A DNA stretch of 57,725 bases from a virus (taxonomy: Duplodnaviria > Caudoviricetes), in the IMG/VR virus record IMGVR_UViG_3300034064_000874, positions 1-57,725 of that record. One strand, written 5' to 3'. The notes below the pieces were generated by a model. The model saw only the letters and a list, made by a program, of their open reading frames with translations. It was not told where the DNA came from and ran no database searches. Numbering within the stretch: position 1 is the first letter of the stretch; each line of letters opens with the position of its first letter. Of the stretch, positions 1 through 57,725 are shown piece by piece. The translations under genes and the position numbers were made by a program.

Positions 1-4
1 TGAA

Positions 5-286
5 ATGGCTGAGGAGCTGCCAGCTGAACAGTTCCTCAGTTACTTGGACCCGGAAGACGTAATGAAGCTGTTCACAACGGCGCTTGAGGACAGGTCGCCG
101 CAATGTTTGAAGCGGGAATTGATTGAGATGGCGCTTCACGTCAACGACAAGTGGGACGACGAGATCCGTCAGGAAAAAGACGACTACGCGGACTTCATGA
201 CAGACGCCCACGGAGTCGACCGCTTCGGTTCAGCCCAGGCCGGTCACTTGGCTTGGCATGCAGAGAAAGCAAGGAGGGCAGCATGA
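5..286 (+). CDS. Hypothetical phage protein
   Basis: 93-aa ORF whose stop overlaps the next ATG (ATGA). Confidence 0.6.
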   Translation: MAEELPAEQFLSYLDPEDVMKLFTTALEDRSPQCLKRELIEMALHVNDKWDDEIRQEKDDYADFMTDAHGVDRFGSAQAGHLAWHAEKARRAA

Positions 287-462
287 GCGCACAAGCAATA
301 ACCACCAACCTGGATAAAGCCGTTTTTGAGGCTCAGACATTTTTCTCAAAATACCTGGCTGATATTCAAACCATCATTGATCAGTACAAGCAAGAAACTG
401 ATCAAGCCACCATTGCCCGTATGGCGCATGAGATTAAGGCATTGAGAGAAAAGAATGGCTGA
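283..462 (+). CDS. Hypothetical protein (MSAQAITT..., 59 aa)
   Basis: AAGGAGG RBS before ATG 283; coupled to the upstream gene. Confidence 0.65.
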   Translation: MSAQAITTNLDKAVFEAQTFFSKYLADIQTIIDQYKQETDQATIARMAHEIKALREKNG

Positions 463-625
463 GATTTTTACGGCACTGGCAATCCTGGCTTTCGTGATTG
501 GTTTTTTTAACCTACTCGAAAGCTGGCACGACTTGGAGATACCCAATGAAGACGAAGAACAACCAAGCTCAGGACTTGATTCGCGAGATCGAGGAACTGA
601 TCTGGATCTGCAGGGAAAAGATTAA
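455..625 (+). CDS. Small protein with N-terminal hydrophobic helix (MAEIFTALAILAFVIGFF...)
   Basis: Read manually; 56 aa; overlaps the upstream stop. Confidence 0.45.
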   Translation: MAEIFTALAILAFVIGFFNLLESWHDLEIPNEDEEQPSSGLDSRDRGTDLDLQGKD

Positions 626-671
626 CCGAGAAATTGCCGCGAGGAAGAAAGCAAAACAATTGACCGTTTAG
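546..671 (+). CDS. Small basic protein (MKTKNNQAQDLIREIEELIWIC...)
   Basis: Read manually; GGAG RBS upstream; 41 aa. Confidence 0.45.
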   Translation: MKTKNNQAQDLIREIEELIWICREKINREIAARKKAKQLTV

Positions 672-783
672 TCCATGGGCCCAGCAGTGGGTGGCGAGTA
701 ACCCCTGAGCCCGAACAGTCAGCCGTAAAAGTCTTGCACTCCGCGGAATTGGTGGGTCGGGCAAACCTAATTTAACTACAGAG

Positions 784-1569
784 ATGATGAATATGAGCAC
801 TGCATTAACAACATTGACCAATCAACTTGCCGGAAAACTCAACATGGGTGACGGCAGTCAGCTGATTGACACCCTCAAAGCTACCGCATTCAAGGGCCAA
901 GTTTCTGACGCGCAAATGACCGCTTTGATGGTCGTGGCTAATCAATATGGACTGAACCCATGGACCAAGGAAATTTACGCTTTTCCGGATCGGAATAACG
1001 GGATTGTGCCGGTTGTGGGTGTCGACGGATGGTCTCGGATCATCAACGAGCAACCGCAATTTGACGGCATGGAGTTCCAGCAGGACGACGAATCCTGCAC
1101 TTGCATCATCTACCGCAAGGATCGCGGCCACCCAGTCAAGGTAACCGAATACATGGCGGAATGTCGTCGAGATGGACAAGGTCCGTGGAAATCACACCCG
1201 CGGCGGATGCTGCGCCACAAGGCACTTATCCAGTGCGCCCGCTTGGCATTCGGCTACACCGGCATTTATGACCAGGACGAGGCAGAGCGCATTGTCGATG
1301 CCGAGAAAAATGTCACGCCGGGACGCGCCTCAGCGACAGAGATTGCCGAAACCGCCCGCCAGACGAACCTAGAGGACTCACCAGAGCGAAAGAATCTGAT
1401 CCTGGACCTGGAGTCGGTCGCTCAGAGTGAAGGCATTGACGCTTACGAGAAAGCCTTCAGCGAACTGACTAAAGCACAAAGAAAAATGCTGGGCGCCGAA
1501 GAACACAGCCGGCTGAAGGCCATCGCGCAAAACCACAACGTCATCGAAGCGGAGGTCGCGTATGGCTGA
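784..1569 (+). CDS. bet: Bet/RecT single-strand annealing recombinase
   Basis: ANQYGLNPWTKEIYAFP, GIVPVVGVDGWSRIIN and W.SHP.RMLRHKALIQCARLAFG motifs of lambda Bet. Confidence 0.95.
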   Translation: MMNMSTALTTLTNQLAGKLNMGDGSQLIDTLKATAFKGQVSDAQMTALMVVANQYGLNPWTKEIYAFPDRNNGIVPVVGVDGWSRIINEQPQFDGMEFQQDDESCTCIIYRKDRGHPVKVTEYMAECRRDGQGPWKSHPRRMLRHKALIQCARLAFGYTGIYDQDEAERIVDAEKNVTPGRASATEIAETARQTNLEDSPERKNLILDLESVAQSEGIDAYEKAFSELTKAQRKMLGAEEHSRLKAIAQNHNVIEAEVAYG

Positions 1570-2203
1570 ACAAGGTTCACAGGAATGGCTGAAAGCGAGA
1601 GCCGGCAAATGGACTGGATCCAAGTTTGCCGACCTGTTTGCGGTCAGCAAGAAAGACGGCAAGCCGCTGAAGGCCTATGACGACCTGATCTGGAAAGTCG
1701 TGGTGGAGCGGATGACCGGAATGCCCGTGGAATCCGCCAGGGCCCCGGCGCTGCAATGGGGCAAGGACGTCGAGCCCTACGCCCGGGAAGCCTACGAGCT
1801 TGAGACCGGCAACCTGGTGGTCGAGACCGACTTCATCCTGCACCCGCAGCATCCCTTCGTCGGCGCATCACCGGATGGCTTGATTGGCGCCGACAAAGGC
1901 CTGGAGCTGAAGTGCCCGAAAGATCCTGCGATTCACCTTGCTAGGTTTATCACCGGCTTGCCCGCTGAGTACATCCCGCAGATCCAGGGCTGCATGTGGG
2001 TCACGGGCAGATCGTCATGGGACTTCGTGTCCTACGACCCACGCATGCCGGAATCGCATCGCTTGCTGCTGATCACCGTTGATCGCGATGACGACTACAT
2101 CCAGAAGCTGGAAGTTGCCGTTCTGGAAGCTGAGCAAAAAGCCCAGGCACTGTACGACCAACTCATCACTATTGATTACATCAACCATAAAGAGGCCGCT
2201 TAA
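1562..2203 (+). CDS. exo: YqaJ/lambda-exonuclease family protein
   Basis: QGSQEWLKAR, GASPDGL and ELKCP motifs; adjacent to Bet. Confidence 0.93.
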   Translation: MAEQGSQEWLKARAGKWTGSKFADLFAVSKKDGKPLKAYDDLIWKVVVERMTGMPVESARAPALQWGKDVEPYAREAYELETGNLVVETDFILHPQHPFVGASPDGLIGADKGLELKCPKDPAIHLARFITGLPAEYIPQIQGCMWVTGRSSWDFVSYDPRMPESHRLLLITVDRDDDYIQKLEVAVLEAEQKAQALYDQLITIDYINHKEAA

Positions 2204-2619
2204 TGAAGAGCTTAAATCGCTGGGCTGGTATTGGGAGACTGGGACAAGACCCAGAAACACGAACAACTCCAAACGGACAGATTGTTTGCAACATATCTAT
2301 TGCTTGTCAGGATGACTACAAAGATCAGTCCGGAAATAAGGTTGAGAGAACCGATTGGGTGAGCCTGGTTATTTGGGGGCAACAAGCCGAAACATTTTGT
2401 AAATATACCCGGAAAGGGTCGAATATTTATGCGGAAGGAAAACTGAGCACGAGAAAATTTCAGGACAAGAACGGCAATGATCAATACAGGACAGACATTG
2501 TAGTGAGTGGGTATCAGTTTCTCGACGGAAAATCCGATTCACGCCCAGCAAGCGCGGCACCATCACAGCCGACGCACAAAGCTGAAGAGCCTGCTTTCGA
2601 CGACGACATCCCCTTTTGA
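2203..2619 (+). CDS. ssb: Single-stranded DNA-binding protein
   Basis: GRLGQDPE OB-fold start and C-terminal FDDDIPF. Confidence 0.96.
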   Translation: MKSLNRWAGIGRLGQDPETRTTPNGQIVCNISIACQDDYKDQSGNKVERTDWVSLVIWGQQAETFCKYTRKGSNIYAEGKLSTRKFQDKNGNDQYRTDIVVSGYQFLDGKSDSRPASAAPSQPTHKAEEPAFDDDIPF

Positions 2620-2620
2620 T

Positions 2621-3061
2621 ATGGCCATTTTCAAAGGCTTTTTTCGCCGCGATGACGGCGCCCAGATACCACTATTCGAGGAACCTATGAACCAGATTGA
2701 TATGCACCTGACGCCACGCAGCATGTTGACCCACAACCAGATGATCAAGCTAGTGATCTGGCTGAAGGAAAACATCGAAGCAGTCCACGGGCTGCCCTAT
2801 AGAAAGATCGCTGAAATAGCCTCGGCCGGCGTCGGCTTCCCAGTCACCATCAGCAATTTGTACGGCGCAGAAAAGGCTGGCGAGATGGAGTTACCGATTG
2901 CCAGCCGGGTAAATCCTCCGTCCACAAAGACGCCCACCCGCGATGAGCGAATTGCGGATCTGGACGCTCGGGTAAAAGTGCTTGAAGAGCTGCTACTGAA
3001 CCACGTAGCCGGGCATCCGACAGGAATTCATTCAAGATTCGACGGCATGATCGCCGCCTGA
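2621..3061 (+). CDS. Hypothetical protein
   Basis: ATG directly after the ssb stop; 146 aa. Confidence 0.6.
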   Translation: MAIFKGFFRRDDGAQIPLFEEPMNQIDMHLTPRSMLTHNQMIKLVIWLKENIEAVHGLPYRKIAEIASAGVGFPVTISNLYGAEKAGEMELPIASRVNPPSTKTPTRDERIADLDARVKVLEELLLNHVAGHPTGIHSRFDGMIAA

Positions 3062-3072
3062 TATTAAAGGCA

Positions 3073-3456
3073 ATGAGCTTTGGTATGAGCGAGAAAAGTG
3101 ATGGCCCTGAAGTCACTTCAAAGGCTGAAGATCTTCTGCCGTGCCCATTCTGTGGAACCACAGAATTACTATCGGTTGAAGAAATCAGTCGAACCGACAG
3201 GGCCACATTCAATAAAAACGGAGTTCGTCGCAAACGCGCAGACATATCACATCGGGTTGTCTGCTACGAGTGTGGGGCTACGGGGCGTAGCAGCATATAT
3301 TTCCTAGAGCAAATAGAGCTTAGAGAGATAGATATTACTGACTCATTTGATACGGCAAAGCTCTATTGGAACACTCGAGCGCCAATCAGCAACCGAGTGT
3401 TTTCGCTGATAAATAAAATGATCGCTGACGCATTCAAGATTGTCGATGAGAGGTGA
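3073..3456 (+). CDS. Lar-like restriction alleviation zinc-finger protein
   Basis: LLPCPFCG...VVCYECGATG...WNTR pattern. Confidence 0.7.
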   Translation: MSFGMSEKSDGPEVTSKAEDLLPCPFCGTTELLSVEEISRTDRATFNKNGVRRKRADISHRVVCYECGATGRSSIYFLEQIELREIDITDSFDTAKLYWNTRAPISNRVFSLINKMIADAFKIVDER

Positions 3457-3504
3457 TGACACAAGGCCGCGTCAGGCTGTGCTAATAAGGAGAGCGACCA
3501 GGTA

Positions 3505-3993
3505 ATGAACGCGAAGAAGTTTGAAAGCACATACAACGGATTAACGTCAGTGGCCAAAAAAGTCTTTGACGCAACCCCGATTTCTGAGCCTTGGTCAATC
3601 AGCAACATTGTCACTGAGTTGGCGCGCAACGGATCTCATCAAGAACATCGCGTAGTGATGGGAGCCATGCGCGATTTGTGTGGGCGAAAGTTGGCTTATG
3701 AGGTGAGCGCTGGAATGTTCAGGCGCGTGAAAGTTGAGGGGAGGCCTACAAAACCATCGGAGATAAAAGTGGCAGAGCAAAGAACCAAAACAGCAGACGT
3801 AGTTTCAATCAAGCTGCCAGCAACCAAAAAAGGGCCAATGGAGCTTTTAGCCGAATTAGCCACAAAGGCACGACAGTTTGCAGAAGAACTCGATAACGCG
3901 GCGCTGGAGATTGATCAAGAGTTTCAGAACAGCGAAGCCAAGTCAGAAAAACTCAAGCAGCTACAGACACTGCTGAAAAACATCGCTGAATAA
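3505..3993 (+). CDS. Hypothetical protein (possible winged helix plus coiled coil)
   Basis: AAGGAG upstream; 162 aa. Confidence 0.7.
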   Translation: MNAKKFESTYNGLTSVAKKVFDATPISEPWSISNIVTELARNGSHQEHRVVMGAMRDLCGRKLAYEVSAGMFRRVKVEGRPTKPSEIKVAEQRTKTADVVSIKLPATKKGPMELLAELATKARQFAEELDNAALEIDQEFQNSEAKSEKLKQLQTLLKNIAE

Positions 3994-4004
3994 AATAGGT
4001 CAGT

Positions 4005-4274
4005 GTGATCAAGATTTTTGGACGGTGGTATATGGCAGAAAAACAAGAGCTGGTCACCTATGGCCAGAGATTCAATCGACTGACGGTCATTGGTGAAATT
4101 GATCGCTCTAATCCAAATGCGCCAAGGGTCGTCGTTAAGTGTGATTGCGGGGTAAAGAAGTCTGTCATCATCAATCAGATGAAAAACGGCAGAACAAAGA
4201 GCTGCGGATGCCTCAACAAGGAAAGGATCCGCGCAGTCAGCAATTTATCCTGGAATAGGAAACACAACCGATGA
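4005..4274 (+). CDS. Stand-alone Cys-rich domain like the N-terminus of phage HNH/AP2 endonucleases
   Basis: GQRFNRLTV...KCDCG...GRTKSCGC. Confidence 0.75.
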   Translation: MIKIFGRWYMAEKQELVTYGQRFNRLTVIGEIDRSNPNAPRVVVKCDCGVKKSVIINQMKNGRTKSCGCLNKERIRAVSNLSWNRKHNR

Positions 4275-5251
4275 TTGAAAAATTTATCCTGCATGGCGAC
4301 GCCACATACAACCTAGCGCCTTTTGCCTTCCCTTGGTCATTTGATATGGCTCAGAAGAGCATCGCAAACCACTGGACTCCACAGGAAATCGGCATGGGCC
4401 GCGACCGTGCCTGCTTTGAGCAGGAGTTAACCCAGGATGAACGCCATCTATTCACTTATGTGTTCGCCAGCTTAACCACAGCTGACTTTGCTGCAGCAGG
4501 AAATCTGGTTGAGCAGGTATTCAGCAAGCTGAAGGCCGCAGAACTCAGAATGTATGTCGGCCGACAGATTGCCGAAGAGACCATTCACTCGATGAGCTAT
4601 CAGCATATTCTCGAAGTGCTGAGCCTGGATCCTATTGACGTGTACACCTTGTATCGCAGGGTTCCAGAAATCAATGACTGGTTTGAATATTCGGCCAAGC
4701 AGAATTCATTTCAGCAGGGTGACGCCATCCTGCCGCTGATCTATTGGTATGGGCTGTATGAGGGCGTGTTCTTTATGTGCGCATTTGCAGCCATTTTGAG
4801 TCTCCAGCGCAGAAACTTGATGACCGGAACGGGTCAGCAAATTTCGTACATCATGCGTGATGAGGCCCTGCACACGGCATTCGGCATGAAACTGGTGAAT
4901 GAGATATTCAAGGAGACTGGAGGTCGTCCGACTCCAGAAACGGTCCACCAGTTATTTGCGCAGGCCATGGCCAAAATTGATGCCTGGACGGATCGCTGTA
5001 TACCCACCGTGCTTGGATATAACGCCGATCTTCATAAACAGCACTGCCGATACCTAGCAGACCGCAGGTTGCGCCAGCTTGGGTATGAGCCCATGTATCA
5101 CGTAGCAGAAGCGCTGCCGTGGCTGGACGAGCAAGTCAGCCTCAAGAAAGAAACCAATTTCTTTGAAGGCCGGGTCACCGAATATCAATCAGGAGTTGGG
5201 CTTGATTTTTCTGGCGCCGGCAGCCTGAACGAAATTACTAACTGGAAATAA
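4271..5251 (+). CDS. nrdB: Class I ribonucleotide reductase beta (R2) subunit
   Basis: NHWTPQEI; ligands D (TTAD), EETIH with radical Tyr (HSMSY), E (YEGVFF) and RDEALH; tail NFFEGRVTEYQ. Confidence 0.93.
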   Translation: MIEKFILHGDATYNLAPFAFPWSFDMAQKSIANHWTPQEIGMGRDRACFEQELTQDERHLFTYVFASLTTADFAAAGNLVEQVFSKLKAAELRMYVGRQIAEETIHSMSYQHILEVLSLDPIDVYTLYRRVPEINDWFEYSAKQNSFQQGDAILPLIYWYGLYEGVFFMCAFAAILSLQRRNLMTGTGQQISYIMRDEALHTAFGMKLVNEIFKETGGRPTPETVHQLFAQAMAKIDAWTDRCIPTVLGYNADLHKQHCRYLADRRLRQLGYEPMYHVAEALPWLDEQVSLKKETNFFEGRVTEYQSGVGLDFSGAGSLNEITNWK

Positions 5252-5511
5252 TGATGACCAACTTCGATGAACTGATCGGAAAAACCTACGGGAGATGGAC
5301 GGTGCTTGGCGGAGAGCGCAGGCAATCCACCCGCCCCAAGGCGGCCAGGCAGACCCTGTGCAAGTGCGAATGTGGCACCCGGCGCTGGGTCAGCGTCTCT
5401 GCCCTCAGGATCGGCAAGAGCACCAGCTGCGGCTGCAAGAGCAAAGAAGCTCACACCAAGATGCTGCAGCGCTATGCCCCGCTCCCCAGCTCATTCACGG
5501 AGGCCGCATGA
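5251..5511 (+). CDS. Second stand-alone Cys-rich HNH-N-terminus-like domain
   Basis: GKTYGRWTV...CKCECG...GKSTSCGC. Confidence 0.75.
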   Translation: MMTNFDELIGKTYGRWTVLGGERRQSTRPKAARQTLCKCECGTRRWVSVSALRIGKSTSCGCKSKEAHTKMLQRYAPLPSSFTEAA

Positions 5512-5690
5512 AAGTGGGTGAAGCATTTCCGGACGAAAACCTACGCGACGAGTTTGCCGCACTGGCATTAAAGGAGATCCTGCGGGCAGGGCTGCAAAAG
5601 CCATTGCTTTTCCTCGGCGATAAAACCGAGGTTGCCGAAGAAGCATACGGGTTTGCGGACGCGATGATGAAAGCGAGGCTGAAAAGATGA
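5508..5690 (+). CDS. Conserved small phage protein
   Basis: LRDEFAALA...AYGFADAMMKAR motif; GGAGG RBS. Confidence 0.7.
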   Translation: MKVGEAFPDENLRDEFAALALKEILRAGLQKPLLFLGDKTEVAEEAYGFADAMMKARLKR

Positions 5691-5896
5691 TTGACTGGTC
5701 AACCTTGGTCGCTAATTTCCAGAAAGCGCATATCGGAGTCGCTGATCTGGCCAATATAGCCGCCGTCACGCAGCGAGAGATCGCGGATCTGCTACACGGG
5801 AGAATCCTGGAGCCGTCATTTTCTTCTGGACTGAAGCTGCTCGACGCTCACCTTGACAGGTTTCCAGAGAAGCATCAGCAGCTGAAAGAGGAATAG
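5687..5896 (+). CDS. Cro-like HTH protein
   Basis: ADLANIAAVTQREIADLLHGRILEPSFSSGLKLL. Confidence 0.55.
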   Translation: MIDWSTLVANFQKAHIGVADLANIAAVTQREIADLLHGRILEPSFSSGLKLLDAHLDRFPEKHQQLKEE

Positions 5897-5898
5897 AC

Positions 5899-6054
5899 GT
5901 GGAATCAGTAATCGGAAAGTTATTGCCCTTTGTACAGTTTGCTTTCGGTGGTTACGTCGTAACAGTGGTGCTCGGCACCCTCTTCTTTGTGGCCGTCGCA
6001 GTATGGGTGGTCAAAGGGCTAAGGGATATCGACAAACCGTTTGACAAGTTTTGA
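5899..6054 (+). CDS. Small membrane protein (51 aa)
   Basis: Read manually: GTG start after GAGGA; MESVIGKLLPFVQFAFGGYVVTVVLGTLFFVAVAVWVVKGLRD... Confidence 0.65.
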   Translation: MESVIGKLLPFVQFAFGGYVVTVVLGTLFFVAVAVWVVKGLRDIDKPFDKF

Positions 6055-6059
6055 GTTAC

Positions 6060-6340
6060 GGGTGCGGGAACCATTCTGGTTATTTATCCAGGGGCTCATT
6101 AAAACGACCGCACCCACCCACTATGGCCGGAATTTATTAACTCAAGCCTGCGACACAGAGCCTGTTAGTGAAGTACATCCGGCCACCTTGCGCATCAGGC
6201 CGCTTGTGAAGTATCGCTGGAGCCTGACACCCGCCAGAGTGATATCTGGCACCCATTACGACGCGCATCAGGATCAGCCGGCTGTGGCCACAGTATAGGG
6301 TAACGGCTGTTAGCGGGATTACCGGCTCCCGCCCGCGTCA
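6060..6340 (+). ncRNA. Putative structured RNA: five tandem stem-loops
   Basis: Closing stems GGGTGCGG/CCGCACCC, TGGCCGGA/TCCGGCCA, TCAGGC/GCCTGA, GCCAGA/TCTGGC and GACGCG/CGCGTC in a non-coding gap. Confidence 0.5.
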
Positions 6341-6462
6341 CCCAATTAAGATAAAAACTTTTACCTTAACGAACTAATCGCACTGATTAGTGCAAGTACG
6401 AAATGCTTATGCCGAAGTTATCGTCATTAACAGAAGTCTATATAAATGAACAGGAGAGCGAA

Positions 6463-6672
6463 ATGAGATGCCCAATCTGCGGAAGCAAAGAATGCTGCGG
6501 CGGTGACGTTGCCCAGCAAGTCGAACGGCTGGAAAAGGAAAAGGCAGAACTGATCGAGAAGGCAGAAGCGGTGATTGAAGCGGCGGAAAGACACGGAAAT
6601 GTTGGATGCGCAGATCGCCAAATGGTGTGTCTGCAGGCAGCGGTTGAGCGAGCAAATGAGGTTGATCGATGA
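6463..6672 (+). CDS. Small zinc-finger/coiled-coil protein (MRCPICGSKECC...)
   Basis: CAGGAG RBS before ATG 6463. Confidence 0.65.
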   Translation: MRCPICGSKECCGGDVAQQVERLEKEKAELIEKAEAVIEAAERHGNVGCADRQMVCLQAAVERANEVDR

Positions 6673-6872
6673 CATTTGGAGAGTGGCTGGAGACAGAGCC
6701 AATGACAGGAAACACGAACGCCGAATACATCAGCGCGTGGTTAGGATGGATGGCTGGACAAAATGCGGAACGGGCGCGGATTAAGCAGATCATTGAGGAA
6801 GTCGGCAGGCAAGGCAATCACGATAAGTGGTTTGACTGTGCTGACGCTATCGCGGGGGGGATTGAGGAATGA
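6669..6872 (+). CDS. Hypothetical protein
   Basis: ATGA coupling; GAGG RBS. Confidence 0.6.
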   Translation: MTFGEWLETEPMTGNTNAEYISAWLGWMAGQNAERARIKQIIEEVGRQGNHDKWFDCADAIAGGIEE

Positions 6873-7042
6873 TCTGCTACCGCGACCAATGCTACTGCGC
6901 GTCTGACTGCACCAACCGCGAATGCGTCCGGTATCTATCCGACGAAGTAAAGGTTCGCGCCAACGAAGTCGGATTGCCGATTTCGACGGCGGATTTTAGT
7001 GGCGAGTGCAATTATTATCAGACGGAGAAAACCAATGGATGA
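6869..7042 (+). CDS. Cys-rich small protein (MICYRDQCYCASDCTNREC..., 57 aa)
   Basis: Read manually; ATGA coupling. Confidence 0.6.
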   Translation: MICYRDQCYCASDCTNRECVRYLSDEVKVRANEVGLPISTADFSGECNYYQTEKTNG

Positions 7043-7193
7043 ACTAGCGTTACTTCGCCTGAGAATCCAGGCGCTGGAAGAAGAAAACCGGCTGCTAAAA
7101 AAGACTCTGGTGGTCAAGGATGTCGAGCAGGAAGAATGCGAGTGCGGAACGCCTCACCGACTTTATGTGATGGGTCCGTTAAGTGAAGAATGA
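7035..7193 (+). CDS. Hypothetical protein (MDELALLRLRIQALEEEN...)
   Basis: GGAG RBS before ATG 7035. Confidence 0.55.
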   Translation: MDELALLRLRIQALEEENRLLKKTLVVKDVEQEECECGTPHRLYVMGPLSEE

Positions 7194-7422
7194 CATCCAC
7201 TTAAAAGTGTCTCAGCAGCTACTCAAAGTTTTTCTTGATGCCGACCTGCACTATCAGCTGAACGGCACGCCCCACCACATCTACTTGGATCGGCAATCGA
7301 AATGCTATCTCGGGCAGGCACGGAGAATAATCACTCAAGTCGCCGCACTTGGACCGAAAGCAAAGATTTGGATGGATCACTTCATTAAGGAAATGAGCGA
7401 TGACGCAGAAGTATGTCGCTGA
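7183..7422 (+). CDS. Hypothetical protein
   Basis: 79-aa ORF packed in the operon. Confidence 0.5.
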   Translation: MKNDIHLKVSQQLLKVFLDADLHYQLNGTPHHIYLDRQSKCYLGQARRIITQVAALGPKAKIWMDHFIKEMSDDAEVCR

Positions 7423-7630
7423 GCTGGGGCCAATTCCGCGCTTGATCGTGGACGAGAAGCCGCCATTGGCCAGCAAGGTTTGGTTGATCACCCGGTTCGG
7501 AAATGGGTTCGCCGGATGCTACGACAAGAACGACATAACTGTAGTGGCGTGGTCGCCATTGCCGAAGCTGACGCCAGAACAGAAGCAACGATTGGCAGAG
7601 ATGGACCATGGAACCCCTGCTCACTCCTAA
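7400..7630 (+). CDS. Hypothetical protein
   Basis: AAGGA RBS; C-terminal VAWSPLPK motif common in small phage proteins. Confidence 0.6.
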   Translation: MTQKYVAELGPIPRLIVDEKPPLASKVWLITRFGNGFAGCYDKNDITVVAWSPLPKLTPEQKQRLAEMDHGTPAHS

Positions 7631-7895
7631 GGAAGTCGCTGAGTTTCTGCGCGTGTCACCAGCGACTGTGCGTGACTTGGCGAAGCGCGGAGAAATCCCC
7701 AGCGTTCGCCTTGGGGCGCTGTTTCGCTTTTCACGACCGGCCCTAATGCGGTATTTTGACGAGGCCGGGCAAGGCCAGGAGACAAGCACATGTCAGACCA
7801 TGGCATCTATAAAAGGCCGGACTCCCGCTACTGGTGGGCGGCCTACGCCGACGCCAGCGGCAAAGCGACTCGCCGCTCTACTGGGGTCCGAATAG
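7608..7895 (+). CDS. xis: Excisionase (MerR-type HTH)
   Basis: LLTPKEVAEFLRVSPATVRDLAKRGEIPSVRLG; immediately upstream of and overlapping int. Confidence 0.8.
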   Translation: MEPLLTPKEVAEFLRVSPATVRDLAKRGEIPSVRLGALFRFSRPALMRYFDEAGQGQETSTCQTMASIKGRTPATGGRPTPTPAAKRLAALLGSE

Positions 7896-8899
7896 ACCTA
7901 GACCCTCGGGGGACCGAGGCACGACGGGTGCGGCACGAATTCCTGATGGAAGTCGCGCCGCTTGAAGATAAACCCGCAGACCAATGGCTCTGGGAAGAGT
8001 TGGCAGAAGCCTATATCCCTGAGCTGAAGAAAGGAATCCGGCCCAGCACGTTCAATCGTTACAAGGCGGGCATGCGCGTCATGGCGGCGCGATTTTCAGG
8101 TACGCCAGCACTGACCACGGGGCCACAGGTAAAAGCCTGGATTCGTGACCAGGTGAATGCCGGGTATGCCGCCTCAACGATCAACATCAAGATCGCCATT
8201 ATGCAGGGCATGTATTCCTGGGCGATTAAAGAGTTGGACTGGGATATTCAGAATCCGTGGGCAAGCCGAAGTTTGTCGACGGACAATGAGCGCAATCGAT
8301 ACCTTTCGCAGGATGAAGTCGATCGGCTCATGGAATCCGCAAAGGAATGCGCCACGGCCTACTATCTGGTCGACTATCTGACGCTGGCATTGAATACCGG
8401 ATTCCGGCCGCAGGAGTTACTGAAAATGACCTGGGATAGGGTCAACCTGGAAGAGGGTACTTTTGTCTTTGAGAAACCCAAGGCAAAGAATGTGGCCGCC
8501 GATCAGAAGAATGGACGCTATTCCGTAATTCCGATCAACGCCAATGCCCGTCGCGCACTGATATCCCGAATGGAAACTCAGAAGCAGAACGCGGCTGCCA
8601 GTCGCTGGGTATTCAGTAATCGGGCAGGACACCGATTAAAGGATGTGGGATTTGCCTTCAGAGAGGCCGTAAAAAGAGCGGGACTGGAGGACGTTCAGCA
8701 GAGGGATCTGCGAAGGACGTTTGCTTCTCGGCTGGTGCAGGCAGAGGTGCCCCTGCAGGCAGTGTCAGAATTGCTCCGACACGCCGACATCAGGATCACC
8801 GATCGCGTGTATGCACACCTGTCGACGGAGCATTTGAAAGCCGCTGCGGCAGTGCTGGACACACCGCCGAAGCTGAAGGTGGTTTCACGTTCTAAGTGA
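7790..8899 (+). CDS. int: Tyrosine integrase
   Basis: LALNTGFRPQEL, RDLRRTFAS and LLRHADIRITDRVY motifs; N-terminal arm-binding-like region. Confidence 0.93.
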   Translation: MSDHGIYKRPDSRYWWAAYADASGKATRRSTGVRIDLDPRGTEARRVRHEFLMEVAPLEDKPADQWLWEELAEAYIPELKKGIRPSTFNRYKAGMRVMAARFSGTPALTTGPQVKAWIRDQVNAGYAASTINIKIAIMQGMYSWAIKELDWDIQNPWASRSLSTDNERNRYLSQDEVDRLMESAKECATAYYLVDYLTLALNTGFRPQELLKMTWDRVNLEEGTFVFEKPKAKNVAADQKNGRYSVIPINANARRALISRMETQKQNAAASRWVFSNRAGHRLKDVGFAFREAVKRAGLEDVQQRDLRRTFASRLVQAEVPLQAVSELLRHADIRITDRVYAHLSTEHLKAAAAVLDTPPKLKVVSRSK

Positions 8900-9120
8900 C
8901 AACGTGAAAACGTGAAGCCAATCGTGATAAAAATGCTGGCTGCAGACCGCTCCAGCTATGGGATCACGTTCAAATGATGTATTTGAACGGGTTGTTTTTT
9001 AATTCAATACTTTAGGTGCCTTGCCCGGCATCTACTGGTGCTCTGGAAGCCGCGGAAATCAAGGGGTGGGTTTTTACCACTTCACGTTCGACTTCACGTT
9101 TTTCACGTTTATTTCACGTT
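8884..9120. repeat. attP-like region with TTCACGTT arm-type repeats
   Basis: TTCACGTT at 8884, 9081, 9093, 9102 and 9113; inverted copies at 8901 and 8909; central inverted repeat CGTTCAAAT-N5-ATTTGAACG (8967-8989); two IHF-like sites (ATTCAATACTTTA, AATCAAGGGGTGG). Confidence 0.75.
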
Positions 9121-9167
9121 TTTGGCGGCCTCTTTTTGCGTCCCGATATTCTAACCGGTATCAGGGC

Positions 9168-12100
9168 TTATCGGTTTACCTCCTTCACCCGATCATTCAG
9201 CACCTTCATCTGCGTCGCGATCTGACCATCCAGCGCCTTGATGGTCGCCTTGGGGGCATTCTGCGCGATGAGCTTGCGCTTCTTGGATCTCAGCTCAGAC
9301 ACGGCCCGCTCCATCTGATTACCGGCGGGCACCAGCGCGGCCAGCGGGTTTGAGCGCAGGAATCCAGCCACATCCTTGCCGTCCTTCGCCCGGCCTTTGA
9401 TCTCGCTCTCAAGCTCGTTGAGCCGGGTGAGATTGGCGTAGAAGCGATTCGATTCAGCCGACTGGCTTTTGACGTCACCGACGAACCGCCCTACCCCGAG
9501 CGGATACTTGTAGGGAGGGAGTTCCTCGCCGGTCATCCAGGCGGAAGCGGCCTGCTCGATCTTCATAACTTCCCTGCCCACGCCGCCCGTGGCCTGGCTG
9601 AACACGTAATCCAGCTGATCCGGCGTTGGGGAAAGCGCGCCCTGGGTATAGTCCGTGCCGCCCGTGATCCGGTTCAGTCCCCAGGCCAGTTGTTTCGACA
9701 GCCAGGACGCGGTGTCCTTGGTGCGAGTGAACCCTGGCGTGGGAGATGTTGAAGAGCGGTCCTTCTTGGCGATTTCCTTGCCGAATGAATCCCGGTTTTC
9801 TGACAATGCCACCAACGGATCCGCGAAAGTTGGAGCAATTGTCTGCACCGACCAGCCGGCCGATCCGATCGGGTTGAACGCATCGAAGAAGGATCCCAGC
9901 AAGCCGGCAATCTTCTTCCCGGCCCCATCCGGATTGATGGCGATCTCGGTCAGCACCCGCCCGGTATTGGGCAGCACATGAAAGCCCAGCGGCATGGGGA
10001 TGCTGACGTACTTGCCGTTCGGCATGGGGATGATGAAGTTGCGCTCGCGGAGGAATTCCGGTGGCTCGTCATCGTCATAGCCCGCCGCGGCCATGATGGC
10101 AGCCTGCACAACGCCCATGATCAGGCCGCCGGCGACAATCTTCTTCCCGGCCGGGCCTTTCACTGTTTCTGCGAGTCTGGCCGTGCCCTGAACCGCGGCA
10201 TTGAAGAACGCATACAGCGCTCCCGCCTGGCTGGCGATCTGGCCCTTGCGGTTGAAGTTGACGGTGAGCTCCTTGGCCATGACAGCCGCCTGCTCCTTGC
10301 TCATGCCGCTCTCGGTGCCGACCTTATAGGCCGACAGCCGCACGGCATTTTCCAGCGTCTCGTTGTAGTCGGATAGCCAGTCGAACAGGCCTCGGGTGAG
10401 TCGCTTGACCTTGCCGTCCTGGATGGCCTTGAGCTCCTTCTCCAGCGCCTTCATCCGATCATCCGCGGTGGCATACATATCCCGGTAACCGGTCTTGCCG
10501 CCGATGGACTGGAATTCTTCCCAGAGCTGCGACCATGCCGAGCCTTTCCTCGGCTTGCCCTTGCGGTCGGCCCGGAGATCGCCATAGATGCCCGCCATAG
10601 CCGGTGCGATCTTGGCTGCCACTTCCGTCTGCTTGCCGGCAATCGGTGTCGTGGAGAGGTTCAGCATCGCGCCTTGAGTATCGCGCAGCAGGTTGACGAC
10701 GCCGAAGATCGGGTTGTACTGGGTGTTGATGGAGCTGACGTAGCGCGTGATGTAACGGAACGCATTCAGCAGCCCGTGCATCTCTGGCGCATCCAGGTTC
10801 TTCAGCGACTGCGCCATCCGCACCGCCCGCTCGTTCTCGGTGGAGAAGAACAGGAATCGATCCTTGCCCTTGATCCGCACCGCCAACACGTTGTCGCGGT
10901 TTCTCAGTGCCGGATTGATCTTGTACTCGACCAGGCCGGTACGTGGATTGACGGAGGCCACAGTCGGCTCCTGGATGATTCCAGCCAGGTCTGACTCGAG
11001 CATGCCGTTATTGACCAGCTCCTGAGCGACCGAAGCCGGCTTCTTCACGGCATCCGGATTGACCGGATACCAGAACTCCGGATTCGGGTTCTGAATCGCC
11101 AGCCCATAGAGCGCCAGGCCGACCTTGTTTTTCTCGGCGCGTGTAATCGCTCGTTCACGCTGCATCATGACGTTGGCCAGGATATCGACCACGGCCTTGC
11201 CGGATCCAGTCCTGCGCTTGGAGGCGGGGCCCTTGGTGGAGAAGCCCTGCCCTGTGCCCATGCCGCGATTTAAGACATCTTCGCTCTCGCGCTGCAGCGG
11301 GACATAGTCAGCATAGGTCGCCTCCCAGGCGTCGATCGTGTCCTGGGTTTCCAGGCCGGAGTCCACCAGCAAGCGGCGAGTGCCGGCCGTGATGGCATCG
11401 ATCTGCGCAGCCATGGCCTCGAGGTCGGTGCGCTTCCCGGCGGGCAGATTGTTCAGGTAATCCTGAGCATCCTGGGTCAGTATCCCCGAGCCGCCGTCAG
11501 GGTAGGCTTCGTTGATGCGGGCGATCTGCTCATTGGCTTCCTTCGCATGGCGGTTGTGCAGGAATGTTTCCAGTTCGCCGATGGTGATGCCCCGGGTGGA
11601 CATGGCCCGCAGCAGCGGCTTGATCTCGTTCACCTTGAAATCATCCACGTCCTTCGCGGCCCGGCCGTGATAGAGGGTTTCCTTCAGGTAGGGATCCCAG
11701 GCATCAGACACCCGGCTGCCGAGCTTCTCGACGATCCGCTTGGTGTCGATGTGCTTGTCCTGCAGCAGGTAGACGTAGTTGTCCAGCTTGCTGTCGTCAG
11801 GCGTGGTCCAGGTGGCCAGCGCGGGCTGGTTGAGGACGTTGCGGCGGTTACTGAACAGCGGCATACCGTCCAGTGCTTTGTCCTGGAGAGCGGGCGTGAT
11901 ATCGAAGCCGGGTTGTGAGCTGTAGCGGCCTGATTCGGCTGCAGCGACTTGCTCGTCTGCCCAGGCTTGGGCTTGCTCGCGGGTGTCGAAGGTCTCGGCG
12001 CGTCTCGCCTCACCGGCGCCAACGCCGACCCGGAACCGGCCGCCGCTGGTCTCGTTGATCCGCACTACTAGGTCTTCCGGAGTGTCCGATAGGTCTTGCG

Positions 12101-15100
12101 CTGTGCTAATCGAGACCATCGACAGCCTCTGCCCGCCCAGCTTCTTCAGCACTTCATTGGCGGTCTGTGGAACGATCTGATCGTAGAATTTGCGCATGCC
12201 TTCGCCTCCGACTTTGAGGCCTTCGCCAGTAAAGCCGCCGGAATAAACGCCTCTGTCAATGCTTGACCGTATTTTGTCGCCAAGCTCCTTGCCTATGTAG
12301 TCGTCAACCTTGGTTGATGGCATGGTTTCATTGATGAGATAGTTGTTGTCAAACCCTTTGGCTTGCAGCAACACGTTATCCTTCTCTGTGTTTTCCCACG
12401 TTATGCCAGCAACCTGCTTGCTCAGGTCATACAAATCCGCATTCTGCTGCCCATTGGCAAAGGCGATCTTGTCGAAGCCGTTTTCACTTGCAAAGCGGAT
12501 GGCGCGCTTCAGTCCAAGCGACAGCCAGGACTTGGTGTCGGTGACGAAGGGGGCCTGTGGAATCGTGCCGTCAGTGCCGCCCAGGCCAGACTGATACAGC
12601 TCGATCAGTTGCTCATCTGACTGTCCGTAAGCCAAGTTGACTGAATAGCCACCTACCTGCTCGCCTGCCTCATTGCGTATGAAGACGGCGTCAGGGTCGG
12701 ATCGATCCACCGTAAATTGGCCGGATTTCTTGGTTGCGAATCCTCTTTTCTTCCCTTCCTGGCCCCAGTCCGATTGCAGCTCCTGGATAAACATCACCTT
12801 ATTGCCATCGGCATCGGTGCGCTCGTCGAAACGGAGGTGGGCTAGGACGTTCGGCTCGTTCCAGTGGGAGGATCGGTAGTTCTCTGCTTTCTTTTGCTCT
12901 CTTTCTGCCCGCGTGACTGCATTAGCGTCGTCGTCTTCCAGGTCAGAGAACCGACGGCCAAACATATCCTGCGCGATGTCGTTCAAATTACGAGGCTCTC
13001 GCTCTGGCAGCGTGATCAGCAGCTCCTGATAATTGGTGCCTCCAGGGATCGTGTAGCTGGCAAACTTTGGTGCAGCAGCGCCAACCTCTCCGCGCTCAGC
13101 CATCTCGTTTGCCAGTTCAGCAATACGGAAACGAGCTTGCGCTTGATCAGGCATACCATTCCGCTGGAAGCGCTGAGCGTCCTGCTCTGTTTCTCTTGCG
13201 ATCTCAAGCAGGCCATCAGTGGTGCTGGTGTCGCCGCCGTAATAGTCGACGTAGTCCTGCAGCTCTTTGGGTGGGGCCATCTTGCCGCCCTTCATCACCT
13301 CTTCCACGCGCACCCCGTTATCCGCCAGGTAGCTGGCAATATCGGCCTTGGTGAGCTTCTCTTTGGCATTGAGCGTCAGGTAATCCTCGATGCCGGTCCA
13401 AGCGATCTCGTCGTCCTTGATGCCCAGCTTGGCCTTATTACTGAACAGCCAGGCGCGCCACTGCGACCCGGGCATGGAGTTCATCTTGGATGACTCGAAG
13501 CCGCGAGCGAGCTGCGAGTAGAAGGTGGGATTTGGATTGCGCCGGTTGGAATAGAGGATTCCGTCCAGCGCGGGAGGGAGCTCGTTTAGTCCGACAGGAC
13601 CGCTGTCCCCTGCAGATTCAGCCAGTATTCCATCTCGGCCGCTTCCCCGCCTCTCGCCCGGCACTCGGCTGCCCGTCTCCCGTAGAAGGGATGCGAGGAG
13701 CGCCGCTCTTTTAAGCGTAGTGCGGCCCGGAGTCGACGGTCTTTCTCCTCCTGTGGGATTGGAGGTAGATTGTCCAAGTCTAGCCTTGGCCCCGGCCGAT
13801 AGATTTCTGAAGTCGTCATCTGTGAATACCTTCCCCGAGGAGATTTGTTCGAACTGCCTCGTCTTGAAATTGAATTGGATGTCATCTAGCCCTTCAACTC
13901 CAGCATACCCGGCCTCTCGATTTCCTTCAACGGCATTTCGATAGGATTTCTCGATCAATCGGTCCAGATTTCCGGCATCATCGCCCTCGATCCACTCGAT
14001 GTTTTGCAGTTCGTGCGGCTCCAGATGGCGCGTGGTTCCATACTTCAGTGCCGATGACAGCATCTGCTCGGTGCGACGAATCATGGCCTTCTTCGACAGC
14101 CCGTCAGGATCGCCTTTGAACACCAGCCCATTATTGTGAGCATAGGCGCCGATGATGCTATACAGCTCTGAGCCACGGCTCTTGCCAGACTCCAAGTTGG
14201 ATGCATCCACATAGAGCTTGTCGTCCGAGTCGGTTTTCACGAAAGCCGGGGATCCGTCTTCCATGATGATGGTCCAGTTGCGGCCATCGCGAGACGCCTT
14301 CACCTCGATATCCGGGTTAATGTCGTTGGCGATGTCCTGCATTGTCTTCGCATCTGACTTAGGCGACATGAACAACTGGTCAAACTTGGCCAGTTCGGTC
14401 AGCGTTTGCCTGGCACGGAGCTTGGTCGCCGTCGGGATGCGCCGGTTGCTGGCCGGGATGTCCACAGCAGCGCCTTTCTTCGCCCGGCTGGCCATCTCAT
14501 CCGGCCAGAACTTCTCGCTGGTGCCGGTGAATGAAGCCGCGTAGCGGTCGTAGAGGGATGGATTGATCGACTTGACGTACTCACCCCAGGCTTGCGGGGT
14601 TTTGCGCGACCAGTCCTTGCCCATGAGGCGAGCCAGGCGCTTGTTGGCGTTGGGCTCGGCGCGCTCACCGGGCTCAACCTGGGGACGGCCCTGGCCTTCA
14701 AATCGAACCGGGACTTTGTGATCGCCGATCAAAACCGCGGCACGTTGATTGCCGAAGTCAGCGACATAGCCATCGAAGCCGGCATCGATGACGGCGGATT
14801 CCATGTTGTTGTCGCGCTCTTCGGAATTGGCGCCCGTGATGTTCTCCGCAATGCTCAGCGGATCTGCATCAATATCGTAGAGATTCTTGAGCAGGACGGT
14901 GTGGGCATTGCCGCCGACACCCTGCTCAGGGGACACGCCTTGACCGGCGTTGATGTAGAAGTAGATTCGATTGGCGAGGCGCTGGTCAGCCGCGTTCTTG
15001 ACGCGCTCAGCCTCGGCACCGGTCGCCCCAGTGCCGTACTTGGATCCGTCTAGCTCTTTGCGTTCTGCGCTGGAGTAGTGGACGCCGACTGCGCGGACGC

Positions 15101-18100
15101 CGCCTCTTTTTGTTTGGCCATACCCCGGTCGGTCGCCCGCCGCAGAGCTGCTTCCAGCCCGTTCATTGCCGGGATCATTGGGTCGTCGGTTGCTGGCTGG
15201 GATGTCTGGTCCGACGGCTTCATCGAAGAGGCGGTCAGATTCGGCCTGTATGGCGTCAAAATCCCGCTTCCACCGAGGAATGTCTCGCCCGGCCTGGGAT
15301 CCCGCCGAGTCACTTTTGCCATATCGTGTGCCCTCTAAATAGCCTTCCAGCGTGTCAGGCTCGATCCAATCGGATCGGAACGTCGTGCTGGTGGTTTCAT
15401 ATTCAACATCAGATTCAATGCCACTGATAGCCGAATCTATGCCATCGTGAAAAGTCTGCTCGGCAACCTTCCCTTCAGAGAAGTTACCAAATACCAGAGA
15501 GCCGTCGCGGGTGGATACACCCTGCGCATCCGGATAACGCTGATTGATGACCCGGAAAAGATCAGCTTCTTCGGTGACCGAGAGCTTTTTACTCGGTATC
15601 ACCTTCACAAACTGGTTCTGGACGCCAGTCTGCTTGTCGTTCTCGTTGTAAGCGATCATAGCCTTCTGCTTCCACAGAAGACCCACGATTTTGGCAGCCT
15701 CTAGCTGCTGATCATAACTGACTGACTCGCCAAAGTGGATAGTGATGGACGGATTAACCAGTCCCTCAAATCCACCCATCGTGTACTCAAGGCGAAAGTC
15801 CGTGATGCCCAGCTTGTTGAGCACCTTTGGCAGCACGACATCACCGACCTTTCTGGTGACGCGCAGCTTGTCCTTGTAGGGGAGTCCGTCAAATTTAGCC
15901 GCCGCCCCCTGCGCACCCGCCTTTATGTAGTCCGGATTCGGCGCTAGTTCTGCGTTGACTCCGGAGTCTCGTCGGTTGCTGGCTGGGATGTCTGCTTGTC
16001 CAGCCCCGTTATCCTGTCGAACTCTTCCGCCGACACTATCATCTCCGGCGTCCAGCTTTCGTTGTCCGCCTCGAAATCCCGTTGCGGGTCCGATGGTTCC
16101 ACGGAAATCCCCTTTAGAAGCTCGGAGATTTCTTGCTGCGTTCGCGTAATCTGGGGCTTCATCTGGCTCATAATCTTCACCTTTATCTTCTTTGACCTTG
16201 GCGGCCTCGTACAGTCTCTTCTTTTCTGGATACCAGATCAATGCCTGGAAATCCGCCATAGTCAGCCGGTCGTGTACTTCCTGCAGGCGAGTCAGGGCAT
16301 CATTAAAGACGGCTCGGATGAACTTGCGCTGATTGACCCCTTTGGGCGCATCATTTAGGCCTTGCAGCTGGCGAACCAGGTTATTGCCTGCCTTGCGTAT
16401 TTCAGCACCCATATTGGTTCTGGCTTGCCCGCTGCGTGGCTCACCATAAATCTCAATGAACTGCTTAGGGTCGCGCTCACCAATTGGGTTCATGGCGTCG
16501 CGGTTTTCCGGTTTTTGACTGGCTCCGACAATCAGAGCGGCAGTACCGTCCAGGTCGCCTAACAGTAGCTTTCCGCCAATGATCTCTTGTAGGGAGCGAC
16601 GCTCTTGCGCGTCCAGCATACGAATGAGGGAATCCAGTGATTGGCGCTTTGCCTTAATAGCTGCTGGGTCGATGGTTACCAGGTCGCCAGTCCAGCGGTT
16701 CCATGTCCGCATGAACCAGCGATCCATGGTCAACTGCTCGTAGTGCCCGTAGAGGTTGGAGAAGAACCCGTTACCGATTTTTGGCCCCAAGATAATGGAA
16801 CCGTACACCATCTCGTCTTTTCCTTCGCCAGAAATGGTCTTGCCCGTTAACTGCTCGATCTCTCTGACTGGGCGCAGTGTGGTCATGAAGGACTGCAGCC
16901 TGTCATAACCCCACTTGTCCATGTACTCGTTGTAGGTCGCCAAGCCTTCATCGATCTTGGCTTTGGCCGGGCCTTCGCCGATATTCTCCGGCATGCGTCC
17001 GTGGACTCGCAGGTGCGCATACACCTTGTCGGCCAACTCAAAGTTACGGTCAACCTTCATGCCGTTGGAGGTGACAGCCAGCGCCCAGATAAACCCGAAT
17101 CTGGCCTGCGGATCATCGCGCAACTCAAGGTAGATCTCGCCCATGATATCCATGGCGACCGTGAGCTTTCCGTCGTACCAGCCGATGGCGCTGGAGTTCG
17201 TCTTGAGGGCTTCCTGAGCCTCTCGTATGGCAATGCCGACCAAGTAATCGTAGGTGGACTGATCCTTGGCCTTGAGGTCGACACCGGCGGCCTTCGCTAC
17301 CCTATTGATGCGGCGATCTAGCTCAACCCTCAAATCCCTGCCGGTTTTCCACTGGCGCGACTTGGCCAGATCCACTGCGGCATTGATGAAGTTGATTTCT
17401 TCCAGGGTGGCCGGGATGACCCGCTTATTGGTCGGCTCGCTGTCAAACCCCTTGGCGGCCAGGGTGTTTTTCTCAGCGCGGCGGTCTGCCTTTTCACGCT
17501 CCTTTTCGGCCTTTTGCCGCTCACGTTCTTGAGCTTTCTCTGCTTTCTCTTCTTCCGTCAGGCGTTTCTTGCTCTCCAGAATCTCCGGCCCGTCGAACTC
17601 AGGTTCAGTGCCGGTCTGCTGGGCGTTAGCGTACTGAGCGAGAGCCTCTGTGACGGCGTTACGGGCGCGCTGTAGATCCTTCTTGGCAATGGCGGCTTCG
17701 GCGTTGAATCCGGCGCCCTGGAGCTTCTGAATCAGCCCACTCATGAACCCATCCACGGCCCGCAGGAACTTGCCGCCGGAACCCGGGCGCTGCTTGTTCA
17801 TGGCCACGGCAACACGGAACAGGGCGGTGGGCTTGTGGATCACGTCCGACACAAAGTCGGAAACCCACTCTTCCTCATTGCGGCTGGGATCGGTGAGACC
17901 TGGATAGGCGCTGATCGTGTCGCCTTTCTTCGGAAGCTCCTGCTCGTAGTTGCGTTCACCCAGGTGCATGGACACGCCGATCGGGCTGTACACCTCGCGC
18001 AGCGCCGTCACCATGTCGGCATAGATCTTGGGTGCCCGACGACGCAGGCCATGGGTCAGCTCATGAGCGACGACCCGAGAGAAGGTATCTTGAGAATTCT

Positions 18101-21029
18101 TGTTGAGGAGGATTACATCGGGCCGGGATCCGATGATGGCGCCGTCTCGGTCGAGCTCGGTGGTTCCGTCTTCGTGCTCGATGTAGACGACACGGTGGCC
18201 GAATACCTGCGCAATAGACTCAGCAATTCGTCGTTGCACAAATCCGCGACGGGGCAGCGCGGTTGCGGTTTTGATCTTCTGGAGAAGTACGCCTCCACTA
18301 TCTCCAGCTCCTCCGGCGTTAAGGGTGTCAACTGCTGTGTTGTATTCGTCGATGACATCTTGGTCGTTCGCCTTCGTGTTGCTGGCCGCAATATCGGATT
18401 GTACGCCCTGGCTTGCAAGATACTGCTCCGGCGTAATCAGCGGCTGGCCCAGCTGCTTCTGCACGGCGTTCTGGCCGCGCAGCTCACTCTCCTGCTTGGC
18501 GGTCAGTTGAGTCGGCAAAGATTTGTTGCCAGCTGGCCTGGATACACCCTTGATCGTCCGTCTAACCGGAAGCGGCAGCTGATCCCAGTTCTGACTTTTG
18601 ATCTCCGGCATCTCGAGCTCTTCAGCCCAGACGGATTTACCGGCTTCGTCCAGGGTGTCCCAGTAGTCCTTGGTGTTCTGCTCGGGCTGACGCTCTAGTG
18701 CAGGCTCGCTGACAGGATTGTTGGCCGTTGATGCAGTGGTAGTTGCTCCGACATTTCCATCAGCTGATCCACCCTCAAGTCGATCTCGTCCATCAACAGT
18801 GCCAATTCCAGCTCCTCCTTCTGCTCCCTGAGCGAGAGCACTTCCTGCTGCAGTTCCTGGAGCAATTTCTCCAGTGCCTGCCGTGGGATCATTGGCATTG
18901 GGATTCTCCGTGGTGCCGGCGCTTACCTGCCCGCCGGCTGGCATAGGAATAGATCCGGGCGCTTGGCCCGGAAGGTTTAGCAGCCCTTCTTGCCCGGACG
19001 TCCCGGCATTGGCTTCTTGGTTTTGCCCTTCATTGGTGGTCTCCTGAGTGGCGGTGGTAGTTTCTCGATCAGCATTGAGCTGATCCAGGGCTTCAAACGC
19101 ATCCACGTCGGTCGGATGCTGGCTGATGACGGTCCCGGTGTTGGTATCAACAATCTGGAACTCGTTGTCAGAGACTTGCCGGATCTCCGGCGCGATATCG
19201 GTTACCTGCGGCCCTTGGGCGGCATCGACGGCTTGGGATTGCCCTTCTTGGATGGGGGCTTGGGTTGTTCCTGTTGGTTCTGCAGGCGCCGTACTTGCGC
19301 CAGCGGGATCTTGGGCATTGGTGTCTCCTGGAATGCCGGTGGATGAAATGGAGGTGTCTTCGGCTTGGTCTCGCTCAGCCGGCATCGTCGCGGCCGCAGC
19401 AAGACGCCGAGCCATGATGTCGCGGGCCTGCTTGGCGCGCTCAATTCCAGAGAGTCCTGGGTCGGTCTCGGTCTTCAGAATCTCCATGAACATGGGATTC
19501 TTGTTGTAGAGCGACTCGATCTTGTTTTCGGATGACCAGCGTTTGGCCGCCACATCAGCTGCCTTTCCAAGCAGCACCTGGCCGCCGGTTCCGACCAACG
19601 TGGCAACAGCCGTCTGTATCGCTGCAGACGGACGCTCGGCCATGAATTCCTTGGCGGTCTTGTCTGGGTTCAGCTCAACCCACTTATCGAGATCCTGCAG
19701 GAATGTGGCGGCTTGCTCGCCCAGCATTTCTGGAACCAGCTGCTTGGCAAAGGTTTTCCAGAGGGCGTCATTGGCCTTCAAGCTGCCCAGCAACTTGCCC
19801 ATCGGGATAGTCTCAGTGCCGACCTCGATAATGCCCTGGGTTGTCCCGTAGAGTGCAGCTCGCTCCGGGCTTTTGCCGGCATCACGCGCTTCTCCATAGG
19901 ACTGACCACCCGACATGACGCCCATCGGGGCCAGCGCCATCAGCGGATTGCCAGTGACAACAGCCGCCGGGATCGTCATCAGATTCTGGGTGATCGACTG
20001 CATACCGGAGTACACGCCAGATGCCAGATCGCTGTCGGCCTGTGGGGTGAGTCGCTCGGCAATCGTCTTTTGCCCCTGACGCGCCTTACTGTAGGTCTGC
20101 GCCAGTTGCTGGACCGGATCCTGCACACCAAAAGCGTTGAATACGGGTCCGGTCAGATATTTGTTTGTGGCTTCGGCGCCGGCTTGCAAAGTACCAAGGA
20201 CGCCTTCACTGCCCCGATAAACACCGGACAGCGCAGCGGATCCAAGGTTCTTGGCGGCCTGGCCCGGGTTGTTGACCACGCTTTTCGGGTCCATCACCTG
20301 GTTGTAGGCGAAGTCCTCCACCGCATTGCCGGCGTCGCTGATTAGGTTCTTGCCGCGCTGTAGCAGGGACGGCGGTTGTGCGGGAGGCTCGGCGGGCGCT
20401 GAGACAGCTTCCTGCTGGCTCGAAAATGGAACCTCTGCGGCATCTGCTTCGGTGAAGATCTTCATGCCGCCATCAGAAGGCGAGGCATCCGACGTAACAC
20501 CACCATTCCACGCCGCCAGAATCTGCCGAGCATTTCGCCGACGCGCTCCTAAAGCAGGGACTCCAGGACGCTCGAAACCAGACATGTCGCCTGGTTGCCC
20601 CATGAAATTGGTGGTCGCCTGATCAAGGCTGCCAGACCGCTTCAGCGTCTCGAAAGCCGGCCTCTCGCTGGTCAATAACTCCTGCTTGAGGAACTGAAAG
20701 TTGGCATCATCAGACGCTGGGTCGAGATTGTTCGCCTTAACAAACTCCTCAAACTGACGACGACGCGGACCTGTCCACTGGGCCCATCCAAATCCACCAC
20801 GACCACTGACAGGCTTGATCTCCTGCATCTGCTTGAATCCACCGGACTCATGCCACAGGTTGCCCATAACCCCGGCCGCTTGCTCTGGAGTCATCCGCAA
20901 ATCCGGATCATCGATCAGGCGCTGAACACCCGACAGGGCAATATCCATGCTCGAACGGCGCTCGGGCTTGGCATCAGCCAAAGAGGGACCGGCCGATACC
21001 TGATTACCGTCTTCGTCGAATGCCAACAT
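9168..21029 (-). CDS. Giant polyvalent internal virion/ejection protein (3953 aa): tail-lysozyme, zincin, HhH-like, ART-like, GNAT-like and LPD38-like domains
   Basis: AAGVMGNLWHESGG...GWAQWT lysozyme; HELTH; GPKIG...TMDRW...QALIW; HYS...YFY; G.RGSELY; C-terminal IPMPLG...FNPIG...SPTPDQLDY; last gene of the virion operon. Confidence 0.88.
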   Translation of the reverse strand: MLAFDEDGNQVSAGPSLADAKPERRSSMDIALSGVQRLIDDPDLRMTPEQAAGVMGNLWHESGGFKQMQEIKPVSGRGGFGWAQWTGPRRRQFEEFVKANNLDPASDDANFQFLKQELLTSERPAFETLKRSGSLDQATTNFMGQPGDMSGFERPGVPALGARRRNARQILAAWNGGVTSDASPSDGGMKIFTEADAAEVPFSSQQEAVSAPAEPPAQPPSLLQRGKNLISDAGNAVEDFAYNQVMDPKSVVNNPGQAAKNLGSAALSGVYRGSEGVLGTLQAGAEATNKYLTGPVFNAFGVQDPVQQLAQTYSKARQGQKTIAERLTPQADSDLASGVYSGMQSITQNLMTIPAAVVTGNPLMALAPMGVMSGGQSYGEARDAGKSPERAALYGTTQGIIEVGTETIPMGKLLGSLKANDALWKTFAKQLVPEMLGEQAATFLQDLDKWVELNPDKTAKEFMAERPSAAIQTAVATLVGTGGQVLLGKAADVAAKRWSSENKIESLYNKNPMFMEILKTETDPGLSGIERAKQARDIMARRLAAAATMPAERDQAEDTSISSTGIPGDTNAQDPAGASTAPAEPTGTTQAPIQEGQSQAVDAAQGPQVTDIAPEIRQVSDNEFQIVDTNTGTVISQHPTDVDAFEALDQLNADRETTTATQETTNEGQNQEANAGTSGQEGLLNLPGQAPGSIPMPAGGQVSAGTTENPNANDPTAGTGEIAPGTAAGSALAQGAEGGAGIGTVDGRDRLEGGSADGNVGATTTASTANNPVSEPALERQPEQNTKDYWDTLDEAGKSVWAEELEMPEIKSQNWDQLPLPVRRTIKGVSRPAGNKSLPTQLTAKQESELRGQNAVQKQLGQPLITPEQYLASQGVQSDIAASNTKANDQDVIDEYNTAVDTLNAGGAGDSGGVLLQKIKTATALPRRGFVQRRIAESIAQVFGHRVVYIEHEDGTTELDRDGAIIGSRPDVILLNKNSQDTFSRVVAHELTHGLRRRAPKIYADMVTALREVYSPIGVSMHLGERNYEQELPKKGDTISAYPGLTDPSRNEEEWVSDFVSDVIHKPTALFRVAVAMNKQRPGSGGKFLRAVDGFMSGLIQKLQGAGFNAEAAIAKKDLQRARNAVTEALAQYANAQQTGTEPEFDGPEILESKKRLTEEEKAEKAQERERQKAEKEREKADRRAEKNTLAAKGFDSEPTNKRVIPATLEEINFINAAVDLAKSRQWKTGRDLRVELDRRINRVAKAAGVDLKAKDQSTYDYLVGIAIREAQEALKTNSSAIGWYDGKLTVAMDIMGEIYLELRDDPQARFGFIWALAVTSNGMKVDRNFELADKVYAHLRVHGRMPENIGEGPAKAKIDEGLATYNEYMDKWGYDRLQSFMTTLRPVREIEQLTGKTISGEGKDEMVYGSIILGPKIGNGFFSNLYGHYEQLTMDRWFMRTWNRWTGDLVTIDPAAIKAKRQSLDSLIRMLDAQERRSLQEIIGGKLLLGDLDGTAALIVGASQKPENRDAMNPIGERDPKQFIEIYGEPRSGQARTNMGAEIRKAGNNLVRQLQGLNDAPKGVNQRKFIRAVFNDALTRLQEVHDRLTMADFQALIWYPEKKRLYEAAKVKEDKGEDYEPDEAPDYANAARNLRASKGDFRGTIGPATGFRGGQRKLDAGDDSVGGRVRQDNGAGQADIPASNRRDSGVNAELAPNPDYIKAGAQGAAAKFDGLPYKDKLRVTRKVGDVVLPKVLNKLGITDFRLEYTMGGFEGLVNPSITIHFGESVSYDQQLEAAKIVGLLWKQKAMIAYNENDKQTGVQNQFVKVIPSKKLSVTEEADLFRVINQRYPDAQGVSTRDGSLVFGNFSEGKVAEQTFHDGIDSAISGIESDVEYETTSTTFRSDWIEPDTLEGYLEGTRYGKSDSAGSQAGRDIPRWKRDFDAIQAESDRLFDEAVGPDIPASNRRPNDPGNERAGSSSAAGDRPGYGQTKRGGVRAVGVHYSSAERKELDGSKYGTGATGAEAERVKNAADQRLANRIYFYINAGQGVSPEQGVGGNAHTVLLKNLYDIDADPLSIAENITGANSEERDNNMESAVIDAGFDGYVADFGNQRAAVLIGDHKVPVRFEGQGRPQVEPGERAEPNANKRLARLMGKDWSRKTPQAWGEYVKSINPSLYDRYAASFTGTSEKFWPDEMASRAKKGAAVDIPASNRRIPTATKLRARQTLTELAKFDQLFMSPKSDAKTMQDIANDINPDIEVKASRDGRNWTIIMEDGSPAFVKTDSDDKLYVDASNLESGKSRGSELYSIIGAYAHNNGLVFKGDPDGLSKKAMIRRTEQMLSSALKYGTTRHLEPHELQNIEWIEGDDAGNLDRLIEKSYRNAVEGNREAGYAGVEGLDDIQFNFKTRQFEQISSGKVFTDDDFRNLSAGAKARLGQSTSNPTGGERPSTPGRTTLKRAALLASLLRETGSRVPGERRGSGRDGILAESAGDSGPVGLNELPPALDGILYSNRRNPNPTFYSQLARGFESSKMNSMPGSQWRAWLFSNKAKLGIKDDEIAWTGIEDYLTLNAKEKLTKADIASYLADNGVRVEEVMKGGKMAPPKELQDYVDYYGGDTSTTDGLLEIARETEQDAQRFQRNGMPDQAQARFRIAELANEMAERGEVGAAAPKFASYTIPGGTNYQELLITLPEREPRNLNDIAQDMFGRRFSDLEDDDANAVTRAEREQKKAENYRSSHWNEPNVLAHLRFDERTDADGNKVMFIQELQSDWGQEGKKRGFATKKSGQFTVDRSDPDAVFIRNEAGEQVGGYSVNLAYGQSDEQLIELYQSGLGGTDGTIPQAPFVTDTKSWLSLGLKRAIRFASENGFDKIAFANGQQNADLYDLSKQVAGITWENTEKDNVLLQAKGFDNNYLINETMPSTKVDDYIGKELGDKIRSSIDRGVYSGGFTGEGLKVGGEGMRKFYDQIVPQTANEVLKKLGGQRLSMVSISTAQDLSDTPEDLVVRINETSGGRFRVGVGAGEARRAETFDTREQAQAWADEQVAAAESGRYSSQPGFDITPALQDKALDGMPLFSNRRNVLNQPALATWTTPDDSKLDNYVYLLQDKHIDTKRIVEKLGSRVSDAWDPYLKETLYHGRAAKDVDDFKVNEIKPLLRAMSTRGITIGELETFLHNRHAKEANEQIARINEAYPDGGSGILTQDAQDYLNNLPAGKRTDLEAMAAQIDAITAGTRRLLVDSGLETQDTIDAWEATYADYVPLQRESEDVLNRGMGTGQGFSTKGPASKRRTGSGKAVVDILANVMMQRERAITRAEKNKVGLALYGLAIQNPNPEFWYPVNPDAVKKPASVAQELVNNGMLESDLAGIIQEPTVASVNPRTGLVEYKINPALRNRDNVLAVRIKGKDRFLFFSTENERAVRMAQSLKNLDAPEMHGLLNAFRYITRYVSSINTQYNPIFGVVNLLRDTQGAMLNLSTTPIAGKQTEVAAKIAPAMAGIYGDLRADRKGKPRKGSAWSQLWEEFQSIGGKTGYRDMYATADDRMKALEKELKAIQDGKVKRLTRGLFDWLSDYNETLENAVRLSAYKVGTESGMSKEQAAVMAKELTVNFNRKGQIASQAGALYAFFNAAVQGTARLAETVKGPAGKKIVAGGLIMGVVQAAIMAAAGYDDDEPPEFLRERNFIIPMPNGKYVSIPMPLGFHVLPNTGRVLTEIAINPDGAGKKIAGLLGSFFDAFNPIGSAGWSVQTIAPTFADPLVALSENRDSFGKEIAKKDRSSTSPTPGFTRTKDTASWLSKQLAWGLNRITGGTDYTQGALSPTPDQLDYVFSQATGGVGREVMKIEQAASAWMTGEELPPYKYPLGVGRFVGDVKSQSAESNRFYANLTRLNELESEIKGRAKDGKDVAGFLRSNPLAALVPAGNQMERAVSELRSKKRKLIAQNAPKATIKALDGQIATQMKVLNDRVKEVNR
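13586..13819 (-). CDS. Nested +1-frame ORF (77 aa, MTTSEIYRPGPRLDLDNLPPIPQEEKDRRLRAALRLK...)
   Basis: GGAAGGT about 8 nt before ATG; protein-like sequence over a G/R-rich linker of the host gene. Confidence 0.5.
   Translation of the reverse strand: MTTSEIYRPGPRLDLDNLPPIPQEEKDRRLRAALRLKERRSSHPFYGRRAAECRARGGEAAEMEYWLNLQGTAVLSD
15050..15322 (-). CDS. Nested +1-frame ORF (90 aa, MAKVTRRDPRPGETFLGG...)
   Basis: AGAGGG RBS about 8 nt before ATG. Confidence 0.55.
   Translation of the reverse strand: MAKVTRRDPRPGETFLGGSGILTPYRPNLTASSMKPSDQTSQPATDDPMIPAMNGLEAALRRATDRGMAKQKEAASAQSASTTPAQNAKS
15944..16171 (-). CDS. Nested +1-frame acidic ORF (75 aa, MSQMKPQITRTQQEISELLKG...)
   Basis: AAGGTG 6 nt before ATG; acidic, helical-looking sequence. 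Confidence 0.5.
   Translation of the reverse strand: MSQMKPQITRTQQEISELLKGISVEPSDPQRDFEADNESWTPEMIVSAEEFDRITGLDKQTSQPATDETPESTQN
18113..18358 (-). CDS. Nested +1-frame ORF (81 aa, MSSTNTTQQLTPLTPEELEIVEAYFSRR...)
   Basis: Protein-like N-terminal half; weak RBS (AAGG 12 nt upstream). Confidence 0.4.
   Translation of the reverse strand: MSSTNTTQQLTPLTPEELEIVEAYFSRRSKPQPRCPVADLCNDELLSLLRRYSATVSSTSSTKTEPPSSTETAPSSDPGPM
18695..18898 (-). CDS. Nested +1-frame acidic coiled-coil ORF (67 aa, MPMIPRQALEKLLQELQQE...)
   Basis: GGAG-N7-ATG; strong heptad pattern. Confidence 0.62.
   Translation of the reverse strand: MPMIPRQALEKLLQELQQEVLSLREQKEELELALLMDEIDLRVDQLMEMSEQLPLHQRPTILSASLH
18977..19033 (-). 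CDS. Nested +1-frame basic peptide MKGKTKKPMPGRPGKKGC
   Basis: CAGGAG-N7-ATG; TAA stop. Confidence 0.55.
   Translation of the reverse strand: MKGKTKKPMPGRPGKKGC
19202..19318 (-). CDS. Nested +1-frame basic peptide MPKIPLAQVRRLQNQQEQPKPPSKKGNPKPSMPPKGRR
   Basis: CAGGAG-N6-ATG. Confidence 0.55.
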   Translation of the reverse strand: MPKIPLAQVRRLQNQQEQPKPPSKKGNPKPSMPPKGRR

Positions 21030-22448
21030 TTATTTCACCTGCGAAAAAGCGACTTTGATGGGATTACCTTTCTCATCGAACGTATTGACGACCCAATAGG
21101 TGTGGCCGTCTTTGGCGGCGAACAGCTCCTGCTCGCCAGTGCTGGCCGCAAGCTCTGCCTTTTCCTGGGGTATGCCACCGACCGTCACCAGGCCTTGAAC
21201 AGTGCGGATATACTTCTGCCGCTGAGCAAGAAGCTCTTCCTTGCCTGCGCGGTACTTTTCTCCCAGAGGATCATTCGCCGGCGGCGTTTTGGGCTCATCC
21301 GGAATCGGGAAATACTGATTGGCGACGGACTCGGCGCGCTTGATATCGAACCCACCGCCGGATCCGCTGTTTTTGCTGACTGATCCAAGCCCCTTGCTGT
21401 CAGCCTCGGCCCAGTTCTTGTCCTGCTTGGATAGCTCCGTGTCGCTCTGGGCCATTTTGAGATTGAGCTCAGCCTGCTTGATCTGCCTTTCCAGTTCGCT
21501 CTTGCTGCCGTAATCGCCAATCTCGAGACGCTTCTGCAGAGCCTCCAACTGATTCTTGGCGGTCAAGGCGTTCTGATTGTTGATGTAGGCCTCATCACGG
21601 GCCGAAATAGGCTTCGGCGCCCCGTAGGCCAGCGACCTGGAGAATTCCTGCGCCTGCTGACGGATGGTGGGATTCCTGGACAGCATGCGGTTGAACTTGG
21701 CCAGGCCAGTCAGCTTCCGGGCGGCTTCTGATTCTGTCAGCGCCAGTAGCGGGTCGTCGGGGAGAGAGCTGGCAAACTGGGTCGCGGGGGCGTCGTACTC
21801 GGCAAACTCGCCTTTGGCATTGGCGCCCTTGACTCTGAGCATGGGGACGACCTTGCCGTTGACGCGATGGAACCCGACCGGCTCCTTCACAGCGACCCGG
21901 ATCTCTGCCCCGGTTTTCGGGTCACGACCCACATCGCCCAGGTTTCGATTGAAGACAGGCGTCAGCGCCGGCAACAATCGCTTGGCGACTTCTGGATCAT
22001 CAATGGGGATCTGGCCTGAGCGAACGCCTTTGGCCAGATTGTTGATGGTGTCGGCGTCATCTTCCATGTTGAGCATGGGCGCCATGCCGAAGTCCACCAG
22101 CTGCCGATAGTCGTCTTCGTTGATGGAGTCCTTCTTGAGGATGGCTTCGATGACGGGGAACTGAGCCTGCTTGTTGGCCTGCTCCATCGCCAGTCTTTCC
22201 TTGGCAATTTCTAGGCCGCCCTTTTCTTCGTTCATCCGCAACTGCCGTTCCTGGCGGTTGTTGTCCAGCTCCATGTTCTTGGCTTGCGCCTCGTACCAGC
22301 GGTCCTGGGTTTCCTGCCCTTTCCTCAGGCGCTCGGATTCGGCTCGCTGCAGGTCGCGGTTGACGGAGGAGTTGTAGAGGTCGTTTGCGTTCTGCAGGCC
22401 CTGGGTCAAGCCCTGGGTGAAGCCGCGCATTGCAAAGCCGTTGGCCAT
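21030..22448 (-). CDS. Putative internal virion/ejection protein
   Basis: MANGFAMRGFTQGLTQG N-terminus; Q/E-rich coiled coils; position; GGAG RBS. Confidence 0.75.
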   Translation of the reverse strand: MANGFAMRGFTQGLTQGLQNANDLYNSSVNRDLQRAESERLRKGQETQDRWYEAQAKNMELDNNRQERQLRMNEEKGGLEIAKERLAMEQANKQAQFPVIEAILKKDSINEDDYRQLVDFGMAPMLNMEDDADTINNLAKGVRSGQIPIDDPEVAKRLLPALTPVFNRNLGDVGRDPKTGAEIRVAVKEPVGFHRVNGKVVPMLRVKGANAKGEFAEYDAPATQFASSLPDDPLLALTESEAARKLTGLAKFNRMLSRNPTIRQQAQEFSRSLAYGAPKPISARDEAYINNQNALTAKNQLEALQKRLEIGDYGSKSELERQIKQAELNLKMAQSDTELSKQDKNWAEADSKGLGSVSKNSGSGGGFDIKRAESVANQYFPIPDEPKTPPANDPLGEKYRAGKEELLAQRQKYIRTVQGLVTVGGIPQEKAELAASTGEQELFAAKDGHTYWVVNTFDEKGNPIKVAFSQVK

Positions 22449-22527
22449 GTTGAATCTCCAATAATGCGGCGTTTGTACCGCAAGGGAATCGTGTTCGGTG
22501 AACTACGTTTTGCCTGATCGACAGGCG

Positions 22528-22551
22528 CAAAAAAGCCCGCGAGAAGCGGGC
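22528..22551 (-). terminator. Rho-independent terminator
   Basis: GCCCGC-TTCTC-GCGGGC followed by a T-run on the - strand. Confidence 0.7.
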
Positions 22552-22575
22552 CTGGTTCTGGTGGATCTGGGCCGG

Positions 22576-22761
22576 CTACTGGCCTAGCACATAGCCAAGA
22601 AATGTCCCCCACAAGAACGATGTAGAGGCGTCATCCTCCTCTGGTTCTGGGGTCGTAATGATCTTGAAATATTTATCTGGATTGGCTGCGCTTATCGCTG
22701 AGGTTGCTGTTGTACTTGTTGCTGCCATTGCTGCTGCCATTGCTATTTCAATGCCGAACAT
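22576..22761 (-). CDS. Small hypothetical protein (lower GC)
   Basis: GGAGGA RBS; 61 aa; hydrophobic C-terminus. Confidence 0.55.
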   Translation of the reverse strand: MFGIEIAMAAAMAATSTTATSAISAANPDKYFKIITTPEPEEDDASTSFLWGTFLGYVLGQ

Positions 22762-22777
22762 AAATTGATCCTCCGAG

Positions 22778-23482
22778 CTACATTAAAAGATCCATCATCG
22801 GGCGCTGCTCCCGTCCTGGGATACCCTTTGAGACCTTCGCCACGTCATCCGGATACTGCTGCTGAAGCTGGTAGACCTGGGCCAGTTGCTGGATCATCTG
22901 CTGCACTTCCGGCTGGGTCAGCTCACGCGGTTTTCCGCCTTGCGCTTCCGGCACCCGGGCCTCGGTCAGCATCGCCTCGTAGGGTTCTCTGGTCGGCTGA
23001 CCATCCTCGTCGGTCGGCTGCACCAGCAACTTGACCTGCATGGTGTTGCGCTCGGTGGGGATCAGATCGGCAATCGCCACATCACCTACCATCTCGCCAT
23101 CACCCAGCGGAGAGCCGATGGACTGGCCGATGATCGGCCTCAGCGCCAGGGTCAGCGCCTCCAGCGTCTGCGGATTGCGGAAGGCGGCCTGGCCTTTCGT
23201 CTGGAATTCCTGGCCAGCCTGCTGCAATACCTGCAGTGCAGGGCCAATGTTGGGGTTGGAGACCAGCCCCATCGCCGCTTCGGCGGCCATGTCTGCGCTG
23301 TCATCCATGTCGTCATCGCCGGCATAGCGATCCATCATGGCCTGCTCTGCCATTTGCCCAGCCATCGCCGGAGCTTGCCCGGCTATTGCTGGATCTTGTC
23401 CAGCTACCATGGTTTCCCGTGGACCCGGCTGGGGCGGCTGCTGGGGTTGTTGAGGTTGTACCGAGGCAAGTCCTGGCATCAT
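22778..23482 (-). CDS. Putative virion/ejection-associated protein
   Basis: Q/M/A-rich; C-terminal half resembles the core of the 472-aa neighbour. Confidence 0.7.
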   Translation of the reverse strand: MMPGLASVQPQQPQQPPQPGPRETMVAGQDPAIAGQAPAMAGQMAEQAMMDRYAGDDDMDDSADMAAEAAMGLVSNPNIGPALQVLQQAGQEFQTKGQAAFRNPQTLEALTLALRPIIGQSIGSPLGDGEMVGDVAIADLIPTERNTMQVKLLVQPTDEDGQPTREPYEAMLTEARVPEAQGGKPRELTQPEVQQMIQQLAQVYQLQQQYPDDVAKVSKGIPGREQRPMMDLLM

Positions 23483-23483
23483 G

Positions 23484-24032
23484 TCAGTTACCGATAAAAT
23501 TGGACGGGAAGCCACTCAGGAGGCTGTTGAAAGCGCTTTTGAATCCGTCGCTGGTGTCATTCCAGGTGGATATCAGGCGGGAGCGTGTGGGTGATTTCGC
23601 GAAAACGATCGGGCGGTCCTTGAGAATATCCGGCATGGCATTTTCATCAATGGCACCGCGAATCGTGGCAGAGCCCAGGCCGTTCCCGGCATAGTCATCC
23701 ACGCGCTGACCCATTGTGCGATTGTCTTTCTCGGCAATCACCGAGCTTTCGCCCAGCACCTTATTCGGCGACACGGCCTCTTTCGACACCTTCCCAATGG
23801 CCTGTTCGCCGCCGGGGGGATTGTCCATCGGCTTGCTCTTCTTGTATTCGGAATAGCCCGCCATGCCCAGCCCGGCGACATTGCCGACCAGAGAGCCGAT
23901 CGCCTCGTTCTTGGCCTCGGACTCCTTCATCCGGTTTTCGTACTCGGCCCAAATCTTTTTGTTCTCCAGCTCGCCCAGGCGATCCATGTTCTGGAGCCCC
24001 ATCATTCCGTAATTGAAGCCGACGTTATTCAT
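23484..24032 (-). CDS. Putative ejection protein
   Basis: AIGSLVGNVAGLGMAG glycine-rich hydrophobic helix; position. Confidence 0.65.
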   Translation of the reverse strand: MNNVGFNYGMMGLQNMDRLGELENKKIWAEYENRMKESEAKNEAIGSLVGNVAGLGMAGYSEYKKSKPMDNPPGGEQAIGKVSKEAVSPNKVLGESSVIAEKDNRTMGQRVDDYAGNGLGSATIRGAIDENAMPDILKDRPIVFAKSPTRSRLISTWNDTSDGFKSAFNSLLSGFPSNFIGN

Positions 24033-24478
24033 ATTCCGGCAAACCTCATCTCGCGTTGCGCATTGGCCAGCCCGAGCCGGGCCTGGTTCTTGACGCCGAC
24101 CTTGGTGGACGCATCCGTCAGCGCCTGCTGTTGATCAAACGCCGTTTGCGAAGCAGGGTCCATATTGACGCCCATGCGACCCAGAGAGCGAGCCTGCATC
24201 CCCGGCGCCAGGTTAGGGCCATCCAGTGCCTGATCAACCTGCTTCAGGCCGGCCAGCATCAGCCCGCCCCGGGCAAATTCAGCCTGCCGGTTGGCGAAGC
24301 CTCGCTGCTTCTGCAGTGCCTGGTCGAACAGCTTCTCCGAAGCCATATAGCGGGAGAACGCCGCATTCGCCATCGGCGTGCTCTCGGCAATCATCTGCTG
24401 GCCAATTTCAAAATTGCCTTGCTGCAAAGGACTGAGTCCTTTAGGAGGTGCAGCGCCACCGCCTCCGCCCATGCCCAC
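24029..24478 (-). CDS. Putative ejection protein
   Basis: MGMGGGGG start; A/Q-rich; GGAGG RBS. Confidence 0.65.
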   Translation of the reverse strand: MGMGGGGGAAPPKGLSPLQQGNFEIGQQMIAESTPMANAAFSRYMASEKLFDQALQKQRGFANRQAEFARGGLMLAGLKQVDQALDGPNLAPGMQARSLGRMGVNMDPASQTAFDQQQALTDASTKVGVKNQARLGLANAQREMRFAGI

Positions 24479-24487
24479 GATGACCTC

Positions 24488-25252
24488 CTATTTATTCATC
24501 TGGCCGTACATGCCCATACCAAGACCCATCATGGACCCGCCGATCTGCCCTGCAGCCGCATTAGCGGCGACGTTGTTCTGCACCTGAGCATTGATTCGGG
24601 CCGCCTGATTGGACGCCGCATTCTGCCCACCACCGGTCACCAAATTAAGACCCGTCCCCAGCCGTTCCTGGTAGTCACCAAACCGGGACAGGGTCTGGTC
24701 GCGGTAATTGCCAACCCGCTGAACCTGCTTGCCCAGCACCTGACCCATCTGCCCGCGTCGCCGGCCGTATTCACTGAGATAGCCCAGCCGGCCTTGCGCA
24801 TTGGCGCCCCGGGTCGTGGCGCGCATACCAAGAGTGAGTCCACCCATGCGACTCACGAAGGCGCCGGATCCAGGTCCGCCCGATTGGGCAGCTGTCTGCA
24901 TAACGCCCTGCGCCTCCTCCGGATAACCTTGCCAGGCCTGATTGACGTCGCGATCACCGGCGCCTTGGTAGTTGGCGTCCGCATTCAAGCCGCTCAGCTC
25001 CTGCTCCAATTCGTCAGTGCGCTGATTGGTCTGCTTCAGGTCAGTCAGATCGTCCTTCAGCCGCCGGTTGACCACGGGATCCAGCTGCTGCTGCCAGAAT
25101 CGGCCCTGCTCATAAGCCTGGCGATTGACCTCAGAGGCTTTGATTTCCTCCGGAGTTGGACCCCAGTTGTCTACCTCGCCACTAAATGCGCCTGCGGCCC
25201 CGGCGGCGGATATACCGACACCGATAGCTGATACTACGGCTCCGAATGGCAT
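24488..25252 (-). CDS. Putative ejection/pilot protein
   Basis: G/A-rich hydrophobic termini; AAGGAG RBS. Confidence 0.7.
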   Translation of the reverse strand: MPFGAVVSAIGVGISAAGAAGAFSGEVDNWGPTPEEIKASEVNRQAYEQGRFWQQQLDPVVNRRLKDDLTDLKQTNQRTDELEQELSGLNADANYQGAGDRDVNQAWQGYPEEAQGVMQTAAQSGGPGSGAFVSRMGGLTLGMRATTRGANAQGRLGYLSEYGRRRGQMGQVLGKQVQRVGNYRDQTLSRFGDYQERLGTGLNLVTGGGQNAASNQAARINAQVQNNVAANAAAGQIGGSMMGLGMGMYGQMNK

Positions 25253-25812
25253 AACAATCTCCTTTCCGTCTTCATGCAGACCACCAATGAAATTCGGTCC
25301 ACCGGGGAGTTATTTGTCACCCAATGGCGCTTGCGGTTGTTGAACCAGACACACTCGCCCGGCTTGGCGGAATAGCTGCCTTCCTCAAAATGAATCGCCT
25401 GATCAGGATGGCCCTCCAGAGTCACCATCACCTTGCAGTTGTAATGGCAGGCATTGAAGCCGCCGTCGATATGCGGATCCACTCGGCCGCCCGGTGGTAC
25501 CCGGGTAATCAGGACACCGCCCAGGCGCTCACCTCGGACCCAGTGCATCAGCTCGAAACAGATATCCTTCACCGCCGACAGGCAATCCGCTTCGGGATAC
25601 CAGACCGCTTCGTGTGGCTCAAGGCAGAAATCTTCCCAGCTGCCATTGAATTCGCCCCGGTCCCGGTAGCGCACCCAGATATCTGACACACCCTGGTGCG
25701 GACCATAGGCATTGGCTCGCTCGGTGTAACGGTCCCAAAGATCCGGATGCTGCTTCAGCTGCAACAGAGCCGGCAGCACATTGATCGACCCGAGAGGGAG
25801 AAAACTATTCAT
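25234..25812 (-). CDS. Aspartyl/asparaginyl beta-hydroxylase-like 2OG-Fe(II) oxygenase
   Basis: PGGRVDPHID (HxD); GECVWFNNRKRHWVTN..DRISL. Confidence 0.85.
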   Translation of the reverse strand: MNSFLPLGSINVLPALLQLKQHPDLWDRYTERANAYGPHQGVSDIWVRYRDRGEFNGSWEDFCLEPHEAVWYPEADCLSAVKDICFELMHWVRGERLGGVLITRVPPGGRVDPHIDGGFNACHYNCKVMVTLEGHPDQAIHFEEGSYSAKPGECVWFNNRKRHWVTNNSPVDRISLVVCMKTERRLLCHSEP

Positions 25813-26311
25813 CCTGCATCTCCAGGTAATCTATGTAAGCCTCCTGGGCCTCCTTGATCGCCAGCGCATTCTGGATGTTCAGACCTCTGAGCAGCGAATA
25901 GCGAGCGGCATCAAACGGCATCGGCAACAACCACTCGGCAGCCGGCCGGAAACGCTCGACATGAAATAAATCATGGAAGGTGATGTGGTAACCGCCGATC
26001 TCGTCCAGCTTCCACTTGTGCTCGTCCTGCATGGCAGGCAGACCCAGCTTCGCCAGTGAGAAATTCACGTCACCCAACTCTCGGTGGACGATCATCTTCT
26101 TCGCCGGGTGCCGATTGAGCTCGTCAGCATTCATCAGAGTGAGCTGCGTATCGGCAATCCCGAACAGGCCCGCGCCTTTCATGGCGTCCAGCTCAGCCAG
26201 AGATCTCTGCCACAGCGGCTCATGCCAGCAAATACTGCGCTCGGTAGTAAACCAGTTGGCCAGCCAGGCCGTGCCGGAGCGAGGTAACCCGACAATCATG
26301 AAGTCGATCAC
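25805..26311 (-). CDS. Short sulfotransferase-like P-loop protein
   Basis: IVGLPRSGTAWL...HEP PAPS-binding-loop motif. Confidence 0.7.
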   Translation of the reverse strand: MIDFMIVGLPRSGTAWLANWFTTERSICWHEPLWQRSLAELDAMKGAGLFGIADTQLTLMNADELNRHPAKKMIVHRELGDVNFSLAKLGLPAMQDEHKWKLDEIGGYHITFHDLFHVERFRPAAEWLLPMPFDAARYSLLRGLNIQNALAIKEAQEAYIDYLEMQDE

Positions 26312-26694
26312 AGGCGCCTCTCGAAAACAGAGGCCACAATGTCCCAGCCTGGGACTTTCTCAAATCCGGCCCGGTTGCTCCACATCACGATCCGATCAAA
26401 TCCATGCTCGATCGCGATCTCGTCGACCTGATCCTGGAACGTGGCGATGTTGTCCTGACCGCGGGCATAGGCAACCCACAGGAACATCTCCGGCTTCCCG
26501 GTGATGAGGTTGCTCTGCTGCTGCACGACGATGAAACCGGGCTCGCCGGTATAGATGAACGCCCTGCCTGCCACGCAGGCGGCGTAGACGTCCTCAGGGC
26601 GCCACTGGGCGTTGATCTTGCGCCGGGTATGCTCGAGTCCAGAGCGGACCTCGTCCCAGCATTCACGGATATCTTGGAGGATTAGTTGGCTCAT
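26308..26694 (-). CDS. GNAT-like virion-module protein
   Basis: GFIVV...MFLWVAY...GFDRIVMWSNRAGF pattern; usual position before ejection genes. Confidence 0.5.
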   Translation of the reverse strand: MSQLILQDIRECWDEVRSGLEHTRRKINAQWRPEDVYAACVAGRAFIYTGEPGFIVVQQQSNLITGKPEMFLWVAYARGQDNIATFQDQVDEIAIEHGFDRIVMWSNRAGFEKVPGWDIVASVFERRL

Positions 26695-26731
26695 GCGCCC
26701 ATCTTCCATGATGGGGAGAGACCGTCCAGAA

Positions 26732-26917
26732 CTACGTTTGACCGGGCCGTGGATACTTATCCTTCACCGCCTGACAGGCGTCAATCCATTCGCCCAAGCC
26801 TTCGGGGATCTCCGGCATCGCGGCAAAGTATTTCATCAGCGCGTCCAGCTGGTCGCCCAGGGGCGGGTACTCCTCCCGGCGGGCTTCTCTATAGTCGCGT
26901 GTGTGGACAATTCTCAT
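26732..26917 (-). CDS. Small tail-fiber-associated protein
   Basis: YREARREEYPPLGDQLDAL...VKDKYP. Confidence 0.7.
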   Translation of the reverse strand: MRIVHTRDYREARREEYPPLGDQLDALMKYFAAMPEIPEGLGEWIDACQAVKDKYPRPGQT

Positions 26918-27294
26918 GGGATGACCACCTCATCGTTCCAGTCCAGAAAAGGGAAGCACTCCACGCGTAGCGAGTAGGTGCCGGGCAATGGAAATTCCAG
27001 CTCCACCGTGCCTTCGGCATCGTAACTAACCCCGTTAATGGTGAGCTTGCTGCCGGCAGGCACATCTAACAGGGTAAGGCTTGTGCGGCTAACGGGGGAA
27101 GTGGGGCGTTCGGTCACTTCGCCAGCCAGAACATAATGCTCGTACTGACTGAATAGAAAATCAGTATTCGGCACAATGACCGTGGACAATCCATACCCTT
27201 CCAGCGTCTCGCGTTGTGCGCCTTCGATCAGACCGAGAACCTGGCTTTTGATCTCGCCAGAATTTTGATCGTAGCCAACCAGAACACTGATCAT
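26914..27294 (-). CDS. Tail-associated hypothetical protein
   Basis: ATGA coupling after the fiber gene; PGTYSLRVECFPFLDW. Confidence 0.7.
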   Translation of the reverse strand: MISVLVGYDQNSGEIKSQVLGLIEGAQRETLEGYGLSTVIVPNTDFLFSQYEHYVLAGEVTERPTSPVSRTSLTLLDVPAGSKLTINGVSYDAEGTVELEFPLPGTYSLRVECFPFLDWNDEVVIP

Positions 27295-30200
27295 CCGAGC
27301 ACCTCCGAGATAGTCAGCCGTACATCAGACATGGACCCAGACTCATTCGCCAAGAAAGCATAACTCGCCGTGATGGTAATGCTGCTGATGGATGTCGCTG
27401 TCGGCGTCGACGGAATGGCGATCGTTCCAGAGTAGGCTCGGGCGCTCATATCCGCTCCGTTTTTGTACCAGAAGTCGCCCCCGTAGGTGGCGCCATTCGA
27501 AAACGTGAGGTCCATTTTTATCCTGGTTGCCCGCGTTGACGTCTCCATATCCAGATTGAACAACAGCATCCTGCTCTGCCCTGACTGGCCCAAAAAAGTA
27601 AACGGCAAACCAAAGTTGCTCCAGGTGACCGAACCGCTGCCCGACAGATTGCCGGATGTAGGTTTCCGGGCAGTATCCTGAAAGGTCAGTACCTTGATGA
27701 TTGAGTTATTGCCGATGTTCTTCCCACTCCGCACAATGACGGTGTTGAACTCGGCATTGCCCACAGTATCGATGCACCACCCCTGGGTGCCTGTGCCCGC
27801 CGTGGGCTGGCCTGTTGTGCCGTTGATCGTGCCATTCCAGTTGGTGCTGCGAGCCGATCCGGCGACGGCGGACCCATAGAAGAAAGCATTGCCATCGCCT
27901 GAGATTCGGAAACCTTGGGGCGGGATTCCAGCGCCCGGATTCCCTAAGGTAAAAGTGGACGACCGGATAACGCCGCCTGACCCCGCCAGAGTAATCACGG
28001 CCGAAGTGATCGACCCTGCCCCCAACTTGTCCGCCACAATGCCGCCGTCAACAAATAACCCGCCACTCAGCGAGTTCTGAGCGGTCTGCCATGCAGAGCC
28101 ATTCCAGCGCCGACTTTCTACTGGCCCCGCTCCGCTATTGAATGTCAGGGTCAGCAAATCAAAGATGACCGGGACACCGTTGGGTACAAAAACATTGGCG
28201 GTCGCGTCACTGGGCCAAGAGCTGTTCGCCACCGTGCCGGAATAGATACCCGAACCCCGAGAGCCCGAGGCACCTTTCTTGTTTTTCGACAGCGAGAACC
28301 GCTTGGTCAGCGACGAAAACCCGGTGCGCGTAGCGACAAAGTCAACGTAGCCGACATCCTGGCTCATAGCCGTCACCGTCGCCGTGCGGCTGGTCGTCCC
28401 CTCGGATACCGTCACATTGCTCCGCGTCTGGCTCACCGACCAGGAGGCAGACTCGTCTGTGATGCCCCGGTAAATAGTCAGCGTGGAACTCGCCCCCGCG
28501 TAAACCCCGTTGTTGCCGTCCTGATCCGTCGGAACCGAGTGCGACTCATTGCTCAATACCGCCGTAATTGCGTCAGACCCCTCGGCCAGTTCCACCAAGG
28601 TCAGCGTGTCCGTCACCCCATCACACTCCACCGAAATCACAGCGGTCGGATTGCTGGTGTACCAATACCCTACGCCGCTGCTGGCAGTGCCTGAGTTCTG
28701 GTTGATGAAGACGCGAATCGTGGTGTTCTGCGGCGTGTTCCAGGCGCCAACGGCCGTAGGCGTCAGCGAGCCGGTGCCTTGTGCATACTTCCAGGTGTGC
28801 GTGGCAGTCATGCCACTCTTGACCAGCGTCACGTCGATGTAGCTACCTTCGTAGGTGCCATCCTTGAATTTCTTGCGCACCAGCGACGTGGCGTAGAGGG
28901 AAAGCCCGGACCCGCTCTGGCCCTGTTTTGCCTTCGCCACCGTAAAGATCCGGTCCAGGGGATCCGCGCCCGACTTTGACGCCCGCACCGTGATGGTCGC
29001 CATATCGGCGGTCATGGACGGACTGCCATCCGCGAAACCTACCGTGTTACCGGATACATCCGGCGCTCCGCTCAGGCCGGTAAAACTGGCGGCAGAAATG
29101 GCCCAGCTCTCCGAGGTCGTCACGTCCGTCGCGCCTCGATAAACCTTGGCGATCGTCGACGCACCGGCATAAGAACTGACCACCCCAGCGGCATCGGCCG
29201 GCACCAAATGCGCCTCGTTCGACAAATACAGCCATAGCGAGTCCGACCCGTCCTGCACCTTGGCTAGCGTCACGTAATCCTCGTAAACCACACTGTCGAC
29301 CGTCGTCGAGGCTTTGAACGTCACCGTCGCCGTCGTCATCTGCGCCGGGTCAATCGTCTTCTGAACGCCCGTACCGAGCGCTGCGCCGTAAGTGCCGGAA
29401 GTCACCGACCACGTCACCGTGCCACTGATGTTCTGCAACACCGCATTCAGTGTGATCGTGCTCGGCGTGATCGCCGTACTCGGCGGCTTGGCAATCGTAA
29501 ACAGCTCCGCGCTGGCCGACACAATCAGCCGCCTGAACGAACTGAACGCAATCTTGCCCGCCTGAATGATCGGATTGCCATACTCGTCGTACAGCGCAAA
29601 CGACCCGCCGTAGAGCGCCAGATTGGATGCCTTGTCCAGCTTCCAGCCATTGAACGGGAACGTGTTGGGTCCACCGGATGCCGCCCAGCTATAGGACTTC
29701 AGGTCGCCGTAGATCTCAGCATCGCCGACAAACGCCTTCTGGATATTCGCCGTCTTCATGTAGACGCCGGGTTCGATCGTCAGGGTCTTGCCACTACCGT
29801 CCGGCGCGTTGATCGTTTGTTGCGTGCTGTAGACGATGAACGGAATGTTGGTGGTGTTAGCGTCGGTCCAGGTCCAGGTGCCCCCGGCGGCTTTACAGGC
29901 GGCTGCCGTCGTATGCCCTGCAATCGAGCAAGTGCCGGTGCGCAGCAGGGCCGGGTTACCCACGGCGAAACGATCCGCCCGGACAAAGAAGTCCGACACC
30001 TCGCCGTTATTGTAGAGTCCGAAACCTGAAACCAGCCCATTCACGTCGGTCTTGACCATGTACTGGGCCTTGATGCCGTCGATGACGGTGGCCTGGGTCT
30101 GGATGGTCGCCGTGTTGCCCGCGACCGAGCTTTGTAACGTCGTGATCTGTGTCGCCATCGCGGAATCGGCGGTGGCCCTGGCCGTGGCTTCGTTCTGGAT

Positions 30201-31757
30201 CGCCGCCGTGTTGGCCGCGATGCGGGTGTCGTCCGTCAGTTCCCAGGTTGTGCCGTTATAGCGGTAAGCCTTGTTGTTGTCGTCAGAGTCGAACCAGATG
30301 TCACCCGCTGTCATGCCCGAGGTGGGAGCAGTCGTCTGACGGTAAGTCCGGTTCTTGGCGCCCGCCGTCGCGGAGACCGTATTGATCTGCGTCGCGAGGG
30401 ACGAGTCGGCGCTGGCTCGGGCATTGGCCTCCGTGGTGACCGCCGCGTCGCTGTAGGTCTTGGCGCTGTTCAGGTTGGCCGTGTCCGCTGCCTGATAGGA
30501 CGCCACGATGCCGGTGAGCTGGGATGCCATTGCACCATCCACTTCCGCCTTGGTGTAGCGGTTGTTGATGTACCCGGCTTGGGTCGTGATATTGCCCTCG
30601 GCCGTCGTAACGCGAGCCGCCAGGGTTTCCCGTGCCGAAACTTCTGCCGAGAGCCCAGTATTCAGAATGGAGATCTGGTTACTGTGCGCGGCGACCGCGT
30701 CACCGATCGAGGTATAGTTGCCGATCAACTGCCAATAGGTTGTGTTGGTTGGCAGATTGCCCGTCGTCGTTTGCAAGGCCCGGTAGATCGACCCGTTGTA
30801 CTTGACGATATCGTCTGTCTGATAAGTCGTGCCCGCGTTGTAGTCAGGCGCCCCCAGCACTTCGTCGATCTGCCCCTGCAACAGGCTGACCTGCGTCTGG
30901 ACCTCAATGTCCAGGTCGTCCAGTCGAGTGCCCAGGTCGTTCCACAGCGGGGTGGCCGCAATCTCATCTTCCAGGGACAGCGCCGTTCCCATCACCCCGG
31001 CCGTGGTGTTCGGGAAATAATCGCTGAACAGGTTCTCAGCATCCCGCACTCGTACCCAGAAATACCAAGTCGGCTGATTGACCGGCGGGGTGTAGACGAA
31101 CATCGAGCCATTACTCTCGCCCAGCTTGGTCGCCGTCGCCCGGTCGTTGCTCTGACTGCCCCAGATTTCGATGGTGTCAAGGTCGCCCACGTAGGGAATC
31201 GTCCACTTGAGGACGATGTAACCAATCCCGCTCAGAGCCACCAGCGTCGTCACAGACGGGGGCGGGCCGTCCCACATCGAACCGATCTCGACGGTGAGCG
31301 CGTTACTCGTCGCCGACAGATTCCTTGGGTCGCCGGAGTATTCCGCGACAAAGGTGTACGTGCCCTTGGACAGCTGGTCCGTCACGGTGGCCATCGACCC
31401 GGATAGCGTCACCGGATCCAGCGTCATCAGGCTACCGTCCTGGCGAAACTGCACCGTCCCAGTCGGCTGGTCCCCGGTGACCGTCGCCGTCAGCGTAAAG
31501 TCCTCCTCGGACAGCGGCTTGATCGGTGAGATCGTCAGAACGACCGTTGACTGGTTGGGGGGCGTACCCGGATCAGGGCCACCGCCGCCACCGCCACCGC
31601 CACCGCCACCGCCACCGCCACCGCCTCCAGAAGACGACTTGGTCTGCGCCAGTCGGGTCACTTGTTCGGACACACCGCCCACAGCGGCTCGCAGCTCGCG
31701 CAAGAAGTTGGCGAGGTTGCTATCCTTAATGCCGGGAGGGACTTGCCGTATCGCCAT
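27291..31757 (-). CDS. Large tail fiber/host-specificity protein (Ig-like, FN3-like, CBM-like, coiled coil, DUF1983-like)
   Basis: LTATV...PTGTVQF...YSGD; WYFWVRVRD; YQTDDIVKYNG; QYMVKTDVNGLVSGFGL...FFVRADRFAV. Confidence 0.85.
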   Translation of the reverse strand: MAIRQVPPGIKDSNLANFLRELRAAVGGVSEQVTRLAQTKSSSGGGGGGGGGGGGGGGGGPDPGTPPNQSTVVLTISPIKPLSEEDFTLTATVTGDQPTGTVQFRQDGSLMTLDPVTLSGSMATVTDQLSKGTYTFVAEYSGDPRNLSATSNALTVEIGSMWDGPPPSVTTLVALSGIGYIVLKWTIPYVGDLDTIEIWGSQSNDRATATKLGESNGSMFVYTPPVNQPTWYFWVRVRDAENLFSDYFPNTTAGVMGTALSLEDEIAATPLWNDLGTRLDDLDIEVQTQVSLLQGQIDEVLGAPDYNAGTTYQTDDIVKYNGSIYRALQTTTGNLPTNTTYWQLIGNYTSIGDAVAAHSNQISILNTGLSAEVSARETLAARVTTAEGNITTQAGYINNRYTKAEVDGAMASQLTGIVASYQAADTANLNSAKTYSDAAVTTEANARASADSSLATQINTVSATAGAKNRTYRQTTAPTSGMTAGDIWFDSDDNNKAYRYNGTTWELTDDTRIAANTAAIQNEATARATADSAMATQITTLQSSVAGNTATIQTQATVIDGIKAQYMVKTDVNGLVSGFGLYNNGEVSDFFVRADRFAVGNPALLRTGTCSIAGHTTAAACKAAGGTWTWTDANTTNIPFIVYSTQQTINAPDGSGKTLTIEPGVYMKTANIQKAFVGDAEIYGDLKSYSWAASGGPNTFPFNGWKLDKASNLALYGGSFALYDEYGNPIIQAGKIAFSSFRRLIVSASAELFTIAKPPSTAITPSTITLNAVLQNISGTVTWSVTSGTYGAALGTGVQKTIDPAQMTTATVTFKASTTVDSVVYEDYVTLAKVQDGSDSLWLYLSNEAHLVPADAAGVVSSYAGASTIAKVYRGATDVTTSESWAISAASFTGLSGAPDVSGNTVGFADGSPSMTADMATITVRASKSGADPLDRIFTVAKAKQGQSGSGLSLYATSLVRKKFKDGTYEGSYIDVTLVKSGMTATHTWKYAQGTGSLTPTAVGAWNTPQNTTIRVFINQNSGTASSGVGYWYTSNPTAVISVECDGVTDTLTLVELAEGSDAITAVLSNESHSVPTDQDGNNGVYAGASSTLTIYRGITDESASWSVSQTRSNVTVSEGTTSRTATVTAMSQDVGYVDFVATRTGFSSLTKRFSLSKNKKGASGSRGSGIYSGTVANSSWPSDATANVFVPNGVPVIFDLLTLTFNSGAGPVESRRWNGSAWQTAQNSLSGGLFVDGGIVADKLGAGSITSAVITLAGSGGVIRSSTFTLGNPGAGIPPQGFRISGDGNAFFYGSAVAGSARSTNWNGTINGTTGQPTAGTGTQGWCIDTVGNAEFNTVIVRSGKNIGNNSIIKVLTFQDTARKPTSGNLSGSGSVTWSNFGLPFTFLGQSGQSRMLLFNLDMETSTRATRIKMDLTFSNGATYGGDFWYKNGADMSARAYSGTIAIPSTPTATSISSITITASYAFLANESGSMSDVRLTISEVLG
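31578..31628 (-). repeat. (GGCGGT)n microsatellite encoding Gly17
   Basis: Tandem gccacc units seen directly. Confidence 0.95.
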
Positions 31758-34141
31758 CAGGGAGCCTCTTTCAATTCATCCATTACACGGCCCAGCATCA
31801 CTGTTCCTACAGGAATACTTCCCTCCAACGTCACCTTGAACGCCGTGAACCGCCCCGGTGCCACATAGGGCAAGCGGAACGGTCGATTACCAAGGATCGC
31901 ATTGGGCGAAGACGCCGTCGAAATCTCGTAGATCAGCACCGACTGGTTGTTGTCGAAGCCATGCAGCCGGAACGTCAGGCTGCGCCCGGTCAGGTCAACC
32001 GTCGTCGTGAAGATCTGCGCCACCCCCATGATCTCGGGAATGGGGAGCTGAAACCATTTTGAGTGCCAGGTATACGGCTTGAACGTCGCCGTGTTCTGGT
32101 TCCATTCCCGGATCTGCCCGTCCGTGCCCCACATCAGCAGCTTGTCTTCCAGCAGGTCATTGGCAAACGCCACCGCGTCGAGCGTCAGATCGGTAAAGCT
32201 CTGCGTTTGCGGGTCATAGATAAAGCCCTTGCGGGTGCCACCGGACTCATAGCTGGCGATATACCGCCCCTCGACCTGGGCCGCGATCAGGCTGCTCGGG
32301 TTATAAGCCTGCCACTGCTCCCGCGTCATGATCGTCTTGGTCAGGATCTCGACATTAGCCCCGGCGATCGCCACCAGACCGTCAGGTGAGGCATACATGG
32401 CGAACTCACCCATATCGACAATGGAGCGGCGAGCGACACAGCCCTGCGGGTACTCCAGCTTCTGCATCGACCAGGTTTCTGGATTGTCGCCAATCAAAAT
32501 GGAGGGCATCCCCTTGGTCACGACCACCAAACCGGCCGAAGTCGGCACCAGACCCACCACGTCATAATCCGTCGCCACCTGATTGGCCACTGGCCAGGCG
32601 TAGGGGGCATAAGGCACCGAGCCAAAGATCGTCCGTCCCCGATAACCGGCCACGACGCCGTTGGGGCAGTTCACAATCCCGCGTAGTCCATTGATCGGGG
32701 CTGACCAGCCGGTGGTGGAAAGAGGCTCCGCCAGCTCAGTGTCAGGCTTGGTGTCGACGTATTCATTCGCCCGGTTCGCCCAGGGGATATCGACGACGAA
32801 GCGCCAGTTACCGAGCTCATCTGTTCGATAAAGGCGGATTTTGGTGGGCGTGTCATACTGCGCAACCGGAGTAGCCGCATTGGCCGACTCAACCGGCAGT
32901 GACCCCGCTGCAAACGTCACTTTGCTCTTGGGGGCTACCTCAAAAGTTTCGGTCGGGTTACTCGGCTCGCTCTCATCGCCAAAGCTGTTGACGAAGGTCA
33001 CCAGATACGCCCTGGTCCGTACCGTCTCAGCGGTATCGGCGTTGCTCCAGGCGGCGGTTACCTTGGTTTGGTCATAAGTAACCGTCGCGGTCATTTCATA
33101 TAGGTTGCTGGGTGTACTGGCCGTCACCGAGGGCAACATGTCATTCGGGAATGTGTTGTCTGCCGCGGCCAGCAAAGCGACTTTTTTCTTGGTCTCAAAC
33201 ACTTCGTTAGTGTCGGAGTCGTTGGTGCGTTCCAGCGTGACCCAGGTGCTGCCGTCGAAATACTGCAACTTGAATGTGTTAAAGGTGGCTTCCGCGACCT
33301 TAAACACTCGGGCTAGATTGGTATTGGTCTGCGTACCGCTCGGATTCAGGTTGGTGAGCGGCAGCTGCTGGGTGGTCGTGGTCTTGTGGGAAAAGAACAC
33401 CAGGTCATCATCATTGAACCCGTGGCTCGTCAATCTAAGCTCAAACACCTTTGAGTTTTTGACGCGCAGCAGCGTAACGTCTTTCCAGCTGCGCACGTCG
33501 TTTGACAGATAAAGCCGCGTCTCCGTTGCTGACCCACTCCCCTCCGGCACAGCGCTACTGAGCTTGTAGGCCTTCCCTGCCACATACCCAGGGGCGTCGA
33601 TCAGAAGCTTGTCCCCGGACTCAAGCGCTGCCAGGTCAGCATCCGTCTTTGGTATCACAAACCAGACCGGGGAAGCCGTCGAGATGACGCTGCGGGTCAT
33701 TAGGCCAGACTGCACATCAAAGGTCGGCTTCTTCAGCGTCCCCGGCTTCGGCACCCCCAGGCGCTTGGCGGCCAAACTAGACAACACCGACACCCCAGCA
33801 GTCACTGTGCTCACCGCCATAGCGGGGGCATCGACATCGTTGTCCGTGTAGAACAGGCGGCTGTCGTTGCTATTGTCAGAGAAGAACACCGGGCTGCGGG
33901 CAAAGCTCTTGTCACCGCCCGCCGTTACCAGCTTGCTCTGGTCGTACAGGAACAGGGAATTAGCCACCGGCGCCGGGGTGTACGTCCCGTCAAATGCCCC
34001 TGACTGCTTGTCCCCGTAATAAGGCCTCAGATCGCCCGATCTAAAATCAGCATCAATCGAGATCTGGGCCTGATGATCCTCAAGCCGCTGCGGCGCGACG
34101 ATGCGGACGACGCCTGAAAATCCAGGTATTGTGAGGCGCAT
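31757..34141 (-). CDS. Podovirus tail nozzle/stabilization (tubular B-like) protein
   Basis: TRAYLVTFVNSFGDESEPS, PYAPYAWP and YASPDGLV motifs; position. Confidence 0.75.
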   Translation of the reverse strand: MRLTIPGFSGVVRIVAPQRLEDHQAQISIDADFRSGDLRPYYGDKQSGAFDGTYTPAPVANSLFLYDQSKLVTAGGDKSFARSPVFFSDNSNDSRLFYTDNDVDAPAMAVSTVTAGVSVLSSLAAKRLGVPKPGTLKKPTFDVQSGLMTRSVISTASPVWFVIPKTDADLAALESGDKLLIDAPGYVAGKAYKLSSAVPEGSGSATETRLYLSNDVRSWKDVTLLRVKNSKVFELRLTSHGFNDDDLVFFSHKTTTTQQLPLTNLNPSGTQTNTNLARVFKVAEATFNTFKLQYFDGSTWVTLERTNDSDTNEVFETKKKVALLAAADNTFPNDMLPSVTASTPSNLYEMTATVTYDQTKVTAAWSNADTAETVRTRAYLVTFVNSFGDESEPSNPTETFEVAPKSKVTFAAGSLPVESANAATPVAQYDTPTKIRLYRTDELGNWRFVVDIPWANRANEYVDTKPDTELAEPLSTTGWSAPINGLRGIVNCPNGVVAGYRGRTIFGSVPYAPYAWPVANQVATDYDVVGLVPTSAGLVVVTKGMPSILIGDNPETWSMQKLEYPQGCVARRSIVDMGEFAMYASPDGLVAIAGANVEILTKTIMTREQWQAYNPSSLIAAQVEGRYIASYESGGTRKGFIYDPQTQSFTDLTLDAVAFANDLLEDKLLMWGTDGQIREWNQNTATFKPYTWHSKWFQLPIPEIMGVAQIFTTTVDLTGRSLTFRLHGFDNNQSVLIYEISTASSPNAILGNRPFRLPYVAPGRFTAFKVTLEGSIPVGTVMLGRVMDELKEAP

Positions 34142-34247
34142 GCTAAAATACCCTCGCGTAGATAGGCTTAGCGGCTGAACGCGGGAACTCAATCACCCCG
34201 TTTCTACGCGCTCTCCAGTGATTGTTCACCAAGATTGAGGTGATGAG

Positions 34248-34889
34248 ATGCCCCGCGTTCTCCCCGACCTTGCCGGTCAGCGATTTGGAAAACTTACAGT
34301 TTTGTCTTTTTCCCATAGCGGGAAATACGGTCGGTATTGGAACTGTCTGTGTGACTGCGGAGAACAGTCGCAGGTAGCCACGCATTCTCTTAGAAACGGA
34401 AACTCTAAGTCCTGTGGGTGCGGGAAAATACCAACCAAGCACGGCGTCACTAAGAGAGGACAAAAACCGCCGCTCACCTACAGGATCTGGATGGGTATGC
34501 GGGATAGATGCCTCTGCAAATCCAAGGCCGAATACCACCGGTACGGTGGTCGCGGCATCAAAATATGTGATCGGTGGAACGATTACTCGGCATTCCTTGA
34601 AGACATGGGCGAGTGCCCGACCGGTAAGTCTCTGGATAGGATCGACAACGATGGCGACTACTCCCCGGAAAACTGCCGCTGGGCTGATAGAGAGACTCAG
34701 CATAACAATACGCGCCGAAACGTCTTTTTTACTCATGACGGCATCACCCTAAGTCGCGCACAGTGGGAAAGACGCCTAGACTTTCCGGTCGACGTGATTC
34801 GGATGCGCATGCGCCTTGGGTGGTCTTTTGATAAATCAATAACCACGCCATACTCGCCACGCGCCGACAAGAAAATCCGGGGACAGTGA
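34248..34889 (+). CDS. Free-standing HNH homing endonuclease
   Basis: GQRFGKLTV..CLCDCG..SCGC; W.GMRDRC; YGGRGIKICDRW; SLDRIDNDGDYSPENCRWA. Confidence 0.92.
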   Translation: MPRVLPDLAGQRFGKLTVLSFSHSGKYGRYWNCLCDCGEQSQVATHSLRNGNSKSCGCGKIPTKHGVTKRGQKPPLTYRIWMGMRDRCLCKSKAEYHRYGGRGIKICDRWNDYSAFLEDMGECPTGKSLDRIDNDGDYSPENCRWADRETQHNNTRRNVFFTHDGITLSRAQWERRLDFPVDVIRMRMRLGWSFDKSITTPYSPRADKKIRGQ

Positions 34890-34898
34890 TTCTTGCCA

Positions 34899-35234
34899 TC
34901 AGATAACCGGCGTCTCAGCGGCGGAGGCGTTGTCGCGAGCTTCCGCCCGGTTGATGTAATCACTGAACAAAGCCAGATGGACTAGAGCAATCGGCACGGT
35001 CTCCCCAGTAAGCTCAAGCGTATCTGGGTCGCGCAGAGCGATAGTGCCTAATAGATCGATTGGTCCTGTCAGATCGCCAACATATTGTTTGATGGCAGGA
35101 GAACCATTGACGGCTACCACCTTTTCTTCCGAATAGTTGATTGTCGGCGGCAAACCGTGCGGGTTGTCGATGACAATCCTGAAGGTGCGTTGCCACGATG
35201 AGCCAGAGACGGTGGACTCGTTGTAATCAGCCAT
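34899..35234 (-). CDS. Tail-fiber-associated hypothetical protein
   Basis: Follows the fiber gene; 111 aa. Confidence 0.7.
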   Translation of the reverse strand: MADYNESTVSGSSWQRTFRIVIDNPHGLPPTINYSEEKVVAVNGSPAIKQYVGDLTGPIDLLGTIALRDPDTLELTGETVPIALVHLALFSDYINRAEARDNASAAETPVI

Positions 35235-35238
35235 TGGT

Positions 35239-36606
35239 TTAACCTATTACCCAAGAGGTGCCGTTACTGACGACAGGGACCGCATTGGCCCCACCACCAA
35301 CGGCGGTTGCAAGAAAAGTCGTGGAGTTTGCATCCGTCACAAAAGCCCTGGCTCCTGCCCCTGCGGTTGAAGCAGATGGGAGAGTAGCGACGGTGTAGCT
35401 GCCGCTTTTGACGATGGTTGTCGCCTTGATGCCACCCGTGACTTGCAGTCGATTGCCGCTGCCGTCATCTGCGGTAGCCCCAATGACAGTGACGTCAGTG
35501 GTTCTCCCAAGAACTACTGTGTTGGCAGAGGATACCTTGGCAAGATAGCCAATCGCAGTAGCTGCATTGTAATTAGTGGATGTGGCAAAACCTGATTGAT
35601 GCCCAATAAATGTACAGTTGTTTGCGCTTACGCATGCGTTGGCGGTAACATCAGTAACACCTGCCTGATAGCCTATGCCTGTGTTATTAGCGCCAGTTGA
35701 ATTTCTACTTAATGCCTCTCGACCTATCCCGACGTTTAAGCTAGACAACGTGTAATACAATGCTGTCGGGCCGACTGCCGTATTCGATGACCCATTTACA
35801 ACATTAGCAAGAGCATCGCCCCCAATCGCAAGGTTTTGGCTACCGGAGTAGCAATTTTTTAATGCGCTAGCCCCGATTGCTACGTTTGAAAACCCAGAAT
35901 AGGAACTCTGACCAGCAAATTTTCCCTCAAAATAATTCGAAGTAGCAGCTGTCGTTCTTCTAGCTTCGCTGGTTACCGCATTGCTATTGTCGTAATCTAT
36001 TTCGCAAGCGGTTATTGGTGTTACTTTTTTTACAGTAACCGCGTCAATCGTGATAGTGCCAGTGCTTGTGGCGTCGAAGGGAGTAAACTTTAGAGCCAGC
36101 GAACCACTTGCAGAAGCAGTAATGGTTGCAACAACCGTGTTTGTTGTCGTGTTGCTGTAACGAATTGAAGAGCCAAAACCTGCAGCTCCAATAAAAACAA
36201 ACAGCCCTACGTTATCAGCAACAGAGTGTCTTTGCGTCCATGAAACTTGATAAGTTGCCCCGGTCTCTATTCCAGAAAGGGTCTGCGTTAAATCTCCTTC
36301 AGTTGCCCCATCAAGCGTAAGAACGACATTGTTTGTACCGTAGGCCCAGTTAGTGCCAAGCGTCCATCCTGTCGCTGATCCGGTAAATGTACCGTTAGTG
36401 ACTAATTCAGCGCCAAGAGAGGCCGCATTAGACGTGGCCTTTACCGCATATCCTTCCAGGGTTTTATTGGTCAGAGTTTGGGTGTCGGTCAGGGTGACGG
36501 CGGTCGAAGCCTCCTGCTTATCGTTATTCAGGTTGGTGAAGTTGGCATCGACCTCCGCGTTGGTCAGCGGACTGCCCTTATCGGAGCGAGTGACAATAGT
36601 CGCCAT
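35239..36606 (-). CDS. Tail fiber/receptor-binding protein
   Basis: TRSDKGSPLTNAEVDANF anchor; NxAxGxxAL repeats; C-terminal YTVATLP...SNGTSW. Confidence 0.8.
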   Translation of the reverse strand: MATIVTRSDKGSPLTNAEVDANFTNLNNDKQEASTAVTLTDTQTLTNKTLEGYAVKATSNAASLGAELVTNGTFTGSATGWTLGTNWAYGTNNVVLTLDGATEGDLTQTLSGIETGATYQVSWTQRHSVADNVGLFVFIGAAGFGSSIRYSNTTTNTVVATITASASGSLALKFTPFDATSTGTITIDAVTVKKVTPITACEIDYDNSNAVTSEARRTTAATSNYFEGKFAGQSSYSGFSNVAIGASALKNCYSGSQNLAIGGDALANVVNGSSNTAVGPTALYYTLSSLNVGIGREALSRNSTGANNTGIGYQAGVTDVTANACVSANNCTFIGHQSGFATSTNYNAATAIGYLAKVSSANTVVLGRTTDVTVIGATADDGSGNRLQVTGGIKATTIVKSGSYTVATLPSASTAGAGARAFVTDANSTTFLATAVGGGANAVPVVSNGTSWVIG

Positions 36607-36628
36607 AGCCGATGCCTCTTTCTAGTCC

Positions 36629-37087
36629 TTAAACGGCGGACAGGGTCAGGGTCCAGGTAATGGCCAAGGTGTCGTCAGACTGTTTGTTGACGACCGGGAA
36701 CACCGTGCGGCAGAGCATGTCGCCGCCTGTCAGCGCGTTAAAGATCCCGGCCTCGGTCACCGCACCCGTCGCATCGCCGGCTTCAAACGAAGACACATAG
36801 ACGATCTTCTCGTTATTAGTGCCGCTGATTGTGGTGCTGTCCAGAGCTTCGCGCACCCCAAGAATGCTCACCAGATCCGTCTGTCCCGCTGCGGCGGCCG
36901 TGGTGCTGGAACCCAAAGCCATGTGGGACATGACGCCTTTGGTGACACCCGCCATGCGGCTGATGACGAAAGCCAGGCCGCTGTTGACGACAAGATTCTT
37001 GATCTCGCGGGTGTCTTTTACGTTACCGTCCTTGTCCCGCAAGACCATCTCGACCTGCCCGACCATCTGCAATTTATCGTTGATCAT
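36629..37087 (-). CDS. Virion structural protein
   Basis: KNLVVNSG...TGAVTEAGIFNA...TWT motif family. Confidence 0.75.
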   Translation of the reverse strand: MINDKLQMVGQVEMVLRDKDGNVKDTREIKNLVVNSGLAFVISRMAGVTKGVMSHMALGSSTTAAAAGQTDLVSILGVREALDSTTISGTNNEKIVYVSSFEAGDATGAVTEAGIFNALTGGDMLCRTVFPVVNKQSDDTLAITWTLTLSAV

Positions 37088-37099
37088 GGAAATATCCTC

Positions 37100-38206
37100 T
37101 TAAAAAGTTCTGGAAGCGCCGACGTAGTCTTCCGCGAAATAACTGAAGTCGCAGTAACCTTGACTCCGCAAAGACCCCGTGTCGGTGAGCGTGGCCTGTT
37201 CCGTGCGCGTTTTGCCAAACGTCCGTGCGGCAGTGTCGGAGACCTGCGCCGTATCGGCTGCTGGTCGCTCAAGACCCCACTGATGCGCGTCCCCAAAAGA
37301 AGAGAGGTCCGACAGTGGTTTCTCGGCGCCCCGCGCCATGCTTTCAGTAAAGGCAAATGCGTCCGTCAGGGCTTTGCCCATCGCCCGACGAGTAAAGTCG
37401 TTTAGAAGTGCAGGGTCTGCAAAGCTACGAACAAACTGCGCCATCCGGTAGAAGTCATCAGAGAAGGCGGACTGATCTGTTCGCGTCTTGACGAAGGTCA
37501 CCTCCTGGTCATCTTGCAGCGAGGCAGCGCCATCGAGGTCGTCCGTAGCGGTTATCACATCGAACAGGCTTTTCTCCATCAGGCGGTGCGTCTGCTCCAG
37601 AAAGCCGACAGCATCCGTCAGGTTCTTACCTAACTGAGCGGTGGCTACGCTTACCATCCGTAGCGCGTCTGCGGCAGGGCGGTGTAAGTTCAGGGCGGGC
37701 GTGTCTGTCACCTCCCAGGCGTCGCCCAACGGACGAGCCATTTGATAGCGATGGGCATCCAGCAGCGAGGCGGTGTCCGTCAGCACTTTGGCAAACGTCC
37801 GTTGCTCGGTATCCAGCCATGCAGCCGCCTCTGTCAGGGACTTTGCGGCGTCCATGTAAAGCCGATCGGTGACTTGGGCATTATCGCTACGCCCTTTGCT
37901 CAAGTGCCGGGACACTTGGCTTAACAGTGCCAGAGCTTCGCGCAGGGGTTTTTGTAGCTGAACGCGAGCCGTGTCGGTCACGCCGAAAACGTCGAACAAG
38001 TCCAGAATCTTCAGGAATCGCCCGACCACCGCTTGTACGGCGAGGACGCTGGCTCGAACAGACATGGTCAGCTTCGGCGCGGAAACCATAGCGGCGATGA
38101 CGCTGGCTCGAACAGACATGGTCATCGCCGGCGCGGAAACCATAGCGGCAAACTGACGGGCCGAAGCCGTCAGTTGGATAACCCGCGTGGTCAGCGTCGA
38201 CTTCAT
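37100..38206 (-). CDS. Repetitive virion structural protein
   Basis: About 18-aa K.L.D....D repeats; C-terminal YFAEDYVG. Confidence 0.7.
   Translation of the reverse strand: MKSTLTTRVIQLTASARQFAAMVSAPAMTMSVRASVIAAMVSAPKLTMSVRASVLAVQAVVGRFLKILDLFDVFGVTDTARVQLQKPLREALALLSQVSRHLSKGRSDNAQVTDRLYMDAAKSLTEAAAWLDTEQRTFAKVLTDTASLLDAHRYQMARPLGDAWEVTDTPALNLHRPAADALRMVSVATAQLGKNLTDAVGFLEQTHRLMEKSLFDVITATDDLDGAASLQDDQEVTFVKTRTDQSAFSDDFYRMAQFVRSFADPALLNDFTRRAMGKALTDAFAFTESMARGAEKPLSDLSSFGDAHQWGLERPAADTAQVSDTAARTFGKTRTEQATLTDTGSLRSQGYCDFSYFAEDYVGASRTF
38045..38149. repeat. 54-bp tandem duplication
   Basis: gacgctggctcgaacagacatggtca...ggcgcggaaaccatagcggc occurs twice. Confidence 0.9.
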
Positions 38207-38541
38207 CAGCCGAAGTCCTCCCGGACGCTGAACTTCAATACCTCATATACGGTTTGCCGAACCCCGTCGGCGAATACGACCTCGACCTCACCCTCATAAG
38301 ACCCCGCCGGTAGATCCAGATTTCCGGTGGCCCAGGTAAATATGACTTCGCCCAAAGGGGCGGTATCCGCGCTCAGGAGCCCAGTACGAGTGACGAGAAT
38401 CGTAGCCTCGCCCGTAGCACGGAGCCGCAAGGTCAGCGTGGCGCCCAGCAGGTCAACGGGCGCCCCAGTGTCCTGGTCCGTCAGCGTCAGCTTGAGCTGC
38501 GGTCCGGTGTCGCCTTGTACCAGTTTGATTTTCTCGGCCAC
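38206..38541 (-). CDS. BppU-N-like Ig-fold structural protein
   Basis: VQGDTGP...PVDLLGAT...GSYEGEVEV. Confidence 0.7.
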   Translation of the reverse strand: MAEKIKLVQGDTGPQLKLTLTDQDTGAPVDLLGATLTLRLRATGEATILVTRTGLLSADTAPLGEVIFTWATGNLDLPAGSYEGEVEVVFADGVRQTVYEVLKFSVREDFG

Positions 38542-38544
38542 GGG

Positions 38545-39240
38545 TTAGCCCTGAGCCCGAGTCGGGACGCCGCCGATGCCGCCACCGCGGGGATTGTTCG
38601 CCGCCCCGCCGATGTTGTTGGCGTTGGCGCTGTTAGCGATGTCCTGCTGGCGACCGATGCCGAGGGCATTGGCAAACTGCGTGTAATGCGCCAGAGCGCG
38701 ATTGGCGTTGCCCGCATATTCGGAGTCCTTACTGAAGGCCCGGTAGCAGACGTAGTCCACCATCGCCCCGCCGTAGAGCTCTTCGTAGGCGGTCAGGGTA
38801 GAGGACGTGGTGTAGTCGGTCGGGGCCTTCTGATAGATCAGTTCGACACTCGCGGCTGACGTGGCCGGCGGATATACCCAGAAAGTGCTGGGGTTACGCT
38901 CATCGACCATGAAGTGTTTGATCGTCGCGCTGCCGGTCATCTGATGCCAGCCGGGATTTTGTTGATCCAAAAACCCGCGCTGGGTCACCGTGATCGCCGC
39001 GCCGCTGGTATTGCGGGGAATATCCATCAAGCGCAGCCCGTCCGCTGGCAGGGACTGCTTGGCCCCCGTCGTTAGCGCCTTGGTCGCCATATCGGAGTAG
39101 ATATCCGGCCGCACCACCGCCAGTTCGCGCCGCGCATCGTTCAGCCAGTTAAGGATCTCGGTCTCCGGCCAGCGGACGTTGGTCAAGTCCTGGATGATCA
39201 TGCTTGCACGATCAAGGATGTTTTTTGCGGTCAGTGCCAT
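38545..39240 (-). CDS. Head-tail adaptor protein
   Basis: RWPETEILNWLNDARREL...YRAFSKD. Confidence 0.75.
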   Translation of the reverse strand: MALTAKNILDRASMIIQDLTNVRWPETEILNWLNDARRELAVVRPDIYSDMATKALTTGAKQSLPADGLRLMDIPRNTSGAAITVTQRGFLDQQNPGWHQMTGSATIKHFMVDERNPSTFWVYPPATSAASVELIYQKAPTDYTTSSTLTAYEELYGGAMVDYVCYRAFSKDSEYAGNANRALAHYTQFANALGIGRQQDIANSANANNIGGAANNPRGGGIGGVPTRAQG

Positions 39241-39246
39241 GTTAGG

Positions 39247-39280
39247 TTCCTGCTACGGGAAAATGCCGTCATCACGACGG
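39247..39280 (-). promoter_or_regulatory. GUGA-loop hairpin plus TCCCGTAGCAGGAA RBS hairpin
   Basis: Same two elements lie before the capsid gene (42082-42116). Confidence 0.65.
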
Positions 39281-39281
39281 G

Positions 39282-39896
39282 TTAAAAATCGTTGGCAACT
39301 CTCAGTGGTTTTTGAGTGCCGTCCTTGTCAGCGATGATCGAATGAGTGCCGACCAGCCGCTCAAACTCCTGCTTGTAGAACACCGCCTGATTGGGATCCG
39401 ACCAGGGTCGATTCGGCACCTTCATCAAGCGCCAGAGGGCATTCGCTTCGATGGCGTCCCAGTACAGGTCGTAGAGCATCCTCGGGATCGATGTAGCGTT
39501 CCTGAGTGGCGCCAGGATGAGGGTCAGCGTCAGTACGCCCTGGGCGCTGGCTGCAGGCGCCAGAGATAGCGTTTCCGGATTGGCACGATAGAAACCAAAG
39601 GGCCGGTCGTAATCAAGATCCTGCGACTCCTGACGGGTCACCGGATTCAGCAAATCACCATCCCAGCGGACGTTGTCGATATAGATGATCGAGCCATCGT
39701 CTTCAGGCGTCAGCGCGATATGCTGGGTGCCGGCACTGACGGTGCGTCGCTGCTGATTCGACCAGGCCCGCGTCCGCTCGCAGAACTCGATCGCCGCCCA
39801 GAGAATCCCCTGAGAAGCGATCGGGATCGGGCAGTCCAGCATCATCGGCCCGACAAGGGACTCCAGGGTGATGCTGTCTTCTGCGGAGTAGGCCAT
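39282..39896 (-). CDS. Tail tubular A-like/adaptor protein
   Basis: AAIEFCERTRAW...PNRPWSDP. Confidence 0.7.
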   Translation of the reverse strand: MAYSAEDSITLESLVGPMMLDCPIPIASQGILWAAIEFCERTRAWSNQQRRTVSAGTQHIALTPEDDGSIIYIDNVRWDGDLLNPVTRQESQDLDYDRPFGFYRANPETLSLAPAASAQGVLTLTLILAPLRNATSIPRMLYDLYWDAIEANALWRLMKVPNRPWSDPNQAVFYKQEFERLVGTHSIIADKDGTQKPLRVANDF

Positions 39897-40261
39897 TAGC
39901 GACGTCTACCGATCTGTGAGGTGATGTACTGACGGATCTTGGATTCCGACCAGCGCTTGTCGACCTGCTCGCCAAACTCACGCTGGCAATAGGTCTGCAG
40001 CTGCGCCTTGTCCATCACGTTGAGATCCACCAAAGGCGGGTCCAGCGGCGGCTCTTCCACCGTTTCTTCTGGCATTTCAACAGGTTCAGCCGTGTTTGAG
40101 CGACCTACGATTTGCCAGACATGACCATTGCTTTCGACGGCCGATCTGCCTGCCTCAGGCACCTCCTGCACATCACCCGGTTCAGTCCAGATGACAAGGG
40201 TTTTGCCGCACAAAAGGCGCTTTCCGGTCGGGCTCTCGCCGATGTATTTGACTTTCAGCAT
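39896..40261 (-). CDS. Hypothetical head-region protein
   Basis: 121 aa; C-terminal Rho-N-like helices. Confidence 0.65.
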   Translation of the reverse strand: MLKVKYIGESPTGKRLLCGKTLVIWTEPGDVQEVPEAGRSAVESNGHVWQIVGRSNTAEPVEMPEETVEEPPLDPPLVDLNVMDKAQLQTYCQREFGEQVDKRWSESKIRQYITSQIGRRR

Positions 40262-40312
40262 GGAAGTCTCACGAAAATTAAGAGGCCCGAGCGAACCCGG
40301 GCCAGGCAGCCC

Positions 40313-40729
40313 TTATTTCGGGCCGAGCAATTTGCCATTGATCTGCACGGTCACCGCGCCAGACGCGCCGGTATTGATCGTGCCGAAAACAGCCTGCAGG
40401 AAGCTGTCCTTCTCAACCTTCACCGGCGTGGCCAGCAGATAGGTGATGCCGGTTGCAGCCGCCGTGCCAGCGGCATAGTCGTCCAGGAAAGCCGCTGCCG
40501 TACCGGAAGATCCGTCAACCGGAGCAAAGCCCAGGTCCAAAGGAGCCGCGGTGCCCAGATCAGCGTTCTGGATGGTGATGCTGCGGATCTCGGTGCCGGC
40601 CGGAATGACCAGGAAGTTCCACAGGTCTCCGGTCGCAGGCGTCGCCGTGATGCTGGCCTGGTCGGAGTAGGCATAGCTGCGCTCGGACACAGGGGCCCGG
40701 GTCAGCGTGGATGCAGTTACAGTTGCCAT
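40313..40729 (-). CDS. Putative capsid decoration/cement protein
   Basis: Beta-rich, IPAGT motif; directly after the capsid gene. Confidence 0.65.
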   Translation of the reverse strand: MATVTASTLTRAPVSERSYAYSDQASITATPATGDLWNFLVIPAGTEIRSITIQNADLGTAAPLDLGFAPVDGSSGTAAAFLDDYAAGTAAATGITYLLATPVKVEKDSFLQAVFGTINTGASGAVTVQINGKLLGPK

Positions 40730-40755
40730 AAAGGTTTCCTCAAATCAGATAAGGA

Positions 40756-40778
40756 AAAGCCCCATTGCTGGGGCTTCT
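40756..40778 (-). terminator. Terminator-like hairpin after capsid gene
   Basis: AAGCCCCAGCAATGGGGCTTTT. Confidence 0.6.
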
Positions 40779-40782
40779 CGGA

Positions 40783-42075
40783 TTACAGTGCGACGATGGA
40801 ATCGACAACAGCGACACCGTAGTCGGTCGGCTCAGAAGAGCCATCCGCGTTGGTGAAGTTGAAGCGCAGCTTGGACATGCCGAACATGGCGTCGCCCGCA
40901 ACCTCAAGGCCGCGATCGAAGTCATATTTCCGTTCCATCCAGTTAAAGACGCCGCCATTGCCGTTGTTGCGGCCATAGCACATCGCCAGGGCCTGGCCAC
41001 CGGTCAGGATGGCGCGCTCAACCGCGTGGCTGGACCCAATAGCGGCCACAGCCTGATCACTTTCGGTCGCGGTCAGCCTGTTGGCTGCAGTCACGATCTT
41101 GGTGGTCTCGCCGGCCAGGAAGCGCACGGTAAAGCGCGGGGTCTTCTTGACCAAAATGCCGTTCCACAAACCCGGCTCACCGCTGAACAGCGGGTGCTTG
41201 GAGCCGTAGCTCTTGCGGACCCATGCGTTCTGCAGGAAGGTTCTCCACAGGTTGCTGGCGCCACCTTCGGTCTGCATGTGGTGCCACTGACGCGGCGTGA
41301 CCCACAGGATCGCCTTGATCGGCTCGTCCGATGCGGCAGGGTCATCCGCCACCTTGACGTTCGGCATCGGGAATTCCTGATCCTCCAGCAGCAGCGACAG
41401 GGTGTCGATGTGAGCCAGGGTCAGGAAGTCGGTGTTGGCGATGCTGTTGAGGCCGATACCACCTTGGGCAATGCCGCCAGAGGCATCCGAGGTGACGAAG
41501 TGACGGTTGTAGGTGGGAGCCTTCACCGTATTCATCAGGATGTCGCTGAAGTCAGCGTCAGAAGCGGTCGGAACGATCCAGTCACGGCCGGTCAGAGAGC
41601 CGCGAGCGCCGGCCAGGTGGACAATGCTCAGCTGGTCATAAAGACGCGGGAAGTAACCTTCCAGCTGCGCCATCGCCACCCCACGCAGGTTATGCACGGT
41701 GCGCTGATTGGCCATCTTCTTGCCGGCATCCACCGCCTTGGTCAGGAGATCGATGCGGATGTCCATGGAGGAACTGGTGAGCTTCTCGCCGGTTCCTTCC
41801 GCAGAGCGGTCACCCACCAGGGGCTTGCCGTTGATGGTGTCGAACAAGTCAACAGAGACGGTGTCGCCGTTGGTCTTGGAGAGGTCGGTCACGCGCACAA
41901 TCGGCATGGTCGGGCTGGTTTGGCCCTTCAGCTTGCCTTCGGCGGATCCCTGGTTGGGGGCGTCGCCGGTCAGTGTCTTGGTGAACGACGGAGCCTGAAT
42001 AATCCGCGCAAAGAGCGCGGCGCCATAAATCTTGCGGGCTAAAGCTGAGCCCACAGGTACGGTCGTCTGTGCCAT
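40783..42075 (-). CDS. Major capsid protein, N4-gp56/DUF4043 type
   Basis: PIVRVTDLSK..GD.VSVDL, QRTVHNLR, HLAGARG and HPLFSGE.GLWNGILV motifs. Confidence 0.92.
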   Translation of the reverse strand: MAQTTVPVGSALARKIYGAALFARIIQAPSFTKTLTGDAPNQGSAEGKLKGQTSPTMPIVRVTDLSKTNGDTVSVDLFDTINGKPLVGDRSAEGTGEKLTSSSMDIRIDLLTKAVDAGKKMANQRTVHNLRGVAMAQLEGYFPRLYDQLSIVHLAGARGSLTGRDWIVPTASDADFSDILMNTVKAPTYNRHFVTSDASGGIAQGGIGLNSIANTDFLTLAHIDTLSLLLEDQEFPMPNVKVADDPAASDEPIKAILWVTPRQWHHMQTEGGASNLWRTFLQNAWVRKSYGSKHPLFSGEPGLWNGILVKKTPRFTVRFLAGETTKIVTAANRLTATESDQAVAAIGSSHAVERAILTGGQALAMCYGRNNGNGGVFNWMERKYDFDRGLEVAGDAMFGMSKLRFNFTNADGSSEPTDYGVAVVDSIVAL

Positions 42076-42081
42076 ATAAGT

Positions 42082-42172
42082 TTCCTGCTACGGGAGCGTG
42101 GGCGTCATCACGACGCGCACAAAAAAACCGCCTCTCGGCGGTTCGGTTAAAGGTCGGCGTGTCTCACGACAT
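42082..42172 (-). promoter_or_regulatory. Capsid leader: GUGA hairpin, terminator (42121-42143), GUGA hairpin, RBS hairpin
   Basis: Inverted repeats read directly. Confidence 0.65.
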
Positions 42173-42177
42173 GGCCA

Positions 42178-43149
42178 TTACGCAAATCGGGCGAACCAGT
42201 CTTCCTGCTGCTGCGGAGTCATCCGCTGCAACATCGCCTGAATGTCGACCGTGCTGGCCGAGTTCAGGTTGATTCCGTCCGACTCAGGGCTACTGCCCCC
42301 GCGAATATCGGAGAGCGTGTTGATCGGGAGCTCCTCCTTCTCAACCGGCTTCGTCTTCTTCACGGGAGCGGGCTTCTCAACGACATACTGGCTCGGTACT
42401 GAGACCGGCCCGAAGTCCTCTTCCAGTCGCTCGACCACTTTCTGGAACCGCTCGGCGATCGGCTTGTTGGCCCAGGCCGGTCGGTTCTGCAGTTCCTGGT
42501 CGATGGCGACAGCGGCTTCCCACATCTGCGGATTACCATCCTCTGAACGGAGGTAGCGCAGGGTCGGGTTAGCATCGATAGCGGCGTGGATCTCTTCCAT
42601 CACCACCTGTTGCTTCGCTTGCTGCTCGCGCTCCCACTGAGATGCCATCGCCTCAATCCGGGCATCTCTGGCCTGCATTTCCTGGCGGAGCCGATCGATC
42701 TCCGCTCGGGCTGCCCGATTAGCGCGGGCAATCTCAGGAAACTCAGATTCCAGTGCCTGGATATCCGGGTCGTTGGGGTCATACGTGGGAATGTCAGTCG
42801 GGGTCGCGATCCCCGTCTGCTGTGCTTGCTTCAGCGCTTCAATCTCTCGCTGCAGCTCAGCCGCTTGTTCAGCCGCTGCTCGCCTTGCTTCCCGCTCCTG
42901 CTTCAGGACTTGGTACGGGATCTGGTGCTTGCCATCGGCCGACAGGATCGGCGCTTCTTCCTCTGCCTGTGTCTCGGTGGACGATGCCGAGATCTCTTCT
43001 TTTTCGTCCGCTTCCGGCGCCTCCTCAGTCACTTCGTCGTTGATGTCGCTGGTGTCACCACCAAGCTGCGCAATCAACGCTTCCATGTCTTCAGGAAGTT
43101 TGTCCGGGTCCAGGGTCGCGAGGTTGACGCCTAGGTCTTCGTCTTGCAT
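42178..43149 (-). CDS. Scaffolding protein
   Basis: Acidic coiled coil; DGKHQIPYQVL; upstream of capsid. Confidence 0.85.
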   Translation of the reverse strand: MQDEDLGVNLATLDPDKLPEDMEALIAQLGGDTSDINDEVTEEAPEADEKEEISASSTETQAEEEAPILSADGKHQIPYQVLKQEREARRAAAEQAAELQREIEALKQAQQTGIATPTDIPTYDPNDPDIQALESEFPEIARANRAARAEIDRLRQEMQARDARIEAMASQWEREQQAKQQVVMEEIHAAIDANPTLRYLRSEDGNPQMWEAAVAIDQELQNRPAWANKPIAERFQKVVERLEEDFGPVSVPSQYVVEKPAPVKKTKPVEKEELPINTLSDIRGGSSPESDGINLNSASTVDIQAMLQRMTPQQQEDWFARFA

Positions 43150-43200
43150 GTCGTCGTCTACCGTTTATCGCAGCGGTCGCGTGTTAAGGAGCTAGTGCTC

Positions 43201-43272
43201 CGCGCCGTCATCACGACGGTGCGTGTCGCCTCACGGCGAGAATCGGGCACAAAAAAACCCGCGCTTGGCGGG
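43201..43272 (-). promoter_or_regulatory. Scaffold leader: terminator (43251-43272) followed by two GUGA-loop hairpins
   Basis: CCCGCCAAGCGCGGG-T7; TCGCCGTGAGGCGA; CGCACCGTCGTGATGACGGCGCG. Confidence 0.65.
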
Positions 43273-43294
43273 CCTGATTGGCGTGGGTGTTGGG

Positions 43295-44134
43295 TTACGG
43301 GTTGCTGGCCATCATCGATGGTAGCTGCGCCATGTACTGATTGGCGGCCTTGCGCTTGGTCGGCCAGGATTTACGCGCACCACCCACGACGGGCAGCACG
43401 TCTCTCAGGCCAAAATCACGGCGATTGCCCAGCTTCCCGGGCTGGTTATAGAAGGCAATGGCTGAGCGAGCCGCCCACACTGGATCCTGGGAAACCAGAT
43501 CGGGGTTATTGGCAATCGTGCCGCCGGTCCTGTAATAGTCGTCGACGTTCTCGTAGGCCTGGCGTCCAGTCAGATGCACCATGCCGCGGCCTCGGTACTT
43601 GTAGCCGTCTCCAGGCTGCGTGTTGCCCAGGTCAGGACGATCGCCATACAGGGCGTTGTACTGGCCCTCCTCATCCATGCCGGCAATTGACTTCGCCTGC
43701 TTGATGACGGATGGCTTCTTGCCGCCGAATAGCTTGGCAATCCGTTTGGGGTTGGTATATCGACCATGTTCGGCCATGCCGGAGAGCGGGAAACCGCCGG
43801 TTTCGCCATGTGCCACACCCATCATCGCGGCAATCGCCCGGTCGGAATAACCCGCCTGGCGCAGTTCCTTGATGTAGGTCTGCTTGTAGTCGTCGGAGGT
43901 GTAGTTGCGAGCCTGAGCCATCGGCGCTGCCTGAGTTGGCTGCGCGGCAGCCTGAGCGGGCTGAGTCGGACGTCCGAAATACTCGCGCATGTCCTTGGTG
44001 GCCAGGCGCATCGGCATCATGTCGCCGGTTTCCGTGTTCCGGAGCAGGTAATCACGGTTATTCGCCTCGACAATCTGCCGGGCTTCTTCCGGCGTGGGCA
44101 ATCCTTGTCGACGGGTATTCTGTAAGCCAGCCAT
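43295..44134 (-). CDS. Glycoside hydrolase family 19 protein with N-terminal extension
   Basis: HGETGGF; LGNTQPGDGYKYRGRGMVHLTGR. Confidence 0.85.
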   Translation of the reverse strand: MAGLQNTRRQGLPTPEEARQIVEANNRDYLLRNTETGDMMPMRLATKDMREYFGRPTQPAQAAAQPTQAAPMAQARNYTSDDYKQTYIKELRQAGYSDRAIAAMMGVAHGETGGFPLSGMAEHGRYTNPKRIAKLFGGKKPSVIKQAKSIAGMDEEGQYNALYGDRPDLGNTQPGDGYKYRGRGMVHLTGRQAYENVDDYYRTGGTIANNPDLVSQDPVWAARSAIAFYNQPGKLGNRRDFGLRDVLPVVGGARKSWPTKRKAANQYMAQLPSMMASNP

Positions 44135-46260
44135 TACATCGCCTCCAGTTCGCTCTCGAGCATCGCCTTGCGGTTGTTGATGTTCGCGCCCTCCATGTCG
44201 ATCATCCTGCGCTCGGCATCCAGCCCGCTCATCTCGATATCCACCGCCGTTCTCGCGGTCTCAGTCTGGATCTTCTCGATCTCGGCCATGGTTTTCTGAT
44301 TCTGGATCTCGGCCTGCTGCGCCTTGATCTCGTGATCCTGGGCCTTCAATTCGAGCTCAGCCTGCTTCGCCTGGGCAGCCATCATCTGTGGCGCCTGCTG
44401 AAGCTGCTGGATCGCCTGCTCAGCCTGCTGCAGCTGCTGCATCATCTGCTGCTTCTCGGGATCCATCTCTTCTTCACCGGTCTGCAGCCCCAGCATCTGA
44501 CGCATCTGGTCGGCCAGCTCCTGCCGGTTGGGCAGTTCGGAGAGTTCCACGAATGCTGGCGCCATGATCGCCTGAGCTTCGGGCGGCATTGCCTGGATCA
44601 CCTGGGTGAGCATGGTCATCTGCTGGGCGCGATAGGACGGAGTAGAAGGAACATCCTCGAGCGCCACCTTCACCTGGCTGCGGCTGACGTCGTTCATGAC
44701 CTCAAGCGCCCCGGTTTCTGGGTTCTGTACTGGCACATTCAATTGAATGACGCGCTTGCGCTTGCCTTCGCCCACCACAATCTGAGTCTGCTCGCGCATG
44801 TCCTCGCGAATCATGTCGACCAGCATCTCGCCCACCATGCGGCGTGAATAACGGTAGTTGTCGGAGAGTTCGGCCAGGGTCGTGGTGCCCTGCTCGACCA
44901 AGGAATTGATCGCCAGGCCTGAAGTCGCCTTGGAATCACTGCCCATCAGGGCGTTATGAATGCCGGAGACATTCTGGATGCCGGCCTCGGCGTCCTTCAT
45001 GATCTCGTACTGCTGATTCGACAGCGCCAGGTCCGACTCCAGCATGAAGCTGTTGGCGTTGCGGCGCTGTGGGTTCAGCACGATGATCGAATCCGGCCTC
45101 GCCACCTCATCAGCCACATCCCGGAACGAGTTCACCCGGGTATCCAGGGCATCCGAGTCGGCGATAATCCGCTTGGATGACAGGAGATTCATCAACTTGC
45201 GGCGGCGGGCGTTGATCTCATCCTGGGGCGAGATCATATTGCGGATCAGCCCGTAGGGAACGCCCGTCAAGTCCTCCTTGAAGCCCCAGAAGGGCACATA
45301 GGGCGGTCTCTTGGTTTTGGCTCTGCCATCATAAAGGCGATGCGGGCCCGCCCAGATGGCAAGCCTCTGCTGCGAGAACACGGCTTTTTGCGGCTGAACC
45401 AAGCCCATCGACACGGCGGCCAGGTGAGTTTCGTTCTTTGGGTCGAACTCAACCACCCGATCCTGGATCTTCAGCACATCCGCCCGAATCGGCGCCTTGT
45501 ACCAGACCTCAAACAGACAAACCCGCTGGCGATCCGCGTTCTGCCACTCAAAATCCGCCATACCGGATCCGCGCTGCTGGTCGAAAGCATTGGCCAGCTC
45601 AGGATCTTCCGAAACAATCTCCAGCCAATTCCCGTCCCAGCGTCCGCGGGAAGCGTCCAGCACTTTCTTGTGCCGGGGAAAGTACAGGGCGACCACGTCG
45701 TAATCGAACCAGCGCTTGCGGATGGTGTAACGCCCATCTGAGAGGTCAGGCTCCTTCGCCAGCCAGTCCCAGTACATCTCGCGCCGATGGACGTTCTGAA
45801 CGCGGTAACGATATTTGAATGGGTCACTTTCTCTGCTCACCTCCACCCAGCCCACACCGGCCTTCACCTGGCCGGCATACGCATCCGAGCAAGCCCGGTC
45901 AGCCCGGGTCTCGCGCTCCACCTCATGCAGGCGCTGGCTCAGAGCCTCGGCAACGTCTTGGAACTCCTGGCTATCAGCAATCACACGCCAATCCGAGCGG
46001 GTCTTCGCCTCCAGGCCCAGCACCAGATCGATATTCGGCTTGATCAGGTTCGTGATCAGCGGTGCCATGCCCTTTTCTTCCAGGGCCGCGAGGGTTTCGG
46101 CATCCAGCTGATTGCCGTCGTAATAGTCGGCGGCCCTGTCGGCCTCCTTGCGCCAATCCGGCTGATCGCGAATATCTTCGACGATCCGCTGATACTGGTC
46201 GTAGCTCAAACCCTTGTTTGACGTGATTGAATCGAAGCGCTGCTCCATCAGATTCTCCAA
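44134..46260 (-). CDS. Portal protein (P22-like)
   Basis: YYDGNQL, PYVPFWG, PYGLIRNMISPQDEIN and SGLAI motifs; Q-rich barrel tail. Confidence 0.92.
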   Translation of the reverse strand: MENLMEQRFDSITSNKGLSYDQYQRIVEDIRDQPDWRKEADRAADYYDGNQLDAETLAALEEKGMAPLITNLIKPNIDLVLGLEAKTRSDWRVIADSQEFQDVAEALSQRLHEVERETRADRACSDAYAGQVKAGVGWVEVSRESDPFKYRYRVQNVHRREMYWDWLAKEPDLSDGRYTIRKRWFDYDVVALYFPRHKKVLDASRGRWDGNWLEIVSEDPELANAFDQQRGSGMADFEWQNADRQRVCLFEVWYKAPIRADVLKIQDRVVEFDPKNETHLAAVSMGLVQPQKAVFSQQRLAIWAGPHRLYDGRAKTKRPPYVPFWGFKEDLTGVPYGLIRNMISPQDEINARRRKLMNLLSSKRIIADSDALDTRVNSFRDVADEVARPDSIIVLNPQRRNANSFMLESDLALSNQQYEIMKDAEAGIQNVSGIHNALMGSDSKATSGLAINSLVEQGTTTLAELSDNYRYSRRMVGEMLVDMIREDMREQTQIVVGEGKRKRVIQLNVPVQNPETGALEVMNDVSRSQVKVALEDVPSTPSYRAQQMTMLTQVIQAMPPEAQAIMAPAFVELSELPNRQELADQMRQMLGLQTGEEEMDPEKQQMMQQLQQAEQAIQQLQQAPQMMAAQAKQAELELKAQDHEIKAQQAEIQNQKTMAEIEKIQTETARTAVDIEMSGLDAERRMIDMEGANINNRKAMLESELEAM

Positions 46261-47762
46261 TTGCCTCGTCGGCTGCGGTCAACCGGGTTTTGTTGCATGT
46301 CTCTGGATGGCAGGGCGAAGGTCAAGGCGAGCGCGTCGGCTCTATCAGGGCTCTTGAGTCCGCGCTTCTTCATCTGTTCTTTCGGCTCGAGTTTCATCCG
46401 CCTGGATGAGTCATAGGTGTATTGCGGGCCGGTGAGATCCGCCATCAATCGATTGTCATCAGGTAGTGCGGCCGGCTTGTCTTCCAGCCACTCCTTCATC
46501 TCGCCCCACATCTCGTCGCGGCGAATGCTGTAAAGCTCGGTCTGAACGGCTCGCTCACCGAAGTGAATGCGGTTAACGGGATAGCCGAGCTCGATCAATC
46601 GATCAGCCACGCCACTTCCCACGCCAGTACAGTCGACATTGATCATGTCAGGGCCGACCCGATCAGCGGATCGAGCCACCAGACCCACAGTTTCCATGGT
46701 GCCCTTGCCATGCCAGGATTGAATCTCATGGACAACACGGCCTTGTCGAACGCAGAGCGCGGTGGAATCAGCGCCGTATTCAGCGGGATCCACTCCGAAA
46801 ATGATTGCGCCACTGGCCTCAGTCTTCTCTTTGCCGTCGGCGATCGCCCGGGTAACCAGGTCCATCGAGATCAGCGGATCACCTTCCACTCGCTTAAACG
46901 CCAGGCTGGCAGTCGCCGGGTATTCCTGGTCAAAAAGCGTCCGGTCGCCGCGGAAGTCAGTGATCAGCTTCTGCTGTCGCCAATAAGCCTGAGCGGTGGT
47001 TAACCCAAAAGCCTGGGCATATTCCGCATCCTCACCTTCAGGCGCCCACCCATCCGGCGGCTCCTTCGTGTATTCGCTCTGCCACATCCAAGGCACGAAC
47101 ACCGGGATATAGTCAGAAGATCCATCCTCGGCGTCCTGCCACATCCCGTGAAACAGATTGCCGACACCATTGGCGGTCGATTCGAGAATGATCTCGGTGC
47201 CTGGCGCATCAGGGACAATCTGACCAATCCCTGCCATGTGATCCTCAGCATTCGGCCAGAAGGCCACCTCGGATCCATGGAAGAACTGCGCCGTCGCGGA
47301 TCGTCCTGTCCCGGATGATCCTGCTGTCGCGACCGAGAATTCGCTCTGCATGTGATCAAATACCAGCTGGCTGCCCGAGTTCGCCCGGGTGCTCGGCTTG
47401 ATCCAATCCGGGCAAAGGTCGTGATATCGGCGCGTCATGCCGAATAAGTTGCTGGTCGCCTCGGCTAAGTGCGTCAGGATGTAAGCTCGCTTGCCTTGAT
47501 TCAGGCTGGTGAGCCAATAAAAGCGTCCCTCGGTGTAAGTCGACATGCCCTGCTGACGACCCTTCAGGACCACGGCACGGACTTTCCCGGTATCAATCTT
47601 CTGCTGCTGGATCTGCTGATGCAGGTACTGCTGCGCCTGGTTCAGCTGAAACGGGATGATCTCGCCATCTTTGGCCCGGATATTCAGGGCAACCGGCGCG
47701 TATCGTGAAAAATCAGTGGTGAGGACTTTGAGCTTTTTCTTGGATTCGTCACTGAGCAGCAT
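46248..47762 (-). CDS. terL: Terminase large subunit
   Basis: LKGRQQGMST, HGSEVAFW, ILESTANG, GVDPA and SPDRADALAL motifs. Confidence 0.95.
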   Translation of the reverse strand: MLLSDESKKKLKVLTTDFSRYAPVALNIRAKDGEIIPFQLNQAQQYLHQQIQQQKIDTGKVRAVVLKGRQQGMSTYTEGRFYWLTSLNQGKRAYILTHLAEATSNLFGMTRRYHDLCPDWIKPSTRANSGSQLVFDHMQSEFSVATAGSSGTGRSATAQFFHGSEVAFWPNAEDHMAGIGQIVPDAPGTEIILESTANGVGNLFHGMWQDAEDGSSDYIPVFVPWMWQSEYTKEPPDGWAPEGEDAEYAQAFGLTTAQAYWRQQKLITDFRGDRTLFDQEYPATASLAFKRVEGDPLISMDLVTRAIADGKEKTEASGAIIFGVDPAEYGADSTALCVRQGRVVHEIQSWHGKGTMETVGLVARSADRVGPDMINVDCTGVGSGVADRLIELGYPVNRIHFGERAVQTELYSIRRDEMWGEMKEWLEDKPAALPDDNRLMADLTGPQYTYDSSRRMKLEPKEQMKKRGLKSPDRADALALTFALPSRDMQQNPVDRSRRGNWRI

Positions 47763-48037
47763 CAGAGATCAATCTGTTTCAGCGCGTCTTCAATTGAGAC
47801 GCTCATTTTGGTGGTATTCTCGGTGCGCTGCAGCTTGGGAATGTGATACTCAACGACCGACTGGAACAGCTTGAATGCCTCGGCGGGGTTTTCCTCCGCC
47901 ACACGATCCAACCATCCTTCCAGTCGATGCGCATTGTTATCGACGAACAGCGCAATCGCTTCTCTTGCCTGGCTCGTTGTCTTGTTGGTGACGCCAGGTT
48001 GGCGTCCGCCTGTCTTTGGCTTTCCTTTTCCTGCCAT
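47762..48037 (-). CDS. Terminase small subunit
   Basis: KTGGRQPGVTNK; EYHIPKLQR; directly upstream of terL. Confidence 0.7.
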   Translation of the reverse strand: MAGKGKPKTGGRQPGVTNKTTSQAREAIALFVDNNAHRLEGWLDRVAEENPAEAFKLFQSVVEYHIPKLQRTENTTKMSVSIEDALKQIDL

Positions 48038-48066
48038 TTTTCTATCTCGCTCTGTTACAGAGCCTG

Positions 48067-48279
48067 TTAATTCCCCTTCGTCGCATTCATCCTGGTCAAC
48101 ATCAGATCGATGTCGCGCAGGGATTTCTGAATATCCTTGTACTGCTCATCGTGCTTATCCAGATGACCTTTGAATCCATCCTCTAGCTGATTGAGTCGAT
48201 ACTCATGTTGCTGGACCATGCTCCAGACGAGGAAGGCAGCTCCCGCGAGCGTCAATCCGATCTTGATCCAGTCACTCAT
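48067..48279 (-). CDS. Membrane-anchored coiled-coil protein (lysis region)
   Basis: N-terminal TM followed by a coiled coil. Confidence 0.6.
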   Translation of the reverse strand: MSDWIKIGLTLAGAAFLVWSMVQQHEYRLNQLEDGFKGHLDKHDEQYKDIQKSLRDIDLMLTRMNATKGN

Positions 48280-48402
48280 AGTCTTTGCTCTCCACCAGTC
48301 GACAATCAATCCCAGCCATGACGCCGAGCTGGGTGAGGGAAGTAATGCGGCCATCAGCGTCCTCGAATAACGGGGTTGGTTTCATTTCGCAGGCACATCC
48401 TG

Positions 48403-48687
48403 TTAACGCAGCAAGGTACGCGCCCGCACATAGCCCCTGAGCAAAGTGTCCCCACAATCGTTGGCGGTCACTTTGTCCCCCTGAATATCCAACAAGCAGT
48501 CGGTGCCAACCGGCGGCATGACTAGCTTTGGGCAAGATTGAGCGGGCTTTTGGCTGAGAGAAATGTCCACGACCTTGTCCACATTCGTCTGCGCGCAGCC
48601 TTGAGCCAAAAAAATCACAAAGAGGGAGACCATGCCGAAAGCCAGCACCATCACCTCTTCCAGCATTTCCTGGTAGGGATCCTTCAC
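48403..48687 (-). CDS. Lipoprotein, possible spanin
   Basis: Hydrophobic stretch ending in lipobox-like FLAQGC; downstream of endolysin. Confidence 0.55.
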   Translation of the reverse strand: MKDPYQEMLEEVMVLAFGMVSLFVIFLAQGCAQTNVDKVVDISLSQKPAQSCPKLVMPPVGTDCLLDIQGDKVTANDCGDTLLRGYVRARTLLR

Positions 48688-48782
48688 GACACCGCCCAGA
48701 ACAGCAGGCCAGCCAGGCTCATGGCGATGACGGTCACGATGAACACGCCGATCATTACCTGGCTCAGGAATTCGTCTCTCAT
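48684..48782 (-). CDS. 32-aa single-TM peptide
   Basis: Read manually; coupled to the endolysin stop and the next start. Confidence 0.5.
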   Translation of the reverse strand: MRDEFLSQVMIGVFIVTVIAMSLAGLLFWAVS

Positions 48783-49333
48783 CAGATTGCCTTCAGGAAC
48801 TGCGACCAGAGCTTTTTCCGGTCAGCCATACCGTTGGTGCCGCCGTTAATCAGCTTGGTAATGCGGGTGAATTCCTGACGGTCTGCCAACTCATTGGCGC
48901 CGATCATGTCCCAGTAATCTGCCGCACTGAGCGCCGCCCATCTGGGGAGCGTCAGCTTGTCAGGCTCAGCCTCAAAATCGGGCACGCCCAGCTTGGGGAA
49001 GCGGGCACGGAGGCGCTGCGTCACCCGACGGTGGTTATAACGGCCAGTCGTCTGAATCAATCCATGGCCCCGGAAGCGGGATCCGTCGCCCTTGTAGATA
49101 TTCCCCAGGTCTTTGCGGCCTTCATAGCGCCTCTGAGCGAATGTCGGGCCCCAGATTTCTGAGGTGTACTTGAGTCGGCCAGATTCATGGCCCACCTGAG
49201 CCAGAAAGATGCTCATGCGGTTGCGGTTGTTGATGCCGTACAGCTGCATGGCCTCGTTTACGTGAGGCAACCACCAGTCGGCGCGCTCTCGGGTAATCCC
49301 CATTCCGCGCTGCAGCTGGTCGGCCTTGATCAC
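48782..49333 (-). CDS. Endolysin, GH19 family
   Basis: FLAQVGHESG, DLGN...DGSRFRGHGLIQTTGR and INGGTNG motifs; GTG start. Confidence 0.92.
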   Translation of the reverse strand: MIKADQLQRGMGITRERADWWLPHVNEAMQLYGINNRNRMSIFLAQVGHESGRLKYTSEIWGPTFAQRRYEGRKDLGNIYKGDGSRFRGHGLIQTTGRYNHRRVTQRLRARFPKLGVPDFEAEPDKLTLPRWAALSAADYWDMIGANELADRQEFTRITKLINGGTNGMADRKKLWSQFLKAI

Positions 49334-49584
49334 TCTCGCCCCTCTTTCAGAACGTCTTGGATGTCGTCCTTGCCCAGCGTGTTGAGCTCCTGAGCGATGT
49401 CGGGCTGGGTATTGCCGCGGATCAGGAAGAAGACGACGATCAACAGGGTCCACAGGGTCGGCAGCAGCCACTTGCGGGTGTCTTCGTCAAAGTCCTTGCT
49501 GAACTCCATCGCAGCCAGCAGCAAAGCAACGATATTAGTGCCGGAGTAGGTGCTGAGCCCGTACTTTTTGATCAGGTTGCCCAT
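49330..49584 (-). CDS. Putative holin
   Basis: Two hydrophobic helices, charged C-terminus; upstream of endolysin. Confidence 0.6.
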   Translation of the reverse strand: MGNLIKKYGLSTYSGTNIVALLLAAMEFSKDFDEDTRKWLLPTLWTLLIVVFFLIRGNTQPDIAQELNTLGKDDIQDVLKEGRE

Positions 49585-49820
49585 TACCTTTTCCTCACCA
49601 CGATCGCCAGCGCCAACTCAATCGCCAGATTGAAGGCGCGAGTACCGAACAGCGCTCCGGACGATTTCAACTCAGCCCACACCGCCTCCTTCTTGCCGTC
49701 CCCATTCAGGTCCACGCGACCATCGAAGCGCGACACCAAGGCCAGCACTTGCCGGAAGAACGCCTTTCCCACCAGCCAGTCGGCCAGCTTGTTCACCAGA
49801 GCAATGATCAGAGCGTCCAT
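49584..49820 (-). CDS. Lysis-region hypothetical protein
   Basis: GDGKKEAV...NLAIELA. Confidence 0.6.
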   Translation of the reverse strand: MDALIIALVNKLADWLVGKAFFRQVLALVSRFDGRVDLNGDGKKEAVWAELKSSGALFGTRAFNLAIELALAIVVRKR

Positions 49821-49834
49821 AAGGCACCAGGCAT

Positions 49835-49858
49835 AAAAAAGCCCGGACTAAGCCGGGC
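49835..49858 (-). terminator. Rho-independent terminator before the lysis genes
   Basis: GCCCGG-CTTAGT-CCGGGC-TTTTTT. Confidence 0.8.
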
Positions 49859-49870
49859 AGTGGGGTATAA

Positions 49871-49928
49871 GCGAGGAGAACGAGCGGAACTATCGAAAGT
49901 TAGCCCCTTTGTACAGCATCCTCCTCAC
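49871..49928 (-). ncRNA. Putative structured RNA element
   Basis: 12-bp stem GUGAGGAGGAUG/CGUUCUCCUCGC with inner stem GGGGCUA/UAGUUCC. Confidence 0.4.
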
Positions 49929-49946
49929 TTAGTGGTCTCCTACGAT

Positions 49947-50276
49947 TTACTCGTTTTCATCCTCGAATGGCCGTGGCGCATTGATGTCCACCGGTTCATA
50001 TCCATCCTCATCCTGGATCTTGTAGCTGGGCAGATCAAAATTCTGCGGCCCCATGATCCCCTTATGCGGCACGTACTCGTCCCCTTCCCTTTTGTACGTC
50101 GTTCCGATCGGGTTGATGATGCCCATTGGTCCAGGAATCGTCTGGTAGATCGTGTCTCCCTCAATCTTGATGCCGGGCTGGGTGATGTCGATCGTGTTGG
50201 TGCCTGGGTGCGTCGGCAGGATCAGCGTTTTGGCCTGGGCCGAGCTGACGACCAGCAATAAAATCAGAGCTCTCAT
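49947..50276 (-). CDS. Secreted hypothetical protein
   Basis: Signal peptide MRALILLLVVSSAQA. Confidence 0.7.
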   Translation of the reverse strand: MRALILLLVVSSAQAKTLILPTHPGTNTIDITQPGIKIEGDTIYQTIPGPMGIINPIGTTYKREGDEYVPHKGIMGPQNFDLPSYKIQDEDGYEPVDINAPRPFEDENE

Positions 50277-50632
50277 GATGGTTCTCCTGTAATGGCGGCC
50301 GCGATGATGTCACTGATGAGCTTCGCTGACTCAGGCGGCAACGACGTCTGCCATACCACCCGATGCTGGTCCGGCTTCGAGGATCCGCTGAAGGTCCGGG
50401 TGAACTGGATGTCGATCTGATCGTGTCGCCCAGGACGGACTCTCAGGTAAAGCCGTGTCGACCGATCATGGATATCGATCACCTCATGGACCAAAACCGC
50501 CTCTTCGGTTTCTTGCTGGATCCTTTTCTGTCGATTGGCATTCGCTCGGCACAGGTCAGAGCAGTATCGAGCGTCGTATCTCACGGCTGAGAAAGTCTGG
50601 CCGCAGGTTTCGCATTGAATTTCATGTGGCAT
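50273..50632 (-). CDS. Zinc-finger protein
   Basis: CETCG...ARYCSDLCR. Confidence 0.7.
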   Translation of the reverse strand: MPHEIQCETCGQTFSAVRYDARYCSDLCRANANRQKRIQQETEEAVLVHEVIDIHDRSTRLYLRVRPGRHDQIDIQFTRTFSGSSKPDQHRVVWQTSLPPESAKLISDIIAAAITGEPS

Positions 50633-50634
50633 GG

Positions 50635-50817
50635 TTAACCCCCTATGCTGAAGTTTCTGGTTTTGTCGTATTCGACCAGGGATTTCACCTGATCCTGGTA
50701 GATCTCAGCCCCCAGTGAATCCCACCGGTCAGAGGCCAGATATTTTTCTTCGGCCGTCAGATAGCTCTCTTGGCGATACTGGCCGGCCCGGTCGATGATG
50801 TAGATCGTGTGGTTCAT
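50635..50817 (-). CDS. Hypothetical protein
   Basis: GGAG RBS; ATGA coupling. Confidence 0.6.
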   Translation of the reverse strand: MNHTIYIIDRAGQYRQESYLTAEEKYLASDRWDSLGAEIYQDQVKSLVEYDKTRNFSIGG

Positions 50818-51044
50818 TCTTCTTCTCCAATGGTTTTTGCGAAGGCCTCGCCTTTCGTCATGGCCTCGACAATGCTGTTGCCGTGAATGACGGTGTGCCC
50901 TTTGATCACGCAGGCATACCAGCTTGGCGGCGTCTGCTTAAACACAAACAAATCAAGGCCATTCACGCGCTTGGTGTGGACCGGGGCGCCGGTATTGAAT
51001 CCAGCATTCCCCTCCACCCGTCTCCAGCCAGGTATCCAAGTCAT
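50814..51044 (-). CDS. Hypothetical protein
   Basis: GAGGG RBS; ATGA coupling. Confidence 0.6.
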   Translation of the reverse strand: MTWIPGWRRVEGNAGFNTGAPVHTKRVNGLDLFVFKQTPPSWYACVIKGHTVIHGNSIVEAMTKGEAFAKTIGEEE

Positions 51045-51214
51045 GCTGCCCTCTCGTAATTCGGTGGTTTTGGTTCAGGCTGCCGGCCGCGCCAGTCGCA
51101 GAGCGAGCAGCACCAGTTCTGACTGACCGCCTCCCAGATGTCGGCTCTCTGCCCGCATGTCGGGCACCAGCCTGGCTGGGTGTTGGGTGTATCGATGTCG
51201 TCATAGGAGCCCAT
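51041..51214 (-). CDS. Small zinc-ribbon protein (MGSYDD...WCPTCG...WCCSLCDW, 57 aa)
   Basis: Read manually; GGAGG RBS; coupled at both ends. Confidence 0.65.
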   Translation of the reverse strand: MGSYDDIDTPNTQPGWCPTCGQRADIWEAVSQNWCCSLCDWRGRQPEPKPPNYERAA

Positions 51215-51399
51215 CAGTCACCTCCAGCCGGTCGGCAAAGCCCATGCTCAATGAGAGCGGTCGCCGTGCGGCCGAACCAGCCCTGCAGCTGCCAGCACAA
51301 GCCGGTGTCGATCAGCTGCTGCCAGGCCTCATAAATCTGGTCCTCGGACTCTGGTGCGATCCAGCCTTCCGCGATACCAACTGCGTCGAATGTTTGCAT
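51214..51399 (-). CDS. Conserved small phage protein
   Basis: AWQQLIDTGLCWQLQGWFGRTA..LI..G; CAGGAG RBS. Confidence 0.75.
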   Translation of the reverse strand: MQTFDAVGIAEGWIAPESEDQIYEAWQQLIDTGLCWQLQGWFGRTATALIEHGLCRPAGGD

Positions 51400-51404
51400 T
51401 GTTG

Positions 51405-51457
51405 TCTCCTGTTTTTGGGCGTAAGGAAGCGCCGTGGGTGGATGGCCGTCCTTGGCC
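51405..51457 (-). repeat. Leader repeat copy 3: GGA-loop hairpin plus CUUCCUUA-loop hairpin plus SD
   Basis: GGCCAAGGACGGCC...GGCG-CTTCCTTA-CGCC-CAAAAACAGGAGA. Confidence 0.85.
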
Positions 51458-51464
51458 AGGTTTG

Positions 51465-52271
51465 TCAGTGAACCAGGTCGACCAGGGCCTCAGTAAGAGT
51501 CCACAGCGACTTGTTCAACCGAACATTTTCCGAAACCGAATTGACGGCCCGGGTGGTGGTGCGACCGCCATTGCTGTTGCGACCGCGCAGACCGCCCTTG
51601 ATCAGGTTCTCCTGAACCCGGTTGTAGATCGTCCAGGCGTCATTCGAGCGATCAGCAAACCGGCGCAGGCTCAGCAGTTGATCCGCCTTGATCGGCGCCT
51701 CTTCATCCCAGCGCAGTTGCAGAGCCGCGTTGGCATAGGACTGCTGCTGGTACTCGGTCAGCTGCACCGAGCGGAAATCATCCACCCGGCCCTGAATCAG
51801 CTCGCTGTTCTCGATCACCCGGTAAGCACCCTCGATCACGTCGTCCACCACGTTGCCGCTGTGGCGGGTGCGGATCGTTTCGAAGGTGGAATCAGCCACG
51901 ATCAGCCCGTTGGAGCAGACCAGGCGGAACACGCCGGCGGAGAGCTGGTAGCTGCTGGTCCCATCATGGGAGTTCAGCAACACGATCTCAGGCGCCAGCT
52001 CCTTGCCGAAGCCGTCATCGCGACGGAACCGGACAACGTGGCGGGTGTAACCGAAGTTCTCCGCCTTCCGGCTGCGAGCCTCACCGGCATAGACCGGCAG
52101 GAAGCCCTCGTTGCGTAACGCCTCAACAGCGTCGATGGTGGGGATGAAGGTGTAGCGGTGGCTACGGCCTGGGGCGGCGGTCTCAGCGAATACGCTAGGC
52201 GCCAGACGTTGGATCTCGTAGTTTTCGAGCGGACGGCCCTGACCACGGATGGAATTGATGACTGCGTTCAT
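51465..52271 (-). CDS. DUF932/DUF945 family protein
   Basis: APSVFA, RS.RYTFIPT, EIVLLNSHDGTSSYQL.AGVFRLVCSNGL and NRVQENLIKGG motifs. Confidence 0.9.
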   Translation of the reverse strand: MNAVINSIRGQGRPLENYEIQRLAPSVFAETAAPGRSHRYTFIPTIDAVEALRNEGFLPVYAGEARSRKAENFGYTRHVVRFRRDDGFGKELAPEIVLLNSHDGTSSYQLSAGVFRLVCSNGLIVADSTFETIRTRHSGNVVDDVIEGAYRVIENSELIQGRVDDFRSVQLTEYQQQSYANAALQLRWDEEAPIKADQLLSLRRFADRSNDAWTIYNRVQENLIKGGLRGRNSNGGRTTTRAVNSVSENVRLNKSLWTLTEALVDLVH

Positions 52272-52276
52272 TGATG

Positions 52277-52333
52277 TCTCCTGTTTTAAGCCGTAAGGAA
52301 GCGGCGGGTTGGTAAAAGCGGCCGTCCGTGGCC
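52277..52333 (-). repeat. Leader repeat copy 2
   Basis: GGCCACGGACGGCC...GCCG-CTTCCTTA-CGGC-TTAAAACAGGAGA. Confidence 0.85.
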
Positions 52334-52342
52334 TTGGTTTAC

Positions 52343-52615
52343 TTATGCAGTAATACCGAACTCGGCGAAGAACTCGGCGCCGGGGTATCCATCTGCAATG
52401 ACTGACTCCAGAGTTCCGAGGGTGTGACGTATGAATTCGTCAGAAGGTGTTCCGAACGCATCACATGATGCGAGAACACCCAGTTCTATGCATGTTTCGC
52501 CTGCGTTATTTAACGCACTTGCCCAAGTGTTCCAGATATCCCGGTCGATTTCGTAGCCGACAATGCCTGAAATGCGGCTGAAGGTTTCCCTGGCGGAGTT
52601 GTTTGTGTAGCTCAT
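52343..52615 (-). CDS. Acidic hypothetical protein
   Basis: CAGGAG RBS; first gene after the promoter. Confidence 0.75.
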   Translation of the reverse strand: MSYTNNSARETFSRISGIVGYEIDRDIWNTWASALNNAGETCIELGVLASCDAFGTPSDEFIRHTLGTLESVIADGYPGAEFFAEFGITA

Positions 52616-52622
52616 TTTTTTA

Positions 52623-52652
52623 TCTCCTGTTTTTGCCCGTAAGGAAGCGGGT
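52623..52652 (-). repeat. Leader repeat copy 1
   Basis: ACCCG-CTTCCTTA-CGGGC-AAAAACAGGAGA. Confidence 0.85.
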
Positions 52653-52687
52653 GGCTGTCTCGAGCCCTGTGCTCTCGACTGGTGATC

Positions 52688-52715
52688 AGTCTAAAGCATT
52701 ATCCGAAGCTGTCAA
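52688..52715 (-). promoter_or_regulatory. Sigma70-type promoter
   Basis: TTGACA-N16-TAGACT with AT-rich upstream sequence. Confidence 0.75.
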
Positions 52716-52741
52716 TACTTTTCCGTAAATTATTTGAAGCA

Positions 52742-53095
52742 TCAGCGCATGCTCAACCAGGCCTCGACCAACCACCGTTCCGCCCGATCAATGGCTGGCC
52801 CTCTGATTTCCTCCTGGCCCACGTAGCGCTTGTAGAGCAGTCGGTGATAGCGATGCCCTGCCCGGCAGTTTTCGCGCATCAGCGCCAGCAGGCGGCCGAT
52901 CTCCTGGACATCCGCCGGGATCCAGATCCCCGGTGGCAGAGGCCGTCCGCCATCCGTCCGCCGGGACTCCCCGATACGCCCCAACAGGCTGCGCTGGCTC
53001 TTCGCCGAATACAGCCCGTTCGCCTCCCACTCAGCCCAGTGCATGAGCATGTCGCGGATGATCTCCAGCGGCGTGACTTTCTTTTTCAGAGCCAT
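52742..53095 (-). CDS. Possible Q-like late antiterminator
   Basis: IRDMLMHWAEW N-terminal motif; last gene of the nin-like region, before the promoter and lysis genes. Confidence 0.45.
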   Translation of the reverse strand: MALKKKVTPLEIIRDMLMHWAEWEANGLYSAKSQRSLLGRIGESRRTDGGRPLPPGIWIPADVQEIGRLLALMRENCRAGHRYHRLLYKRYVGQEEIRGPAIDRAERWLVEAWLSMR

Positions 53096-53141
53096 AGGAA
53101 CAGCAAGATGCAGGCCAAGGGAATCAGCATCAGCAGGTCGC

Positions 53142-53411
53142 TCATGGGTTCTCCCCTTCCAACTGCTTGACGACCAATTGTGCGTAACCCGCCGCATCAG
53201 ACCATGAGTCCACGTAGGCAGGATCCCCGTTCAGGATTCTGGCCAGCTTGTGTCCAATCATCTCCATCGCCTCGCGCTGGCTGTCGGTCATGTACTGCCA
53301 GCTCGGAGACGCCACCATGATCCGCTTGAATCGCTGGGAAATATCCGCATGACCATTGAACGTCCCATACCGCTCGCCGCGCTCTTTCAGGATTTCGTTG
53401 ATGTCAGTCAT
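53142..53411 (-). CDS. DUF6378-like protein
   Basis: ERGERYG.F...HKLARILNGD...DSWSDAAGYA. Confidence 0.75.
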   Translation of the reverse strand: MTDINEILKERGERYGTFNGHADISQRFKRIMVASPSWQYMTDSQREAMEMIGHKLARILNGDPAYVDSWSDAAGYAQLVVKQLEGENP

Positions 53412-53875
53412 ACGCCCAACGTCTCCTCGACAATCTCTTGGATTGGCGGCACAAAGAAATTCGGGCCTTTCATGACCTTCCCTGCCTCGTTCTTGATCGC
53501 TTTTCCATGCTCATCAAGTTTGGAGAAATTGCTCATGGCTACGGCCAAATGAATCTTTGCCATATTTACACCGCGCTTCCTCCCAACGCCTTCCAAAGTC
53601 CAGCTGACGTCACCAAGGCCATCCAATTGCTCGACTAATGCTTTCTTTTCTTTCTCTTTGTTTCCGGCCAAACGAGCGCTCACCCCATCATCCCAAGCCA
53701 GCATGAATTCCTCGATTTCCTCAAAGAAATATTTGCGGTACTTGTCTGCCAGCTCAAAATCATCCCTACCTTCTTCGGCGTGGTGACCTACAGCCTCAAA
53801 CCACTTATCTCTGACCTTCTGGCAAATCAACAACGCACAGTAGAACTCTGCCCAATCTTCTTCACTCATCATCAA
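53408..53875 (-). CDS. MazG-like/all-alpha NTP pyrophosphohydrolase
   Basis: EEIEE...DGLGD...SNFSK...GKVMKGPNF. Confidence 0.8.
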   Translation of the reverse strand: MMMSEEDWAEFYCALLICQKVRDKWFEAVGHHAEEGRDDFELADKYRKYFFEEIEEFMLAWDDGVSARLAGNKEKEKKALVEQLDGLGDVSWTLEGVGRKRGVNMAKIHLAVAMSNFSKLDEHGKAIKNEAGKVMKGPNFFVPPIQEIVEETLGV

Positions 53876-54167
53876 CCCACCTCATTCTCGGTTTCGAAAG
53901 GCCTAGTCGGTGCGCCCTGGCATGGACCGCACCCTCTGTCCTGCCCTGCAAATAACGCAGGCAGGTTTTCGCGCTGCGCTGATACAGCCAGCGGATAATC
54001 AAATCTTCCCGATGGCCCCATTCCAGCCGGCCACCCAGGCCCAGCTTGTAGGCCCGGCGATAAACCTCCTCCGGCTCCACGTCGATCAGCCTGGCGATTC
54101 GCTTGGCTGTCAGATCGTTGTAGTGATCGCGCAGGAACTGGTCCTTCTCATCGGTCCACTCGGTCAC
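53862..54167 (-). CDS. Tandem Myb/SANT-like HTH protein
   Basis: WTDEKDQFLRDHY...RAYKLGL repeated twice. Confidence 0.65.
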   Translation of the reverse strand: MTEWTDEKDQFLRDHYNDLTAKRIARLIDVEPEEVYRRAYKLGLGGRLEWGHREDLIIRWLYQRSAKTCLRYLQGRTEGAVHARAHRLGLSKPRMRWVDDE

Positions 54168-54475
54168 AGCACCGACTCCAGCAGACGCAGTGCGTAGCCT
54201 GTCTTGATCATGCTCGAGGTGACCCTGAATACCCGCCACCCAAGCACCGCCGCCTCGTTCAATTTTTCGCAATCAGCCTGATATCCAGTGCCCTTGGTGT
54301 GCCGACCACCGGTCCAGATCCCGCCATCCACTTCCAGTGCGATCATTTGATCAGGCCAAGCAAAATCGAACCTCCACATCCTTGGCTTAGCGAAATACAT
54401 TTCTCGGATAGGCTCTGGCAGGCTCGCTAGGCGAATCTGCTTTTCCATTTCGGCCTCGAGTGGGCTCGTTCTCAT
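54164..54475 (-). CDS. PD-(D/E)xK endonuclease (DUF559/Vsr-like)
   Basis: WRFDFAWP..ALEVDGG.W..GRH...GWRVFR. Confidence 0.8.
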   Translation of the reverse strand: MRTSPLEAEMEKQIRLASLPEPIREMYFAKPRMWRFDFAWPDQMIALEVDGGIWTGGRHTKGTGYQADCEKLNEAAVLGWRVFRVTSSMIKTGYALRLLESVL

Positions 54476-54741
54476 GCCTTCACCAACCCATTGCGAAACC
54501 AGTAATCCACCGTCTTCACGTAAGCCCGATTCCACATCGCTCTCCGCTCTTCCCGGGTCATGCTCTTGCCGTTATCCAGCTCGTAATGGCACTCACAACA
54601 GAGGTAAGCGACCTGCCAATCCGGATTCTTCATGCCCATCCCCTTGGATTCATTCCGGTGGGCCGCGACGACAGTGCCGTCCTGCCTCCCGCACTCCATG
54701 CAGGGCAAGTCCCTGGCGGCCTTGAGCAGTTTCTTGCTCAT
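54472..54741 (-). CDS. DUF1364-like HNH/zinc protein
   Basis: CMECG..TVVAAH..GMGMK..LCCECH. Confidence 0.75.
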   Translation of the reverse strand: MSKKLLKAARDLPCMECGRQDGTVVAAHRNESKGMGMKNPDWQVAYLCCECHYELDNGKSMTREERRAMWNRAYVKTVDYWFRNGLVKA

Positions 54742-55202
54742 GTAAAACTCATCAGCTGATTCACCACGTTCTCCACTTCATCCTTGTCCTTGTAATTCGC
54801 CTGGCGCAGGATTCGGTCCCAGAGCACGTTCAGCACGGACTGGTAAACGCGGTTAAAGTCATCCTCGTCGCAGCTCGCAAAACTGATGCTTTTCGGCCTC
54901 AGCTTGACGTTGCCATTGATGTCGAACACCGCGTCGCAATGCCCGGCCAGGATCAGCGCGTCGCCGCGGAATCGCTCAAAGTTCTTCTGTAGCGGCTGCC
55001 CCTTGTACTGTTTCTCTTCCGGCTCCCAGTGATCAAAACCAAGGGTCAGCAGGGCAAAGAATTTCTTGTGAAACGGCAGATTCCTTGGCCTCTTCACGTC
55101 GACCCAGACGCCATGTCCGGGCTTGATCTTCCCCACGATCTCGCGAGCCGCGTCGTCACCCGGGACCAGCGTATTGCCGCCCTTCACCATCAAGCACTTC
55201 AC
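54738..55202 (-). CDS. DUF1367 family protein
   Basis: PRNLPFHKKFFALL; PKSISFA. Confidence 0.8.
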   Translation of the reverse strand: MKCLMVKGGNTLVPGDDAAREIVGKIKPGHGVWVDVKRPRNLPFHKKFFALLTLGFDHWEPEEKQYKGQPLQKNFERFRGDALILAGHCDAVFDINGNVKLRPKSISFASCDEDDFNRVYQSVLNVLWDRILRQANYKDKDEVENVVNQLMSFT

Positions 55203-55381
55203 TGATTCCGCTCCTTCCGCTGATCCCGGATCATTACCATCGCCTGGTAGCGGGCCGTGGTTTCGGCCATCCCCTCGGATACCAAGATGGCCACCCGCTC
55301 ACAAAAGGCGTCCTGCTCGTTCTCATCGGCATACCCGAAGTGGTCGCGCAGCCAGTCCAGATCTCTTTCCCAGGCTTCCAT
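55199..55381 (-). CDS. Hypothetical protein
   Basis: FCERVAI motif; coupled to neighbours. Confidence 0.55.
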   Translation of the reverse strand: MEAWERDLDWLRDHFGYADENEQDAFCERVAILVSEGMAETTARYQAMVMIRDQRKERNQ

Positions 55382-55623
55382 CAGCACCCAATCGCGTCGA
55401 TCAGGTCGCTCAGCTCATCCGCCTCGGCCTTTGCGTTCTCCGCTTTTTCCTTTTTCAGGGCCGTGACCAGCTTCTTCAGTACCGGCTTCGAGATACCGGT
55501 TTCCTCAGCAACCGCATCCACGGCAGCGTTGTATGTCAGCGTCGCGTCGTCTTTCTCCTGCCAGCGAGCCTCGAGCAGCGGCAGGTTGTTTCTGAGTCGA
55601 GTGATGTCGATTGCGTTATCCAT
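55381..55623 (-). CDS. Small helical protein, possibly GapR/DsbA-like DNA-binding
   Basis: VAEETGISKPVLKKLV; GAGGA RBS. Confidence 0.55.
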   Translation of the reverse strand: MDNAIDITRLRNNLPLLEARWQEKDDATLTYNAAVDAVAEETGISKPVLKKLVTALKKEKAENAKAEADELSDLIDAIGC

Positions 55624-55831
55624 GCGTGTCCTCGTTAAGTGATTCGGCGATGTCATTCGCCAGCTTGGTTTTGCCCGCCTTGCGCAGCTTGGCGAGCCAG
55701 AAATCGCGGGTGGTCAGGCCGTCTTCCTTGTCGGGGATATTCGGCAGGCCCCTGAAGAACCGCAGCCAGCAGCAGAGCGACTGGCTGAAGTGATAGATGT
55801 CGCGGGTTTGGCAGGATGGGCATTCGGTCAC
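55616..55831 (-). CDS. Hypothetical Cys-containing protein
   Basis: CPSC...CC; coupled to neighbours. Confidence 0.55.
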   Translation of the reverse strand: MTECPSCQTRDIYHFSQSLCCWLRFFRGLPNIPDKEDGLTTRDFWLAKLRKAGKTKLANDIAESLNEDTHG

Positions 55832-55989
55832 CGGTAGCGCTGGGTATCCAGGATCACCTCGTCATCCTTGATCACCTTCACCTCGGCAGGCCGACCGAAC
55901 AGGCGAGAGATCTCGGTGATCATCTCTGCATGCTCGGGCAGCTCCTCCTGCACTCGCTTCCAGTCCTCAGCCTTCTGGCTCACTCCCAT
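55828..55989 (-). CDS. Hypothetical protein
   Basis: Coupled to the helicase stop. Confidence 0.5.
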   Translation of the reverse strand: MGVSQKAEDWKRVQEELPEHAEMITEISRLFGRPAEVKVIKDDEVILDTQRYR

Positions 55990-57725
55990 CTCAGGTACTC
56001 CCGCGGGCGGCCGTTGTGAGCGCTGACAAACTGATGCGAGGGTGAATGCCACCAGAGGCTGATGCGAGGCTCGTCATCGCCGTTACGCTGCTTCTCGCAC
56101 CGGCAGATAGCGTCGGGCTGCTTTTCGACCTCAGCCAGGTCCAGATCGGAGAGATTGCCCTTCCGGATCTTGTCTTCCTTGACCCGGTTCCTCCACCAGA
56201 TCAGGACGTTGTCAGCCAGGTCGGTGATGGCGCCGGATCCCTTCACGTCGAACTTGCCGCCAGGCTTGGCGTCGTCCTCGCCCTTCTTCATGTGGGCCAC
56301 GAGAATGACGTGGACGTCATGCTGCTTGGCGAAATCAGTCAGCTCGTCGGTGAACTCGCGTTGACGGTTGTAATCGTCGAGATCGATGTTCAGCTTCGAG
56401 AGGTTGTCGATGACGAACAGCGTGATGCCGTACCGACGGCGGGCGTAGGCAAAAACCTCCAGCAGCAGGTCTGTCTTGGCTGTGGTGGCCACGTCGAACA
56501 CCCACAGGGATCCTGATAGCCACTTCATGGCGGTCCCGATAAACTGATCGGTGGGCGTGATGACGGCGCAGGCTTGACGCACCAGGCGGGCAATCCACTT
56601 GTGCGGCTTGAACTCCATCGAGGCCACGCAGGCTTTCTCACCCTGACTGATGGCGTCGATCGTGAACTGACCGGCCGCCTCGGACTTTCCGTGGCCATTC
56701 ACGCCGGCAATGATCGTCACCTCACCCGGGCGGAACCGGAAGGTTTTCGCCTTATCCCAGGGCATCGCGAAACCCATCTGGTCTTCGCTGGGGTTGAAGG
56801 CCGCCAGAACGTCATCCAGGTAGTCGCCGGCATTGCGCAACTCGGAGGGGTCCATCGACTTGGACCGGGTCAGGCAGACAGTCATGTCCTGGGTAGAGAC
56901 CCCGGACAGCAGGCAGTCATTGGCATCCTTGTGCGGCAGCTCCACCACCCGGCAGCGATGGCGCCCGAGTCGATCGACGATCTCGCCGACCGCCTTCTTG
57001 CCGGCGTCGTCCATGTCCATCGAGATCAGGATGTCGTCGAATCGCTCGAGGTTTTCAAGCTCATGCTCGATCCAGTCCTGCTTGGCCCCATTACCTCCGC
57101 CGAACGGGACCGACAGCGCCGATACCCCGTACTCGCGCCAGGCCATGGCGTCGAACTCGCCTTCGCAAATCACGACCGCCCTTGCCGCATCAGGCACAGC
57201 CTGCCAGCCGAACAGGCAGGGCCGGAGGTTGGATTCGGAGAGGCGGAATTTCTTGTCCTGCAGCGAGCGGAACTTGACCATCGTCAGGTCGCCCGCAGGG
57301 CTGTAGGACGGGAACACGATCGCATTCCGATGCTGGCCCACTCGAAACGCCGTGATCGTGGCAGGCGACAGCAGACGCTCCTGGGTCATGTAGATCCAGG
57401 CCTCGGACGTCTCCGCCTGATCAGGCTCGACGGGCTTGGGCTTGGCATACTCCCGGGGCGGGGTCGCGAATCTCGGCTCCTTGTCGACGACGCCGAGGTA
57501 GTCTTTCGCTGCCTGGATGGCGCCCGGCACGGTCATGCCGTTCACCTCGCGCCAGAGGTCGATCAGGTCGCCCGACTGACCAGTGGCGAAGTCACACCAG
57601 CGGCCGGCCTTGTCGCCGGTCATGTGGACCCCAAGGCTGTCGCCAGACTCACCGCCGACGGACCCGCACTTCCACTCTCGGCCTACACGTTTGCCATTCG
57701 GCAGCAGGAGCTTGACGACCGACTC
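55980..57725 (-). CDS. Bifunctional TOPRIM primase / SF4 helicase (T7 gp4/Twinkle-like), 5' end truncated by the window
   Basis: ICEGEFDA, MDMDDAG, Walker A GVNGHGKS, Walker B FVIDNL and VKGSGAITD; frame open to the window edge. Confidence 0.93.
   Translation of the reverse strand, partial: ESVVKLLLPNGKRVGREWKCGSVGGESGDSLGVHMTGDKAGRWCDFATGQSGDLIDLWREVNGMTVPGAIQAAKDYLGVVDKEPRFATPPREYAKPKPVEPDQAETSEAWIYMTQERLLSPATITAFRVGQHRNAIVFPSYSPAGDLTMVKFRSLQDKKFRLSESNLRPCLFGWQAVPDAARAVVICEGEFDAMAWREYGVSALSVPFGGGNGAKQDWIEHELENLERFDDILISMDMDDAGKKAVGEIVDRLGRHRCRVVELPHKDANDCLLSGVSTQDMTVCLTRSKSMDPSELRNAGDYLDDVLAAFNPSEDQMGFAMPWDKAKTFRFRPGEVTIIAGVNGHGKSEAAGQFTIDAISQGEKACVASMEFKPHKWIARLVRQACAVITPTDQFIGTAMKWLSGSLWVFDVATTAKTDLLLEVFAYARRRYGITLFVIDNLSKLNIDLDDYNRQREFTDELTDFAKQHDVHVILVAHMKKGEDDAKPGGKFDVKGSGAITDLADNVLIWWRNRVKEDKIRKGNLSDLDLAEVEKQPDAICRCEKQRNGDDEPRISLWWHSPSHQFVSAHNGRPREYLRWE

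What the first reader, a model, noticed from the sequence alone, without database searches (positions are those of the whole stretch)
51405..52652. Thrice-repeated translational leader: covarying hairpin with an anti-SD loop, a probable H-type pseudoknot
Seen on the mRNA strand before three consecutive genes: stem-CUUCCUUA-stem, an A-rich linker, CAGGAGA, then AUG. The stems differ but always pair (CCCG/CGGG, GCCG/CGGC, GGCG/CGCC), while loop and SD are invariant. Loop UUCCU can pair with the downstream AGGAG, and the loop resembles the 16S rRNA 3' end (CCUCCUUA). Known: preQ1-I and SAM-II/SAM-SAH riboswitches use a hairpin whose loop pairs with a downstream SD region, but this loop does not match their consensus as I recall it. 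Inference: a new riboswitch-like or protein-gated translational switch, which may also serve as a recombination joint for gene shuffling.
Basis: partly seen in the sequence, partly recalled or inferred. Interest (0 to 1): 0.8.

Follow-up and report, generated by a model that had tools for sequence, protein, structure and literature searches.

The report
Pseudoknot leader before swappable phage genes
A roughly 35-base RNA fold that hides the ribosome-binding site sits before three neighbouring accessory genes of an uncultured phage; related phages keep it through compensating mutations, it matches no catalogued RNA family, and these genes are swapped in and out at it.

Summary
Three copies lie on the minus strand (51397-51442, 52269-52314, 52613-52660), where shuffles give none. 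Each has a 4-bp stem, the loop CUUCCUUA, an A-rich linker, AGGAGA and a start codon.

I collected 20 distinct leaders of this type from 13 other viral, metagenomic or bacterial records. In an ungapped alignment of 18 of them, both helices of the proposed H-type pseudoknot covary in one fixed register.
- **Stem:** 2 of 4 pairs swap C-G and G-C.
- **Loop to Shine-Dalgarno helix:** 4 of 5 pairs change on both sides. The pair nearest the linker reads UA 9, CG 3, GC 3, AU 2, UG 1, with none unpaired.

Rfam 15 has no match.

Contigs of related phages join exactly at the leaders, so the downstream genes are lost or replaced as cassettes.

Best reading: a new, portable translational operator that sequesters the Shine-Dalgarno sequence, and that also serves as the joint for cassette exchange. 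Nothing here tests whether a ligand, a protein or temperature gates it. Seven unpaired positions are invariant, which keeps a preQ1-I-like mini-riboswitch possible.

The scan has noted analogous, non-homologous loop-to-RBS leaders on other phage DNA.

The parts
52688..52715 (-). Sigma-70-like promoter candidate (TTGACA, 16 nt, TAGACT) ahead of the first leader
   Evidence: 10 of 12 hexamer matches. The region has 2 such sites against 1.6 expected in shuffles, so this is weak on its own. By eye, similar hexamers lie upstream of the leader in L299 and L253.
52653..52666 (-). Upstream hairpin A of leader W1 (GGCU-CGAGAC-AGCC)
   Evidence: Read. It aligns with hairpin A of W2 and W3, and its closing pair changes on both sides (C-G to U-A). 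This hairpin is specific to this phage; other lineages carry unrelated hairpins at this place.
52613..52660 (-). Leader W1: C/A-rich run, S1 52648-52651 with 52636-52639, loop 52640-52647, linker 52629-52635, SD 52623-52628, ATG 52613-52615
   Evidence: (55.5 bits).
52343..52615 (-). Cassette gene 1, 90 aa, no Pfam or PHROG family
   Evidence: In contigs of runs X12 and X19 this gene and leader W2 are absent together (joints 52271 to 52620 and 52271 to 52622).
52320..52333 (-). Upstream hairpin A of leader W2 (GGCC-ACGGAC-GGCC)
52269..52314 (-). Leader W2: S1 52302-52305 with 52290-52293, loop 52294-52301, linker 52283-52289, SD 52277-52282, ATG 52269-52271
   Evidence: (65.3 bits).
51465..52271 (-). 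Cassette gene 2, 268 aa, DUF932
   Evidence: PF06067, E 1e-46; phrog_12094, unknown function.
51443..51458 (-). Upstream hairpin A of leader W3 (UGGCC-AAGGAC-GGCCA)
51397..51442 (-). Leader W3: S1 51430-51433 with 51418-51421, loop 51422-51429, linker 51411-51417, SD 51405-51410, ATG 51397-51399
   Evidence: (68.6 bits).
51214..51399 (-). Cassette gene 3, 61 aa, DUF7417
   Evidence: PF24192, E 2.5e-9. It is absent in a contig of run X5 and replaced by 488 other letters in a contig of run X19, with the joint at its ATG in both.

Best explanation
Each copy is a self-contained cis-acting translation-initiation operator on the mRNA.

Structure (shown by covariation). A 4-bp hairpin (S1) carries an 8-nt loop. 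Loop positions 3-6, and often 2-6, pair with the first 4-5 bases after a 7-nt A-rich linker. Those bases are the Shine-Dalgarno sequence (S2). Together S1 and S2 form a compact H-type pseudoknot of about 35 nt.

Function (inferred). While S2 is formed, the 30S subunit cannot pair with the SD. The fold therefore lowers, or conditionally gates, translation of the gene behind it. My rough energies put S2 on the same scale as the hairpin alone, so the fold should be an equilibrium. The ribosome, protein S1, temperature or an unknown factor could shift it.

Cassette role (shown in contigs of related phages and in two related loci). The roughly 45-nt leader, about 70 nt in this phage with its upstream hairpin, travels with different accessory genes. 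Its repeated copies are the places where such genes are gained, lost or replaced.
For: (1) The three window copies are far beyond chance (3 matches against 0 in 100 shuffles).

(2) Homologous leaders exist elsewhere.
- A covariance model built only on S1 and sequence found variants before DUF932 homologues in 3 of 65 IMG/VR loci (L036, L039, L041) and before their upstream genes. It also found them in 2 of 80 metagenome loci.
- Exact or loop-free pattern scans added L004/L005, L012, L022/L024, L233, L235/L236, L238, L253, L277, L299 and L301.
- Every member was recovered by the model or by a pattern that left all five variable middle loop bases free.

(3) One search counts an ungapped MAFFT alignment of 18 distinct leaders from 13 records.
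- S1 pairs 7-22 (CG 11, GC 6, other 1) and 8-21 (CG 14, GC 4) covary.
- S2 pair 16-30 reads UA 9, CG 3, GC 3, AU 2, UG 1, with 0 unpaired. Pair 15-31 reads CG 12, UA 6. Pair 14-32 reads CG 17, UA 1. Pair 13-33 reads UA 9, CG 6, UG 1, other 2.
- 94.4% of cells are paired, against 36-57% when the 3' partners are slid by 1-3 columns. 0 of 500 shuffles reach the observed covariation score.

(4) S2 covers the SD itself (AGGAG, GAGG, CAGG or GGAG).

(5) L036a has a 6-bp S1 and an 11-nt linker, as H-type geometry would require.

(6) 11 columns of the motif are invariant in all 18 rows. Seven of them are unpaired: loop positions 1, 7 and 8, and linker A25, A27, A28 and C29. Meanwhile the flanks and the SD-ATG spacer vary.

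(7) Energies: hairpin alone -3.8 to -4.7 kcal/mol; loop-SD duplex -2.5 to -7.7 kcal/mol, computed as a two-strand estimate.

(8) Cassette exchange.
- L041 carries a RadC gene between two leader copies, where L138 has one leader directly before the next gene. The leader is 96.8% identical over 94 nt.
- Contigs of runs X12 and X19 join 52271 to 52620 and 52622. A contig of X5 joins 51202 to 51397. A contig of X19 has 488 other letters between 51217 and 51397.
Against: - No transcript, probing or reporter data exist, and no RNA run holds the stretch.
- Folding energies are unremarkable (z -0.3 to -0.95). No pseudoknot-capable folding program was available, so the stability of the whole fold is my rough estimate.
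- Two leaders (L235, L301) have A at loop position 3 opposite A. That leaves 3 contiguous S2 pairs plus one isolated pair.
- The fifth S2 pair (12-34) is formed in only 12 of 18 rows.
- A register-free test showed loops pairing no better with their own SD than with those of other lineages, because every SD shares GGAG.
- AAAAC-AGGAGA-N5-7-ATG without the hairpin is a common ribosome-binding context in the bacterial order sampled. The invariant linker bases may therefore reflect ordinary RBS preference rather than tertiary contacts.
- Natural leaders of the same lineages lack the loop or the complementarity: L041:1553-1586 has the loop deleted, and the hairpin before DUF932 in L004 has the loop CGACUA. 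The fold is dispensable for at least some genes.
- Rows are related, and several come from one phage. Counts are of sequences, not of independent events.
- L253, which supplies one G-C variant of pair 16-30, is followed only by a 19-aa ORF.
Confidence: 0.55

Rival explanations
1. It is a very small ligand-sensing riboswitch with the fold of a class I preQ1 aptamer: stem, short L1, SD-containing P2, A-rich L3. A small molecule binding at the S1/S2 junction stabilises the pseudoknot and switches off translation of the phage accessory genes.
For: The topology and sizes match that design. Seven unpaired positions lining the junction and the linker are invariant in 18 of 18 leaders while both helices change. 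The fold is marginal in energy, as a switch needs.
Against: The regulated genes share no pathway. They are a 90-aa unknown, DUF932, DUF7417, RadC-like JAB, a 98-aa family, an MSAY.. family and others. There are three copies in one operon. The Rfam riboswitch models give no match at E up to 10. L2 is only UA. The invariant A-rich linker also occurs in ordinary leaders of the same host group. No ligand candidate exists.
Confidence: 0.12
2. It is the operator of an RNA-binding protein, from the phage or the host. The protein recognises the hairpin (invariant CG-C.....UA-CG) and locks or opens the pseudoknot, co-regulating all cassettes that carry it.
For: The closing pairs and loop positions 1, 7 and 8 are invariant. 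Copies within one phage share nearly the same loop: the window 3 of 3, G001 2 of 2, L039 1 nt apart. That would suit a common trans-factor.
Against: The same canonical loop occurs in at least six separate records, including a lone chromosomal copy in Dechloromonas sp. H13 (1 true copy in that genome). A phage-specific factor is therefore unlikely. Within-phage similarity is equally explained by duplication and recombination of the leader. I found no candidate protein common to the loci, and I did not search systematically.
Confidence: 0.13
3. The hairpin and the strong ribosome-binding site are simply a conserved, portable gene-boundary module. Its selected role is as a short homology for cassette exchange or as an mRNA 5' stabiliser. 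The loop-SD complementarity has no regulatory consequence.
For: Joints in related contigs fall at the leaders. The same leader precedes different genes: L041 against L138, L299, and the loose ends at 51397 and 51405. At about 45-70 nt, the leader is a workable homology for phage recombinases (recalled general knowledge).
Against: A pure DNA homology or a plain hairpin does not predict two-sided compensatory changes between loop bases and bases 14 nt downstream. Nor does it predict that the partner should be the SD.
Confidence: 0.12
4. It is a DNA-level site for site-specific recombination, folded as single-stranded DNA like an integron attC site, and the operon is an integron-like cassette array.
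For: There is an array of promoter-less cassettes behind one promoter, each bounded by a structured repeat. Cassette presence or absence varies among related contigs.
Against: The joints are not at one fixed base: 52620 against 52622, with 2-4 filler letters. The element sits at the 5' end of each gene and contains its SD. By eye I saw no attC-type R'/R'' core (recalled consensus). No integrase was looked for next to the array.
Confidence: 0.03

Closest known systems
Class I preQ1 riboswitch (Rfam RF00522)
   Same: It is a compact H-type pseudoknot of 30-odd nucleotides. It has a short stem and a loop that pairs with a downstream segment containing part of the SD, and the two are joined by an A-rich linker ending in AAC. 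Translation is blocked when the second helix forms. (The family description is recalled; the topology of the present motif comes.)
   Different: The covariance model gives no match at E up to 10. The loop is 8 nt, with only UA between S2 and S1, instead of a longer L2 carrying the ligand-pairing C (recalled). There are no queuosine genes nearby, there are several copies per operon, and no ligand is known.
SAM-II / SAM-V riboswitches and other SD-sequestering pseudoknot aptamers
   Same: H-type pseudoknot in which the helix formed with the hairpin loop buries the SD (recalled).
   Different: Those are about 50 nt with a ligand-lined triplex and stand before methionine/SAM genes. No Rfam match here.
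Mu-gpT-DE RNA motif (Rfam RF03012)
   Same: A phage intergenic motif whose stem pairs CCU with the AGG of the next gene's AGGAGA...AUG, as the cmscan alignment shows.
   Different: It scores 9.9 bits against a gathering score of 49. Its model is a plain hairpin enclosing about 35 nt, not a loop-to-SD pseudoknot, and it has a different gene context (downstream of Mu gpT, recalled).
Protein-gated leader pseudoknots (E. coli rpsO/S15, T4 gene 32)
   Same: A pseudoknot in the translation-initiation region that governs 30S access (recalled).
   Different: Those are single autoregulatory sites bound by the gene's own product. Here one leader serves many unrelated genes, and no binding protein is known.
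Integron cassette arrays (attC-bounded)
   Same: Promoter-less genes in series behind one promoter, each bounded by a structured repeat, with cassette content varying between relatives.
   Different: The repeat is a 5' translational leader on the mRNA, not a 3' attC. The joints are imprecise. No integron integrase or attC core was identified.
Loop-to-RBS leaders of phage homing-endonuclease cassettes noted earlier in this scan (e1-5843879, e1-5904403)
   Same: Per those notes (unchecked by me): conserved folded leaders of mobile phage gene cassettes in which a hairpin loop pairs with the ribosome-binding site.
   Different: They involve other phages, other and larger folds, and other genes. 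A look-up by sequence found no similarity (nothing found).

Membership tests
H-type RNA pseudoknot (structural class) | A hairpin stem (S1) supported by covariation | tested here: met
   pairs 7-22 (CG 11, GC 6, other 1) and 8-21 (CG 14, GC 4). The two inner pairs never vary. on a model-made alignment agrees (GC 8, CG 4; CG 7, GC 6, AU 1).
H-type RNA pseudoknot (structural class) | Loop bases pair with a segment 3' of the stem (S2), supported by covariation | tested here: met
   4 of 5 S2 pairs change on both sides. 70 of 72 cells are paired in pairs 13-16 with 30-33. Slid controls give 36-57% paired.
H-type RNA pseudoknot (structural class) | The fold forms in the RNA (probing or structure) | not testable with these tools
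   No probing data and no pseudoknot-capable energy model were available. One search gives only separate hairpin and duplex energies.
preQ1-I riboswitch (RF00522) | Scores at or above the family's gathering threshold with the Rfam covariance model | tested here: not met
   No match at gathering in the whole window. No match at E up to 10 in 50800-53200, 52600-52700 or 52255-52350.
preQ1-I riboswitch (RF00522) | Conserved ligand-contacting bases, notably a C at the 3' end of the loop that pairs with preQ1 (recalled) | tested here: not met
   The last two loop bases are UA in 18 of 18 leaders. The family feature itself is recalled, not taken from a call.
preQ1-I riboswitch (RF00522) | Association with queuosine synthesis or transport genes (recalled) | tested here: not met
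   The downstream genes are DUF932, DUF7417, RadC-like JAB and families without annotation.
Mu-gpT-DE RNA (RF03012) | Scores at or above the gathering threshold | tested here: not met
   9.9 bits against 49, E 5.4 in a 96-nt search.
Any Rfam 15 family | A match at the gathering score anywhere in the window | tested here: not met
   0 matches among 4227 families. The best sub-threshold hits are unrelated: sR40 at 19.9 of 50, Erse at 16.2 of 138, RybB at 12.4 of 40.
Integron attC site | An adjacent integron integrase, conserved R''/R' core sites and a precise crossover point | tested here: inconclusive
   The joints differ by 2 nt and carry filler letters, which argues against a precise crossover. 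Core sites were checked only by eye against a recalled consensus. No integrase was searched for.

The most novel reading that the evidence does not exclude
The leader is the aptamer and expression platform in one of a new riboswitch class, the smallest yet at about 35 nt. Like preQ1-I, it binds a small molecule at the S1/S2 junction, which is lined by the invariant C1, U7, A8 and the AAC end of the linker. Temperate phages would use it to tie translation of swappable accessory cassettes, possibly anti-defence genes, to a host metabolic or infection signal.
Probability: 0.12. Interest if true: 0.9.

Novelty: new variant of a known kind. Interest (0 to 1): 0.6.

Why it matters
Leaders that sequester the Shine-Dalgarno sequence are well known, and pseudoknot versions are known mainly as riboswitches and ribosomal-protein operators. 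This one is a new, very small family with covariation in both helices. It is carried as a portable unit by unrelated accessory genes of uncultured temperate phages and by a few bacterial loci (in Methylococcaceae and betaproteobacterial MAGs and in Dechloromonas sp. H13), and it sits exactly at the points where those genes are exchanged.

It gives three things:
- a compact, testable model for how phage 'moron' cassettes bring their own translational control;
- a concrete case of a functional RNA element that also serves as recombination homology;
- a candidate for ligand or protein screening, because seven unpaired bases are invariant.

It could also serve as a ready-made 35-nt translational damper for synthetic constructs in proteobacteria.

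Tried and rejected
- **Rfam.** The whole window at gathering gave nothing, and three sub-windows at E up to 10 gave only unrelated sub-threshold hits.
- **Annotated collections.** blastn of the region and of a 46-nt leader found no homologue in cultured phages or in PLSDB plasmids. tblastn with TerL and DUF932 found only distant relatives (below 45% identity), so no host could be named.
- **Exact pattern in genome contigs.** Of 20 stretches, 3 are convincing (L012, L022, L024) and 1 is doubtful. The doubtful one is L021, with a 3-bp stem before a short-chain dehydrogenase gene; I left it out of the later alignments, though it is in A3. The other 16 look like chance.
- **Model R2 on 151 genomes of the order around Dechloromonas sp. 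H13.** 38 genomes had hits at E up to 0.001. Among the 30 best places I inspected, only the known G005 copy has the hairpin. The rest are ordinary CA-rich leaders with AAAACAGGAGA. Lower-ranked places were not inspected.
- **Register-free test of own against foreign loop/SD pairing.** It was not discriminating.
- **Chance estimates for a 4-base complementary run.** About 0.09-0.14 per loop, so this is weak support on its own.
- **Alignment A4.** MAFFT split the 3' stem strand in three rows, so I did not use it for counting.
- **Rows left out of A13.** L004 and L036a (longer linkers, though by eye they fit the same pairing), L021 (doubtful), and near-duplicates or second fetches of the same contigs (L024, L132, L138 twice, L236, L234, L242, L297).
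- **Ideas considered and dropped.**
  - Lambda-type boxA/nut site: CGCUUCCUUAC resembles a recalled boxA, but the variable loops of the relatives do not.
  - CsrA/RsmA site: hairpin A of W2 and W3 has an A(N)GGA loop, a motif I recall. W1 and all other lineages lack it.
  - Kissing between the hairpin A and hairpin B loops: possible only in W3.
  - Intrinsic terminator: there is no U-run on the mRNA strand.
- **Expression.** No RNA holder is listed. The run labelled RNA-Seq (X19) is flagged as probably DNA, and contigs cannot show expression.
- **Literature.**
  - DUF932 with 'pseudoknot': 0 papers.
  - The 12-mer of stem plus loop, as DNA or RNA: 0 occurrences in the 10 papers listed, which are ranked by number of terms held. 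The 133 hits to the 10-mer look like unrelated primers.
  - Five-term search: 1 paper, PMC5737381. I read passages only, and they do not mention such a motif. Its supplementary consensus diagrams could not be seen and might bear on novelty.
  - DUF932 alone: 13 papers. I read passages of one preprint, which gives no function.
  - H-type pseudoknot, Shine-Dalgarno, phage, leader: 2 papers, seen as listing only.
Full report
**What is in the window.** The window is a whole IMG/VR virus record of 57,725 bases, rated 98% complete. The finding lies in a minus-strand operon. That operon sits between the replication and DNA-metabolism genes (primase-helicase 55980-57623 and others) and the lysis and packaging genes (endolysin-like 48782-49471, large terminase 46248-47762, portal 44134-46260).

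A promoter-like site lies at 52688-52715 (TTGACA, 16 nt, TAGACT; 10 of 12 matches). Such sites are not enriched in the region, so this is weak evidence. Three ORFs with real intergenic gaps follow:
- 52343-52615, 90 aa, no family;
- 51465-52271, DUF932;
- 51214-51399, DUF7417.

The next small ORFs abut or overlap and have no separate leader.

**The observation.** On the mRNA strand each of the three genes is preceded by a C/A-rich run and a 4-bp stem: CCCG/CGGG, GCCG/CGGC or GGCG/CGCC. The stem encloses the loop CUUCCUUA. A 7-nt linker follows (CAAAAAC or UUAAAAC), then AGGAGA, 5-7 nt, and AUG.
- The 27-nt pattern matches 3 times, against 0 in 100 shuffles.
- RNAfold returns the hairpin as the minimum-energy structure in each leader, with unremarkable z-scores.
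- W2 and W3 share a longer unit of about 70 nt. It includes an upstream hairpin, GGCC-A(C/A)GGAC-GGCC. W1 has a covarying version, GGCU-CGAGAC-AGCC.

**Not a catalogued family.** Rfam 15 gives no match at gathering in the window. Permissive scans of 2.4 kb and of two windows of about 100 nt give nothing relevant. The best hits are sR40, Erse, RybB and Mu-gpT-DE, all far below threshold. Cultured phages and plasmids hold no similar DNA.

**Relatives.** The members were found as follows.
- The exact loop-linker-SD pattern occurs in one other IMG/VR contig, in two copies (L004, L005).
- It also occurs in 3 convincing and 1 doubtful of 20 matching stretches of the species-level genome collection. 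The convincing ones are L012 (a Methylococcaceae MAG), L022 (Dechloromonas sp. H13) and L024 (a betaproteobacterial MAG). The doubtful one is L021.
- A covariance model holding only S1 and sequence was run over 65 IMG/VR loci that encode DUF932 relatives. It found diverged copies directly before DUF932 in L036, L039 and L041, and before the gene upstream of each.
- Of 80 metagenome loci, 2 carry copies, and both are close relatives of those.
- Pattern scans of IMG/VR that left all five middle loop bases free, or left the decisive bases free, added L233, L235/L236, L238, L253, L277, L299 and L301. Most other matches to these patterns lacked a stem and a start codon, and I treated them as chance. 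For example, pattern hits gave 5 with a perfect stem, of which 4 are members.
- The motif is rare. It occurs in 3 of 65 and 2 of 80 DUF932 loci, and in 1 genome among 151 of the order sampled, judging by the 30 best places I inspected.
- That last scan also showed that AAAAC-AGGAGA-N-ATG without the hairpin is a common leader in those bacteria.

**The fold.** Eighteen distinct leaders with a 7-nt linker align without a gap through column 35. I counted one fixed structure on that alignment.
- S1 is columns 7-10 with 19-22. S2 is loop columns 12-16 with columns 30-34, the first five bases after the linker.
- The two outer S1 pairs swap C-G and G-C (11:6 and 14:4). The inner two never vary.
- In S2, four of five pairs change on both sides:
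  - 16-30: UA 9, CG 3, GC 3, AU 2, UG 1, none unpaired;
  - 15-31: CG 12, UA 6;
  - 14-32: CG 17, UA 1;
  - 13-33: UA 9, CG 6, UG 1, other 2.
- Overall 94.4% of cells pair. Sliding the partners by 1-3 columns gives 36-57%. None of 500 column shuffles reaches the covariation score.
- The two sub-alignments give the same picture.
- The rows are related and several share a phage. These numbers therefore show consistent compensation, not a count of independent events.
- Because S2 is the SD itself, the pseudoknot and 30S binding exclude each other.
- The one leader with a 6-bp S1 (L036a) has an 11-nt linker, as the geometry would need.

**Points against or limiting.**
- L235 and L301 have A opposite A at pair 13-33.
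- Pair 12-34 forms in 12 of 18 rows.
- A register-free comparison of own against foreign loop/SD pairs is uninformative.
- A leader with the loop deleted (L041:1553-1586) exists. So does a same-style hairpin without loop-SD complementarity, before DUF932 in L004.
- L253 is followed only by a 19-aa ORF.
- Hairpin and duplex energies are modest: -3.8 to -4.7 and -2.5 to -7.7 kcal/mol. I could not compute a true pseudoknot energy.

**Mechanism.** The two helices and the inclusion of the SD in S2 are shown. That the fold lowers or gates initiation is inferred.

Eleven motif columns are invariant in all 18 rows. Seven of them are unpaired: loop positions 1, 7 and 8, and four linker bases. This goes beyond what simple occlusion needs, and it resembles the junction and A-rich linker of class I preQ1 aptamers, as I recall that family. 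The linker bases are also typical of ordinary leaders in these hosts. The genes served have nothing metabolic in common, and no riboswitch model matches.

I therefore rank the readings as follows:
- an ungated or physically gated attenuator, 0.55;
- a protein-gated operator, 0.13;
- a ligand-gated riboswitch, 0.12;
- a mere boundary module, 0.12.

**Cassette exchange.** L041 and L138 share a 94-nt leader module at 96.8% identity. In L138 it directly precedes a 98-aa-family gene. In L041 it precedes a RadC-like gene, which is followed by a second, loop-less leader copy and then that same gene.

Contigs of four coded public runs were laid on 51150-52760.
- **X12 and X19:** they join the DUF932 start codon (52271) to 52620 or 52622, inside the SD-ATG spacer of W1. 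This removes the 90-aa gene together with leader W2.
- **X5:** one contig joins 51202 to the ATG of the DUF7417 gene (51397).
- **X19:** one contig has 488 other letters in place of that gene.
- **Loose ends at 51397 (X5) and 51405 (X12):** by eye they read as the start of an MSAY.. protein. That is the family found behind the leader in L012, L022 and L301.

In L299 the DUF7417 homologue is the first gene behind the promoter-like site. The leader is thus the joint at which cassettes come and go. The joints are not at one fixed base and carry filler letters. That fits homology-assisted or illegitimate recombination followed by selection better than site-specific recombination.

**Comparison and novelty.** The motif works like the expression platform of preQ1-I or SAM-II riboswitches and like protein-gated leader pseudoknots. 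It is not a member of any Rfam family tested. My literature searches found no description. I could not see the supplements of PMC5737381.

Earlier notes of this scan describe analogous, non-homologous loop-to-RBS leaders before phage homing-endonuclease cassettes (e1-5843879, e1-5904403). Another describes a different structured cassette before a DUF932 gene (e1-5754930). I did not test any of these.

**Verdict.** This is a genuine, rare, previously uncatalogued pseudoknot leader: a new variant of a known kind. Interest is 0.6, because the structure is well supported and the cassette link is unusual, while the function and any gating are untested.

Noticed in passing
window 52320-52333 and 51443-51458 (minus strand); 52653-52666: The upstream hairpins of W2 and W3 have hexaloops ACGGAC and AAGGAC. 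That is the A(N)GGA-in-a-loop form I recall as the CsrA/RsmA binding site, with a second GGA in the SD about 45 nt downstream. W1 has CGAGAC instead, and other lineages have unrelated hairpins.
   Followed up: partly
window 19031-19061 and 19316-19347 (minus strand): Two leaders share the C/A-rich run, CAGGAGAC and the spacing to ATG, but have no hairpin (18.1 and 18.6 bits with model R1). They lie inside the giant-gene region that another first-reader note (e1-6281424) describes as nested peptides.
   Followed up: no
L041:1553-1586: A third leader copy in this phage keeps the flanks, linker and SD, but the loop and part of the stem are deleted (CCCCGA-TCG). It is a natural pseudoknot-less version, standing before the 98-aa-family gene.
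   Followed up: partly
L004:70-114: The DUF932 gene of the second canonical-loop phage is preceded by a same-style hairpin (CGGG-CGACUA-CCCG) and UCAAAAC. Its loop is not complementary to the more distant AAGGAG.
   Followed up: no
L253:1037-1135: Here the leader lies just after a promoter-like TACAAT and a 10-bp hairpin. It is followed only by a 19-aa hydrophobic ORF starting at GTG, or by ATG-TGA, immediately upstream of the terminase genes.
   Followed up: partly
L021:2414-2462 (minus strand): A Paracoccus MAG has the identical loop, linker end and SD before a short-chain dehydrogenase gene, but with only a 3-bp stem. This may be chance or an independent capture.
   Followed up: no
window 52646: One diverged contig of run X19 lacks one base inside the W1 loop. 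That would give a 7-nt loop, which by eye is an even better complement of AGGAG (table 4).
   Followed up: no
window 51150-52760: Contigs from runs labelled lake water, aquaculture, groundwater and wastewater cover most of this stretch at 85-100% likeness. 20 runs from 12 studies were listed as holders. Only four were laid.
   Followed up: partly
L196-L224 (bacterial genomes of the order around Dechloromonas sp. H13): Many ordinary genes there have C/A-rich leaders ending in AAAAC-AGGAGA. Several have an unrelated GC-rich hairpin immediately before the A-run, for example L200, L201, L205 and L215.
   Followed up: no
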